A stretch of 41,118 bases of DNA from Flavobacteriales bacterium (GTDB taxonomy: Bacteria > Bacteroidota > Bacteroidia > UBA10329). The position numbers were made by a program, and so were the translations under genes. How positions within the stretch are numbered: the first letter of the stretch is position 1; each line of letters starts with the position of its first letter. The notes under the pieces were generated by a model. The model worked only from the letters and a program-made list of their open reading frames with translations. It ran no database searches and had not been told where the DNA came from. The stretch spans positions 1 to 41,118 of the forward strand of contig JBDNJH010000138.1 of the NCBI GenBank assembly GCA_041687875.1, written 5' to 3'. Of the stretch, positions 1 to 41,118 are shown one piece after another.

Positions 1-119
1 AATTCTGCACAGAGAACCGAGGGTGAATCCGCGAGATCTACGCGAGACGAATAATCTTTAGAAGGTAATTGCGTTTGCTTTGCTCCCAAAACGAATTCGC
101 TTTAAAGCAAGCAATTCTG

Positions 120-127
120 TAGCTTCG
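120..127 (+). promoter_or_regulatory. Putative Bacteroidota -7 promoter element of the cysCDN operon
   Basis: TAGCTTCG, one mismatch to TAnnTTTG, 10 nt before the cysC ATG. The context TAnCTTCGCGCGCnCAAAA also occurs upstream of aspS. Confidence 0.5.
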
Positions 128-137
128 CGCGCCCAAA

Positions 138-740
138 ATGATTTCAACTTCGGAGAATATTCATACTACGTTTGACCGAATCCTTCAACGCAAGGACAAG
201 GAGAAAATGCTTGGGCAACGGGGTCTGGTGATTTGGATGACGGGACTTTCTGGTTCGGGAAAGACAACAATTGCCGTGGCATTGGAGCAAATGTTGGCCA
301 AAGATGGCGTAGTGACGCAGGTACTTGATGGCGATAACATTCGATTGGGAATCAACAGTAATCTCAGCTTTTCTGAGGTAGACCGAAAAGAGAACATCCG
401 TAGAATTGCTGAGGTTTCTAAACTGTTTGTAAACTGCGGAGTGGTGACTCTGAACTGTTTTGTAAGTCCAACCAAAGACATCCGCCAACAGGCAAAGGAT
501 ATTTTGGGAGAAGACATGGTTGAGATTTTCATTAACACGCCTTTTGAAGAGTGCGAAAAGCGGGATGTCAAAGGCCTATACGCCAAAGCCCGTGCTGGGG
601 AAATAAAGAATTTTACGGGGCTGGATGCGCCATTTGAAGCGCCAGAAAACCCGTTTTTAGATGTAAGAACCGTTGGTCATTCTGTAGAAGAATGTGCTAA
701 GCAAATTTATGACGCGGTGATGCCGCTGATCAAACACTAG
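138..740 (+). CDS. cysC: Adenylyl-sulfate (APS) kinase
   Basis: P-loop WMTGLSGSGKTT, LDGDNIR, RDVKGLY and FTGLDAPFEAP motifs; adjacent to cysD and cysN. Confidence 0.97.
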   Translation: MISTSENIHTTFDRILQRKDKEKMLGQRGLVIWMTGLSGSGKTTIAVALEQMLAKDGVVTQVLDGDNIRLGINSNLSFSEVDRKENIRRIAEVSKLFVNCGVVTLNCFVSPTKDIRQQAKDILGEDMVEIFINTPFEECEKRDVKGLYAKARAGEIKNFTGLDAPFEAPENPFLDVRTVGHSVEECAKQIYDAVMPLIKH

Positions 741-743
741 TTC

Positions 744-1649
744 ATGGAATCATATAAACTGACACATTTAAGGGAATTGGAGGCCGAATCGATGTATGTG
801 CTTCGAGAAGTTGCCGCCCAATTTGAAAACCCTGTTTTGCTTTTCTCAGGAGGAAAAGATTCAATTTTGGTGACGCATTTGGCGAGAAAGGCATTTTGGC
901 CCGCTAAGATTCCTTTTCCATTGATGCACATTGATACAGGTCACAATTTTGCGGAGACCATTGAATTTCGCGATAGCATGGTGGAGAAGATTGGGGCAAG
1001 ATTGATTGTTGCTTCTGTTCAGGAAAGCATTGACAAAGGCCGTGTGGTTGAAGAAAAAGGCGTGAATGCAAGTAGAAATGCGCTTCAAATCACACCTCTT
1101 TTGGACGCGATAGAAGAGCATAAATTTGACTGCGCTATGGGCGGAGCAAGACGAGATGAGGAAAAGGCACGCGCCAAGGAGCGATTCTTCTCACACCGAG
1201 ACGAATTCGGACAGTGGGACCCAAAAAACCAACGACCAGAACTTTGGAACATCTTCAATGGAAAGAAAAACATGGGCGAGCATTTCCGTGTATTCCCTAT
1301 TTCGAATTGGACCGAAATGGACGTGTGGCAATATATTCTTTTAGAAGAAGTTGAAATCCCAAACCTGTATTTTACACACATGCGCAAATGTTTTGAGCGT
1401 GACGGAATGCTTTTGGCCTACGCAGATTTTATGCAATTGAAAGACAGCGAAGAAGTGAAGGAAATGCAGGTACGTTTCAGAACCATTGGCGATCTCACTT
1501 GCACGGGAGCAACGCTTTCCAGCGCGTCAACGTTGGAAGATATTATTGATGAGGTTGCCTCAACACGAGTTACCGAACGCGGTGGCAGGTCTGACGACAA
1601 ACGATCGGAGGCAGCCATGGAAGACAGAAAGAAGCAAGGGTATTTTTGA
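744..1649 (+). CDS. cysD: Sulfate adenylyltransferase subunit 2
   Basis: LFSGGKDS PP-loop, GGARRDEEKARAKER, VRFRTIGD and the C-terminal MEDRKKQGYF. Confidence 0.97.
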   Translation: MESYKLTHLRELEAESMYVLREVAAQFENPVLLFSGGKDSILVTHLARKAFWPAKIPFPLMHIDTGHNFAETIEFRDSMVEKIGARLIVASVQESIDKGRVVEEKGVNASRNALQITPLLDAIEEHKFDCAMGGARRDEEKARAKERFFSHRDEFGQWDPKNQRPELWNIFNGKKNMGEHFRVFPISNWTEMDVWQYILLEEVEIPNLYFTHMRKCFERDGMLLAYADFMQLKDSEEVKEMQVRFRTIGDLTCTGATLSSASTLEDIIDEVASTRVTERGGRSDDKRSEAAMEDRKKQGYF

Positions 1650-1652
1650 AGT

Positions 1653-1727
<75 letters not shown>

Positions 1728-1816
1728 TGTTTAGGCAATATGATTTTCTGTTTTGTTACCGATTAGTTTGGGTCAAGCAGAACATTCGTCCTCTACCAAT
1801 TTTGGCAAGTAGCGAT

Positions 1817-1865
1817 TCCCCCTTGAAAAGGGGGTGGCATCCCGAAATTTCGGGATGACGGGGGA
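1817..1865. repeat. REP-like compound palindrome in the cysD-cysN spacer
   Basis: CCCCCTT-GAA-AAGGGGG hairpin (1818-1834), perfect 20-bp palindrome CATCCCGAAATTTCGGGATG (1838-1857), and outer TCCCCC/GGGGGA arms. Confidence 0.75.
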
Positions 1866-1914
1866 TTTATTGGCAGTATAACATGGAAGCAATTGGGTAA
1901 TTAGAATTTTGAAT

Positions 1915-3201
1915 ATGCAAGATGTAGTAGAAAAGTACGACACCAAGGGCTACCTCGATATGGAGCTTTTGCGGTTTACGACAGCGGGTAGTGTTGATGA
2001 TGGGAAAAGCACCCTAATCGGACGATTGCTGTATGACAGCAAATCGATCTTTGAGGATCAAATGGAGGCGATTCAGGCGATTTCCGACCGTAAAGGTGAT
2101 GAGCACGTGAATCTTGCCCTTTTGACAGACGGACTTCGTGCCGAACGTGAGCAGGGAATCACCATTGATGTGGCCTACCGCTATTTCGCCACGCCAAAAC
2201 GCAAGTTCATTATTGCCGACACCCCAGGACATATTCAGTATACAAGGAATATGGTCACGGGCGCCTCAACAGCCAACTTGGCCATCATTCTTGTTGATGC
2301 ACGTCACGGGGTCATTGAACAGACCAAACGCCATGCTTATATCGCTTCGTTGCTTCAAATTCCGCACGTAGTAGTTTGCGTGAATAAGATGGATCTTGAA
2401 GGTTTTGGTGAGAAAGCTTATGAGAAAGTGCGAAAGACCTTTGAGGATTTTTCTTCAAAATTGGCTATAAAGGATGTCCGATTTGTTCCGATAAGCGCCT
2501 TACTTGGCGACAACGTGGTTGACCGCTCCAAGAACATGGATTGGTACCAAGGCCCAACCTTGATGCACATTCTTGAAAACGTTCATATTGGCAGCGATCA
2601 GAATCTCATTGATTCGCGCTTTCCAGTTCAATATGTTGTGCGGCCAATGACGACCGAGTACCATGATTATCGTGGTTATGCTGGTCGAGTAGCTGGTGGA
2701 ATTTTCCGTCCTGGAGATTCTGTTTCTGTACTTCCTTCTGGATTTACATCCAAAATCAAGTCAATTGATTCCATGAACGGGCCAGTTGAAAAAGCATTTC
2801 CTCCAATGAGTGTGACCATGACTTTGGAAGATGATATCGACATCAGCAGAGGCGACATGATTGTGAAGGTGGGAAACCAGCCGAAACAGGAACAGGAATT
2901 TGACGTGATGATTTGTTGGATGGGTGATCGTCCGTTGCAAGTAGGCGGTAAGTATGCGCTGAAGCACACATCACGTGATGCACGTTGTATTGTTAAAGAG
3001 GTGAAGTATAAGATGAACATCAATACAATGCAGAAACTTGAGAACGACAATAATATTGGACTTAACGACATCGCTCGCATTACGTTAAGAACAACGGTTC
3101 CTATATTCCTCGATGGCTATCGAAAAAACCGTAATACAGGGTCTCTTATTCTGATTGATGAGGCTACCAACAACACTGTTGGTGCTGGAATGATTGTGTA
3201 A
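1915..3201 (+). CDS. cysN: Sulfate adenylyltransferase subunit 1 (GTPase)
   Basis: TAGSVDDGKSTLIGRLL, REQGITIDVAYRYF, DTPGH and NKMD motifs; no fused APS-kinase domain. ATG 1915 is preferred; TTG 1909 is the alternative. Confidence 0.96.
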   Translation: MQDVVEKYDTKGYLDMELLRFTTAGSVDDGKSTLIGRLLYDSKSIFEDQMEAIQAISDRKGDEHVNLALLTDGLRAEREQGITIDVAYRYFATPKRKFIIADTPGHIQYTRNMVTGASTANLAIILVDARHGVIEQTKRHAYIASLLQIPHVVVCVNKMDLEGFGEKAYEKVRKTFEDFSSKLAIKDVRFVPISALLGDNVVDRSKNMDWYQGPTLMHILENVHIGSDQNLIDSRFPVQYVVRPMTTEYHDYRGYAGRVAGGIFRPGDSVSVLPSGFTSKIKSIDSMNGPVEKAFPPMSVTMTLEDDIDISRGDMIVKVGNQPKQEQEFDVMICWMGDRPLQVGGKYALKHTSRDARCIVKEVKYKMNINTMQKLENDNNIGLNDIARITLRTTVPIFLDGYRKNRNTGSLILIDEATNNTVGAGMIV

Positions 3202-3225
3202 ACCATACTTTCGGTCGGATTTAGA

Positions 3226-4602
3226 ATGCAAAGCAAACCCCGCATATTAGTGATTGGCGACATCATGCTCGACCAGTATGTGTCAGGAAAAGTAACGCGC
3301 ATCAGTCCCGAAGCACCTGTGCCTGTTGTCAAGGTTGATAAGGAATGGAGCACGCTTGGTGGCGCTGGAAATGTGGCTGCCAATGCTGCTGCGCTTGGTG
3401 GTAGACCTATACTTTTTGGCCTGATTGGCAATGATGAGGCAGGACGAATTGTGCTTGAAGCTTGTAAGAAAGCTGGAATTGAAACAGCAATTGTTCGAGG
3501 AAATCAACCTACAATCGTCAAAACTCGTGTAGTTTCAGGTCAACAAATCGTTCGTTTTGATAGGGAAGCTCCTATTCTATGGAGCACAGAGCAGTTCAAC
3601 CGTTTTACTTCGGAACTGGAAAATCAAGTTGTTTCCTGTGAGGTAATCTTACTATCAGATTATGCCAAGGGAACACTTTCAGACGAAGTTTTAAAATTGA
3701 TTTTTGACATGGCTTCCAAACACGGAAAGCGTGTGCTGGTTGACCCGAAGCGTGCTGACTGGACCGCATACAGCGGAGCCTTTGTTATTACACCAAATTT
3801 GGTCGAATTGGAAATGACCGAAGCAGGAAAAGGCATCCAGAATGAAGACAATCAGGTTGTTGCAGTCTGCAATTCATTACGTTCCGAGTATGGAATAGAA
3901 AATATTGTAGCAACCAGATCCAGCTACGGAATGACGGTTGTTTCGGAAAACAGAATTCTAAACATTCCAACCCGAGCTTTGGAAGTGTATGACGTAAGTG
4001 GGGCGGGAGACACTGTACTTGCTGCATTCGGAGTGAGTGTGGCCGAAGGAAAGACTGTTGCGGAAAGCGCTTTCGTTGCTAATGCCGCAGCTGGAATTGT
4101 GGTAAGCAAATTGGGAACAGCCATTGTCCATCGGTCTGAATTGGAATCATTCCTGAAAGGTGGTTCTAAACTCATTTCAAGAGAAGGAATAGACAGTTTC
4201 AAAGCACGTAATGAAACGCGTAAAATCGTTTTCACCAACGGCTGTTTCGATGTGCTGCATCAAGGCCACAGAAAACTGCTGCAAGAAGCGCGTGAACTGG
4301 GCGATATGCTTGTGGTCGGATTGAATTCTGACGATTCCATCAAGCGGCTGAAAGGAGCGGAAAGACCTGTAAATTCAGTTTCTCAACGGATTGAGGCTCT
4401 GGCAGCTTTACCTTCGATTGATGCAGTTATCATATTTGAAGACGACACGCCATACGAACTCCTACAAGAACTGAGACCTAACATTCTTGTGAAAGGCGGA
4501 GATTATAAACCAGAGGAAATTGTTGGGCGTGAGTTGGTTGATGAAGTTGTGGTGATCTCATTGGTTGAGGGGGTATCAACAACCGATTTGCTAAAGCAAT
4601 GA
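3226..4602 (+). CDS. hldE: Bifunctional heptose 7-phosphate kinase / heptose 1-phosphate adenylyltransferase
   Basis: N-terminal PfkB domain (RISPEAPVPV, GGAGNVA, DVSGAGDT) plus a C-terminal cytidylyltransferase-like domain (FTNGCFDVLHQGH, VKGGDY). Confidence 0.9.
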   Translation: MQSKPRILVIGDIMLDQYVSGKVTRISPEAPVPVVKVDKEWSTLGGAGNVAANAAALGGRPILFGLIGNDEAGRIVLEACKKAGIETAIVRGNQPTIVKTRVVSGQQIVRFDREAPILWSTEQFNRFTSELENQVVSCEVILLSDYAKGTLSDEVLKLIFDMASKHGKRVLVDPKRADWTAYSGAFVITPNLVELEMTEAGKGIQNEDNQVVAVCNSLRSEYGIENIVATRSSYGMTVVSENRILNIPTRALEVYDVSGAGDTVLAAFGVSVAEGKTVAESAFVANAAAGIVVSKLGTAIVHRSELESFLKGGSKLISREGIDSFKARNETRKIVFTNGCFDVLHQGHRKLLQEARELGDMLVVGLNSDDSIKRLKGAERPVNSVSQRIEALAALPSIDAVIIFEDDTPYELLQELRPNILVKGGDYKPEEIVGRELVDEVVVISLVEGVSTTDLLKQ

Positions 4603-4685
4603 TGTTTTGGAGATTCAAAGTCTTCTTGCTGTCTAAAGAGTACAGTAATGGATTACATTGACGTAATTTGTGACACGCTATAAAC

Positions 4686-6059
4686 ATGAACTTTCGAGAC
4701 CGGTCAATAGCATTTCGATTTCTGGCCGATATACTGTGCGTTTCATTGGCCTTTTTCTTCGCAGTATGGTTATCTCATCATTTAAATTTTCCGTTCCGCA
4801 AGAGAGATCTTCTTCATTGGTTCATTCTTTTGTTTGGCTGGTTTCAGTTTGTTGATAATCTGGATTATTACAATAATTTCCGACTGAAAAATGTGGCTCA
4901 CGACCTTCTGATCACTATAAGAGTTACGATTATCATGGTAATCGTATACGGAATTTCGGCCTTCCTTCTCGATACTGGAGGTGATGAAAGAGTCGGATTC
5001 TTGACCTTCTTCGTAGTGCTGCTCCCCATATTGTTCATCAGAAAATACATTTTTAGGAGGCTGTTTCATTTTTTGAGCTCCAACAACAAGGATAAGGTTG
5101 TTTTTGTTGGAAATTCAAAGGCGAGCAACGAAATCTACGATGCCATGCGCAGAAGACCATGGATGGGGTATTCCGTAATGGGTAGATTGGATTTGGACAA
5201 GAATTATGATACAGTTCACATGCTTCAGGAGTTGGCAGGTTTGCTGGAAACAGTTAAACCGAACCGGATTTTTGTTGACGAAAAAAGTATTCGTAGGCAA
5301 GACCTTGACCAAGTGGTTTCTGAATGTCTTTCACACACGGTGCAGCCGTTCATTTTGCCAGAAGGACTCAAGTTCTTCTCAGAGAGGTTTCAGGTTCAGT
5401 TTTTTGATGATATTCCGATAATAGCAGTGCGCAAAAATCCCTTGGAGCGGTTTAGGTATCGGTCCTTGAAAAGAGGGTTTGATTTATTGTTTAGCGGATT
5501 GTTGTTGTTAACCGTCCTGCCCCCAGTTTTTTTGTTTCTCGCAATTCTTATTCGGATAGACTCCAGAGGACCAATTCTTTTTGTTCAAACCCGATGGGGA
5601 TTGAATAATGTGCCTTTTAATACATTGAAGTTCAGAAGTATGAGGTCAGACTCTACCGACACAAGAGATGGAAAATATCAGCAGGCCAAAAAGGGCGACC
5701 CTAGAATTACAAAAGTTGGTGCATTCCTTAGAAAATCAAACCTCGATGAGCTACCACAATTTATAAATGTATTTAGAGGAGATATGAGTGTGGTAGGGCC
5801 ACGACCACATCCAGGCCCACTTAATGTTGAGTCTAGGGCAGTTGTAGACAACTACCTTCAACGCCATTTGGTTAAGCCAGGTATAACAGGTTGGGCACAG
5901 GTAAATGGAGCAAGAGGAGAAACTAGGCAGATTGCTCAAATGCAAAAACGGGTCGATTATGACATTTGGTACATAGAAAACTGGAGCTTTCTACTAGATA
6001 TACGAATTATTTTTCAGACAGTGTGGAACATGTATAAAGGAGAAAAACACGCTTATTGA
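4686..6059 (+). CDS. Priming undecaprenyl-phosphate glycosylphosphotransferase (WcaJ/WbaP family)
   Basis: N-terminal TM helices plus a bacterial sugar transferase domain ([44 protein letters not shown]). Confidence 0.93.
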
Positions 6060-7744
6060 TGAAGATTTTAGCACGGAAAATTCAGCATTGTTTGGTATGC
6101 ATTGTTTTAGTGTTTGTCACAACCAATGTCTTTGGACAATTCATTCCACATCACACAGACCATGAAGACATTTACAACTACCTCTCAGAACTTAGAATTC
6201 TTGGAGTTGTTGATTACAATCCAGCGGTCAAACCACTATCAAGAAAAGCTATAGCCGAGATGTTGGTTAAGGCTGACACATCGGCTCGGTTGAATAGTAT
6301 TCAGAAAAAGGAACTGAACTTTTGGTTTCAGGAGTTTGGCAAGGAGATCGGTTACGGGAATGTTCGGAAAAAGGACAAATTTTTCCAACGGAGAGAGTAC
6401 GAAGAAATGCCCATTAAGAAAAGGCTAGACCTGTTCTATTTTTCGAGTAAACAGTTTCAGTTAACGCTCAATCCTATCATATCGGGTTTTGGAAGCGTTT
6501 CAATGGGTAGAGACCTGAGGCGATATCAGTGGTGGGGAGGCGAAATGTTTGGCAGAATAGGAAAGAATTTTGGCTTTTATTTCAGTGCTAGGGATTATTT
6601 GGAGCAGCCTAATTTCAATAGTAATCCATTTCTATCCCCGAACATTGGAGGAGTTTATAGAAGAACAGCACCGGGTAGCAATGCCATTGGTTTTTACGAA
6701 TTGCGAGGTGGAATAACTTACGATTGGAAATGGGGTCAGATTGGTATTGTAAAGGATCATTTGCAGCTGGGTTCTGCACCCGAAACATCTGTTATTCTTA
6801 CCGACCGTGCGCCTAGTTTTCCAAGAATTCATTTGCAGTTGAAGCCCATAAGATGGGCCGAGTTGACCTATACACTTGGCTGGCTTAATTCTAGTTTGGT
6901 GGATAGCAGCAGATCATATATTACCGGAAATGGGGCGTATCGTCAGGTCTTTCATAGGAAATTTATTGCCGCAAATATGATTACCATTCGTCCGTGGAAA
7001 GTGTTGAGTATAAGTGTGGGCAGTTCGGTCATCATTGCTGACAATAACCTCAATGTTGGTCATTTCATTCCCATCATGTTTTATACTGCACTGGATCAGA
7101 GCTTCAATGGACAAAACAACAATGCGGGCCAGAACAGTCAGATTTACGGTGATATTTCTTGGGATGTTTTTACTTGGGGTCAGCTGTATGCAAGTGTTCT
7201 GGTTGATGAAATCCAGATTTCGACCATCTTCGATTCCGAAAAACAGAGGAATGCAGTGAGTTGGCAGGTAGGGGCTAGTACCCGACCGCTAACGAAAGCA
7301 AATCTGAAATTCTATGGGTCTTATACCCGAACAAGGCCTGGGGTATACGGACACTATATTCCCACCACCACATACTCCCATGCCGGATATGGATTAGGGC
7401 ATTTTCTTGGAGAGAATTCTGATCAGATGATAGCTGGGATACAGTTGCGTCCAATCGCTAAAATGAGAATAGTTCTAGAATGGCAGCGGTGGAGAAAAGG
7501 ACCCGAACACGTTTACGGAAACAATGCCAATAATTTATCAGGGGCGCAATTTCTTCAACAAACACTAAGTTCTAGCGACCGAGTTGGTATAAGAGTTCGT
7601 TATCAAGTGATTAATGATGTAATCTTTCAGCTTTCGGCAGATTACACGAAGGGAAGTTCAGATGGAGTTTATCCATTCCCCGAAGTTCAAACTAAAAATG
7701 TTTCGGAAGTTTGGTTTGGGTTAGGCATTCAGATTGGGATGTGA
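6059..7744 (+). CDS. Outer-membrane beta-barrel protein, capsule assembly Wzi-like
   Basis: Signal peptide ending VFGQ, alternating beta-strand pattern, GLGHFLGENS motif, and location in the capsule locus. TGATG overlap with the upstream gene. Confidence 0.65.
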   Translation: MKILARKIQHCLVCIVLVFVTTNVFGQFIPHHTDHEDIYNYLSELRILGVVDYNPAVKPLSRKAIAEMLVKADTSARLNSIQKKELNFWFQEFGKEIGYGNVRKKDKFFQRREYEEMPIKKRLDLFYFSSKQFQLTLNPIISGFGSVSMGRDLRRYQWWGGEMFGRIGKNFGFYFSARDYLEQPNFNSNPFLSPNIGGVYRRTAPGSNAIGFYELRGGITYDWKWGQIGIVKDHLQLGSAPETSVILTDRAPSFPRIHLQLKPIRWAELTYTLGWLNSSLVDSSRSYITGNGAYRQVFHRKFIAANMITIRPWKVLSISVGSSVIIADNNLNVGHFIPIMFYTALDQSFNGQNNNAGQNSQIYGDISWDVFTWGQLYASVLVDEIQISTIFDSEKQRNAVSWQVGASTRPLTKANLKFYGSYTRTRPGVYGHYIPTTTYSHAGYGLGHFLGENSDQMIAGIQLRPIAKMRIVLEWQRWRKGPEHVYGNNANNLSGAQFLQQTLSSSDRVGIRVRYQVINDVIFQLSADYTKGSSDGVYPFPEVQTKNVSEVWFGLGIQIGM

Positions 7745-7756
7745 CAGAATCGGTGT

Positions 7757-7788
7757 CTTGCAGAAATCACAGATTTGTTTTTTGCAAG
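7757..7788. terminator. Possible bidirectional terminator between the convergent arms
   Basis: Imperfect hairpin CTTGCAG-AAATC-ACA-GATTT...TTGCAAG in the 64-nt gap between two convergent stop codons. Confidence 0.35.
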
Positions 7789-7808
7789 CAGGATTTAAGT
7801 CAAAAAGC

Positions 7809-10208
7809 TTACTTGCCAAACAATTTTTTCCAACTCCATTTTGAGGTCGGTTCTTCGGAGTAACCATAGCCATAGCCATAACCATAACCATAGCCAAATC
7901 TAGATTGCTTCACATCGTTGAGCACAATAGAAACGCTTTTGATTTTTTTCGTACGATTCAATTCGTTGATGTAAGAAAGAGTAGGGATTTTGGAGACCCC
8001 TTGACGTACAACATATATGGTAGTAGTGGCGTAATCTGAGAGTATCAAGCTATCTGTTACCAAACCAATTGGAGGTGTATCAATTATAACGTAATCGTAT
8101 ACGTTAGAAAGGTCTTCTAACATTTTCGGAAGGTTTTTCCCCATTAGAAGCTCAGAAGGGTTTGGGGGAATTGGACCGCCTACCATCACGTCAAAATTCG
8201 TGTAATCAGTTTTGGAGATAGCTGAATTCAGGTCGCAGATGTTAGCCAGAACCGAACTAGCCCCTACATCATTAGAAATATTGAAGTAGTCTGCTAACCT
8301 GGGCTTCCTCAGGTCTAAACCAACAACAATTGTTTTGCTTCCGCCCAATGCCAAAGACGCAGCTAAATTGATAGAGAAAAAGGATTTCCCTTCAGATCCT
8401 ATTGCAGATGTTACTTGAATGATTTTGCGATTCTTCTTCGACTCGGTTGATTGATTACCAATAATAAAATTCAAATTGGTACGAATAGACCTAAATGCTT
8501 CAGAAATCGGTGAGTTGGTATTGTTTTTTATTACCACATAATCTGATGACTCGTTGTGCGGAATAATTCCCAAAAAAGGAGTGCTGATATGGCTTTTCAA
8601 ATCATCTAAACTCTTTATTCTGTTATCGAATATCATTACTAGAAACACGTAAACCAATGGGATAGACAAACCACCAATGAGTCCAAGCAGATAGATGATG
8701 TTCTTTTTGGGACTAATTGGTTTGTCAGAACTCCGAGCTTTGTCAAGTACCATGTTGTCAGAAAGGGTAGAAGCAAGTAGAATGGAGTTTTCAGATTTTT
8801 TTTCAAGCAGTAGGAGATAAAGACTCTCTTTGATTGTGTATTGCCGCTGTAACGCCAATAATTCGTATTCGGCCTGCGGCAATAAATTAACTTTGAGTTC
8901 CACCTTGGCCAGTTGTTTTCCAACCTCTTTTTTTGAAGCCGAAAGCCCACTCCTGATACTTTGAATGTTATTGATTAATGAGGCTTTGGCCTCCTTGATT
9001 TTTGCATCGATGGAACCTACCAAGGGATTATATGCCTTGGTGAATCCTAGCAGACTTTCCCGTTCTGACGAAAGTTCACTTAAGGTTACTATGAGGCTGG
9101 TGAGAAGCGGATCGGTGAGTCCTAAACTGGATGGAGATGCGTTATTGAGGTCTTTGTCACTTTTGATATAATCTTCCAAATAATTTATGACGCTCAGTTT
9201 TACGTCCAGTTCCGACATGGTTTTGTCCAATGCGCCTACCTGCTGAAGAAAATAATCAGCTTCTGAACTTACGTCTGTAATACCATATTGGCTCTTATAG
9301 CTTTTTATATCCTCCTCAAGCTTTCTTAAATCTTTTGTAATGACCTCTAGTTGATCATCGATGAATCCAAGCGTATTTGAAGCAAGCTGGTTCTTCTTTT
9401 CTATGTTGTCTTGTATGTAAACATTGAGTACTGCGTTGAGTAAATCAACACCTCTATCAGGTACGTTGTCATTCACGGTTAATTTAAGGATACTCGCTTT
9501 TTCTCTGGCTTCTTCGACCTTCAACTTCTCCAAATACACAGAGGTCAGTAGGTCAATATTTCTAACCGTCAGTTCATAATCTTGGCTAAGAGCAGAGTCT
9601 CCTAATACCATGGTCTCAAAGAATTCTGTTTTGACAAGTCTGAAGTTTCCTAGTTCATTACTAAAGTTCTCACCCAGTTGCACCTCTTCAAAAAACTCAA
9701 CATCATCATGTGTGTGCAGATTCACAAAGGAATAAGCGATTTGCACATGAATTCCATCTTCCTTGATAGATAATTCCATCGTAAAAATGGGAGGGGTTTC
9801 CTCCGATGCGATATAATCGAGTTTAATTGGAAGTTCTTTGTACAAATCCCTTTTACGAAGACCAAGTATCACAGCATAATTGACATTTAACTCTTGTGTT
9901 GCCAAAGCCCTTTCCATCATACTTCTGGACGATAGAATGGCAATCTCATTTTCGATGTTTCGTTTTTTTCCGGCAAAACCAACTTCGTCTAGTATGCTCT
10001 GTGAAATGTCATTGCCCTCATCCTCAACTAGGACCGTGGCCACCATACCATACTCTGGCTGTTCGTGCCAAATATATCCGTAGGCCAATAATAGGCTCAA
10101 GGGAATGAAAACTGCGAATAGCTTCCAGCTTTCCAACACGAGCTGAAACACCTTAGCCAAGTCTAACTCGTCTTCTTCCTGCTGGTTATGTGGTTGAATG
10201 TCTGACAT
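7809..10208 (-). CDS. wzc: Polysaccharide co-polymerase / BY tyrosine autokinase
   Basis: Two TM segments around a coiled-coil periplasmic region, Walker A TSAIGSEGKS, DLRKP, IIDTPP and a C-terminal YGYGYGYGYGY cluster. Confidence 0.93.
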   Translation of the reverse strand: MSDIQPHNQQEEDELDLAKVFQLVLESWKLFAVFIPLSLLLAYGYIWHEQPEYGMVATVLVEDEGNDISQSILDEVGFAGKKRNIENEIAILSSRSMMERALATQELNVNYAVILGLRKRDLYKELPIKLDYIASEETPPIFTMELSIKEDGIHVQIAYSFVNLHTHDDVEFFEEVQLGENFSNELGNFRLVKTEFFETMVLGDSALSQDYELTVRNIDLLTSVYLEKLKVEEAREKASILKLTVNDNVPDRGVDLLNAVLNVYIQDNIEKKNQLASNTLGFIDDQLEVITKDLRKLEEDIKSYKSQYGITDVSSEADYFLQQVGALDKTMSELDVKLSVINYLEDYIKSDKDLNNASPSSLGLTDPLLTSLIVTLSELSSERESLLGFTKAYNPLVGSIDAKIKEAKASLINNIQSIRSGLSASKKEVGKQLAKVELKVNLLPQAEYELLALQRQYTIKESLYLLLLEKKSENSILLASTLSDNMVLDKARSSDKPISPKKNIIYLLGLIGGLSIPLVYVFLVMIFDNRIKSLDDLKSHISTPFLGIIPHNESSDYVVIKNNTNSPISEAFRSIRTNLNFIIGNQSTESKKNRKIIQVTSAIGSEGKSFFSINLAASLALGGSKTIVVGLDLRKPRLADYFNISNDVGASSVLANICDLNSAISKTDYTNFDVMVGGPIPPNPSELLMGKNLPKMLEDLSNVYDYVIIDTPPIGLVTDSLILSDYATTTIYVVRQGVSKIPTLSYINELNRTKKIKSVSIVLNDVKQSRFGYGYGYGYGYGYSEEPTSKWSWKKLFGK

Positions 10209-10213
10209 GGAAA

Positions 10214-10978
10214 TTATGGGAAGGTTATCCTTGAAAAGAAAAGCCCCAAGGCTGTTAGGCCACTGAATACAATCGGCAGAATCTTATACCATGCATCGAC
10301 AGATGCAAACTTGCCTTTTCCAGGCTCAACGTATAGGATGTCATTGTTGTGGAGATAGTAATATTCTGATTCAAAGAAGGCCTTTGAGGTAAGATCGAGC
10401 TTAACGAATTTGCGCTGACCCGATTCTTCCCTTATTACCAAGACGTTTACCCTTCTTGCAAAGATGGTCATGTCTCCAGCCAATCCGAGCGCCTCAACAA
10501 GAGTTATCTTCTCGTTAGGAATAGTGTATACGCCAGGGTTCAACACTTCCCCTAAAACGGTAACCTTAAAATTGCTGATACGCATATTGACCGTTGGACC
10601 AACAAGGTACTTTTCCAATAGTCCTTTTATCTCATTTTTGGCGATCTGAGTTGATTTTCCGGTGACCATAATTGATCCGATAAGTGGCATTTCAATGTTT
10701 CCTATGGCATCTACCAAATAGGTGTTGGCAACCTGTTGGTCTGTTGTTTCTCCTACAACATTAAAAAAACTGCTAGCTTCCTTGCTTAAACTTGTAACAT
10801 GTATGGATAATAAGTCACCAGCTTGGATGACGGCTTCAAAATTATGAGTGATTGGCTGAACGGAAAGCGTATCCGAAATATCCTGAAAATACGATATGTC
10901 CTTTCGGGTGATACACGACTGGGAAAGTAACAGAATGGAAGATAATAGCAAGAAGAGGATTCCCGAGCGAATTTTCAT
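10214..10978 (-). CDS. wza: Polysaccharide export outer-membrane lipoprotein
   Basis: Lipobox SQSC, Poly_export region (IQAGDLLSI, GNIEMPLIG) and SLBB region (VTVLGEV..PG, TLVEALGLAGD); directly upstream of wzc. Confidence 0.92.
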   Translation of the reverse strand: MKIRSGILFLLLSSILLLSQSCITRKDISYFQDISDTLSVQPITHNFEAVIQAGDLLSIHVTSLSKEASSFFNVVGETTDQQVANTYLVDAIGNIEMPLIGSIMVTGKSTQIAKNEIKGLLEKYLVGPTVNMRISNFKVTVLGEVLNPGVYTIPNEKITLVEALGLAGDMTIFARRVNVLVIREESGQRKFVKLDLTSKAFFESEYYYLHNNDILYVEPGKGKFASVDAWYKILPIVFSGLTALGLFFSRITFP

Positions 10979-10982
10979 GGCG

Positions 10983-10990
10983 CAAATATA
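10983..10990 (-). promoter_or_regulatory. Bacteroidota -7 promoter element for wza-wzc
   Basis: TATATTTG, a perfect TAnnTTTG match, 4 nt before the wza ATG. Confidence 0.6.
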
Positions 10991-11092
10991 GTTGTTAGGT
11001 CTATTTGAGAGTATTTAACTTAGGCACGGAATCATATGGATCAACAGCGTTCTGTCGGTGACCGTGAATTACAGTCAAAACGCGAACTTCCA

Positions 11093-12040
11093 TTATTGTT
11101 TGTGAGCCAATGATTTTTTGGTCTCTCCGTAGCTTTGGTACACTGAGGAAATACCTTTTTCCAGTTCGATACTGTACTGCCAACCCATTTCACGCAATTT
11201 AGAAACGTCCATCAATTTCCGTGGAGAGCCATCCGGTTTAGAAGAATCGAAGACCAGTTCACCCTTGAAACCAACAATCTTTTTAATCAGTTCGGCTAAT
11301 TCAAGAATTGAAACATCTTTACCTGATCCAATGTTGACATGTTCAGATTCTTGGTAGTTGTCCATAAGGAATAGGCACCCTTCAGCCAAATCGTCAACGT
11401 GAAGAAATTCCCGTTTAGGAGTGCCAGAGCCCCATATCTCCACACTTTTCTGACCCTGTAATTTCGCTTCGTGAAACTTACGGATAAGAGCTGGCAACAC
11501 ATGCGAATTCTGGAGGTCATAATTGTCATTCGGACCGTAAAGGTTCGTGGGCATGGCCGAAATGAAATTGCAACCATACTGGTGGCTGTACTCCTGACAG
11601 AGTTTGATACCAGTGATTTTTGCTATTGCATAAGGTTCATTCGTTGGCTCTAAAGAACCAGTCAATAAGGATGATTCCTTAATAGGTTGTTCTGCAAACT
11701 TCGGGTAAATACAGGAAGACCCCAAAAATAATAGCTTCGTTACGTTGTGCAGGTAAGCGGCATGAATGACATTGGCCGCAATCATCAGATTGTCGTAAAG
11801 GAACTCTGCCCGATAAGTGTTATTAGCCTGAATACCACCAACTTTGGCCGCTGCTAGGTAAACGTATTTGGGTTTTTCCTTTTCGAAGAATTCCTGTACA
11901 GCAGCCTGATTTCTAAGGTCCAACTGCTTCGAGGTTCTGGTAATGAGGTTCCTATACCCACGGTTTTCAAGGGCTCTAACAATAGCCGAACCGACCATGC
12001 CACGGTGTCCCGCAACATAAACTTTTGCATTCTTGTCCAT
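11093..12040 (-). CDS. fcl: GDP-L-fucose synthase
   Basis: [42 protein letters not shown] and [15 protein letters not shown]. Confidence 0.96.
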
Positions 12041-12095
12041 TAAGAAAGGCTATCTGAGTAGTGGGATACGAGTGCATACATATATAGAGAGAATC

Positions 12096-13214
12096 TCATT
12101 CATGGTATTGAAAGATTTTGTGTCCTGATTCTTTAAGAAGGCGGTCGCGTTTAAACAATTCCAGCTCCGAACGCATCATATCTTCCACTAGAGCTTGCAA
12201 ATCATACTTTGGTTTCCACCCAAGTTTTTCATTTGATTTGGTTGGGTCTCCAAGTAAAAGGTCTACCTCAGTTGGCCTGAAGTATTTAGGGTCTACTTTT
12301 ACTACTGTTTGTCCTATTGGTAACTGATACTCTTTCAGTTCACATTTGGCAACTTTGGCTATTTCATTGTCTCCATTTCCTTCGAAAGTTAAACTGATGC
12401 CTACCTGATTAAAAGCTAATCTGACAAATTCCCGAATGCTTGTAGTCACACCAGTGGCAATTACAAAATCTTCAGGTTTTTCCTGCTGAAGAATGAGATA
12501 CATAGCTTCCACATAATCTTTAGCATGGCCCCAATCTCGTTGGGAATTCAAATTGCCCAGATAGACGCAATCCTGAAGACCTAGCGCAATTCTTGAAGCG
12601 GCCCGCGTAATCTTACGTGTAACAAATGTTTCCCCCCTCAAAGGAGATTCATGATTGAAAAGGATGCCGTTGCAGGCAAACATATTATATGCTTCTCTAT
12701 AATTTACTGTAATCCAGTAGGCATACATTTTTGCAACTGCATAAGGGGACCTTGGGTAGAATGGAGTCGTTTCTTTTTGAGGTGTTTCCTGTACCAACCC
12801 GTATAGTTCTGAAGTAGACGCTTGATAAATTCTGGTTTTCTCAGCAAGGCCCAGAATTCTAACAGCTTCCAACAACCTTAAGGTCCCGATACCATCCACG
12901 TTCGCAACGTATTCCGGAGTATCAAAACTCACCTTAACGTGCGACATGGCTCCGAGGTTGTAAATCTCATCCGGCTGTACTTTTTGAATGATGGACGTGA
13001 GATTGAGCGAATCGGTAAGGTCGCCATAATGAAGATGGAAGTGTACATTTTCCTGATGCGGATCCTGATATAGATGATCTATTCGATCCGTGTTGAATAA
13101 CGATGACCGCCTCTTTATACCATGCACTTCGTAACCCTTCTTCAAAAGTAGTTCTGAGAGATAAGCTCCGTCTTGTCCGGTGACCCCAGTGATTAATGCC
13201 TTTTTTCTTGTCAT
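12096..13214 (-). CDS. gmd: GDP-mannose 4,6-dehydratase
   Basis: [52 protein letters not shown] and RDWGHAKDY. Confidence 0.97.
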
Positions 13215-13217
13215 GAG

Positions 13218-13940
13218 TTAATTACGTTTGGAAAATGCTTCTTTCAACATCAACCATAAGAAATACGTATTAGTCGTCAAATATCGTTTAAATAGTCGTT
13301 TGGGCTCCAAACTGAATCGATAGAACCATTCCAAACCAACTTTTCTCATCCATTCAGGAGCACGTTTGTCAATTCTGGCAAACAGAAGGAAGGCTCCGCC
13401 AACTCCGAACATGGGAGAGTTGATTCGATTGTTCATCCTGTTCATCCATAGTTCCTGTTTAGGACAACCCAATCCCACAAGAACCATGTCAGGGTCGAAT
13501 TCGTTTATTAACTTGGCCTGATGGTCAAAGTCGAATTCATCAATCGGGAGAAACGGGGGGGAATAGGTTTTGTGGATGATATTCCGTGTGAGAAGTTCCG
13601 AAGAAATCGTTTTTAGAACCTCTTCTGTAGAACCGATCAAAAAGACCTTCAATGATTCCTGGCCCGCCCTGTTCACCAAGGAGAACATTACATCGTTCCC
13701 TGCAATACGTTCCTGTTCTGCCCCATGAAATAACTTTAGTGAAAAGACCACAGGCATACCGTCTGGAACAACATAACTGGCCTTAGAAAGAACATTTTTA
13801 AAATTCGGGTTGAGGTGATGTTCGCAGACCATGTGTACGTTTACAAAACATGAATATCCAGATTGAGCCAAGCTTAGGTCAATGAATTCTGAATAAGGTA
13901 AGATTGAGAAGGGTATGTTGAATATAGATTGTGTATTCAT
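13218..13940 (-). CDS. WecB/TagA/CpsF family glycosyltransferase (GT26)
   Basis: VPDGMPV, ERIAGND, VGLGCPKQE and RAPEWMRKVGLEWFYRFSLEPKRLFKRY. Confidence 0.92.
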   Translation of the reverse strand: MNTQSIFNIPFSILPYSEFIDLSLAQSGYSCFVNVHMVCEHHLNPNFKNVLSKASYVVPDGMPVVFSLKLFHGAEQERIAGNDVMFSLVNRAGQESLKVFLIGSTEEVLKTISSELLTRNIIHKTYSPPFLPIDEFDFDHQAKLINEFDPDMVLVGLGCPKQELWMNRMNNRINSPMFGVGGAFLLFARIDKRAPEWMRKVGLEWFYRFSLEPKRLFKRYLTTNTYFLWLMLKEAFSKRN

Positions 13941-14731
13941 TCTTTCACTTCAAACAGGGAGGCATATTCGATTTTTTCAAAAACATCACACTTCCCATCA
14001 ATGGTAGCATCTAGAATTCGTCTTCCGTCTGCTTCAAACATTGACCGTGCTTTTGCATAAGCTAATTCGGAACGATACAGGTCCGGTAGTTGCCATTTAA
14101 TGCCTTTGGGAAAGTATTCTGGATGAAAGTGGTTCGTGTCTGTACCCGTTCTGATTTCTGTTTTATTTGGTGTTCCCTTATCGGCAAAACTATGATCTAA
14201 TCCCACAATGATAACCTCATCAAATCCCATATGGTAAGCCAACTGAAGGGAAGCGTAGGTCACGGTTCCTCCAGAATACACCCCCTTCGACAGATCGCAA
14301 GAAAAACCATCTTCCAGAGCATTCTGAACATAAAAGTATCGCTGGCTTTGATTTTTGAACAGACTTCTTTTGGTCCAGTTTACAAAAGTTTCACTTTTAA
14401 GCGCATCAAGATCTTCGTGGAACTCGTCAATTACCAGTTCGTTTATTACAGTGCAATACGTGGTGCTGAAGTTTTCATTGAAAAGCAGGTAAATTCTATT
14501 CATGCCTACCGTAATCTCATCCTTGATTAATGTTAGGTCGATTTTCTTAAGACTTGGTCCGTTTGCTATCAGAAAGCACCTTTCACCCTTATGACGATTC
14601 TTAATTTCGGCTAATCGTTCATGCTGATTCTTTGCCATTTGCCATGTAAGCCAATGGGGAATGTTGGATATTCGCCTTTTGAGTCCGTCCGCTATTCTTC
14701 CTATTGTTATTTCACTGATTCTTATTCTCAT
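13937..14731 (-). CDS. DUF115/Maf-like protein, putative CMP-ulosonate transferase (sialyltransferase-like fold)
   Basis: KNRHKGERCFLIANGPSL, TVTYASLQLAYHMGFDEVIIVGLDHSF and NHFHPEYF motifs; clustered with a CMP-sugar synthetase. Confidence 0.75.
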   Translation of the reverse strand: MRIRISEITIGRIADGLKRRISNIPHWLTWQMAKNQHERLAEIKNRHKGERCFLIANGPSLKKIDLTLIKDEITVGMNRIYLLFNENFSTTYCTVINELVIDEFHEDLDALKSETFVNWTKRSLFKNQSQRYFYVQNALEDGFSCDLSKGVYSGGTVTYASLQLAYHMGFDEVIIVGLDHSFADKGTPNKTEIRTGTDTNHFHPEYFPKGIKWQLPDLYRSELAYAKARSMFEADGRRILDATIDGKCDVFEKIEYASLFEVKE

Positions 14732-14739
14732 TCAAGTTG

Positions 14740-15867
14740 TTATGTATTGCTGATTGATAATTTTTCGCGAATTGGGGTCGTAATTAGGACGATTACCACA
14801 ATGAGAACCACGGTAGCCAAGTTATAGCCATAAACAATTGACTCTGTTGATCCTAGCATCAGAATCCAAGACAACAATACCCAAAACTGTTTTTCACTAT
14901 TTCGATACGAACGTAAAACTAGAAGCCAAAATATAAGAAGCCCGAGAATTCCTACCTGGAAAAACAGCTCGAAAACTAAGTTGTGCATATGGGTGAGAAC
15001 GTTGGTAATACCCAATCGGTTGCTATCACCATAGCCCCACAGCCACTCTAAATCAACATTGTTTTTCAAAAAATCAAGTGCGTTCAGCCATACTGTTTTT
15101 CTGCCCGTTGCGGATTCATATTGTTAAATATTGTTTCTTGGCACAACGCTTTGGACAATGTCCAGTGAAAAAATACGGACCAAAAGTTGACTGATGGTTT
15201 CCCAGAAAAACGGGATACTCCAGAAAAACAGACCAAGCCAACGGATGGCTCGATATCTTATTTTCTGGCTTAGAAAAGCACTTGCCAAGAGCACGATAAC
15301 CGCGTTGAAATACGGTCCTCTTCTACCAAAAGTAAAAAACACAAACAATGTGAGGGCGAGCACAATAAGAAACGTTTTCTTATCCTTATGTAACAAACTG
15401 ACAATCAGTGTTAACGTTCCGAATAAATGGATATCCAAGGTTGAGTTAAAGAACAGAACGTTCTTAATGTTGTAATTAGTGCCAAGACCTAACGAAAAAT
15501 CAGGTGATAGGATGGCCGGGATTATGAATCCTATAATATAAATGACAAGGAAGTACTGGGGAAGCTTGGTCGATTTGATGGAAATTCCAGAAGCCTTTAA
15601 GTTGATCGGAATCAGCAACAAAAATAACCCGGAGGCCAGACCGGATATTGGATCATATCTACGCATAAAGAAGAAAATGCTGTACCATGCGAGAAACGCC
15701 AGAAGTAATTTATCATGAGCTCCGAATGATAAGCGTTTTTTTTTAACATGCACATGATACACAAAGTAGACGATTTGGAACAATACGCTGATTACTCTGA
15801 AGTAGGGTGAGATGTCATCAAGTTCGTATGACATCAACAGAATTAAAAAAGTGAGAATGAGGTACAA
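14740..15867 (-). pseudogene. Wzy polymerase / O-antigen ligase-like membrane protein interrupted by an in-frame TAA at 15124-15126
   Basis: ORFs 15124-15867 and 14740-15069 share a frame. Reading through gives PRNNI*QYESATGRKTVWLNALDFLKN...WGYG...THMHN, the typical Wzy_C/ligase loop, in a multi-TM protein. Confidence 0.75.
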
Positions 15868-15870
15868 AAG

Positions 15871-16824
15871 CTACATTCTTTTCAACAATTTTTTAATCCT
15901 CAATCCAATTGGGTTTTTAGACTGAATAAAGGTCTTCATGTAGAGTGGATACAACCCGTATCTTTTTTTCCAAGCTGTTGCAAGGCGATCTAGTTCTTCA
16001 GTTTCAGTAAGTTTTCCTGAATTTACCTCAGCAATGACCCGCAGAGTATCGTTTGTTATAGTCTTAATGACTGAGGTGACAGCTGGATTGAAATCGTCCT
16101 TTGGCCCCTTAATGTTTCCTTCCTGAACATGTCCAGGAGACTCTTTTTTCATAAATGAAAAGTCCGAATGTTCAATGATTTTATTGATTTGACCTAGATT
16201 AAGTTCAAAACCTAGGAACTTCTGTAGTTCCTTTACGTGGTTCGATTTATTGGAGACGAGGTCTTCATAACTAACTAACATCACTCGGTCTTTTCCATAA
16301 GACTGTTGAAGTTTGAGGTAGCTGGTTACATTGTAGCACCATGAAATACTGAGGCCGACAGAACGGTTTCGGTAGAATTCAGCTACATCCTTTTCTTTAT
16401 CATGTGAAAAATATCGTTGCCGATATTCGGTGAAATGAAATCTCGCCATTGAATAGGCCACATCTACTGGATTCCGATAAATGTAGATGATTTTTGCTTT
16501 TGGAAATGTGACTAATAGCTTTTCCAAAGACCTGTTGGCGTCACTGTGAGTCCATAACAAATCATTTTCACTGAAATCTGTGAAACTCAGATTCGTAAAA
16601 TACCTTCTAGACAATGTAAGATGAATGTTTTCATTCTCGAATAAGATGGTATTCACCTTATCGTGACCTGAGAACGAACCTTGCCAGCCGTTCAGAACAT
16701 CATCCGAAAAAAATAACTGGTTTAAATTACGAGGCCCTGAATTGTACTGCTCCTGAAAGGATATTTGTAGAATCCGATTTAATAATGAGTTGCCACTTTT
16801 CGGAAATCCAGCTTGAAGAATCAT
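15871..16824 (-). CDS. PAPS-dependent sulfotransferase
   Basis: 5'-PSB loop AGFPKSGNSLL, 3'-PB motif YIYRNPVDVAYS, and VSYEDL. Confidence 0.9.
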   Translation of the reverse strand: MILQAGFPKSGNSLLNRILQISFQEQYNSGPRNLNQLFFSDDVLNGWQGSFSGHDKVNTILFENENIHLTLSRRYFTNLSFTDFSENDLLWTHSDANRSLEKLLVTFPKAKIIYIYRNPVDVAYSMARFHFTEYRQRYFSHDKEKDVAEFYRNRSVGLSISWCYNVTSYLKLQQSYGKDRVMLVSYEDLVSNKSNHVKELQKFLGFELNLGQINKIIEHSDFSFMKKESPGHVQEGNIKGPKDDFNPAVTSVIKTITNDTLRVIAEVNSGKLTETEELDRLATAWKKRYGLYPLYMKTFIQSKNPIGLRIKKLLKRM

Positions 16825-18031
16825 TGATAATGCGATAGTTTAATAACCCTAGACAAACGATACAGATTATAAGGAGTCTATGTACACGGTGCTTAGCGCG
16901 CCAAAAGTAATATAAACATGGAATCAGATTCCAAGCAACCAAAGATACGCCCCATTGTATGCTAAGTGGGTATTTTCCCATGGTTATGAACATGACAGCT
17001 AACGAAGCGGCCATCCCCACAACCGACAGGAGCGCAGCGATACGAATCTTGTTCACATATACTAAACGTGCATACAATACTTGCCCGATAAATATCAAAG
17101 AGTAAATTGGCATAAATGACATAAAGGACGACAACATGAACTCGTAGTTGGATGGGTAGAATAAATATAAGACGATAGGAGCTGCCAATGTTAAGCCAAG
17201 CAGCATCAATTGGGCAGGAACAACAAGACTCGTAAAAACCCATTTCAAATAAACAGAATCAGATGAAGTTCGAATAAAATTTGCCGAATACAGGTTTGCT
17301 GAAGCGATATACATGCCAGTTATCGTAAGTAGCGTAAATGAAACGGAAGAACCAAGAATTTCCAAATCACTATATTCAAAAGGAGCCAGATAAACGACCA
17401 ACCAGTTAATCAACATCATGCTGGCACCCGGTATTAGCGTGAGGATGGAAACCTTTGTTGACCCATAAAATTCTTTCAAGTTGAATACGGGTTTCGGTCC
17501 CTTCAACACCCATATTGCAACAGGAAATGCGAAAGACAGACCCAAAAAGATGGAAAACAAGTGCACATTTCGAATAAATAGCAGGGCAACGCAGACCAAG
17601 ATTCCTTTAAGACCCTCCTCCAAGAAAGCAGATCTTAAATTGTTTCCGTTACGCACATCTATGTATGAGTAGATTCTCGTGACAGGAGAAACAGCGATTA
17701 TTAGAATCAAAGAAACGAGTAACGGCTTCGATATTGTAGAGAACCCTCTAGGTATTTCGAGGGCAAAGGCTACAATTGCGAAAAACAGTCCTAAGAGTAA
17801 GCTTTTTCCAATGTAAAGTCCCTGCTTACTTGTATCACCCATTAAGACGGAATTATGTGACCCTCCGGTTCCTATCACGTACACCACTTTTTGAAAGTTG
17901 ACCAATGTTATAAACAGCGTGAAATCTACTGGAGACAAGTATTTTCCAGCTAGAATAACCTGAAGCGCAAGAACGAGTCTGCCGGAATATTTAAATGCGT
18001 ACGGTAATAATCTTAAAACGCGGCTTTTCAA
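16727..18031 (-). CDS. Putative Wzx flippase
   Basis: 434-aa polytopic membrane protein with ILAGKYLSPVDF, resembling the Wzx 'ARxLxPxxFG' N-terminus; located in the polysaccharide cluster; TTG start. Confidence 0.65.
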   Translation of the reverse strand: MKSRVLRLLPYAFKYSGRLVLALQVILAGKYLSPVDFTLFITLVNFQKVVYVIGTGGSHNSVLMGDTSKQGLYIGKSLLLGLFFAIVAFALEIPRGFSTISKPLLVSLILIIAVSPVTRIYSYIDVRNGNNLRSAFLEEGLKGILVCVALLFIRNVHLFSIFLGLSFAFPVAIWVLKGPKPVFNLKEFYGSTKVSILTLIPGASMMLINWLVVYLAPFEYSDLEILGSSVSFTLLTITGMYIASANLYSANFIRTSSDSVYLKWVFTSLVVPAQLMLLGLTLAAPIVLYLFYPSNYEFMLSSFMSFMPIYSLIFIGQVLYARLVYVNKIRIAALLSVVGMAASLAVMFITMGKYPLSIQWGVSLVAWNLIPCLYYFWRAKHRVHRLLIICIVCLGLLNYRIINDSSSWISEKWQLIIKSDSTNILSGAVQFRAS

Positions 18032-18078
18032 GTTGGGAGTTTTGATTTTAGCAATGTTTTAACCGTGAAGAATTAACT

Positions 18079-18816
18079 CTAATTAGGATCATATAAGCGT
18101 TTACTGATACCCCCATCAACTTCTATGTTTGTTCCTGTCAAGAATCGGCATTTATCTGAAGAGAGGAACAGGCAGAGTTCCGCAATTTCTTCGGGCTGAC
18201 CAATACGATTAATGGGATGGTAACTTTCGAGTAGTTTATAGCCAGCTTCGTCATCTTTGAAACCAGCTTTCAGCATTTCTGTTTCCACAGCGGCAGGGCT
18301 AATGCAATTGATGCGTACCCGGTCGCGGAGGTCAATGGCCAAGGCTTGAGTTAGACCGACAAGTCCAGCTTTGCTCGTAGCGTAGGCAACGAATCTAGGC
18401 TTGGTTTGGGTGGCGTGTATGCTGCCAATGTTGATAATGCAGCCTTTTTCTTTCTCCAACATGGGGACGAAAAATTTAGACAGGACAAAGGGAGCACTTA
18501 GGTTCACATTCAGTGTTTTTTGCCAAGCTTTGTGCGTCAATTCGTCAACTGGTGCAAGGATTTGAGTTGCGGAATTGTTTATCAGTACGTCTAAACGACC
18601 AATCTCTTGGACATAAGTTTCCGACCACGACTTAAAATAATCTGCATCCTCAACTAGTCTGTTCAGGTCAATTGCGTAGTTCTTGTCTACATAATTTGCA
18701 TCCGGTTCAGATCTGCTCATACCCACAACAAAATAGCCATTATCATGATAGATTTTGGCTATTGAGCTTCCAATTCCACCTGAAGCTCCTGTGATGAGAA
18801 CGACTTTTTTCGTCAT
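18079..18816 (-). CDS. Classical SDR family NAD(P)-dependent oxidoreductase
   Basis: TGASGGIG, LDVLINNS, catalytic YATSK, and RINCISP. Confidence 0.92.
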   Translation of the reverse strand: MTKKVVLITGASGGIGSSIAKIYHDNGYFVVGMSRSEPDANYVDKNYAIDLNRLVEDADYFKSWSETYVQEIGRLDVLINNSATQILAPVDELTHKAWQKTLNVNLSAPFVLSKFFVPMLEKEKGCIINIGSIHATQTKPRFVAYATSKAGLVGLTQALAIDLRDRVRINCISPAAVETEMLKAGFKDDEAGYKLLESYHPINRIGQPEEIAELCLFLSSDKCRFLTGTNIEVDGGISKRLYDPN

Positions 18817-18819
18817 GCT

Positions 18820-19755
18820 TTAAACGTTGAGAAATCCAAAAAGAAGCGAAATGGCTTTATGACTGGCTCGAATTACAGCGTCTTTCGTGTTCGACCCGTT
18901 GTGAGTTCCGAAGATGGCTTTATCGTAACTTCTAAGTTTAGATTCTGTTGGTAGCGGTTCAACCTCAAACACATCCAAACCAACCGAGTGAACCTTTCCA
19001 CTTTCAATTCCAGCTATCAAGGCATTTTCATCGATGATTGGCCCTCTTGACACATTCACCACCCGAACGCCATGCTTCATAAGGGAAATGGTTTCTGCGT
19101 TCACCATGTGTCTTGTGTGTTGGTTGAGCGCACAGGTGGTGACTACAAAATCGCATATCTCAAGTTTATTTGGCCATGGGGCAAAATCATATCGCACCAA
19201 ATCTTCTGGTCGTTTTTCGGCAAATGGATCATAAACGTGAATGAACATATCGAAGGCATGGAGTCGTTTTGCAACCGATTTTCCAATGTCTCCAAAACCC
19301 ACAAGAGCAACATGCTTTCCTGTTAAGGAAATACCTGCAGGTTTAGGCCATTGGTGGTTGCGAACGCCACGATCAATGGCGTAAGTCTCACGGGCCAGAC
19401 CAATCACATTGGAGACCGCAATATCAGCCACTTCAGCACCGAACATATTGGGAGTGTTGATAATCGGAATTCCAAGCTTTTCGCAGGCTTTGAAATCGAC
19501 ATTGTCAACACCAACGCCCCATTTTACAGCAGCCTTGAGGTTTCCTTTTACTCCTGCTTCAAAAACTCGTTCCGTAGCAGGGTCATCTCCAATAATCCAA
19601 CCGTCAACTCCCGGAAGGATTTCCATCAATTGCTCTTCCGAGAGGGTTTGGACAACCTTTGGGGTTATCAATTCGATTCCTTTTTCGGCAAACATTGCTC
19701 GAAATTCATCAATCATCCCGAGCATTGGTGGGCAAGTAACCAGAACTTTCATCAT
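18820..19755 (-). CDS. D-isomer-specific 2-hydroxyacid dehydrogenase (phosphoglycerate dehydrogenase-like, no ACT domain)
   Basis: GVGVDNVD, NTPN, GFGDIG, NVSRGPII, LDVFEVEPL and a catalytic H in GTHNGS. TGATG coupling to the upstream gene. Confidence 0.9.
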   Translation of the reverse strand: MMKVLVTCPPMLGMIDEFRAMFAEKGIELITPKVVQTLSEEQLMEILPGVDGWIIGDDPATERVFEAGVKGNLKAAVKWGVGVDNVDFKACEKLGIPIINTPNMFGAEVADIAVSNVIGLARETYAIDRGVRNHQWPKPAGISLTGKHVALVGFGDIGKSVAKRLHAFDMFIHVYDPFAEKRPEDLVRYDFAPWPNKLEICDFVVTTCALNQHTRHMVNAETISLMKHGVRVVNVSRGPIIDENALIAGIESGKVHSVGLDVFEVEPLPTESKLRSYDKAIFGTHNGSNTKDAVIRASHKAISLLFGFLNV

Positions 19756-20435
19756 CAATTGTTCAATAGTGATTTCTTAACCAATTCGGCCAATTCCCAA
19801 CTTTGCGCATCGTCAATATCGATGGATTCAAAGCGTGGTGTTTCAAACAACATTGGTTTCTTTCCGATACGTGCATTGGTTTGTTCGAATGCCTTTTTTG
19901 AGAACACGTAGAGGCAAGAGTTTTCCTCAAACCAAGGTTCCAAATCCTGCGTTCTGAGAAGCACATTTGGGTCGTGATTCACTGCGCTACCATCTTCTCG
20001 GTAAAAGCGCGTCTGTTGTTTTGTCACTGAGAATAAACTGTCAAAACCTTTAGTCAGCCCTTTCTCATATTCCAACACCGCTTGTCTGAAGGTGTTAGCC
20101 GAGATGTTCGGGTTGGTGGTGTGGGTCATCAGATATGATGTGGCATCCACATTCAGGATGTCATCTTCAATAACGCGGTTCATCGAAACGAAATCACCTT
20201 GAATCTCAATCGGTCGGTCTCGGATAATGATACGGTCTGTTTCAACGAGACCGTTATCTGCAAGAATGTGTCTTGCGTCTGTATTGATGATTACTTTTTC
20301 GATTTCATCCACGGCTAAAAGAGCTTCTAGAACCCACTTGAAAAGTGGTTTTCCTGCAAAGTGTTTGAAATTTTTTCCAACTACGCGCTCACTGTTTGCC
20401 TTCATTGGCAACAACGCAACTGTTTTATACGTCAT
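19755..20435 (-). CDS. Acylneuraminate/ulosonate cytidylyltransferase family protein (NeuA/KdsB-like)
   Basis: PMKANSERVVGKN, GKPL, THTTNP, RTQDL and SIDIDD. Confidence 0.88.
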   Translation of the reverse strand: MTYKTVALLPMKANSERVVGKNFKHFAGKPLFKWVLEALLAVDEIEKVIINTDARHILADNGLVETDRIIIRDRPIEIQGDFVSMNRVIEDDILNVDATSYLMTHTTNPNISANTFRQAVLEYEKGLTKGFDSLFSVTKQQTRFYREDGSAVNHDPNVLLRTQDLEPWFEENSCLYVFSKKAFEQTNARIGKKPMLFETPRFESIDIDDAQSWELAELVKKSLLNN

Positions 20436-21219
20436 TTTTATTGATTGAAATTGTTTGGTCTATCTCCAACCATTTCAGGTTGAAATCATACTGTCGTTTG
20501 TTATAAAGAAGGTTCAATTCTTCTGGATGAGTTGAATTTGGTTCAAAGGTATCCCAATGAGTCGGAATCAGTGTTTTCACCTTCAGTTCTTCAGCCCAGA
20601 GTAAGGCTTCTTTGGGTGACATATTCCCTATGATGCCTTCTCGCTCCCTGAAATAATTTCGTTCGTTTATTGGAAGAAATGCGAAGTCAATCGTTTTTGC
20701 TTCCAACGCTTTGGTGATTTTCTCATGCGGTATCGTATCACCCGCGTGATAAATCACGGTTCCTCCGAAATCAAGGACATAACCTAAGAATTTTGAGTGG
20801 CCATTCGCAGAGAACTCCAGCTCGGTGTGTGCCGAAGGGACGGTTCGAATGGTAATTGATGAATTCCTAGAATCGATTGTGCCTTCATCAGCAATTCCGA
20901 AATTGTGAGTGCCTATTCCATTGGACTCGAGAACTTCTGCGCAGTCGTAACTGCCAAGAATCTTGGCGGATGGATTGATTTTGATGAGTTCAGCTAGGCT
21001 GAGTGGGTCACAATGGTCTTCGTGTGAATGAGTAATCAAAATCAGGTCAATGTTGCTCAACTCATTGAATTCAATTTTCGATGGACTCACTCGTTTTAGG
21101 TGCTCTCCATATTTGTCGGCAACATATTCCGTTAAATATGGGTCAATGAGAATTCTAGTTTGCTGAAACTTAAAAAGAAACCCGGTTTGCCCGAAGGCTG
21201 TAATTTGAAGAGCGCTCAT
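20425..21219 (-). CDS. Metallo-beta-lactamase-fold hydrolase (UlaG-like, possible lactonase)
   Basis: ILIDPYL, THSHEDHCD (HxHxDH), YHAGDT and IPTHWDTF. Confidence 0.85.
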   Translation of the reverse strand: MSALQITAFGQTGFLFKFQQTRILIDPYLTEYVADKYGEHLKRVSPSKIEFNELSNIDLILITHSHEDHCDPLSLAELIKINPSAKILGSYDCAEVLESNGIGTHNFGIADEGTIDSRNSSITIRTVPSAHTELEFSANGHSKFLGYVLDFGGTVIYHAGDTIPHEKITKALEAKTIDFAFLPINERNYFREREGIIGNMSPKEALLWAEELKVKTLIPTHWDTFEPNSTHPEELNLLYNKRQYDFNLKWLEIDQTISINKNDV

Positions 21220-22100
21220 TTCGTAGGGTAGAAATAAACTTCCTTTCTCTTTTTAGAGAGTTTGCGATGCTCATGGTTTCCCTTGTAAGACCCGTAGAAT
21301 TGGCAGGTTCTGAAAATAAAGATGCTCAGAAAGTTGCCGGCCACCTTTTTTTGTTCCAATGCTTTAGAGAGGTCTGAAAAAACGCCAACGAAAACGTACC
21401 TGAAGAAGTCCCAGATAGATAGCTGTACTTCTGGCATGATGACCTGTAGAGCGATGGCTTCTCGTTCGTACCGGATTTTTACCTGCTTCCATTTTTCTTC
21501 GTGGATGTGGTAGACCGTGGCCTTTGAACAGTATGCAATTTTGCACCCTCTGTTGCACATTTCTTTCGACCAGAATATGTCTTCTAATCCGGTCAGTTCC
21601 TCGTCAAATGGGAGCTCGATCCAAAGACTTTTTCTGATGCATGAGTTGGCGTTGTTGCTGAAGAACCCTTCCTGCGGAATCTTATCATACTCTGGATAAT
21701 ATTTCGCGAAAATCTGGTGCTCGCTGAATTTTGTCGAGTCGGTTCCAATTTGCTTACCATAGGTCATGGCAATTTCTGGATTTTGGAAGGGGCTAACCAA
21801 ATTGTCAATCCATTGGCTATCCTTCGGAACACAATGACCGGATATAATCACCAGAAATTCTCCTTTCGCAGCCTCGCAACCGTAGTTGAGAGACCTCCCA
21901 AAAGTAAAATCCTTCTTTTTGATGTTAACGATTCTAACTTGAAAGGATCTTGCAATCTCCAAGGTTTTGTCTGTAGACCCAGAATCAACAATGACGGTTT
22001 CAATTTCATGAGTGGCGGTCTGTTCAGAAATCATCGAAAGGAGCTCCCGCAGGTGCTTCTCTTCGTTGAACGTTCGAATTACAATACTCACCAAGGCCAT
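21216..22100 (-). CDS. Glycosyltransferase family 2
   Basis: VSIVIRTFNEE, VDSGSTDKT, FTFGRSLNYG and FDEELTGLED. Confidence 0.92.
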   Translation of the reverse strand: MALVSIVIRTFNEEKHLRELLSMISEQTATHEIETVIVDSGSTDKTLEIARSFQVRIVNIKKKDFTFGRSLNYGCEAAKGEFLVIISGHCVPKDSQWIDNLVSPFQNPEIAMTYGKQIGTDSTKFSEHQIFAKYYPEYDKIPQEGFFSNNANSCIRKSLWIELPFDEELTGLEDIFWSKEMCNRGCKIAYCSKATVYHIHEEKWKQVKIRYEREAIALQVIMPEVQLSIWDFFRYVFVGVFSDLSKALEQKKVAGNFLSIFIFRTCQFYGSYKGNHEHRKLSKKRKEVYFYPTK

Positions 22101-22153
22101 TACTTACTTTTTTATCAAGGGTCAATCACGACAACGGAAGCACAAGGTATTAG

Positions 22154-23905
22154 TTACAATTTGACTTTTACAGCGATATTCAACTCCTTCAATTGAGCAT
22201 CATCGATTACCGAAGGCGAATCGATCATCATATCCCTTCCCGAGTTATTTTTTGGGAAAGCGATAAAGTCGCGGATGTCTTTTTGTCCGCCAAAGATGGC
22301 CGAAAGTCTGTCAAACCCAAAAGCGATGCCTCCGTGCGGTGGTGCCCCGAATTCAAAAGCATCCATCAAGAATCCAAACTGATTCTTTGCTTCTTCTTCG
22401 GTAAAGCCCAAAAGGTCGAACATGCGTTTTTGCTGGCCTTTGTCGTGAATTCGGATGGAGCCACCACCGAGCTCTGTTCCATTGATAACCAAATCATAGG
22501 CATTAGCACGAACCTTTCCTGGATCGTTGGCCATTAAATGAAGATCCTCAGGCTTGGCCGATGTGAACGGATGGTGCATAGCGTGGAAACGCTTGCTTTC
22601 CTCATCCCATTCCAACAACGGGAAGTTGACAACCCATAACGGAGCAAACTCCTGTGGATTCATCAATCCTTGCAATTCTGCAATATGAAGACGAAGCTCA
22701 GAAAGTTGCTTGCGCACTTTTTCCTCCGTTCCGGCCATTATAAAAATCAAGTCATTAGCTTCCGAATCGAATGCTTTACCCCAATCGGCTAGTTTGTCTT
22801 CGGCAAAGAATTTATCTACCGAACTTTTAAAGGTTTCATCCTCATTGTGACGGCAATAGATTAATCCTGTTGCACCAATCTGTGGTCGTTTTACGAAATC
22901 AGTAAAGCCATCAATCTGTTTTCTTGTGAATTCGTTTCCACCTTTCACGTTAATTCCGACTACCAATTCGGCTGAATCGAACACTCCGAAACCTTGTCCT
23001 TTCACCACATCGTTCAATTCTACGAATTGCATTCCGAAGCGGATATCTGGTTTGTCTGAACCGTACAACCGCATCGCATCGGCATATTCCATCCGAGGGA
23101 ATTCTTTCAGTTCAACGCCTTTCACGGTTTTGAACAGATGGCGCGTTAGCGATTCGAACATGTTCAGAATGTCTTCCTGCTCTACAAAAGCCATTTCGCA
23201 ATCCAATTGTGTGAATTCGGGCTGACGGTCGGCTCTCAAATCTTCATCGCGGAAGCACCTAACAATCTGATAGTATTTATCAAACCCAGAAACCATGAGC
23301 AATTGCTTGAAGGTTTGCGGGCTTTGCGGAAGGGCGTAGAATTGCCCAGCATTCATTCGAGACGGAACCACAAAATCTCGTGCTCCTTCGGGAGTGCTTT
23401 TGATGAGATAAGGCGTTTCTACCTCCAGAAATCCCTGCTCATCCATGAACTTTCTCGTTTCGATGGAAAGGCGATGACGAAGCTCCAAGTTCTTCCGCAT
23501 TTTTTGTCTGCGCAGGTCCAAATAGCGGTATTTCATTCTGATCTCCTCGCCACCATCAGTGTTGTCCTCAATGGTAAATGGAGGTGTTTTTGCAGCGTTC
23601 AGCACTTCAAGAGAAGAAACAATGATCTCTACATCGCCAGTAAGCATGTTCTTGTTCTTGCTTTCACGTTCGGCTACTTGTCCTTTTACCTTGATGACGA
23701 ATTCACGTCCCAAGCTGCGCGCTTTCATGCAAAGCTCTTTGTTCACCTCAAGGTTGAAGGCCAATTGCGTCATTCCATAACGATCGCGGAGATCAATGAA
23801 AGTCATTCCGCCAAGGTCGCGGCCACGTTGAACCCAACCGCTTAATGTCACTTCAGAACCAATGTGTTCTGCTCTTAATTCTCCGCAAGTATGTGAACGA
23901 TGCAT
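22154..23905 (-). CDS. aspS: Aspartate--tRNA ligase
   Basis: [56 protein letters not shown] and [15 protein letters not shown]. Confidence 0.98.
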
Positions 23906-23930
23906 TTTTGTGCTTAATTTTTTGAGCGCG

Positions 23931-23938
23931 CGAAGGTA
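23931..23938 (-). promoter_or_regulatory. Putative -7 promoter element of aspS, possibly also driving the minus-strand polysaccharide arm
   Basis: TACCTTCG followed by CGCGCTCAAAA, the same context as the cysC element. Confidence 0.5.
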
Positions 23939-23984
23939 AGGTCTTAAAGGGAAAAATGGGAAAGGAAAAAGGTAAAACGTTGAG

Positions 23985-24085
23985 CGTCATGACGAGGGAA
24001 GAATGACCGAAGTAATCTATTGATGGGATTGCCACACTTCCTTCGACAAAAGGTCAGGACAGGCAGTTCCTCGTTCGCGATGACG
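23985..24085. repeat. Degenerate REP/REPIN-like palindromic element between the divergent aspS and tadA genes
   Basis: Nested inverted arms CGTCAT...ATGACG, GACGAGGGAA...TTCCTCGTT and GTAATCT...GGATTGC. Resembles the GTCATTGCGAGG..GCAATCT / AGATTGC..CCTCGCAATGAC repeat type. Confidence 0.6.
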
Positions 24086-24101
24086 GTTACTCATGGCTCA
24101 C

Positions 24102-24109
24102 TACATTCG
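24102..24109 (+). promoter_or_regulatory. Putative -7 promoter element of tadA
   Basis: TACATTCG, 4 nt before ATG 24114. Confidence 0.5.
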
Positions 24110-24113
24110 CAGA

Positions 24114-24560
24114 ATGGAGTTGAGCATCTTTTCTGACGAACATTTTATGAAGGAAGCCTTGAAAGAGGCGCACAAGGCTTTTGATAAGGACGAAGTTCCC
24201 GTTGGAGTGGTGGTAGTGGCCAATAAACGCATCATTGCACGAGCGCATAATCTTACCGAAGTCTTGAATGACGTGACCGCCCATGCCGAAATGCAGGCCA
24301 TTACCTCAGCAGCCGATTACATTGGCGGCAAATACCTGAAAGGCTGCACCATTTACGTGACCTTAGAACCTTGCGTGATGTGTGCTGGTGCGCTTTTCTG
24401 GAGCCAAGTGGATAGCGTTGTCTTTGGCGCGGCAGATGAAAAACGTGGTTTCTCAACCGTTGGCAACCTCCTACATCCCAAAACAAAAGTGAAAGGAGGC
24501 GTGATGGCTGATGATTGTGCCGATTTGCTCAGATTGTTTTTTCAGAAGAAGAGGAAGTAA
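24114..24560 (+). CDS. tadA: tRNA-specific adenosine deaminase / nucleoside deaminase
   Basis: DEHFMKEAL, EVPVG, TAHAEM and TLEPCVMCAGA zinc motifs. Start placed at 24114 from the promoter position; the ORF extends to 24093. Confidence 0.88.
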   Translation: MELSIFSDEHFMKEALKEAHKAFDKDEVPVGVVVVANKRIIARAHNLTEVLNDVTAHAEMQAITSAADYIGGKYLKGCTIYVTLEPCVMCAGALFWSQVDSVVFGAADEKRGFSTVGNLLHPKTKVKGGVMADDCADLLRLFFQKKRK

Positions 24561-24592
24561 GGGGCATCGACAAAGCCCGCGCTACACACTGT

Positions 24593-24874
24593 TTAACTTT
24601 TTGGTCTGCGGCTGGTGTGAAAAACACTAAAAACCGTTACCGTATTATCATCTTCTGAAAAGAATACCACGAAAGGAAAGCCTCTCACCAATGCGTGCCG
24701 AAACGCGCCATACTTTATCTGAAACGATGTCGGTCTGGACGCAATGTCCGAATATGTTTCGTCCAATGAAGAGAGAAAGTGTTCACCAAGTCCAGCCAGT
24801 TTCTCCTCGTACCACAAGTATGCGTCAATCGTTTCTACTGATGCTTCTTGCCTGATAAATAGCGTGAAACTCAT
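24593..24874 (-). CDS. Type II toxin, RelE/ParE family
   Basis: 93 aa with DAYLWYEEKLAGLGEHF, FPFVVFF and VFSVFHTSRRP; ATGA overlap with the upstream antitoxin. Confidence 0.85.
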   Translation of the reverse strand: MSFTLFIRQEASVETIDAYLWYEEKLAGLGEHFLSSLDETYSDIASRPTSFQIKYGAFRHALVRGFPFVVFFSEDDNTVTVFSVFHTSRRPKS

Positions 24875-25101
24875 TTTTTCGCAGAGCGGGCCTGTTCTTT
24901 TACTTCTTCCCAGGAAAATGACCGTCCTTCTCCACTGTCAGCACGTGCTTTTCGTTCATCCAGAATTTTCTTATGCTCATCGGAGAGCTCAAAATTCTCA
25001 CTATCAGCTGACAGGATATTCTGAACCTTGACCAGCAACTCCTCGTTTTCGGTAAGCAATAATTGTTGCACCAATTCCAGTTTTATGGTTCTAACGTCCA
25101 T
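24871..25101 (-). CDS. Putative addiction-module antitoxin
   Basis: 76 aa with IKLELVQQLL, LSDEHKKILDERKA and SFSWEEVKE, typical of addiction module components paired with ParE-like toxins. Confidence 0.8.
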   Translation of the reverse strand: MDVRTIKLELVQQLLLTENEELLVKVQNILSADSENFELSDEHKKILDERKARADSGEGRSFSWEEVKEQARSAKK

Positions 25102-25173
25102 GTCAAGATCATTTTTAATGGCAATAAAGATAATGTTTATGGGAATTACGAGGGTCTTGGACGATTACACAGT

Positions 25174-25402
25174 TAGGGCAATCGCTTACTAATTTGATTG
25201 GCGAAAAACGATTAACGAACAGCGATTAACGATTTATGCCGATCGCAACGTTTAGAATGTTGATTGCTTTTACGGCATCTTATGATGTCCGTTGGTTGCG
25301 ACAATCGCAGTTCATCCGCCTCAGGCGGATCGTTTTTCGCCAATAGTTGAACCTGAAACCATATAAGTCACGAATACATAATTTTAGTAAGCGATTGCCC
25401 TA
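25174..25402. mobile_element. MITE (229 bp) with terminal inverted repeats and a 10-bp target-site duplication
   Basis: TAGGGCAATCGCTTACTAA (25174-25192) and TTAGTAAGCGATTGCCCTA (25384-25402) are perfect inverted repeats. The direct repeat ATTACACAGT flanks them at 25164-25173 and 25403-25412. No transposase inside. Confidence 0.88.
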
Positions 25403-25413
25403 ATTACACAGTT

Positions 25414-25527
25414 GGCTTTATCAAGGTTAGAAATCTTCTTCATCCTAAAACAAAAGTGAAAGGAGGCGTGATGGCTGATGATTGTGCCGATTTGCTCAGG
25501 CTGTTTTTTCAGAAGAAGCGGAAATAG
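25414..25527 (+). pseudogene. Duplicated 3' fragment of tadA (att-like direct repeat of 24447-24560)
   Basis: Encodes GFIKVRNLLHPKTKVKGGVMADDCADLLRLFFQKKRK*. A 53-bp core is identical (24480-24532 = 25447-25499); the offset is 967 bp. Confidence 0.92.
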
Positions 25528-25678
25528 TTGACGACTCTCCTGCCATCAATCATTTCAGCATCTGATAAGAAGGTCGGTGGCACTTGCGCACCTGTGTCGT
25601 AAACGGATCGTGTTCTGTTCCACACAAGAGAATATTTTGAACCGTTGCACCTGCCTATGTTAGCTGTGTACATTACGG

Positions 25679-25708
25679 GCACGCGTTACAGAAAGGCTAA
25701 ACGCGCGC
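25679..25708. repeat. Short REP-like hairpin
   Basis: GCACGCGTT...AACGCGCGC inverted arms with one mismatch, followed by TATCGGG. Confidence 0.4.
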
Positions 25709-25784
25709 TATCGGGAGCGAAGGCGAGGGATGGTCTCCTGACCATGGAAGCCTGCTAGGTGTACACCACCGCAAGGGCAGTATT

Positions 25785-26003
25785 TCAGGAAGCTAATCTG
25801 GTTTTGCCGATAGGCACAGCGTTCATCTCCATGAAACTCAGGTCGAGTATTTTGGATGCGTGCTGAATATCAACCCCAGTGATGTTTCCGTCCTTATCAA
25901 AGTCTAGCACCACACCTTCTCTCACCTCTTCAGAATCTACACTTGCAGCACTACTGAAATCGATGTAAAGCGAATCTGTTTCTGAATGATAATTGATTTT
26001 CAT
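25785..26003 (-). CDS. DUF2283 family protein (putative antitoxin)
   Basis: MKINYHSETDSLYIDF...SEEVREGVVLDFDKDGNITGVDIQHASK pattern. Confidence 0.85.
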   Translation of the reverse strand: MKINYHSETDSLYIDFSSAASVDSEEVREGVVLDFDKDGNITGVDIQHASKILDLSFMEMNAVPIGKTRLAS

Positions 26004-26230
26004 GATCTATAATTTCTGTCCATAAATGCATTGTGAATAGTTTCTCCGTCTTCCAGAACTACCACTCGTATAAACTTATCGAATTCCTTGACATAACCCC
26101 AGTATCTAATCCTTCCGTCTTCTTGAATTTCGGTACTTAGTGGTTTGGCAACCACCCTTTCACACATTTCTTTACTCAAGTACGTCCGTTTGGCCAACAC
26201 CTGTTCTTCAAAATAACGCGTTGTCTTCAA
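26000..26230 (-). CDS. Small RelE/BrnT/DUF4258-like protein (putative toxin partner of DUF2283)
   Basis: 76 aa with QEDGRIRYWG and IRVVVLEDGETIHNAF; ATGA overlap with the DUF2283 gene; upstream TATCTTCG element at 26246-26253. Confidence 0.7.
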   Translation of the reverse strand: MKTTRYFEEQVLAKRTYLSKEMCERVVAKPLSTEIQEDGRIRYWGYVKEFDKFIRVVVLEDGETIHNAFMDRNYRS

Positions 26231-26457
26231 TACTTAATGTTTACACGAAGATAAGCATACAACCCAAATACCTTGCGGGTCATAGCTATATGATGGTCGG
26301 TAATTCCTTCCAAAGAAAGGCCACTATGTAACCGAAGCATACTGGTGTGAGCTGCTGCAAACCAAGCAATCTCGCTATAGCGAGCCGTTCTTCAGGGAAG
26401 CTGGGGGAACGTAGCCACACAAGAAATCCTTCGGAACTCTTGCTAAGGGAGACGACT

Positions 26458-26688
26458 CTAAATTCTCCCCGTAAACTTGAGGCACAGTATCGCAATACTC
26501 AAAACCAAAGCGCCAATTGCCCCAATCCATCCATTGATTGCCCCTTGAAGTGGATCAATTGTTCGCATTATCATTGGCCGCTTAATGTTATTATAAATCA
26601 TATAAACCCCTAAGAGGAACCACACTGAGGCACCGATATAACTCGTTGTAAGAAAACGAAGAATAGTAAATAATTCATCAGCCATCAC
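26458..26688 (-). CDS. Small two-TM protein, putative Rhs immunity protein
   Basis: 76 aa with two hydrophobic helices; overlaps the stop of the Rhs C-terminal frame. Confidence 0.55.
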   Translation of the reverse strand: MMADELFTILRFLTTSYIGASVWFLLGVYMIYNNIKRPMIMRTIDPLQGAINGWIGAIGALVLSIAILCLKFTGRI

Positions 26689-27493
26689 TTTTCTTCTTTT
26701 TCCTCGATAAACTCAAGTGAAGAGTCCTTTGCTTTTTCAACACCTTTATCTAGCCCGAATTTCGTTGTTAGTTCTACAGCTTTCTCAATGTTTGTTGGGC
26801 TTCCCAACAAACGAGGCAAAACAGTTTGTGATTTCTTAAATGATTGTTCAATAAATTCTGACCCTTTTCGGCTAACGACTGCACTGAGAACCCTCACCGC
26901 CCCCTTGAGTAACGCAGTTTGAGAATCTCCATTCTTAAATTCAAGTCCAGTCTTTATTGCGTCCGAACCAACGGTTAGAAGCTCTCCAACAGGAGTAAAC
27001 CAGATTTATCTCCTATCGACCCAATTGCGTCACCGTAGTACTTAAGCCCCTGTTCTCCTTCGAGGTCGTTATTTGCGACAAAGTTCCAATAGTCGCTCAT
27101 GTCTACCTTGTACCCCATATCGTGGGTCTTGCCTGCATCATCAATGTAGTAATCCTGCGTTCCTATTCCTTTTGGCCCTGCAAAATTCCAGTTGTATGGT
27201 CGGTCCTTATGATTTTCTATTCGAATCTTGCATTCTCCCGTTTCCATATCCGTCCAGCGATAGCGGTATCTGCTTTCAAGACCTTCAAGCTCGATGGCAT
27301 TTATGACCATATTCTCACTGAACGCATAAGGTGAATTCCAAGGATATTCCCTTTCTAACGGATCAGTAGCGAAAAACCTACCTATGCGTGGGTCGTGCAT
27401 TCGATACTTGTAATTCAGACTATTCCCGTTCCCTTTTACCTCATCATCCTTCTCTTGTCCTTGGAAGCCGAATCTGTATCCACCCGTTATCAT
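26685..27493 (-). pseudogene. Orphan Rhs core plus C-terminal toxin module, frameshifted near 27005
   Basis: YRFGFQGQEKDDE, YRMHDPRIGRFFATDPL and SPYAFSENMVINAIELEGL form the Rhs-associated core. The reading continues in another frame as IWFTPVGELLTVGSDAIKTG...EEKEEK*. Confidence 0.8.
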
Positions 27494-27567
27494 GCTTGAA
27501 AGGTAACTGAAAAACAGGAAATCCCGTCCTAAGGTTTTAGAGGCCACCATGCAAAATGAGAAGGTCT

Positions 27568-27887
27568 ATCCTCAAACGCGGATGCCAGTAAAAAACGTTC
27601 CGAAGGCACATCCCTAAACGCGGATGCCAGTAAAAAACGTTCCGAAGGCACATCCTCAAACGCGGATGCCAGTAAATATCTTTCTGAAGGCACATCCCTA
27701 AATGCGGATGCCAGTAAAAAACGTTCCGAAGGCACATCCCTAAACGCGGATGCTAGTAAAAAACGTTCCGAAGGCACATCCTCAAACGCGGATGCCAGTA
27801 AAAAACATTCCGAAGGCACATCCCTAAACGTGGATGCCAGTAAATATCTTTCCGAAGACACATCCCCAAATGCGGATGCCCGTAAAT
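27568..27887. repeat. 42-bp tandem repeat, about 7.6 copies
   Basis: Consensus ATCCCTAAACGCGGATGCCAGTAAAAAACGTTCCGAAGGCAC. Units start at 27568, 27610, 27652, 27694, 27736, 27778, 27820 and 27862 (partial). No spacers. Confidence 0.96.
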
Positions 27888-27920
27888 AAAAAAGCCGCCC
27901 CAATTTCTTGGAGCGGCTTT
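27888..27920 (-). terminator. Rho-independent terminator of the M16 peptidase gene
   Basis: Minus strand AAAGCCGCTCCAA-GAAA-TTGGGGCGGCTTT followed by further T residues, about 30 nt after the stop. Confidence 0.8.
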
Positions 27921-27953
27921 CTGAAAGGGCGTGATACATCTAGCCCTAACCGT

Positions 27954-30824
27954 TTAATCCTTCGGACTAGGAACAGTCATGTTCACCACTTCGATTTCAT
28001 AAGGCAATTTGCTCAATCCTTCGTAGATCACAGATTTATCGCCTACCACCACAATACCCATTTTGTTGGCATCGATGTATTTCTTGGCCAAGGCGTTCAC
28101 ATCTTCCTTGGTTAGATTTTTCAGGATTTCATTCTGCTTTTCGGTGTAATTGGTCTCCAACCCGAAACGAAGAATGGTGTTAAGGAAACCTGTTTTCTGG
28201 TATCCTGCTTCATATTTCAACGCATCCTGCTGTCCTATAGAGCTTTTGAGGAATGTCAGTTCTTCATCGGTGATACCCTTCTCGGCAAAAATCTGGAACT
28301 GGTTAATGAACTCAACAATAGAACTATCGGTTGCTTCTCTTTTGAAAGCCCCTCCCGCAACGAAAGGCCCAATGTGCTCGCTACCGTTGAAGTATGTGTA
28401 AGAACCGTAAGTCCAACCTTTTTCCTCACGAAGTTTCTGGGTTAAGCGACTATTAAAGTTGCCGCCAAGGTTGAAGTTCATCAACTTGGCTTTGTAGTAT
28501 TCGCCAGTTGCATCGAATGGTAAGGCAAGGTAACCCAAGCGAATTTCAGATTGCGCAGCATCTGGTTTGTCAATCAAATAGATTTTGGTTTTTGCAGCTG
28601 CCGGAGTTGCCGGTTCTTTCGGGTAGGTTATATCGCGTTTCTTCCACGTCTTGAGGAAGCCGAGTTTTCCTAGAACCTCGTCTTTTTCGATATCTCCAAC
28701 AATAACCAGATTACTGATGTTTGGAGCGAAACGAGCTTTGTAAAAGGCCTCTACATCGGCAAGAGTTACAGCGCCCAATGTTTTTTCTGTTCCTGAGGAT
28801 GGAATGGCCATGATGTGCCCCTCTCCATAAAGAACTCTGTAGGCTTGGTTATTTGCCAAGGTTGTTGCGTCATTTACTTGATCGGCAATGGATTCCAATT
28901 GAGAGAATTTCAATCGTTCAAACTCCTCGGTTGTGAACTTTGGATGCATCATGGCTTGCTCTAAAAGCGCCAATGTGGCATCCAAGTTTTTGGTAAGCGA
29001 ACTCATGTTTACCACCACTTCTTCATCGCTAGAACTTACACTGATGGAGCTTCCAAGTTTTTCCAGCTCGCCTGCAAATTCTTCCGTGCTGTATTTCTCA
29101 GTAGTTCCTGCCATCATAGAGGCGAAAAGCTCAGCAATACCCGCTTTTGCTGGGTCTTCGTATCGGTGTCCTGTCTTGATACCAATTCGGAGGTACGTTT
29201 TTGGAATCTCATCGTTTTTGGTGCCAATAGCTTTCAGTCCATTATCGAAAGAAATCTGCCAAGAATCTGGCACTTTTATCACAGGGCTTGGACCAGAAGC
29301 AGGCTTCACACTTCGGTCAAAACCATCTTGTTCTTTGGTTGGCTTTACATATTTAAGACCTTCATATTGGGCCATGTTGGCTTTCAGTTTCTTGTCTCTT
29401 ACGTAGGTGAAATTGTCTTGCTTGGCCACCAATTGCGGTTGTCCTTTTGGATAAACGCTCAGGACAACAGCTTTTTGTCCTTTGATGTAGGTGTTGTAAA
29501 CGCGCATGACGTCAGCAGCAGTTACAGCCATATATCGCTTCAAATCCTTGTTCACATAATTGGGATTTCCCAACATGAATTGATACTGGGCCAGCATGGT
29601 TGCTTTGCCCGACACGGTTTCGAGGCTGCTAATCATTTGGCTTTCCATGGATGATTTGAATCGCTTGAGGTCGTCATCATTTACACCACGTTTTTCAAAC
29701 TCGGCAAGGGTTGCGTTAACCATATCTTCCATATCTACCAATGTTTTTCCAGGATAAGGAAGAACAGTAAGTTGAAACTGTCCGGCCAATTCTTGGCAAG
29801 GGTGGCTTACCGCAGCTTGAATAGCAACCTGACTTTTTTGGAAATTCTTGTAGAAAAGTGAGTTTTCGCTTCCTCCTAGAATATCTGAAAGTATGTCTAA
29901 CGGAGCCTCATCAGCATGATAGTTTGGAACTGTTGGATAAGAAATCTGTAGCAACGGGAAACGGATGTTATCCTCGTAAGAGATATAACGGTCTTCCGCC
30001 AGTACCACGCGCTTTTGTTTATTTGCAACCACTTCCGTTCCGCGAGGGATGGTTCCGTAATATTTCTGAGCCAGTTTGAGCACTTCGCTTGGGTCCACAT
30101 CACCAGCTACAGTAAGCGCAGCGTTGTTTGGTCCATACCAACGGAGAAAAAAACGCTTGAGGTCATCTACATTGGCGTTGTCCAAATCTTCCAAATACCC
30201 GATTGTTGGGAAATTGTAAGGATGAGTTTGCGGATACTGTGCTTGATTCACCTTTTCGCCCACCAAACCGTAAGGTCTGTTGTCGTAGCTCTGTCCGCGC
30301 TCGTTTTTAACTGTGGCGCGTTGCACTTCAAATTTCTCTTGCGTAACGGCATCCAACAAGAATCCCATTCTATCGGCTTCTAACCAAAGCGCTCTTTCGA
30401 GCTGATTGCTCGGGAGTGTTTCGAAGTAGTTTGTTCTGTCTTTGTTGGTGGTTCCGTTGAGGGTGCCGCCCGATTCTGAAACAGTTTTGAAATGCTCTTC
30501 ATCGGCTACGTTGTCTGATCCCTGAAACATCATGTGCTCAAAGAAGTGAGCAAAACCAGAACGGAAAGGCTCTTCGCGGGCCGAACCTACGTGGTAGGTC
30601 ACATCCACATGAACGATAGGATCGGAATGATCTTCATGAATGATTATTTGGAGCCCATTATCGAGCACATATTTCTCGTAAGGAATGGAAAGGCCATCTT
30701 CCAATTTTTCGACCTTTTCTACCAGTTTCGCGCCTGATGGCACTACGGTGGTCTTGTTTTGAGCAAAGCTGAAAACGGTTGTCAGAGCGAAGCCAGCAAC
30801 AAGGAATAACGGTTTTAATTTCAT
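27954..30824 (-). CDS. Secreted M16 (pitrilysin/PqqL-like) zinc peptidase
   Basis: HFFEH inverted zincin motif, NGTTNKDRTNYFE, a second M16 half with LREEKGWTYG, and signal peptide MKLKPLFLVAGFALTTVFSFAQ starting at 30824. Confidence 0.92.
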   Translation of the reverse strand: MKLKPLFLVAGFALTTVFSFAQNKTTVVPSGAKLVEKVEKLEDGLSIPYEKYVLDNGLQIIIHEDHSDPIVHVDVTYHVGSAREEPFRSGFAHFFEHMMFQGSDNVADEEHFKTVSESGGTLNGTTNKDRTNYFETLPSNQLERALWLEADRMGFLLDAVTQEKFEVQRATVKNERGQSYDNRPYGLVGEKVNQAQYPQTHPYNFPTIGYLEDLDNANVDDLKRFFLRWYGPNNAALTVAGDVDPSEVLKLAQKYYGTIPRGTEVVANKQKRVVLAEDRYISYEDNIRFPLLQISYPTVPNYHADEAPLDILSDILGGSENSLFYKNFQKSQVAIQAAVSHPCQELAGQFQLTVLPYPGKTLVDMEDMVNATLAEFEKRGVNDDDLKRFKSSMESQMISSLETVSGKATMLAQYQFMLGNPNYVNKDLKRYMAVTAADVMRVYNTYIKGQKAVVLSVYPKGQPQLVAKQDNFTYVRDKKLKANMAQYEGLKYVKPTKEQDGFDRSVKPASGPSPVIKVPDSWQISFDNGLKAIGTKNDEIPKTYLRIGIKTGHRYEDPAKAGIAELFASMMAGTTEKYSTEEFAGELEKLGSSISVSSSDEEVVVNMSSLTKNLDATLALLEQAMMHPKFTTEEFERLKFSQLESIADQVNDATTLANNQAYRVLYGEGHIMAIPSSGTEKTLGAVTLADVEAFYKARFAPNISNLVIVGDIEKDEVLGKLGFLKTWKKRDITYPKEPATPAAAKTKIYLIDKPDAAQSEIRLGYLALPFDATGEYYKAKLMNFNLGGNFNSRLTQKLREEKGWTYGSYTYFNGSEHIGPFVAGGAFKREATDSSIVEFINQFQIFAEKGITDEELTFLKSSIGQQDALKYEAGYQKTGFLNTILRFGLETNYTEKQNEILKNLTKEDVNALAKKYIDANKMGIVVVGDKSVIYEGLSKLPYEIEVVNMTVPSPKD

Positions 30825-30848
30825 GTACGGTTTTGGTTTTGAGAACGG

Positions 30849-30856
30849 CAAATATA
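30849..30856 (-). promoter_or_regulatory. Bacteroidota -7 promoter element of the M16 peptidase
   Basis: TATATTTG, 24 nt before ATG 30824. Confidence 0.6.
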
Positions 30857-31014
30857 GAAAACGCCCGATGCGTGCATTGTAACTGGAGTTGTAAATAGTG
30901 TTAAAAGGAAGAGTGGTCAAAGGCTGCTCAGACCCATATCTCCGCGGTTCATTGCGCACGTCAGCGTTGACACAGTTTATTGAACAGACTCTTCTAAAGC
31001 CTCTAACACCCACG

Positions 31015-31119
31015 TTGAAGCATACCAAACAGACAGTGAAGGATACCAAACAGAGAGTGAAGGATACCAAACAGACAGTGAAGGATACCAAACGGACAGT
31101 GAAGCATATCAAACGGATG
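31015..31119. repeat. 21-bp tandem repeat, 5 copies
   Basis: Consensus GTGAAGGATACCAAACAGACA. Units start at 31015, 31036, 31057, 31078 and 31099. Confidence 0.93.
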
Positions 31120-31186
31120 CTAAACAGCATGAAAACCATGCTGAATGCACTCTAGAATCTTCTTGAAACCCCACTTTTAACCTAAT

Positions 31187-31306
31187 ATGAGCACAAAAAA
31201 GAGGCGGAAAGACCAGCGTATTGCCGACCTAGAAAAGCAACTCAAAGAAATGACCACCCACCGCGATGTACTGCAACGGGTGGTGGAGGTGTTGCAGGGA
31301 AAGTGA
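31187..31306 (+). CDS. Possible 39-aa coiled-coil small ORF or gene remnant
   Basis: ATG...TGA encoding MSTKKRRKDQRIADLEKQLKEMTTHRDVLQRVVEVLQGK, with heptad hydrophobic spacing; below the ORF track cutoff. Confidence 0.35.
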   Translation: MSTKKRRKDQRIADLEKQLKEMTTHRDVLQRVVEVLQGK

Positions 31307-31355
31307 AGGGTTTCTGGATATTCCGTTCCTTCGCCTCTTGAAAATCAATAAACGA

Positions 31356-32996
31356 ATGAAGCAGTATTTTTTAGGAGTGATGATGGTGGCCTTCAGCCTT
31401 GGGTCAGCAACAGAAGGTTTTGCGCAGCGTAAAACAGGCCGTTCGGACAACTTGGATGTCTATATGGGTTCGTCCATCAAGAAGGAAGCAGACAAGAAAA
31501 TGACGCAATTCCTTGCCTACAACTCAAATGGCTATGTGACTTATACCTTCTATAACCGTCAGGATATTTTTACGGTGTACGACACCACTTTGCAGCCTAT
31601 TTCATCCACAAAATTTGACCGTTTGCAGAGCGCTGACGGCTATGTGAACAAGGGTTTTATTCGCCTAAAGGACAAGGCAGTGCTGTTGACCGGAAAGACC
31701 TTGAATTATGATAAGGCGAACACGGTCTATCTGTCGGTTTTTGATGCTGAGGCCCTGAAGTTGGAAGACCCCAAAGAAGTGACACGCGTGGAGGGAAACG
31801 GTTTTCACTCCAATTTTAACGATTCGCATCTGAACTATGCCGTGACGGAGGATGGTTCCACATTTGTGGTCTATTTTAAAAAGGCGAAACGGGCAGATAA
31901 GAAGGATGATCCGACTCAGACCTTCCGTTTTATGGCGTTTGATGCCGATCTGGACAAAAAATGGCAGCAAGATGTGGAATTCCGTTCGGGAGATGGCGTG
32001 TTCCGATTGGGTGGAAGTGATTGGGCGGAGACCGCGCCCGAGGCTTCCGTTGGCATTGCCAATGACGGAACGGTATATTGCTGGGGAAGAACCGACAAGG
32101 GCGATGCTTTTGACAATGATGCGCGCTATCATGTAAAACTTACCAAGGTCAATTCGGAAGGGTTTGAGACCATCGACCTTTCGGGAGATCAAGATAAACT
32201 CATTCGTGATTGGACCTTACAAGGCACGGAGAATGGAATGATTATGGCGGCCAATTACATGGATTGGGAAAACACCACCAAAAGCTGGTTGGAGAAGGCT
32301 GACGGTTTTGCCTTAGTCAGTTGGACAGGGGCTGTGAAACAACGCCCCGTTTTCAAATACATTCCGTTTGATGATGAGTATATGATTTTGCATCAGTCAA
32401 AGTCGATTGTAAAGCGGGTAGAGAAGGATTCTAAAGATGCCGCAGGTGCGTTTGAGGATAATTTTGTCATCAACGGATTCACCAAATTGGGAGGTGATAA
32501 CTACCTTATTATGGCCGAATCGAGCTTGGATTCCACCAAATTCAACGCGCATTTAGATATTGACATCACCACTTATACGAGACGAGATGCGCAGTTTTTC
32601 TCTGTGAATGCCTCAGACGGAAAACTGAATTGGAGCACACGAGTGCCCAAGTTTCAGGAGAACAAAACAGGCAAAGGCCTTGGCTATGTTTGCAAGGTGG
32701 TAGGGCGCAAGTTATACGTGCTTTTCAACGACAATTTTGCGAACATCGAAAAGGAATGGAAGGCAGAGGATGGCGTTGCCAAGTTTGACAACATGGACAA
32801 TCCGATTGTGCTTACGACCATCAATCTAGATGAGCCTACCAAACTAGAAAAGCGCGAAAAACTTTGGACCTCTGAGAAGACCGCGAGCTATTTTGAGGGG
32901 TTCAATTTCTTAAGTCTTGATGGCTCTACCGAAGGTATTCTTTACTTGGATGATGAAGTAGGAAAAGAGCAGTTTGTAAGGATGGTGTTTAAATAA
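31356..32996 (+). CDS. Secreted hypothetical protein (beta-rich), paralog of 33072-34715
   Basis: Signal peptide MKQYFLGVMMVAFSLGSATEGFAQ from 31356; shares W..x.PKFQ, GLGY, LY.LFNDNF and DNP motifs with its neighbour. Confidence 0.8.
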   Translation: MKQYFLGVMMVAFSLGSATEGFAQRKTGRSDNLDVYMGSSIKKEADKKMTQFLAYNSNGYVTYTFYNRQDIFTVYDTTLQPISSTKFDRLQSADGYVNKGFIRLKDKAVLLTGKTLNYDKANTVYLSVFDAEALKLEDPKEVTRVEGNGFHSNFNDSHLNYAVTEDGSTFVVYFKKAKRADKKDDPTQTFRFMAFDADLDKKWQQDVEFRSGDGVFRLGGSDWAETAPEASVGIANDGTVYCWGRTDKGDAFDNDARYHVKLTKVNSEGFETIDLSGDQDKLIRDWTLQGTENGMIMAANYMDWENTTKSWLEKADGFALVSWTGAVKQRPVFKYIPFDDEYMILHQSKSIVKRVEKDSKDAAGAFEDNFVINGFTKLGGDNYLIMAESSLDSTKFNAHLDIDITTYTRRDAQFFSVNASDGKLNWSTRVPKFQENKTGKGLGYVCKVVGRKLYVLFNDNFANIEKEWKAEDGVAKFDNMDNPIVLTTINLDEPTKLEKREKLWTSEKTASYFEGFNFLSLDGSTEGILYLDDEVGKEQFVRMVFK

Positions 32997-33015
32997 TCGA
33001 CCTAAATTTTGAAGC

Positions 33016-33060
33016 AAAAAGAGGCGTTGGAATCTGATTCCAACGCCTCTTTGCCTTTTT
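33016..33060. terminator. Bidirectional terminator between the convergent paralogs
   Basis: Perfect 17-bp inverted repeat AAAGAGGCGTTGGAATC-T-GATTCCAACGCCTCTTT (33018-33052) with flanking A and T tracts. Confidence 0.85.
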
Positions 33061-33071
33061 AGGAGAATGAA

Positions 33072-34715
33072 TTATTTGTACTCCACTCGGATCATTCGTT
33101 GCGTTCCTTTTCCTCCTTGAATGTAGATGATGGATTCGTTGTCGAACAACTGATCGATTTTCGATCCCGGTTGGAACATGCCACCTGCCTTTTCGGTTGT
33201 CCAAACCTCTTCTCTCGAAACGGCCCCTTCGTTGGCCATATCGCAAACCGCCATCGTTACAGGATTGTCGCCTCCAACGAAACCGTAAACTCTCTTACCA
33301 TCCCAATCAGATTTCAAGTTTTTGAAGTTGTCGTTAAAAAGGAAGTACAAGCGGTCATTGGTCCAAGCCACTTCATATCCAAGTCCGACATTTGAACGGT
33401 TCGACTGGAATTTCGGGATCTTCTTGGACCAAACGATGTTCCCACTCTCATCCACATTGATTACGATAATGTTTCCTCTTACAAAAACCGTGTACGAGTT
33501 TTTGCCCGTGGAAACCACGTAGGTATAAGACACTTCGCCCACCAGAATTGCGCCACCATCTTCCTTCTCAATCACGTAATCGAGGTCGTAGTTGTCCATT
33601 CCGTAACGCTCCTTGTCCTTGTTCTTCTTTTGCTCCTTCTCGTACTTCTCAACCTTTTTCTCAGACCAATAACTTGTTTTGAATTCTTCGCTGAAATCCT
33701 CAAAGCTGATGTGTTCGGCCTCTCCTTTGTCGATGTTCCAGTAGCTCAGGAAAGCACCATCAATCAGGTTGTTTCGTGCGTCCATGTTATTGTTGTGAAA
33801 TCCGCTGATCATCACCTTTCCGTTTGCGTTGAGACGGATGTTGTAGTCAATGATGCGCTTGCCGCTGAAACCAACGCGTGTGTTCACCATTTTGTCCTTC
33901 GTGATCTTGAAAACGTAGGTCTCCAATCGGTCCGGGTGCTCAAATTCTTTGCCTTTATCGTGCACACCCCATGTGATGATCTGACCATCGTTTCCAAGTT
34001 GAAAAGCGCGGTAACTACCTGAATTGTACATTCGGAAGAAGAAGCCACCGCCTCCGGCTGCTAACCAGTCCCGTCCGACAACTTTAAAGATCTTATCCTT
34101 TTCGATGAAGAATTTCTCAACCCGCTCATAAATCAGGTTGAACTCACGGTCAAACACCATGAATTTGAATCTTCTGTAGCGGTCTTCTTCTTCCGGCAGC
34201 TTGAATGCCACGAGGAATTTTGACCCATCAGGAGAGCGGTCAATCTGCGTGAAGGCATTCGCGAAATTCTTGTAGAACTGTTCACCCGCCAGCGTGAAGA
34301 TCTCCTTGTCGTCCTTATTGTAGCCCATCGTTTCCTTGTTGATGGTGCGTACATAAAGCTTGTTGCTTTTGCCTTTGACATCAGAAATACTGTAGAACTC
34401 AAAGATTTGTTCCTCAAGTTCCATGTGCATTTCGGTGTTGCGCAAGATCTTCTCTTTTGGAAGTTCGAGATTGTTCACCTTAATCTTCTTCAGTTGATTG
34501 CTGTATTTGCCCAACGAGACCTCGCGCCCTTTACTGAAGAATGTGTAGAAATTCTCATCATCAGCACCTAGAAAGTAATCTACCGAGATGCCGCGTTCCC
34601 GATCTTGAAGTGGACCGAAAAACACATCAAACTGTTCGGACGAGTATTTGGCCTTCTGTGCGAAGGCCGAAGTGGCTGCGGCTGCAAAAGCTGCAAAAAG
34701 CAATAATTTTTTCAT
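33072..34715 (-). CDS. Secreted hypothetical protein (beta-rich), paralog of 31356-32996
   Basis: Signal peptide MKKLLLFAAFAAAATSAFAQ; 547 aa; shared C-terminal motifs. Confidence 0.85.
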   Translation of the reverse strand: MKKLLLFAAFAAAATSAFAQKAKYSSEQFDVFFGPLQDRERGISVDYFLGADDENFYTFFSKGREVSLGKYSNQLKKIKVNNLELPKEKILRNTEMHMELEEQIFEFYSISDVKGKSNKLYVRTINKETMGYNKDDKEIFTLAGEQFYKNFANAFTQIDRSPDGSKFLVAFKLPEEEDRYRRFKFMVFDREFNLIYERVEKFFIEKDKIFKVVGRDWLAAGGGGFFFRMYNSGSYRAFQLGNDGQIITWGVHDKGKEFEHPDRLETYVFKITKDKMVNTRVGFSGKRIIDYNIRLNANGKVMISGFHNNNMDARNNLIDGAFLSYWNIDKGEAEHISFEDFSEEFKTSYWSEKKVEKYEKEQKKNKDKERYGMDNYDLDYVIEKEDGGAILVGEVSYTYVVSTGKNSYTVFVRGNIIVINVDESGNIVWSKKIPKFQSNRSNVGLGYEVAWTNDRLYFLFNDNFKNLKSDWDGKRVYGFVGGDNPVTMAVCDMANEGAVSREEVWTTEKAGGMFQPGSKIDQLFDNESIIYIQGGKGTQRMIRVEYK

Positions 34716-34733
34716 GTGGGTAAATTTAATTGG

Positions 34734-36446
34734 TTATTGGTTGAGTTTGATTTTCAAAGATTCTTCAATGATCGGGGCAGGAATGGCAAAGCCGATGTCA
34801 TTCACTTTGCGTCCGTTCAACTGGGAGGAAACGACTCCGCAGAGCACACCGTTGCTGCGGATAAGTGCACCTCCGCTGTTTCCCGGACTGATGGACACAT
34901 CCGTTTGGATCATCTGATGCCCACCGAACTTCCGTTTGCCCGAAATGATGCCCCTACTAACGGTCTGCCCGAGTTCAACATCGGCCGGAGTGCCAATGGC
35001 ATATACATCTGCTCCCACTTCAATTTCGTCCATACTTGCCAATTGAAGCGGCATCATATTGGCGGTGTCCAGTTTCAGTAGTGCCAGATCCACAGCCTTA
35101 TTCATCCGAATGAATTTTAATGGGATCTTCTCATCCACCTTATTGGAAAGAATAGCCTTAATATTCACCGTATCATCTTTCACCACATGGGCATTGGTGA
35201 TGATGTAGCCATCAGGCGTCACAATACATCCACTTCCGTGGCCATTGTCCGTTACAATAGTGATAACGGCTTTCACCGCATCGCTTACAGAGGTCGCAAA
35301 CGTGGTTCCCGTAAGGAGTTCAAGTTCCTCAACTTCCCGAAGCGGAATAGGAACCGGGGCGCTCAGAATGCTTTGAACGGTATCCAGCGCCAAAAACTTT
35401 TTGAAGGACCCACCCATTGCTTCCATCATCGCGTTTTTGATGGTGTTGAGCTGGGTTACCTCGTCTAAACTGTCTTCCTTAAAATCGACCCATTCCGAAT
35501 TCCCGTTCATGGTACGGTCATACAGGTATTGCAGCTCGTCAAGGGTTTCGAGTGCCCAAGTGGTTCTTACATCGCAGCGAAGTTTGTCGTCAGCGGTCAT
35601 GAAAACGATGGAACGTGTCCAACTCTTCGCTCGCAACGAATTGTCAAGTGTAGCTTCTGTAGAGTCAATTCCGTACTCAGCCTCGCGCAGCATTTTTGCC
35701 ACATCGTCATAGAGTTTCGCTTCTTCTAAAAACTTGAAATTATCAATGGTATCCCTCGCTTCATAGCCATAACCTTTGTTGAACTGCACCATTGTAGGAA
35801 AGTCACGAACAGCGATTCCAGATTTACTCAACTTGAATTCGTGCTTTCCGGCAACGATGGTAAGCTGATTCGAGTCTTTGGTTACGATGCGGATGAGCGA
35901 TGGCAACTCCACAGTTTTCGGATAGAGCCTTTTGGGAGCCGGAATTACCGCACCCCAACCTGCCACACCAATTCCCAAGGCTGTGAACAGCATAACGGTC
36001 TGTACTGTGCGCAGATTTCCGTTCTGTACATAGTCAGAATTCCTTCCAACGATGAAATGAAGCGGAAGAAATATCGAGACAAAAACATCGGTCGTAATGA
36101 GCAGCGCTTTATCAAGCCGTTTGAGCGAATTGATGGAGGTTCTAGAAAGTTCGTAGGTACTGGAAACATAGCCTTCTCTCTCTTGCCTTACCCAGTAGCC
36201 TTTCTTGAAATGATTGAGCTTGATGCTCGTCTTGCGGTTGGTGATTTCCTCATATTCTCCATCAACCTTTTCAGAAATGGAAACCGTCACGTTTTCGGTG
36301 GGGCAAACAAACTTGGTTCTTCTGGAAAGCGCAATGTAGCTGCACCCTGAATTCATCGTCATTAGCACAATCGAAAGAAACAAAATGATCCTTTTAACGG
36401 CAGTTTTCGGCTCGGTCATGAGAAGTTCTAGTCGTTTTTTTGACAT
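34734..36446 (-). CDS. Trypsin-like (S1C/HtrA-type) serine protease with a long N-terminal region and no PDZ domain
   Basis: GSGCIVTPDGYIITNAHVV, DLALLKL and IQTDVSISPGNSGGAL catalytic triad motifs at the C-terminus; hydrophobic segments in the N-terminal part. Confidence 0.88.
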   Translation of the reverse strand: MSKKRLELLMTEPKTAVKRIILFLSIVLMTMNSGCSYIALSRRTKFVCPTENVTVSISEKVDGEYEEITNRKTSIKLNHFKKGYWVRQEREGYVSSTYELSRTSINSLKRLDKALLITTDVFVSIFLPLHFIVGRNSDYVQNGNLRTVQTVMLFTALGIGVAGWGAVIPAPKRLYPKTVELPSLIRIVTKDSNQLTIVAGKHEFKLSKSGIAVRDFPTMVQFNKGYGYEARDTIDNFKFLEEAKLYDDVAKMLREAEYGIDSTEATLDNSLRAKSWTRSIVFMTADDKLRCDVRTTWALETLDELQYLYDRTMNGNSEWVDFKEDSLDEVTQLNTIKNAMMEAMGGSFKKFLALDTVQSILSAPVPIPLREVEELELLTGTTFATSVSDAVKAVITIVTDNGHGSGCIVTPDGYIITNAHVVKDDTVNIKAILSNKVDEKIPLKFIRMNKAVDLALLKLDTANMMPLQLASMDEIEVGADVYAIGTPADVELGQTVSRGIISGKRKFGGHQMIQTDVSISPGNSGGALIRSNGVLCGVVSSQLNGRKVNDIGFAIPAPIIEESLKIKLNQ

Positions 36447-36488
36447 GCCTAAAATAACATCAAACTATTAATCACGACACTGAAAAAA

Positions 36489-36517
36489 TAAAAAGGCCGA
36501 CTTTTCAGCCGGCCTTT
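36489..36517 (-). terminator. Rho-independent terminator
   Basis: Minus strand AAAGGCCGGCT-GAAA-AGTCGGCCTTT followed by a T-rich tract, just after the 36540 stop. Confidence 0.8.
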
Positions 36518-36539
36518 AAATACTGTTAGTAACGAAAAT

Positions 36540-37202
36540 CTACTTGAACGCCTTCTTCAACACTTTCGCGTAAAGACTCTTGGCCATTTTCTCAAAAGAT
36601 TCGCCTAGTCGTTTTTCGAAAGTCATTCCTTCTATTGCAGCTACAATTGCCATGCCTGGAATGCTCTTTGCCGCACTAGCACCTTTAATTTGATCCATAG
36701 TTAGGGAAGAACTTACATTCTCTGTTCCGGTCTCAACAACTTCAATGATGCCACTCAAATAAGCATCAGATGCACCAGTTCCCACGCTATAGCCTGGGTC
36801 CATGTATGTTACCTTTATACGAATGGTGTATTTGGCTTCTTTAAGACCACGCTTAACAGAAGCTTCTTTCCACAATTCGGCCATTTTTATTTCAAAGGCG
36901 GGCTCAAATGCACCTGGCTTGGCAGCTTGCCATTTCTTATTCCAGTCATCACCGGTTCCTGCTTCCTTTTCATTCTTTTTGTCAACGATTTTTTTCAGCC
37001 ATTCAGCTTCAGGCATTGCTTTCCAGTTGGCAAAGGGAGAACCGCCTCTGACTTGAGCTTGTGAATAATCCCATTCAACGTTCACCTCTTTCTGGTCTTT
37101 CAGTTCAGAGAAAGTTCCTTTGGTGATCTTTGTTTTTTGAGCAAACGTGTTGCCCGCCACGGCAACCAAGGCTGCCATTACAAATAGTTTAATTGTTTTC
37201 AT
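36540..37202 (-). CDS. Secreted hypothetical protein
   Basis: Signal peptide MKTIKLFVMAALVAVAGNTFAQ from 37202, a CACATTTG promoter-like element at 37235-37242, and its own terminator. Confidence 0.8.
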   Translation of the reverse strand: MKTIKLFVMAALVAVAGNTFAQKTKITKGTFSELKDQKEVNVEWDYSQAQVRGGSPFANWKAMPEAEWLKKIVDKKNEKEAGTGDDWNKKWQAAKPGAFEPAFEIKMAELWKEASVKRGLKEAKYTIRIKVTYMDPGYSVGTGASDAYLSGIIEVVETGTENVSSSLTMDQIKGASAAKSIPGMAIVAAIEGMTFEKRLGESFEKMAKSLYAKVLKKAFK

Positions 37203-37311
37203 GATAATTGATTTGGTTAAAATGTTAGGTGACGCAAATGTGAGGAACAGGGTTCCTCTGAAACTAAGTTGATTAGCGTATTCTTTGCGAATTTTTCCAT
37301 CAATCAATCTC

Positions 37312-37319
37312 TACATTTG
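37312..37319 (+). promoter_or_regulatory. Bacteroidota -7 promoter element of ruvB
   Basis: TACATTTG, 4 nt before the ruvB ATG. Confidence 0.6.
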
Positions 37320-37323
37320 AACC

Positions 37324-38349
37324 ATGAATCAGAATCTAGACCCAACTCCTGAAGGACAATTACCGATTGACAAGGAAACGGAGCGTGCATTACGTCCTGC
37401 AGGATTCAGCGAATTCAGCGGGCAGGACAAGGTGGTTGAGAATCTCAAGATATTTGTAAAAGCCGCCAAGCAGCGGGAAGAAGCGTTGGACCACGTGCTG
37501 CTCCATGGCCCTCCCGGATTGGGAAAGACCACGTTGGCAAACATTATTGCAAACGATTTGGGTGTAAGCCTCAAACTCACATCAGGCCCAGTATTGGATA
37601 AGCCAGGTGATCTTGCTGGTTTGCTTACCAATTTGGAACCAAACGATGTACTGTTCATTGATGAGATTCATCGCCTCAGTCCAGTTGTAGAGGAATATCT
37701 CTATTCGGCCATGGAGGATTACCGAATTGATATTATGATTGAAACAGGACCGAACGCTCGTTCGGTACAGATTAATCTTAATCCGTTTACACTCATTGGC
37801 GCAACTACTCGTTCAGGCCTCTTGACATCACCGCTTCGTGCACGATTTGGCATCAACGTGCGGTTGGAATATTATGATGCACAAGTTCTATGTGGAATCG
37901 TTAAGCGCTCAGCAGGAATTCTGGAAGTTCCGATACATGAGAACGCAGCATTTGAAATTGCACGCAGAAGCCGTGGCACACCCCGAATTACGAACGCTTT
38001 GCTAAGACGTGTCCGCGATTTTGCGCAGATCAAAGGAGATGGCACCATCAACATGGAAATAACGCAGTATGCCTTGGACGCGCTCAATGTGGACAAGCAT
38101 GGTTTGGATGAGATGGACAACCGGATTCTGCGCACCATTATCGAAAAATTCCAAGGCGGTCCGGTCGGACTGAGTACCATAGCCACAGCTGTTGGCGAAG
38201 AATCGGGCACCATCGAGGAGGTTTACGAACCTTTCCTGATTATGGAAGGTTATCTCTCCCGAACTCCACGTGGCCGCCAAGCCACAGAGCGTGCCTACGA
38301 GCATTTGGGAAAAGTCAATCCCGGAAAGGCTGGAACGCTCTTCGAATAG
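37324..38349 (+). CDS. ruvB: Holliday junction branch migration helicase RuvB
   Basis: [50 protein letters not shown] and RTPRGR. Confidence 0.98.
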
Positions 38350-38374
38350 GTTTTCTCGCGTAGCTCGAAAACTA

Positions 38375-38403
38375 TTTCACGCAAAGGCGCAAAGGCGCAA
38401 AGG
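38375..38403 (+). repeat. Left repeat arm (8-bp CGCAAAGG x3) upstream of the GxxExxY gene
   Basis: TTTCACGCAAAGGCGCAAAGGCGCAAAGG; inverted near-copies at 38826-38851 and 38929-38958. Confidence 0.85.
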
Positions 38404-38417
38404 ATTATTTTTGGGTT

Positions 38418-38795
38418 ATGAATGAGAATGAAATTGCTGCGCTTGTTGTGAATACTTCGTTCATGATTCATCGTGAATTAGGGCCTGGACTCTTCGAATC
38501 GGTTTATGAAGAAGTTTTGGCCTATGAACTCGAAAACCAAGGTTTGGAGGTTGAAAGGCAAAAAACAATTGATATTGAATGGGATGGAATCAAACTCGGA
38601 GCAGGATTTAAGGCTGATATTATTGTCAATAATAAAGTGATACTCGAGCTGAAATCGGTTGAAAAAGTTCAACCGATTCATCAAAAGCAGCTTCAATCAT
38701 ATTTGAGACTGACGGGATTAAAATTGGGCCTTCTTATCAATTTCAACGAGCGGCTGATCAAAGATGGAATTCAACGTATCGTCAATGGCCTTTAG
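38418..38795 (+). CDS. GxxExxY protein (PD-(D/E)XK nuclease-like)
   Basis: HRELGPGLFESVYE, ADIIV..KVILELKSV and QLQSYLRLTGLKLGLLINF. Confidence 0.93.
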   Translation: MNENEIAALVVNTSFMIHRELGPGLFESVYEEVLAYELENQGLEVERQKTIDIEWDGIKLGAGFKADIIVNNKVILELKSVEKVQPIHQKQLQSYLRLTGLKLGLLINFNERLIKDGIQRIVNGL

Positions 38796-38825
38796 TCCAA
38801 CGTCTGGCCTACTAAGCATCCCGCT

Positions 38826-38958
38826 CTTTGCGGCTTTGCGGCTTTGCGTGAGCTACCCCGTAGTATCCGTCCAGTTTGGTCAACATTCCCTTTTCTCTTT
38901 TCTGCGTGAGTTTGTTCTAAGACTCCCTCCCTTTGCGGCTTTGCGGCTTTGCGTGAAA
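38826..38958 (-). repeat. Two inverted copies of the repeat arm downstream of the GxxExxY gene
   Basis: CTTTGCGGCTTTGCGGCTTTGCGTGA at 38826-38851 and 38931-38956, with a degenerate partial copy near 38890-38910. Confidence 0.85.
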
Positions 38959-38990
38959 GAAATCGAAGCACCCGTAACTTTTTTCTCAGC

Positions 38991-39905
38991 GTGAATAAAG
39001 AAACCCTCATAAAACAAGAAGCCAAGCGATTGGGATTTCTGCAATGCGGTATTTCAAAGGCCGGGTTCTTGGAAGAAGAAGCACCCCGATTAGAAAAGTG
39101 GCTCAACGCCAACATGCATGGCGAAATGAGCTACATGGCCAATCATTTCGATATGCGATTGGACCCCACCAAACTTGTGGACGGAGCCAAAAGCGTCATC
39201 ACTGTTTTGCTCAATTATTTTCCTGAAGAAACACAGAAAGACCCGACAGCGCCAAAGATTTCTAAGTACGCCTACGGCAGCGATTATCATCATGTGATAA
39301 AAGGAAAACTGAAAGAACTTGTCGGGTTCATCAACCAAGAAATTGGTGAAGTAGGAGGTAGGGCGTTTGTAGATAGTGCACCTGTGATGGACAAGGCTTG
39401 GGCGGCCAAGTCTGGACTAGGCTGGATTGGAAAGAACGCGAACCTCATCCATCCGAAAAACGGTTCTTTCTTCTTTATCGGAGAGTTGATTCTGGATATT
39501 GAATTACAACCTGACCAACCCATCCGCGACCATTGCGGCACCTGCACGGCCTGTATTGATGCGTGCCCGACCGAAGCCATTATAGCGCCTTATGTGGTGG
39601 ATGGTTCCAAGTGCATTTCCTATTTCACCATTGAGTTGAAAGAGGCCATTCCAACCTCAATGAAAGGCCAGTTTGACGATTGGGCTTTTGGTTGCGATGT
39701 GTGTCAAGATGTGTGCCCGTGGAATCGGTTCTCAAAACCACACTCCGAACCGCAGTTCAATCCACATCCCGAAATGCTGGATATGACCAAACGAGATTGG
39801 GAAGAACTGACTGAAGATGTTTTTAAAAAGGTTTTTCAGAAATCAGCCGTAAAACGAACGAAATTTGAAGGGCTGAAACGGAATATTGAATTCCTGAAAA
39901 AGTAG
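38991..39905 (+). CDS. queG: tRNA epoxyqueuosine(34) reductase
   Basis: [51 protein letters not shown] and [13 protein letters not shown]. The start is probably GTG 38991. Confidence 0.95.
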
Positions 39906-39906
39906 G

Positions 39907-40716
39907 TTAGTCGCAGACCTTATCAGGCATACAAACGGGTCCTTCAGAAACTTGCAGTTGTGCAGTAGGGTTTGCTTTTCGCCATTCGGAGAACGATTTC
40001 TCAAGCGTTTCTAAAAAGGCTGAAGAATCTTGTGCACCAGAGACAGCATACTTTCTATCAAAGACAAAAAATGGTACGCCTGTAACTCCCAGTTGCTGAG
40101 ATTCTTTAATATCTGCTTGCACGGCATCCGCATATTTGTCGCTTTCGAGTACAGCTTTTACTTCGTCAGCATTCAACCCGATTTCTGTTCCGAGGCTGAT
40201 GAGTGTTTCCGAATCATCAATGTTCCTCCCTTCGGTGAAGTAAGCTTTCAATAGCCGCTCTTTCATCTCGTTCTGCTTTCCGTTTGCTTTGGCGAAATGA
40301 ATAATGCGATGTGCGTTGAACGAGTTGGCAACAATGGCTTTGTCGAAATCCATTGTAATGCCCACCGAATTGGCCATTTCAGCTGCGTGACCGCCCATTG
40401 CTTTGGCCTGCTCAACAGGAATACCTTTGCTGTCAGATAAATGCTGATAAACGCTCGTGTTGAGGTCTGTTTTTAAACTTGGATTGAGCTGAAAGCTCTT
40501 CCAAATGAGTTCAATATTATTGCGCTCCGCAAATTCCGAAACGGCTGATTCAAACTTCTTTTTACCGATGTAGCAGAACGGGCAGACCACATCACTCCAA
40601 ACTTCAATTTTCATTTTTTCTTGTTGATTTTTGGATGCAATTTCCTGCGCACAAACACCACCGCTCAAAAGCAACTGAAGCATGAAACTCGTGGTGAATA
40701 GGAAGGTAAACCTCAT
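39907..40716 (-). CDS. DsbA family (FrnE-like) thiol oxidoreductase
   Basis: MKIEVWSDVVCPFCYIGK, SFQLNP and GVTGVPFFVFDRKYAVSGAQ; N-terminal extension resembling a signal peptide. Confidence 0.9.
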   Translation of the reverse strand: MRFTFLFTTSFMLQLLLSGGVCAQEIASKNQQEKMKIEVWSDVVCPFCYIGKKKFESAVSEFAERNNIELIWKSFQLNPSLKTDLNTSVYQHLSDSKGIPVEQAKAMGGHAAEMANSVGITMDFDKAIVANSFNAHRIIHFAKANGKQNEMKERLLKAYFTEGRNIDDSETLISLGTEIGLNADEVKAVLESDKYADAVQADIKESQQLGVTGVPFFVFDRKYAVSGAQDSSAFLETLEKSFSEWRKANPTAQLQVSEGPVCMPDKVCD

Positions 40717-40787
40717 CCGATTAATTCTTTCAACTCGCTGAACAACGGATAAAGATAAAGAGTTCGTTTGCCTACTTCATCAGGAAC

Positions 40788-41118
40788 CTAATTCAAACTC
40801 GCCAATTCCACCTCCATTTCCTTTTTTGTAGTGGCTGCTAGTTTCAAATCTTGCTTCAAACCATTTGAAACCTTAACGGTTCTATTAGCCATAAAGGGCG
40901 TTCCGTCCATAATGGAATAGCCCACCAATCGAACCGATTCGCCAACGGGAACATCACGGAAAGTGACCTTTCCATTGCGATGGTCGTATTCGCCACCCAT
41001 CACCGACTTGATATTATCGAAAACCAACCTCACCGAAGGGCGATAAACCGTATCCACCATCACAATCACGTCTGTTTTTTCCTGCACATCATAAAACTTG
41101 TCGCAGTTAATCCATCCA
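40788..41118 (-). CDS. C-terminal part of a hypothetical protein (GWINCD motif), truncated by the window edge
   Basis: The frame stays open to the window end: GWINCDKFYDVQEKTDVIVMV... Confidence 0.7.
   Translation of the reverse strand, partial: GWINCDKFYDVQEKTDVIVMVDTVYRPSVRLVFDNIKSVMGGEYDHRNGKVTFRDVPVGESVRLVGYSIMDGTPFMANRTVKVSNGLKQDLKLAATTKKEMEVELASLN

Follow-up and report, generated by a model that had tools for sequence, protein, structure and literature searches.

A gene cassette in a Flavobacteriales polysaccharide locus and a possible oxidative route to a CMP-activated 2-keto sugar

How a 2-keto sugar acid might be supplied for activation with CMP where no condensing synthase is encoded nearby is the question raised by a 41,118-nt stretch of DNA (hereafter the window) from a Flavobacteriales bacterium (assembly GCA_041687875.1, contig JBDNJH010000138.1). 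A first-pass annotation had named genes for an MBL-fold hydrolase (MBL), a cytidylyltransferase (CT), a D-2-hydroxyacid dehydrogenase (HADH), an SDR and a DUF115 protein, and had proposed that they make and transfer a CMP-activated ulosonate by way of sugar oxidation. All five genes were confirmed on the minus strand, and Pfam scans of the 35 ORFs bore out that the window contains no NeuB, KdsA or aldolase. That gene list had left out a family-2 glycosyltransferase (GT2c), which belongs to the conserved cassette (66 of 70 loci, see below) and shares 4 nt with the MBL gene; the unit therefore begins at 22100 and not at 21219.

Gene products encoded at the locus

The features of the window were as follows.

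138-7744, plus strand: CysC, CysD, CysN, HldE-like kinase/nucleotidyltransferase, WbaP-like initiating transferase and Wzi-like protein (Pfam)
7809-13940, minus strand: WecG/TagA-family transferase, GDP-mannose 4,6-dehydratase, GDP-fucose-synthase-like epimerase/reductase, Wza and Wzc (Pfam)
13937-14731, minus strand: DUF115/MptE-like protein (PF01973, 49.6 bits)
14740-15867, minus strand: Wzy-like polymerase gene, split by one in-frame TAA (15124-15126)
15871-16824, minus strand: sulfotransferase (Pfam Sulfotransfer_1, 82 bits), in keeping with a sulfated polymer
16727-18031, minus strand: membrane protein with about nine hydrophobic segments (hydropathy scan)
18079-18816, minus strand: SDR (Pfam adh_short_C2, 167 bits)
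18820-19758, minus strand: HADH, phosphoglycerate dehydrogenase (PGDH)-like (Pfam 2-Hacid_dh_C, 162.6 bits)
19755-20435, minus strand: CT, a CTP_transf_3 cytidylyltransferase (PF02348, 66.6 bits)
20425-21219, minus strand: MBL hydrolase (Pfam Lactamase_B_2, 90 bits)
21216-22100, minus strand: GT2c, first gene of the cassette (Pfam Glycos_transf_2, 76.6 bits)

The tight coupling reported earlier for MBL, CT, HADH and SDR was evident from overlaps of 11 nt (MBL/CT) and 4 nt (CT/HADH) and a gap of 3 nt between HADH and SDR. The two pieces of the split polymerase gene share a frame, are separated by 54 nt and carry the Wzy_C match in the 3' piece (Pfam). The membrane protein had no Pfam or NCBIfam match and is a possible flippase. 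The genes at 7809-13940 provide export and GDP-6-deoxyhexose supply, and CysC, CysD and CysN provide PAPS.

By sequence, CT is classed as a NeuA/KdsB-type enzyme of a distinct, highly conserved family. It scored 72.5 bits with the PseF model of NCBIfam (cut-off 205.7) and at most 26.8 bits with the KdsB models, and its best PDB match was NeuA (6ifd, 43 bits). An invariant histidine (H105, 81 of 81 sequences) stands where the aligned NeuA chains have glutamine. The R-x-Q-D and D-I-D motifs of these chains are kept, the D-I-D aspartates being those described as binding the catalytic Mg in the Neisseria enzyme (PMC2901514). HADH scored 196 bits with the PGDH model (NCBIfam cut-off 454), with 1wwk as its best PDB match (166 bits), and GFGDIG followed by YDP suggests NAD as cofactor; it would turn a sugar acid into its 2-keto form by oxidation at C2, the direction of the reaction also being presumed. 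MBL, with the zinc motif HSHEDH and 60.5 bits against the UlaG model (cut-off 306), is a putative sugar-acid lactonase. The best matches of the SDR were glucose/aldohexose 1-dehydrogenases in both NCBIfam (glucose 1-dehydrogenase, 189.6 bits, cut-off 215) and the PDB (3vtz, a glucose 1-dehydrogenase, and 2dtd). It is a candidate sugar 1-dehydrogenase or tailoring oxidoreductase, the assignment as an aldose 1-dehydrogenase following only from best-match resemblance below the cut-off; its MSRS motif is typical of NADP(H) users and could indicate a reductive role.

Conservation of the cassette and the source of the keto acid

Co-occurrence across genomes was followed in 80 loci from 8 phyla that carry a CT homolog (61-69% identity), mostly derived from MAGs of unknown completeness. 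In 70 of them HADH was no more than 6 kb from CT; near CT in these HADH-type loci were a homolog of GT2c (45-60% identical, CT-adjacent) in 66, an SDR in 52 and MBL in 32. Since 30 of the 70 had no lactonase and 18 no SDR near CT, the conserved core is only GT2c-CT-HADH. A gene order shared by 66-70 of the 80 loci, spread over 8 phyla, is far more than chance would give, and in the congener G007 a block of the same five genes adjoins aspS. Fusions were also frequent: 77 long CT homologs included 71 GT2-CT, three CT-HADH, one HAD-CT and one CT-HpcH fusions, and 26 long representatives of the CT family included CT-SDR (8), CT/HADH (7), GT2/CT (3), HAD (2), HpcH (1), HMGL-like (1) and GT29 sialyltransferase-like (1) fusions. 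Polysaccharide loci are mosaics and DUF115 lies 3.3 kb from the SDR, but the view that these genes are unrelated neighbours without a single pathway is scarcely credible, being already contradicted by the order conserved over 8 phyla, the overlapping genes and the many fusions.

In six of the 80 loci a class II pyruvate aldolase (HpcH) is encoded directly upstream of CT, and HADH and GT2c are found in none of the six; all are from Verrucomicrobiota and do not represent six independent events. Every one of the 76 loci with usable flanks had either HADH (70) or HpcH (6), never both. This alternation, together with the CT-HADH and CT-HpcH fusions, gives comparative support to HADH as the maker of the keto acid used by CT. 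A second alternation concerns the lactonase: the HADH-type loci had MBL (32/70) or an SMP-30 lactonase homolog (8/70) and in no case both, and five of the eight SMP-30 genes stood where MBL is found in other loci, immediately upstream of GT2c. Among solved structures, those closest to the SMP-30 homolog include 7plb and regucalcin, and the either/or pattern supports MBL as a lactonase.

No alignment column separated HADH-type from aldolase-type CTs at the thresholds set, and a tree placed the aldolase-type CTs within the HADH-type set. The product of such an aldolase is 3-deoxy, whereas that of HADH from an ordinary aldonate is not; the likeness of the two CT types is unexplained and fits only if CT ignores C3.

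From the observed gene content, synteny, two either/or replacements and fusions, we infer the following chemistry, along with the kind of sugar and a role for GT2c. With somewhat better than even confidence, we consider GT2c, MBL, CT, HADH, SDR and the downstream DUF115 to be one module, leading from a sugar through lactone, sugar acid, 2-keto acid and CMP-sugar to a glycan. The SDR would oxidise C1 of a free reducing sugar to a lactone; this sugar may be an aldose, and a uronate fits equally well. MBL, or the SMP-30 protein in other genomes, would open the lactone to the sugar acid, and the NAD-type HADH would convert the C2 hydroxyl to a ketone. The NeuA-like CT would then join the cyclic hemiketal to CMP, and the sialyltransferase-fold DUF115, the DXD-less GT2c or both would move the sugar to a glycan. 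CT-SDR fusions are unusual on such a route, as they would unite its first and last steps.

Searches for a synthase elsewhere

The whole genome containing the window (G000) and that of G007 (98% complete) were searched for synthase and HpcH-type genes, and no true NeuB or HpcH was found in either. In G000 all DAHP_synth_1 matches and weak NeuB cross-matches lay on other contigs (C240, C145 and C86), and the kdsB model found nothing. Of 40 carrier genomes, 24 had no NeuB match and four had weak matches only, so that 28 lacked a true NeuB, in support of the first-pass reading; the other 12 had a strong NeuB match, in one case about 15 kb from the CT gene.

A rather unlikely alternative is that a synthase encoded elsewhere provides the ulosonate, perhaps Kdo or Kdo-8-P of LPS biosynthesis, and that the cassette modifies and re-activates it. 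On this view HADH, SDR and lactonase would epimerise the sugar, or would oxidise its distal end, first to a lactone and finally to a diacid, and CT would activate the derivative. The phyla represented in the 80 loci are all diderm and make Kdo, so that housekeeping Kdo stays a possible precursor, and G000 has WaaA, LpxC and a DAHPS-like paralog adjoining a sugar-phosphate isomerase-like fusion. The HAD phosphatase-CT fusions would be expected for a phosphorylated synthase product, and the CT-SDR fusions point to an SDR step near that of CT. However, the carbon on which D-2-hydroxyacid dehydrogenases act is the one alpha to the carboxyl group, and Kdo already has a ketone there. HADH and aldolase, moreover, replace one another in the manner of two sources of the keto acid. 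The annotated recurrent neighbour clusters of the CT loci included no KdsA or NeuB-type gene, and the cassette is sporadic within the genus, with a close CT homolog in 1 of 21 other genomes, as against KdsB in 10 of 12 congeners searched.

The transfer step and related pathways

DUF115 had been described as Maf-like, and the fold search agreed: the best matches of its AF2 model (pLDDT 89.8) were Maf (5mu5, E 4.3e-7) and then the sialyltransferases ST3Gal, CstII and ST8Sia. With a weak match to WaaZ (34.6 bits, cut-off 200), it may be the CMP-ulosonate transferase. GT2c could be a CMP-sugar transferase, a hydrolase freeing a sugar from an NDP-sugar, or a glycosylator of the new residue. Possible, if doubtful, is that GT2c and not DUF115 is the dedicated CMP-sugar transferase, its DXD lost since no metal has to bridge a monophosphate donor, with DUF115 as a second or alternative transferase; concerning the last step only, this is compatible with the oxidative route. 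Of all the partners, GT2c shows the closest tie to CT (66/70 loci, 71 fusion clusters), and of 39 loci flanked by 9 kb or more on both sides, 36 had GT2c and 23 had DUF115. In place of the canonical DXD stands an invariant S87-G88-H89, which lines up with DCD in K4CP and with DSD in TarS. The G-E-D region, which we take to be the catalytic-base region, is kept, and a hydropathy scan found no hydrophobic segment, indicating a soluble protein. Against this, the AF2 model (pLDDT 91.9) has an ordinary GT2 fold (K4CP, TarP, WrtF, ppGalNAcT), the search yielding only NDP-sugar-dependent GT2 enzymes, and we know of no GT2 enzyme with a CMP-sugar donor. GT2c is also absent from all six aldolase-type loci although their CTs are indistinguishable from the others, and fused domains may catalyse non-consecutive steps.

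That CT activates a non-sugar, glycerate-type hydroxy- or phospho-acid, made or consumed by HADH and attached as a substituent, with GT2c acting like glucosyl-3-phosphoglycerate synthase, is improbable. Among named enzymes, HADH comes closest to phosphoglycerate dehydrogenases, and the nearest ESM Atlas feature cluster of GT2c is auto-named glucosyl-3-phosphoglycerate synthase family, but the GT2c profile scored 29-30 bits with GpgS against 61 with K4CP and 57 with TarS. Such a scheme gives no role to a lactonase that occurs in two unrelated folds, a sialyltransferase-fold DUF115 or the GT29-CT fusion. Moreover, what CTP_transf_3 enzymes join to CMP is a cyclic hemiketal, and an acid of three carbons is too short to form one.

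For the preferred oxidative route no published account was found, in agreement with the first-pass view that it is not a characterised pathway. The CMP-Kdo pathway (KdsD, KdsA, KdsC, KdsB; WaaA, WaaZ) likewise uses a CTP_transf_3 enzyme to activate a 2-keto sugar acid, and further likenesses are the DUF115-WaaZ match and an N-terminal S-x-R-x-x-G-K pattern of CT that presumably resembles KdsB. Unlike that pathway, the cassette has no PEP-condensing KdsA or HAD phosphatase, its CT scores poorly with the KdsB models, and the keto group seems to come from a dehydrogenase. Among nonulosonic acid pathways (Neu5Ac by NeuC/NeuB/NeuA; pseudaminic and legionaminic acids), the likeness lies in the NeuA/PseF-related CT with its motifs and in DUF115, and PseG and NeuC, GT-like NDP-sugar hydrolases that release the free sugar, would be a model for one of the roles considered for GT2c. 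The loci differ from these in having no NeuB, aminotransferase or acetyltransferase and in the exchange of the sugar-binding Gln for the invariant His.

Weimberg/Dahms-type pathways lead from an aldose 1-dehydrogenase through a lactonase to the aldonate, and Epd/PdxB act in pyridoxal phosphate synthesis. The chemistry proposed for the cassette matches theirs, with an SDR-type sugar 1-dehydrogenase, an SMP-30 or MBL lactonase and, in the manner of PdxB, a D-2-hydroxyacid dehydrogenase converting aldonate to 2-keto acid, but the cassette has no dehydratase; these routes are catabolic or cofactor-making, and to our knowledge none ends in a nucleotide-activated glycan sugar. Bacteroides thetaiotaomicron makes CMP-Kdn with Kdn-9-P synthase, a phosphatase and CMP-Kdn synthetase. 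This is likewise a Bacteroidota polysaccharide locus making a non-amino CMP-ulosonate, but it needs the NeuB-type synthase and HAD phosphatase that are absent from the cassette. Short 2-ulosonic acids other than Kdo do occur in capsules, an example being a 4-deoxy-2-hexulosonic acid in the E. coli K3 capsule (listed among the references of PMC10433991; bioRxiv 10.1101/2025.01.29.635457); that sugar is 4-deoxy, and a link to the cassette is not known. Oxidation, and not the usual carbon-carbon condensation, is most likely what makes the acidic keto-sugar of this locus. The product is possibly a 2-ulosonate that is not 3-deoxy, and the polymer receiving it is probably sulfated, fucose-containing and exported by Wza/Wzc.

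Gene organisation of the polysaccharide locus

ORF calling and Pfam searches showed that the polysaccharide genes form one continuous minus-strand run from 22100 down to 7809, accompanied by a plus-strand group.

Features of the locus (coordinates, strand, description)
21216-22100, minus, family-2 glycosyltransferase (GT2c)
20425-21219, minus, MBL-fold hydrolase
19755-20435, minus, CTP_transf_3 cytidylyltransferase (CT)
18820-19758, minus, D-2-hydroxyacid dehydrogenase (HADH)
18079-18816, minus, SDR
16727-18031, minus, membrane protein, ~9 hydrophobic segments (hydropathy scan)
15871-16824, minus, sulfotransferase
15124-15867 and 14740-15069, minus, Wzy-like gene in two in-frame pieces
13937-14731, minus, MptE-like/DUF115 protein
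down to 7809, minus, WecG-family transferase, GDP-mannose 4,6-dehydratase, GDP-fucose-synthase-like enzyme, Wza, Wzc
138-3201, plus, cysC, cysD, cysN (PAPS synthesis)
3226-4602, plus, HldE-like bifunctional PfkB kinase/cytidylyltransferase-like protein
same plus-strand group, WbaP-like initiating transferase and Wzi-like gene (Pfam)

The genes named in the first-pass annotation were found as described, but the cassette begins with the GT2 gene rather than with the MBL hydrolase. From GT2c through SDR, neighbouring genes overlap by 4, 11 and 4 nt and are then separated by a 3-nt gap. Judged from the gene content of both strands, the locus product is probably a Wza/Wzc-exported polymer, sulfated and containing fucose. 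PAPS genes border a capsule locus that has a sulfotransferase, and sulfotransferases also adjoin the cassette in L031 and on the Gemmobacter fulvus plasmid, which together suggests that the cassette's sugar is frequently part of sulfated polymers. The HldE-like protein could be a source of activated heptose or another sugar; its gene is not recurrent beside the cassette in other loci.

Three further features of the window were recorded. A lone in-frame TAA at 15124-15126 splits the Wzy-like gene (14740-15867, minus strand) into pieces of 247 and 109 aa, which share a frame and have 54 nt between them; the gene could be a pseudogene or carry a nonsense mutation, or the stop could come from an assembly error. 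The membrane protein matched no family in Pfam or NCBIfam. Positions 24500-27000 hold ~2.4 kb with nothing but short ORFs (≤95 aa), and an Rfam scan of 24400-27100 gave no match; the deaminase gene's terminal 60 nt (24500-24559) have a 93%-identical copy at 25467-25526, as would result from an insertion within the 3' end of that gene.

Predicted functions of the cassette proteins

CT belongs to CTP_transf_3 (PF02348; 66.6 bits, gathering score 22.6) and scored below the cut-offs of the subfamily models, with PseF as its best NCBIfam model (72.5 bits, cut-off 205.7) and at most 26.8 bits against KdsB models (cut-offs of at least 193). The nearest solved structure was NeuA (43 bits). Among 8000 candidates scored, 7824 reached E ≤0.001, and relatives at E ≤1e-30 formed 201 clusters at 50% identity. 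Two CT motifs align with those of NeuA chains: R-x-Q-D, with T162, Q163 and D164 each present in 81 of 81 family members and R161 in 78, and D-I-D, the D-x-D metal site, with D206, I207 and D208 each in 81 of 81. In the Neisseria enzyme the D-x-D aspartates bind the catalytic Mg, according to the available text of PMC2901514. In the alignment to NeuA chains, His105 of CT, invariant in all 81 members, replaces the sugar/metal-binding Gln (Gln104 in Neisseria CNS, Gln98 in KdsB).

CT was the only CTP_transf_3 gene detected in the window's genome (G000; 2.9 Mb, 308 contigs, 90% complete), where a search with TIGR00466 (KdsB) gave no match. The idea that CT is the missing KdsB was rejected, as a normal KdsB was found in 10 of the 12 congeners searched and the congener G007 (98% complete) has both a CT homolog and KdsB. 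A close CT homolog occurs in just one of 21 congeners, G007, and is therefore sporadic. Given this distribution, and since WaaA and LpxC were found in G000, the lack of a separate KdsB there is an assembly gap, not a sign of a second role for CT.

HADH contains both Pfam domains of its family (PF02826, 162.6 bits; PF00389, 59.3 bits). Its NAD-binding GxGxxG motif reads GFGDIG and is followed by YDP, the Asp of which presumably points to NAD. It scored 196.2 bits against TIGR01327 (D-3-phosphoglycerate dehydrogenase), below the cut-off of 454, and its closest structure was Pyrococcus phosphoglycerate dehydrogenase (1wwk, 166 bits). The SDR, with its catalytic Y-x-x-x-K present as YATSK, scored 189.6 bits against the glucose 1-dehydrogenase model NF005559 (cut-off 215); its top PDB matches, the glucose/aldose 1-dehydrogenases 3vtz and 2dtd, were just ~20 bits above FabG-type reductases. 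The MBL protein matched Lactamase_B_2 (90 bits), with the HxHxDH motif as HSHEDH at residues 64-69, and scored 60.5 bits against UlaG (L-ascorbate-6-phosphate lactonase), below the cut-off of 306.

The DUF115 protein exceeded the cut-off of PF01973 (49.6 against 34.6 bits) and stayed below those of WaaZ (34.6 bits, cut-off 200) and PseD (22.1 bits, cut-off 670). A sequence search of the PDB gave no match, the fold search alone being informative: with the AF2 model (pLDDT 89.8), the best Foldseek hit was the Maf glycosyltransferase 5mu5 (E 4.3e-7), followed by ST3Gal, CstII and ST8Sia sialyltransferases. Downstream of the cassette on two Rhodobacterales plasmids (L096 and L097) lie very large MptE-like proteins (~910 and ~960 aa), candidates for transferases of the cassette's sugar that polymerise it or combine several domains.

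GT2c has an ordinary soluble GT2 (GT-A) fold (model pLDDT 91.9), for which Foldseek returned generic GT2 enzymes only. The G-E-D region is kept and the DXD motif is lost: the site that reads D-C-D in K4CP and D-S-D in TarS is S-G-H in each of the 31 members aligned. An ESM Atlas lead to glucosyl-3-phosphoglycerate synthase was rejected, GpgS chains scoring 29-30 bits on the GT2c profile against 61 for K4CP.

In the pathway that these assignments would compose, the SDR would oxidise a free sugar to a lactone, which the MBL protein (elsewhere an SMP-30 protein) would open. HADH would then oxidise the resulting sugar acid at C2, CT would activate the cyclic 2-keto acid with CMP, and the DUF115 protein and/or GT2c would transfer the sugar to a glycan. 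We hold this scheme as a whole, from sugar through lactone, sugar acid, 2-keto acid and CMP-sugar to glycan, with moderate confidence on sequence evidence. It essentially retains the oxidative, synthase-independent route to a CMP-activated 2-ulosonate proposed in the first-pass annotation, on the strength of synteny, replacements and fusions, and changes it by adding GT2c as a possible transferase.

Conservation of the core and replacement of its partners

Scanning one genome per species gave 209 CT relatives; the 80 loci retained (42 from Pseudomonadota, 19 from Verrucomicrobiota, 8 from Planctomycetota, the rest from five other phyla) have CTs 61-69% identical to that of the window. To count neighbours, the window's proteins were run in tblastn (E ≤1e-10) wherever possible, because in GC-rich loci the ORF caller sometimes picks antisense ORFs. 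In 70 of the 80 loci an HADH gene is located no more than 6 kb from CT. These 70 HADH-type loci contain GT2c in 66 cases (45-60% identical, usually ending just ahead of the CT start), SDR in 52, MBL in 32 and, anywhere in the locus, DUF115 in 36. No SDR was found near CT in 18 of the 70, and no lactonase in 30; the conserved core is therefore GT2c-CT-HADH, smaller than the proposed scheme. GDP-mannose dehydratase is recurrent (21 loci). In G007, aspS, GT2c, MBL, CT, HADH and SDR follow the order of the window, the five cassette proteins being 67-93% identical and AspS 90%; its DUF115 protein is just 35% identical.

A family of ~488 aa recurs in 21 of the 80 loci (L016, L021, L029, L032 and others), frequently right after the SDR. 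It had no Pfam match and no similarity to orf434, and the one member scanned for hydropathy has three hydrophobic segments.

The lactonase position shows an either/or pattern. A gene of the SMP-30/gluconolactonase family is present in eight loci, all without MBL, and the two occur together in none; in five of the eight it stands immediately before GT2c, in the slot that MBL fills elsewhere, and in two it follows the SDR. The closest solved relatives of the SMP-30 gene include regucalcin and 7plb, which we take to be the Caulobacter xylonolactonase. That one slot is filled by two unrelated folds with only lactonase chemistry in common argues for lactone hydrolysis as the predicted step, and it is this pattern that points to a lactonase role for MBL.

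A second replacement concerns the presumed source of the keto acid. Immediately upstream of CT, six loci (L008, L031, L040, L047, L054 and L065) have a class II pyruvate aldolase of the HpcH/HpaI type, with scores of 133-175 bits against the HpaI, GarL and YfaU models, below every cut-off; none of the six has HADH or GT2c. HADH or aldolase was present in 76 of 76 judgeable loci and both in none, four loci being left unjudged where the sequence ends <500 bp past CT. HADH and aldolase alike yield a 2-keto acid, the substrate class of NeuA/KdsB-type enzymes. A YhcH/DUF386 gene was seen in three of the six aldolase-type loci. All six are from Verrucomicrobiota and so are not six independent events. 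Of the five aldolase-type CTs included in the CT tree (L008 carried the label 'none' there), four form a small clade within the family (SH-aLRT 92) and the fifth lies elsewhere; the tree is effectively unrooted, its outgroup rows being badly extracted ORFs, and ingroup clustering alone was used. At the thresholds set, no column of the CT alignment separates HADH-type from aldolase-type loci. Aldolases give 3-deoxy products, unlike HADH acting on ordinary aldonates, yet the CTs of both locus types look identical.

Fusions join CT to the same partners. Among 77 long CT homologs (E ≤1e-40), 71 are GT2c-CT fusions, 63 of them with the S-G-H pattern; for five of the 71, the GT2 part shares 47-49% identity with GT2c of the window. 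The others comprise three CT-HADH, one HAD-CT and one CT-HpcH fusion, and one protein whose N-terminus received no assignment. In a set of 26 long representatives from an exhaustive search, CT is joined to SDR in eight, HADH in seven, GT2 in three, HAD phosphatase in two, and HpcH, an HMGL-like domain and a GT29 sialyltransferase-like domain in one each; three have no second domain. Some of the genes were called from metagenomes and could be artefacts; one fusion cluster, however, comprises 74 members from 34 contigs. A 622-aa CT-HADH fusion (P0199), 40% identical to the window's CT, came from a eukaryote collection (eukprot) and may represent either contamination or a pathway copy present in a eukaryote.

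These patterns bear on GT2c in two ways. Because aldolase-type loci lack it, it may help to provide the precursor, for instance by cleaving an NDP-sugar to the free sugar in the manner of PseG and NeuC; the fusions with CT and the loss of DXD suggest instead that it transfers the CMP-sugar.

Possible source of the proposed 2-keto acid and biological meaning

The synthase independence suggested in the first-pass annotation agrees with the searches of G000 and G007, in which queries for NeuB, KdsA-type and HpcH genes brought up nothing but paralogs of DAHP-synthase type. Pfam assigned none of the 35 ORFs scanned in the window to the NeuB, DAHP-synthase, HpcH or DHDPS families. The NeuB model gave two weak matches in G000 (31 and 28 bits), both inside DAHP-synthase-type ORFs, and in G007 only weak cross-matches (28-31 bits) with no true NeuB; HpcH was found in neither genome. 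Across carriers the result was mixed: among 40 genomes, no strong NeuB was detected in 28 (24 unmatched, 4 with weak matches of 32-38 bits only) and 12 have one (at least 209 bits), separated in one genome from the CT gene by ~15 kb. The precursor could also come from a housekeeping analogue of Kdo-8-P synthase. The main rival to the oxidative scheme, in which the cassette tailors a Kdo-type sugar taken from the housekeeping pathway, is consistent with the carrier phyla among the 80 loci all being diderm; we consider it less likely than that scheme.

Canonical Kdo-8-P synthase was found above cut-off in none of the 12 congeners and not in G000, yet KdsB and WaaA are found in the genus. Contig C145 of G000 (L004 248-2265) carries a ~335-aa DAHP-synthase-Ibeta-like gene after a fusion gene of ribulose-phosphate-3-epimerase-like/KpsF-type CBS composition, a pair that may encode a non-canonical KdsA and KdsD.

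Returning to the oxidative scheme, either an aldose or a uronate, the latter giving an aldarate, would fit equally well as starting sugar; the gene neighbourhood merely hints at a GDP-mannose-derived one. To our knowledge, all characterised routes to ulosonic acids condense PEP or pyruvate with a sugar. We regard the cassette, on the strength of its sequences, as real and widespread and as a probable variant of CMP-ulosonate biosynthesis. A full-text literature search, with most subscription journals and supplements outside its scope, returned no description of the cassette or of an oxidative CMP-sugar route. In its available text, a recent preprint (bioRxiv 10.64898/2026.04.20.719630, 2026) describes ulosonic acids as the sole sugar class known so far only in CMP-activated form and reports new CMP-linked keto acids in Magnetospirillum; that text does not mention the cassette's pathway. 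Capsules can contain short 2-ulosonic acids, an example being the 4-deoxy-2-hexulosonic acid of the E. coli K3 capsule (cited in PMC10433991; bioRxiv 10.1101/2025.01.29.635457).

We also advance, as a speculative and rather unlikely extension, that at least eight diderm phyla make a non-3-deoxy, hexose- or heptose-derived CMP-2-ulosonate purely by oxidation, without C-C bond formation, and install it with an S-G-H GT2-fold enzyme using the CMP-sugar; this acidic sugar would be a common, overlooked part of environmental exopolysaccharides, many of them sulfated and rich in fucose. The cassette occurs in cultured strains, on plasmids in Sulfitobacter sp. D7, Gemmobacter fulvus and Thalassovita gelatinovora, and also in Luteimonas soli, Solimonas fluminis and Methylobacillus caricis, among others, so that the pathway idea is directly testable. 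If true, a second, oxidation-only route would be a new entry to ulosonic acid chemistry; it would imply an unrecognised acidic sugar in the surface polymers of many environmental bacteria, and would account for thousands of genes mislabelled as CMP-N-acetylneuraminic acid synthetase, phosphoglycerate dehydrogenase or rhamnosyltransferase.

Follow-up and report, generated by a model that had tools for sequence, protein, structure and literature searches.

A putative toxin-antitoxin cassette between two copies of the tadA 3' end in a Flavobacteriales genome, and its probable insertion by homology

The window, that is the whole stretch of 41,118 nucleotides analyzed here from a Flavobacteriales bacterium, contains an intact tadA gene in a conserved neighborhood (Table 1). 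The match of tadA to the NCBIfam model TadA PRK10860 (E 1e-37) was under the equivalog cut-off. The divergent aspS gene adjoins tadA in 12 of 19 loci of relatives, and the convergent M16 peptidase gene lies downstream of tadA in 14 of 19. The DNA between tadA and the M16 gene holds a small gene pair, a MITE, a second copy of the tadA 3' end and a second inserted block, which is missing from the empty sites of relatives. What remains of the native site, AAATAA and the hairpin, has the same layout as the DNA directly behind tadA in relatives with empty sites (locus L015 and others). An Rfam scan of positions 23800-28100 returned one chance miRNA match only (E 0.67), and a scan for promoters and terminators gave sites no more numerous than in shuffled sequences and missed the native terminator.

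Table 1 Features of the tadA-M16 region, with positions in the window
Feature	Position	Strand	Remarks
aspS (aspartyl-tRNA synthetase)	22154..23905	-	Pfam tRNA-synt_2, E 4.8e-122; conserved divergent neighbor of tadA
tadA	24093..24560	+	intact tRNA adenosine deaminase gene, 155 aa; Pfam MafB19-deam / dCMP_cyt_deam_1
Tail copy 1	24447..24560	+	functional 3' end of tadA, securely homologous to copy 2 from about 24459
53-nt core	24480..24532	+	exact match of 25447-25499
Toxin candidate, RelE/ParE superfamily	24593..24874	-	93 aa; Pfam ParE_toxin (PF05016), E 2.9e-4
Antitoxin candidate	24871..25101	-	76 aa; PF09720 Unstab_antitox, 27.7 bits, cut-off 23.3 bits
MITE	25173..25403		231 bp, perfect 20-nt terminal inverted repeats
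Tail copy 2	25414..25527	+	displaced orphan tadA 3' end; open up to its own TAG stop; core at 25447-25499
Second inserted block	25528..27883		without long flanking repeat; small ORFs included
DUF2283 gene in second block	25785-26003	-	Pfam DUF2283, E 4.5e-18
ORF upstream of DUF2283 in second block	26000-26230	-	
Orphan Rhs C-terminal fragment in second block	26975-27550	-	Rhs_assc_core, 36.6 bits
42-nt tandem repeat in second block	27574-27886		TRF
Native-site remnant	27884..27922		last tadA codon and stop (AAATAA), then bidirectional terminator hairpin
M16 peptidase gene	27954..31139	-	Pfam Peptidase_M16 / M16_C; conserved convergent neighbor closing the hotspot

The 3' end of tadA recurs at an offset of 967 bp, as the preliminary description of this DNA had claimed. 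A repeat search gave a direct repeat of 101 nt (24459-24559 and 25426-25526, 90% identity). With blastn the copies aligned over 111 nt (88%, E about 1e-33) and were the only two in the 2.9-Mb assembly; the orphan copy scored as a second tadA-tail match with E 3e-18. The duplicate had been put at 114 nt, of which the first six codons (24447-24464) are weak, with two synonymous and three non-synonymous differences, so that the secure homology comes to about 101-111 nt. The identical core of 53 bp was recovered exactly as claimed. Around it the copies differ at 6 of the 21 positions before and at 5 of the 28 positions after. Codon comparison from NLLHP to the stop agrees with the earlier count of nine purely synonymous differences (9 of 9 differing codons, four before the core and five after, including TAA/TAG), and both tails encode the identical peptide of 32 residues, NLLHP to K. 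Because the differences are synonymous only, both tails look like working tadA tails of different lineages, in line with the proposal that one of them is a foreign functional tail. The core itself is not intrinsically invariant: in 16 relatives the tadA tail agrees with it at no more than 38-46 of the 53 positions, 7-15 being different. Together with the synonymous-only flanks, this divergence indicates that the core is common by recent descent and that the flanks stem from tadA alleles under selection. Read from the sequence, the resulting mosaic of diverged, identical and diverged stretches is the trace that recombination inside the tail would be expected to leave.

The cargo between the tails is as had been described, a putative ParE-type toxin-antitoxin pair and a MITE only, with the reservation that the toxin scores under the Pfam threshold (21.8 bits against ParE_toxin PF05016, cut-off 23 bits). 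In the PDB it matched 7ycs, 'Toxin', with E 0.0032 and ParE2 (8c26) with E 0.12; no match was obtained in NCBIfam or with PADLOC. The antitoxin reading frame lies directly upstream of the toxin in the same operon, with a 4-nt overlap at 24871-24874, and matched TIGR02574 under its cut-off (E 2.8e-4). We regard the two genes as a candidate type II toxin-antitoxin pair, RelE/ParE-like. Relatives of the toxin are rare: a word-based homologue search of 5.8 billion proteins gave a single one, of 41% identity, and among genome contigs only five distant loci were found (36-49% identity), none of them near a tadA. With relatives so scarce and distant, the cassette is not traceable to a donor. The MITE is short, non-coding and multicopy, with related copies on contigs C133, C218, C304 and C128 of this genome and also in other genomes of the genus, and it is flanked on both sides by TTACACAG (25165-25172 and 25404-25411) within a target duplication of 8-10 bp. 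Removal of the MITE and one target duplication leaves a repeat period of 728 bp, the roughly 0.73 kb that had been claimed.

Since the genome was binned from a metagenome and comprises 308 contigs, the arrangement might have arisen in assembly, the tadA regions of two strains, or a free circle and an empty site, having been misthreaded through the 53-nt core or through the repeated MITE, whose depth is higher. The evidence from public sequencing runs consists of contigs built with k=31, which break at the core and therefore do not phase its flanks. Against misassembly, the junctions from core through tail copy 1 to toxin and from MITE to tail copy 2 were found again in contigs from independent public runs of three studies. 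Contigs of runs X1 and X2 extend from the core through tail copy 1, toxin and antitoxin into the MITE, and a variant contig of X1 runs unbroken through 25338-25551, which takes in the MITE, tail copy 2 and DNA downstream of it. In addition, the identical target duplication on both sides ties the flanks of the MITE together, the tadA homology ends at about 25414-25426, so that copy 2 is no second full gene, and eight further loci as well as two other genomes show this architecture (see below). An assembly artefact is thus very improbable and already largely refuted, and the chimera of two strains that the preliminary description had said would refute it does not fit junctions recurring in several independent runs. 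In the contigs of four public runs neither a joint skipping 967 bp nor a circle junction was seen; such contigs lose rare variants and end at the core, so that this result does not bear on excision.

Among relatives the site behind tadA is often empty. Fourteen loci of the genus have both tadA and the M16 gene; 10 of them hold nothing but a terminator spacer of 56-96 nt, the remaining four have 1.0-5.1 kb of other genes in between, and two further loci beyond these 14 carry other cargo behind tadA. Both empty sites and variable cargo, to which the preliminary description had pointed as informative, are therefore present, and the decayed full-length tadA paralog that it had said would count against a cassette was found in none of the relatives. 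Duplication of the tadA tail is rare, with two cases in the 20 genomes of the order that have a tail match. The second case, genome G014, shows an exact 55-nt tadA-tail repeat, 349 nt apart, that brackets a single DUF2283 gene. More distant tadA loci from metagenomes, 80 in number, had no direct tail duplicate; the downstream sequence reached 1 kb or more in 61 of them, and the identity was 72% or lower in 78.

The same architecture was found behind at least eight genes other than tadA in this genome, including uvrA, ligA and pntB, each with its own tail. A genome-wide self-comparison gave nine repeat pairs behind eight host genes, and pntB, just outside the filter of this comparison, is a ninth host gene with the same pattern. 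The cargo of these loci is mostly toxin-antitoxin pairs; PemK/MazF, ParE (three times), DUF433/DUF5615, a candidate defence pair PDC-M29A/B and a T9SS-tailed protein are found at the tail duplications. In the homologous parts, synonymous and non-synonymous codon differences stand at 8:1 for an M23 gene, 9:0 for a PIG-L gene, 6:2 for pntB and 3:0 for a kinase gene. At six pairs the longest identical runs are 47-77 nt, which is the scale required for homologous exchange. The repeats differ in their boundaries and in length, from 47 to 144 nt, and the cassettes measure only 0.35-2 kb. On contig C200 two tails, each truncated at its 5' end, one from the M23 gene and one from the opposite gene, meet back to back at about 38619/38620, a junction such as a circularised fragment of a donor's whole inter-gene cassette would leave after a single crossover. 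Orphan tails of the M23 and kinase genes were found in this genome only. In genome G008, of another species, two orphan pntB tails surround a cassette homologous to the one in this genome, an indication that whole units were transferred or long retained.

These loci bear on a purely local origin, in which a microhomology-mediated tandem duplication of the tail and downstream DNA was followed by allelic replacement from related strains and partial gene conversion, and no mobile cassette was involved. Tandem duplications are common in bacteria. The junction on C200 shows possible short microhomology and would equally be produced by tandem duplication, the G014 repeat is 100% identical over its 55 nt as if fresh, and the patchy identity of the tails fits gene conversion. 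Such a duplication predicts two copies of the cargo, however, whereas at tadA and at the other loci alike the gene content differs between units; the synonymous-only flanks would need several further imports ending inside a 100-nt tail; and homologous cassettes lie behind pntB tails in two species. We consider a local origin unlikely.

The cassette had been described as integrase-free, which agrees with the absence of PF00589 and PF00239 (serine recombinase) matches from the window's contig (C152). Neither this contig nor any other contig with a tail duplication in this genome carries a recombinase gene; tyrosine recombinase genes (PF00589, two full and one partial) are located on contigs C227, C250 and C206 only, and PF00239 had no match in the genome. 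In five relatives with occupied or duplicated tadA sites, none of the 21 PF00589 matches fell on a tadA contig. All genomes compared are drafts; elements with a recombinase may be missing from the assembly of this one, a bin of 308 contigs and 90% completeness.

Integrative elements are well known to insert at the 3' ends of genes and to restore the reading frame. The cassette might in this way be the remnant of a site-specific element targeting the tadA 3' end, or have been mobilised by one in trans, with the tails as true attL and attR. An identical core of about 50 nt, direct repeats and empty sites fit such an origin, an overlapping tail stretch is common to the two tadA cases (this genome and G014), and CIMEs are by definition elements that retain attL and attR and have lost the integration genes, in the sections of Guedon et al. 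2017 (PMC5704250) that concern them. It is hard to reconcile with a genome that shows the architecture behind nine host genes, always with the tail of the gene concerned, yet has only two or three tyrosine recombinase genes and none nearby, with tadA contigs of five relatives that are without a recombinase, with the variable length and boundaries of the repeats and with the small size of the cassettes. We hold it to be quite improbable. That tadA is a dedicated landing pad was not borne out, as eight other host genes carry the same tail duplication; because of this, specificity of an att-site kind is unlikely, homology offers the simpler explanation of what drives insertion, and the cassette interpretation was widened, tadA being no special landing pad.

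Other candidates were rejected. Homology-facilitated illegitimate recombination of a linear fragment would give a copy 1 wholly from the donor and a copy 2 wholly resident, which the differences on both sides of the core contradict. A long target-site duplication by a transposase-like enzyme would yield identical fresh copies and random decay of the orphan; the differences are 9 of 9 synonymous and the repeats of variable length. Against an integron cassette, the contig has no integron-type integrase, and each repeat is the neighboring gene's own tail.

We consider it probable that cassettes carrying captured gene tails were inserted or exchanged by homology, without an integrase. The tadA-M16 spacer would be a hotspot for cargo, into which homologous recombination within the tail of tadA would have brought the toxin-antitoxin cassette, 0.73 kb long at that time because the MITE had not yet inserted. 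The incoming DNA would have come from a related lineage and borne its own copy of the tadA tail; the products would be a working tadA with its last 28 nt imported and an orphan tail of which the first part is imported and the end resident. If there were two exchanges, the 53-nt core would be what lies between their points; if a small circle entered by one Campbell-type crossover, it would be the site of that exchange. The captured tail may thus serve as a portable homology arm, so that a dedicated recombinase would not be needed. Recombination of a small circle within the core, leaving attL/attR-like hybrids, had been proposed at the outset; the mosaic fits this, while the eight other host genes make a site-specific att character of the hybrids unlikely. 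The same process may have been at work at the ends of no fewer than eight further housekeeping genes here, mostly delivering toxin-antitoxin pairs, whose addictive property would favor retention after insertion; the pair at tadA may plausibly oppose excision of its cassette. Inferred are the use of RecA-type recombination, the circular or ends-in form of the intermediate, the lineage of the donor, and a role for the toxin-antitoxin pair in stabilising the insert. A single crossover between tails that are about 15-25% diverged does not alone predict an exact core of 53 nt, which needs a pre-existing shared patch, already duplicated tails in donor or recipient, or later gene conversion; homology-driven insertion also leaves the first duplication at each gene unaccounted for. 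As a possible, more tentative extension, the toxin-antitoxin and small defence cassettes of this lineage could form a recombinase-free mobile system, in which captured tails, sometimes of both flanking genes, act as homology arms, circles are excised between tail copies, and a single crossover returns them to the corresponding orthologue in related cells, with the gene restored at every insertion.

These findings bear on a practical question, the movement of chromosomal toxin-antitoxin pairs and small defence systems in places where no transposase or integrase is found. In this genome nine loci bear the same scar, a displaced and still readable tail of the host gene, and one junction resembles a closed circle. 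If homology alone moves such cassettes, the ends of housekeeping genes would be general docking sites, cargo could spread between related species without mobile-element genes, and annotation pipelines based on integrases would miss this traffic.

Several known systems resemble the locus in part. Chromosomal hotspots between core genes, among them core defence hotspots, are reportedly exchanged by flanking homology. They share with the tadA site a variable toxin-antitoxin, defence and restriction-modification cargo between conserved genes and many empty relatives, but a duplicated tail of a flanking gene is no part of their description. In E. coli defence hotspots the cargo is reported to be almost always on recognisable mobile elements (PMC10121019). 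In the CIMEs and integrase-less, att-flanked islets of ICEs and IMEs, as far as the relevant sections of PMC5704250 describe them, a small non-autonomous insert likewise sits behind a conserved gene that is left intact, with direct repeats of its 3' end; here the direct repeat is that of 101 nt and tadA stays open for 155 aa. Tandem accretion is possible in both, the second block following the orphan tail here. No matching integrase-bearing element was found at the same site in the draft genomes of the lineage, and in place of one attachment-site specificity per family there are eight other host genes with their own tails. Unlike CIMEs, the cassettes use many host genes in a single genome, with repeats of variable length and tails that differ synonymously as orthologous alleles do, which points to homology and not to a site-specific enzyme.

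Campbell-type single crossover of a circle yields direct repeats that are hybrids of resident and incoming sequence, and is known mainly from plasmids and laboratory suicide vectors. Such hybrid repeats match the mosaic observed at tadA. In the literature searched no description was found of Campbell insertion as a natural route for sub-kilobase toxin-antitoxin cassettes, and the open-access literature searched held nothing relevant on tadA as an integration site or on toxin-antitoxin cassettes with gene-tail duplication. The rhs/cdiA orphan arrays resemble the locus in that a displaced 3' fragment, near-identical over a stretch to the full gene, is kept downstream and cargo arrays build up; homologous recombination between displaced end and full gene is the engine proposed for them in the part of Koskiniemi et al. 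2014 that deals with displacement (PMC3967940). There the displaced end is a different toxin domain, and alternative domains come with cognate immunity genes, whereas the two tadA tails, which encode the same 32 residues, do no more than flank a cargo that consists of a separate gene pair, and the hosts are housekeeping genes.

Downstream of tadA, the 3′ end of the gene recurs after 967 bp. A repeat search of the window gave direct repeats at 24459-24559 and 25426-25526 (90% identity), and blastn aligned the two tails over 111 nt with 88% identity (E about 1e-33) and showed them to be the only copies in the assembly of 2.9 Mb. Of the 114-nt recurrence reported in the preliminary description, the exact 53-nt core was recovered, but the opening six codons matched poorly, with two synonymous and three non-synonymous differences, and the true homology therefore begins near 24459. 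From NLLHP to the stop, codon comparison confirmed that all nine differing codons are synonymous, four upstream and five downstream of the core, TAA versus TAG counted. In the tadA genes of 16 relatives just 38-46 positions of the core matched. Because the core is this variable, and so no frozen sequence, the two copies have it in common by recent descent. The tail flanks have diverged as much as tadA alleles do between species, in the pattern of sequences under protein-level selection.

The duplicated tail is not an assembly artefact. In seven public runs, freshwater and estuary metagenomes from several studies, over half of the words sampled from the window were found, and contigs of four independent runs (X1, X2, X7 and X8, three studies) were compared with it. 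Contigs built with k=31 necessarily break at the 53-nt core. Single contigs bridged the core, tail 1, toxin, antitoxin and MITE in X1 (24503-25219) and X2 (24522-25214), the MITE and tail 2 in X2 (25212-25461), and the MITE, tail 2 and downstream DNA, in one variant contig, in X1 (25338-25551). Both flanks of the MITE belong together since its target duplications match. The objection that the assembly might be chimeric is countered by these tail junctions, which recur in contigs from runs of three studies. A joint omitting the 967 bp was not seen in contigs of the four runs, which cannot show absence.

Between the tails, ORFs and profiles agree with a toxin-antitoxin (TA) pair and a MITE as the only contents, and removal of the MITE leaves a repeat unit of 728 bp, in agreement with the roughly 0.73 kb described before. 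The 76-aa antitoxin ORF precedes the 93-aa toxin ORF with a 4-nt overlap, and the latter matched 'Toxin' 7ycs in the PDB (E 0.0032). The MITE, with identical 8-10 bp on either side as target duplication, lies in the upstream region of the antitoxin gene; relatives of it are present on four other contigs of the source genome, G000.

Features of the tadA insert and of the host genes with duplicated tails in G000 (C, contig)
Feature	Location	Strand	Description
tadA	C152 (window) 24093-24560	+	intact 155-aa deaminase gene, profile matches; cargo: RelE/ParE-like toxin and antitoxin, with MITE
Identical core	window 24480-24532 = 25447-25499		53 nt; codon-by-codon comparison
Toxin candidate	window 24593-24874	-	93 aa; weak RelE/ParE-family match (Pfam 21.8 bits, cut-off 23 bits)
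Antitoxin candidate	window 24871-25101	-	76 aa; above PF09720 'addiction module component' cut-off
MITE	window 25173-25403	.	231 bp; perfect 20-nt terminal inverted repeats
DUF2283 gene and preceding ORF	window 25785-26230	-	72-aa gene; overlapping 76-aa ORF before it, no family match
Orphan Rhs C-terminal fragment	window 26975-27550	-	TIGR03696 Rhs-associated core motif, 36.6 bits
42-nt tandem repeat	window 27574-27886		7.5 copies, 88% matches
Native terminator with last tadA codon and stop	window 27884-27922		just before M16; comparison with empty-site relatives
uvrA	C81		cargo: ParE fragment and small ORF
ligA	C219		cargo: protein with T9SS sorting tail
Amino-acid kinase gene	C190		cargo: candidate defence pair PDC-M29A/B (PADLOC, E 1e-135 and 9e-45)
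PIG-L deacetylase gene	C58		cargo: PemK/MazF (95.5 bits) and small ORF
Glutamine-amidotransferase gene	C128		cargo: ParE fragment and small ORF
pntB	C260		cargo: three small ORFs, no matches
700-aa gene	C200		no family assigned; cargo: DUF433/DUF5615 pair
M23 peptidase gene	C200		cargo: C92 peptidase with ParE pair (48.6 bits); two small ORFs, no matches
M23 tail, 5′-truncated	C200 38520-38619	-	
Tail of 700-aa gene, 5′-truncated	C200, from about 38620	+	abuts M23 tail

Only 24 species genomes represent the order in the collection, and 19 tadA loci were taken from 17 genomes of the genus. A convergent M16 peptidase gene lies downstream of tadA in 14 of the 19 loci. In ten of these the site is empty, the tadA stop being followed by a bidirectional terminator and, 56-96 nt away, the M16 stop, and in four it is occupied by 1.0-5.1 kb of other genes. 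Two further loci carry other cargo, namely methyltransferase-like genes in L013, assigned by eye from translations without a profile scan, and DUF2283 at the tadA locus of the related genome G014 (L028). Both the empty sites and the varied cargo that the preliminary description anticipated are thus seen in relatives. The position of the native terminator places all window DNA from the tadA stop to 27883 within the insert, in which the TA unit, ended by the orphan tail, is followed by a 2.36-kb block that no long repeat flanks. This block contains a DUF2283 pair, which resembles another small TA-like module, small ORFs, the orphan Rhs fragment and the 42-nt tandem repeat. After its core motif the Rhs fragment continues for about 100 residues of no recognised family, and no Rhs repeat body lies upstream. 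The tandem repeat sits between this fragment and the native tadA/M16 terminator; on the minus strand each unit takes the form of a hairpin with a T run behind it, and a 136-aa ORF at 27529-27939 (-) is simply read-through of it.

Motifs of about 40-50 nt at 25577-25629 and 25675-25715 recur on C157 and C99 of G000 and in several genus genomes, with a similar stretch behind tadA in G008 (C12), and resemble members of a small family of interspersed repeats. At the tadA-M16 site of G015 (L018), a 76-nt direct repeat (93%; 10969-11044 and 14316-14391) from the spacer just past the M16 stop encloses 3.3 kb of the 5-kb insert, so duplication in this hotspot is possible on its M16 side as well. The bins G008 (C12, C55) and G020 (C168, C238) each contain two full, differing aspS-tadA loci, of which, in G008, one is occupied and the other empty, probably through strain or species mixing. 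Elsewhere in the window, a PD-(D/E)XK nuclease family gene (38418-38795, +; PDDEXK_3, E 8e-41) between ruvB and queG could be another small inserted gene.

When the loci of 18 relatives were searched with their own tails, only L028 showed a duplication, 55 nt exact and 349 nt apart around a lone 72-aa DUF2283 gene, the working tadA and the orphan tail differing in the last residue. In agreement, a tail-peptide search of all 24 genomes gave matches in 20, of which two, G000 and G014, have an additional orphan copy on the contig that bears the first. Among more distant tadA loci from metagenomes, 80 in number and 61 with at least 1 kb downstream, tail duplication was absent.

Self-comparison of the whole G000 assembly for local direct repeats, one copy of which ends with a long ORF's stop codon, yielded nine repeat pairs behind eight host genes. 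The gene pntB is a ninth host, outside the filter only because its repeat extends 51 nt beyond the stop. The proposal of tadA as a dedicated landing pad is therefore not upheld, eight other host genes showing the same architecture. The longest identical runs of six pairs measured 47-77 nt; those of four were shorter, at 17-27 nt. Codon differences in the homologous parts were again synonymous for the most part, the ratios of synonymous to non-synonymous being 8:1 for M23, 9:0 for PIG-L, 6:2 for pntB and 3:0 for the kinase; the orphan tails of uvrA and ligA are decayed. The same filter found no tail duplications in 617 kb of unrelated metagenomic loci and flagged none in 255 kb of genus loci, yet the L028 repeat lies among the latter, so the filter overlooks some cases. 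The MazF cassette did not adjoin the PIG-L host gene in any of 17 relatives having that gene, and for the M23 and kinase genes the searches turned up orphan tails in no genome but G000. Orphan pntB tails are also present in G008, a different species, around a cassette homologous to that of G000 and beside a ParE pair. Behind the native tail of that G008 locus (L124/L125; end of C11, start of C47) lie copies of a terminator-like hairpin in tandem, and the array, within which the assembly break falls, also holds a ParE pair homologous to one on C200, a HicB-like gene and two orphan pntB tails.

On C200 the convergent 700-aa and M23 genes enclose an array. It spans 37775-40761 (L117), with three tail copies of one gene and two of the other separating three or four small cassettes. 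A donor fragment spanning a cassette, from inside one flanking gene's tail to inside the other's, could close into a circle and insert by one crossover in one tail; the truncated tail ends would therefore be joined back to back, as they are on C200. Local tandem duplication would leave such a junction too, but cargo should then be present twice, and this was not seen. A site-specific enzyme tied to a tadA sequence would not account for nine host genes with a different tail apiece, whereas homology could. The preliminary observation is thus confirmed and its interpretation supported in part, with the main correction that the process is probably general and driven by homology, not particular to tadA. 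In the tadA mosaic the working gene reads resident, shared, imported and the orphan imported, shared, resident. This could result from a circle carrying a tail that enters by a single crossover, or from a double crossover with a donor or recipient already two-tailed, the shared core then being the stretch between the two exchange points.

Tyrosine recombinase genes in G000, two full and one partial (C227, C250, C206), are on none of the contigs with tail duplications, and no serine recombinase was matched, in a draft assembly where unassembled elements are possible. Five relatives whose tadA site is occupied or duplicated, all draft genomes, gave 21 tyrosine recombinase matches, none of them on a tadA contig. 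The integrase-free character of the insert is thus retained, for the window's contig and the other tail-duplication contigs alike. Searches of the open-access literature returned nothing relevant on tadA as integration site or on TA cassettes with duplicated gene tails. The TA pair may hinder loss of the cassette, in line with TA systems reportedly stabilising islands (for example PMC8978831).

The cassette works like a CIME as defined in PMC5704250. It departs from one in two features, since no related integrase-bearing element was found in these draft genomes and the targets are many genes. It is also similar to the 3′-end displacement at rhs loci described in PMC3967940, but here the exchanged ends encode the same peptide.
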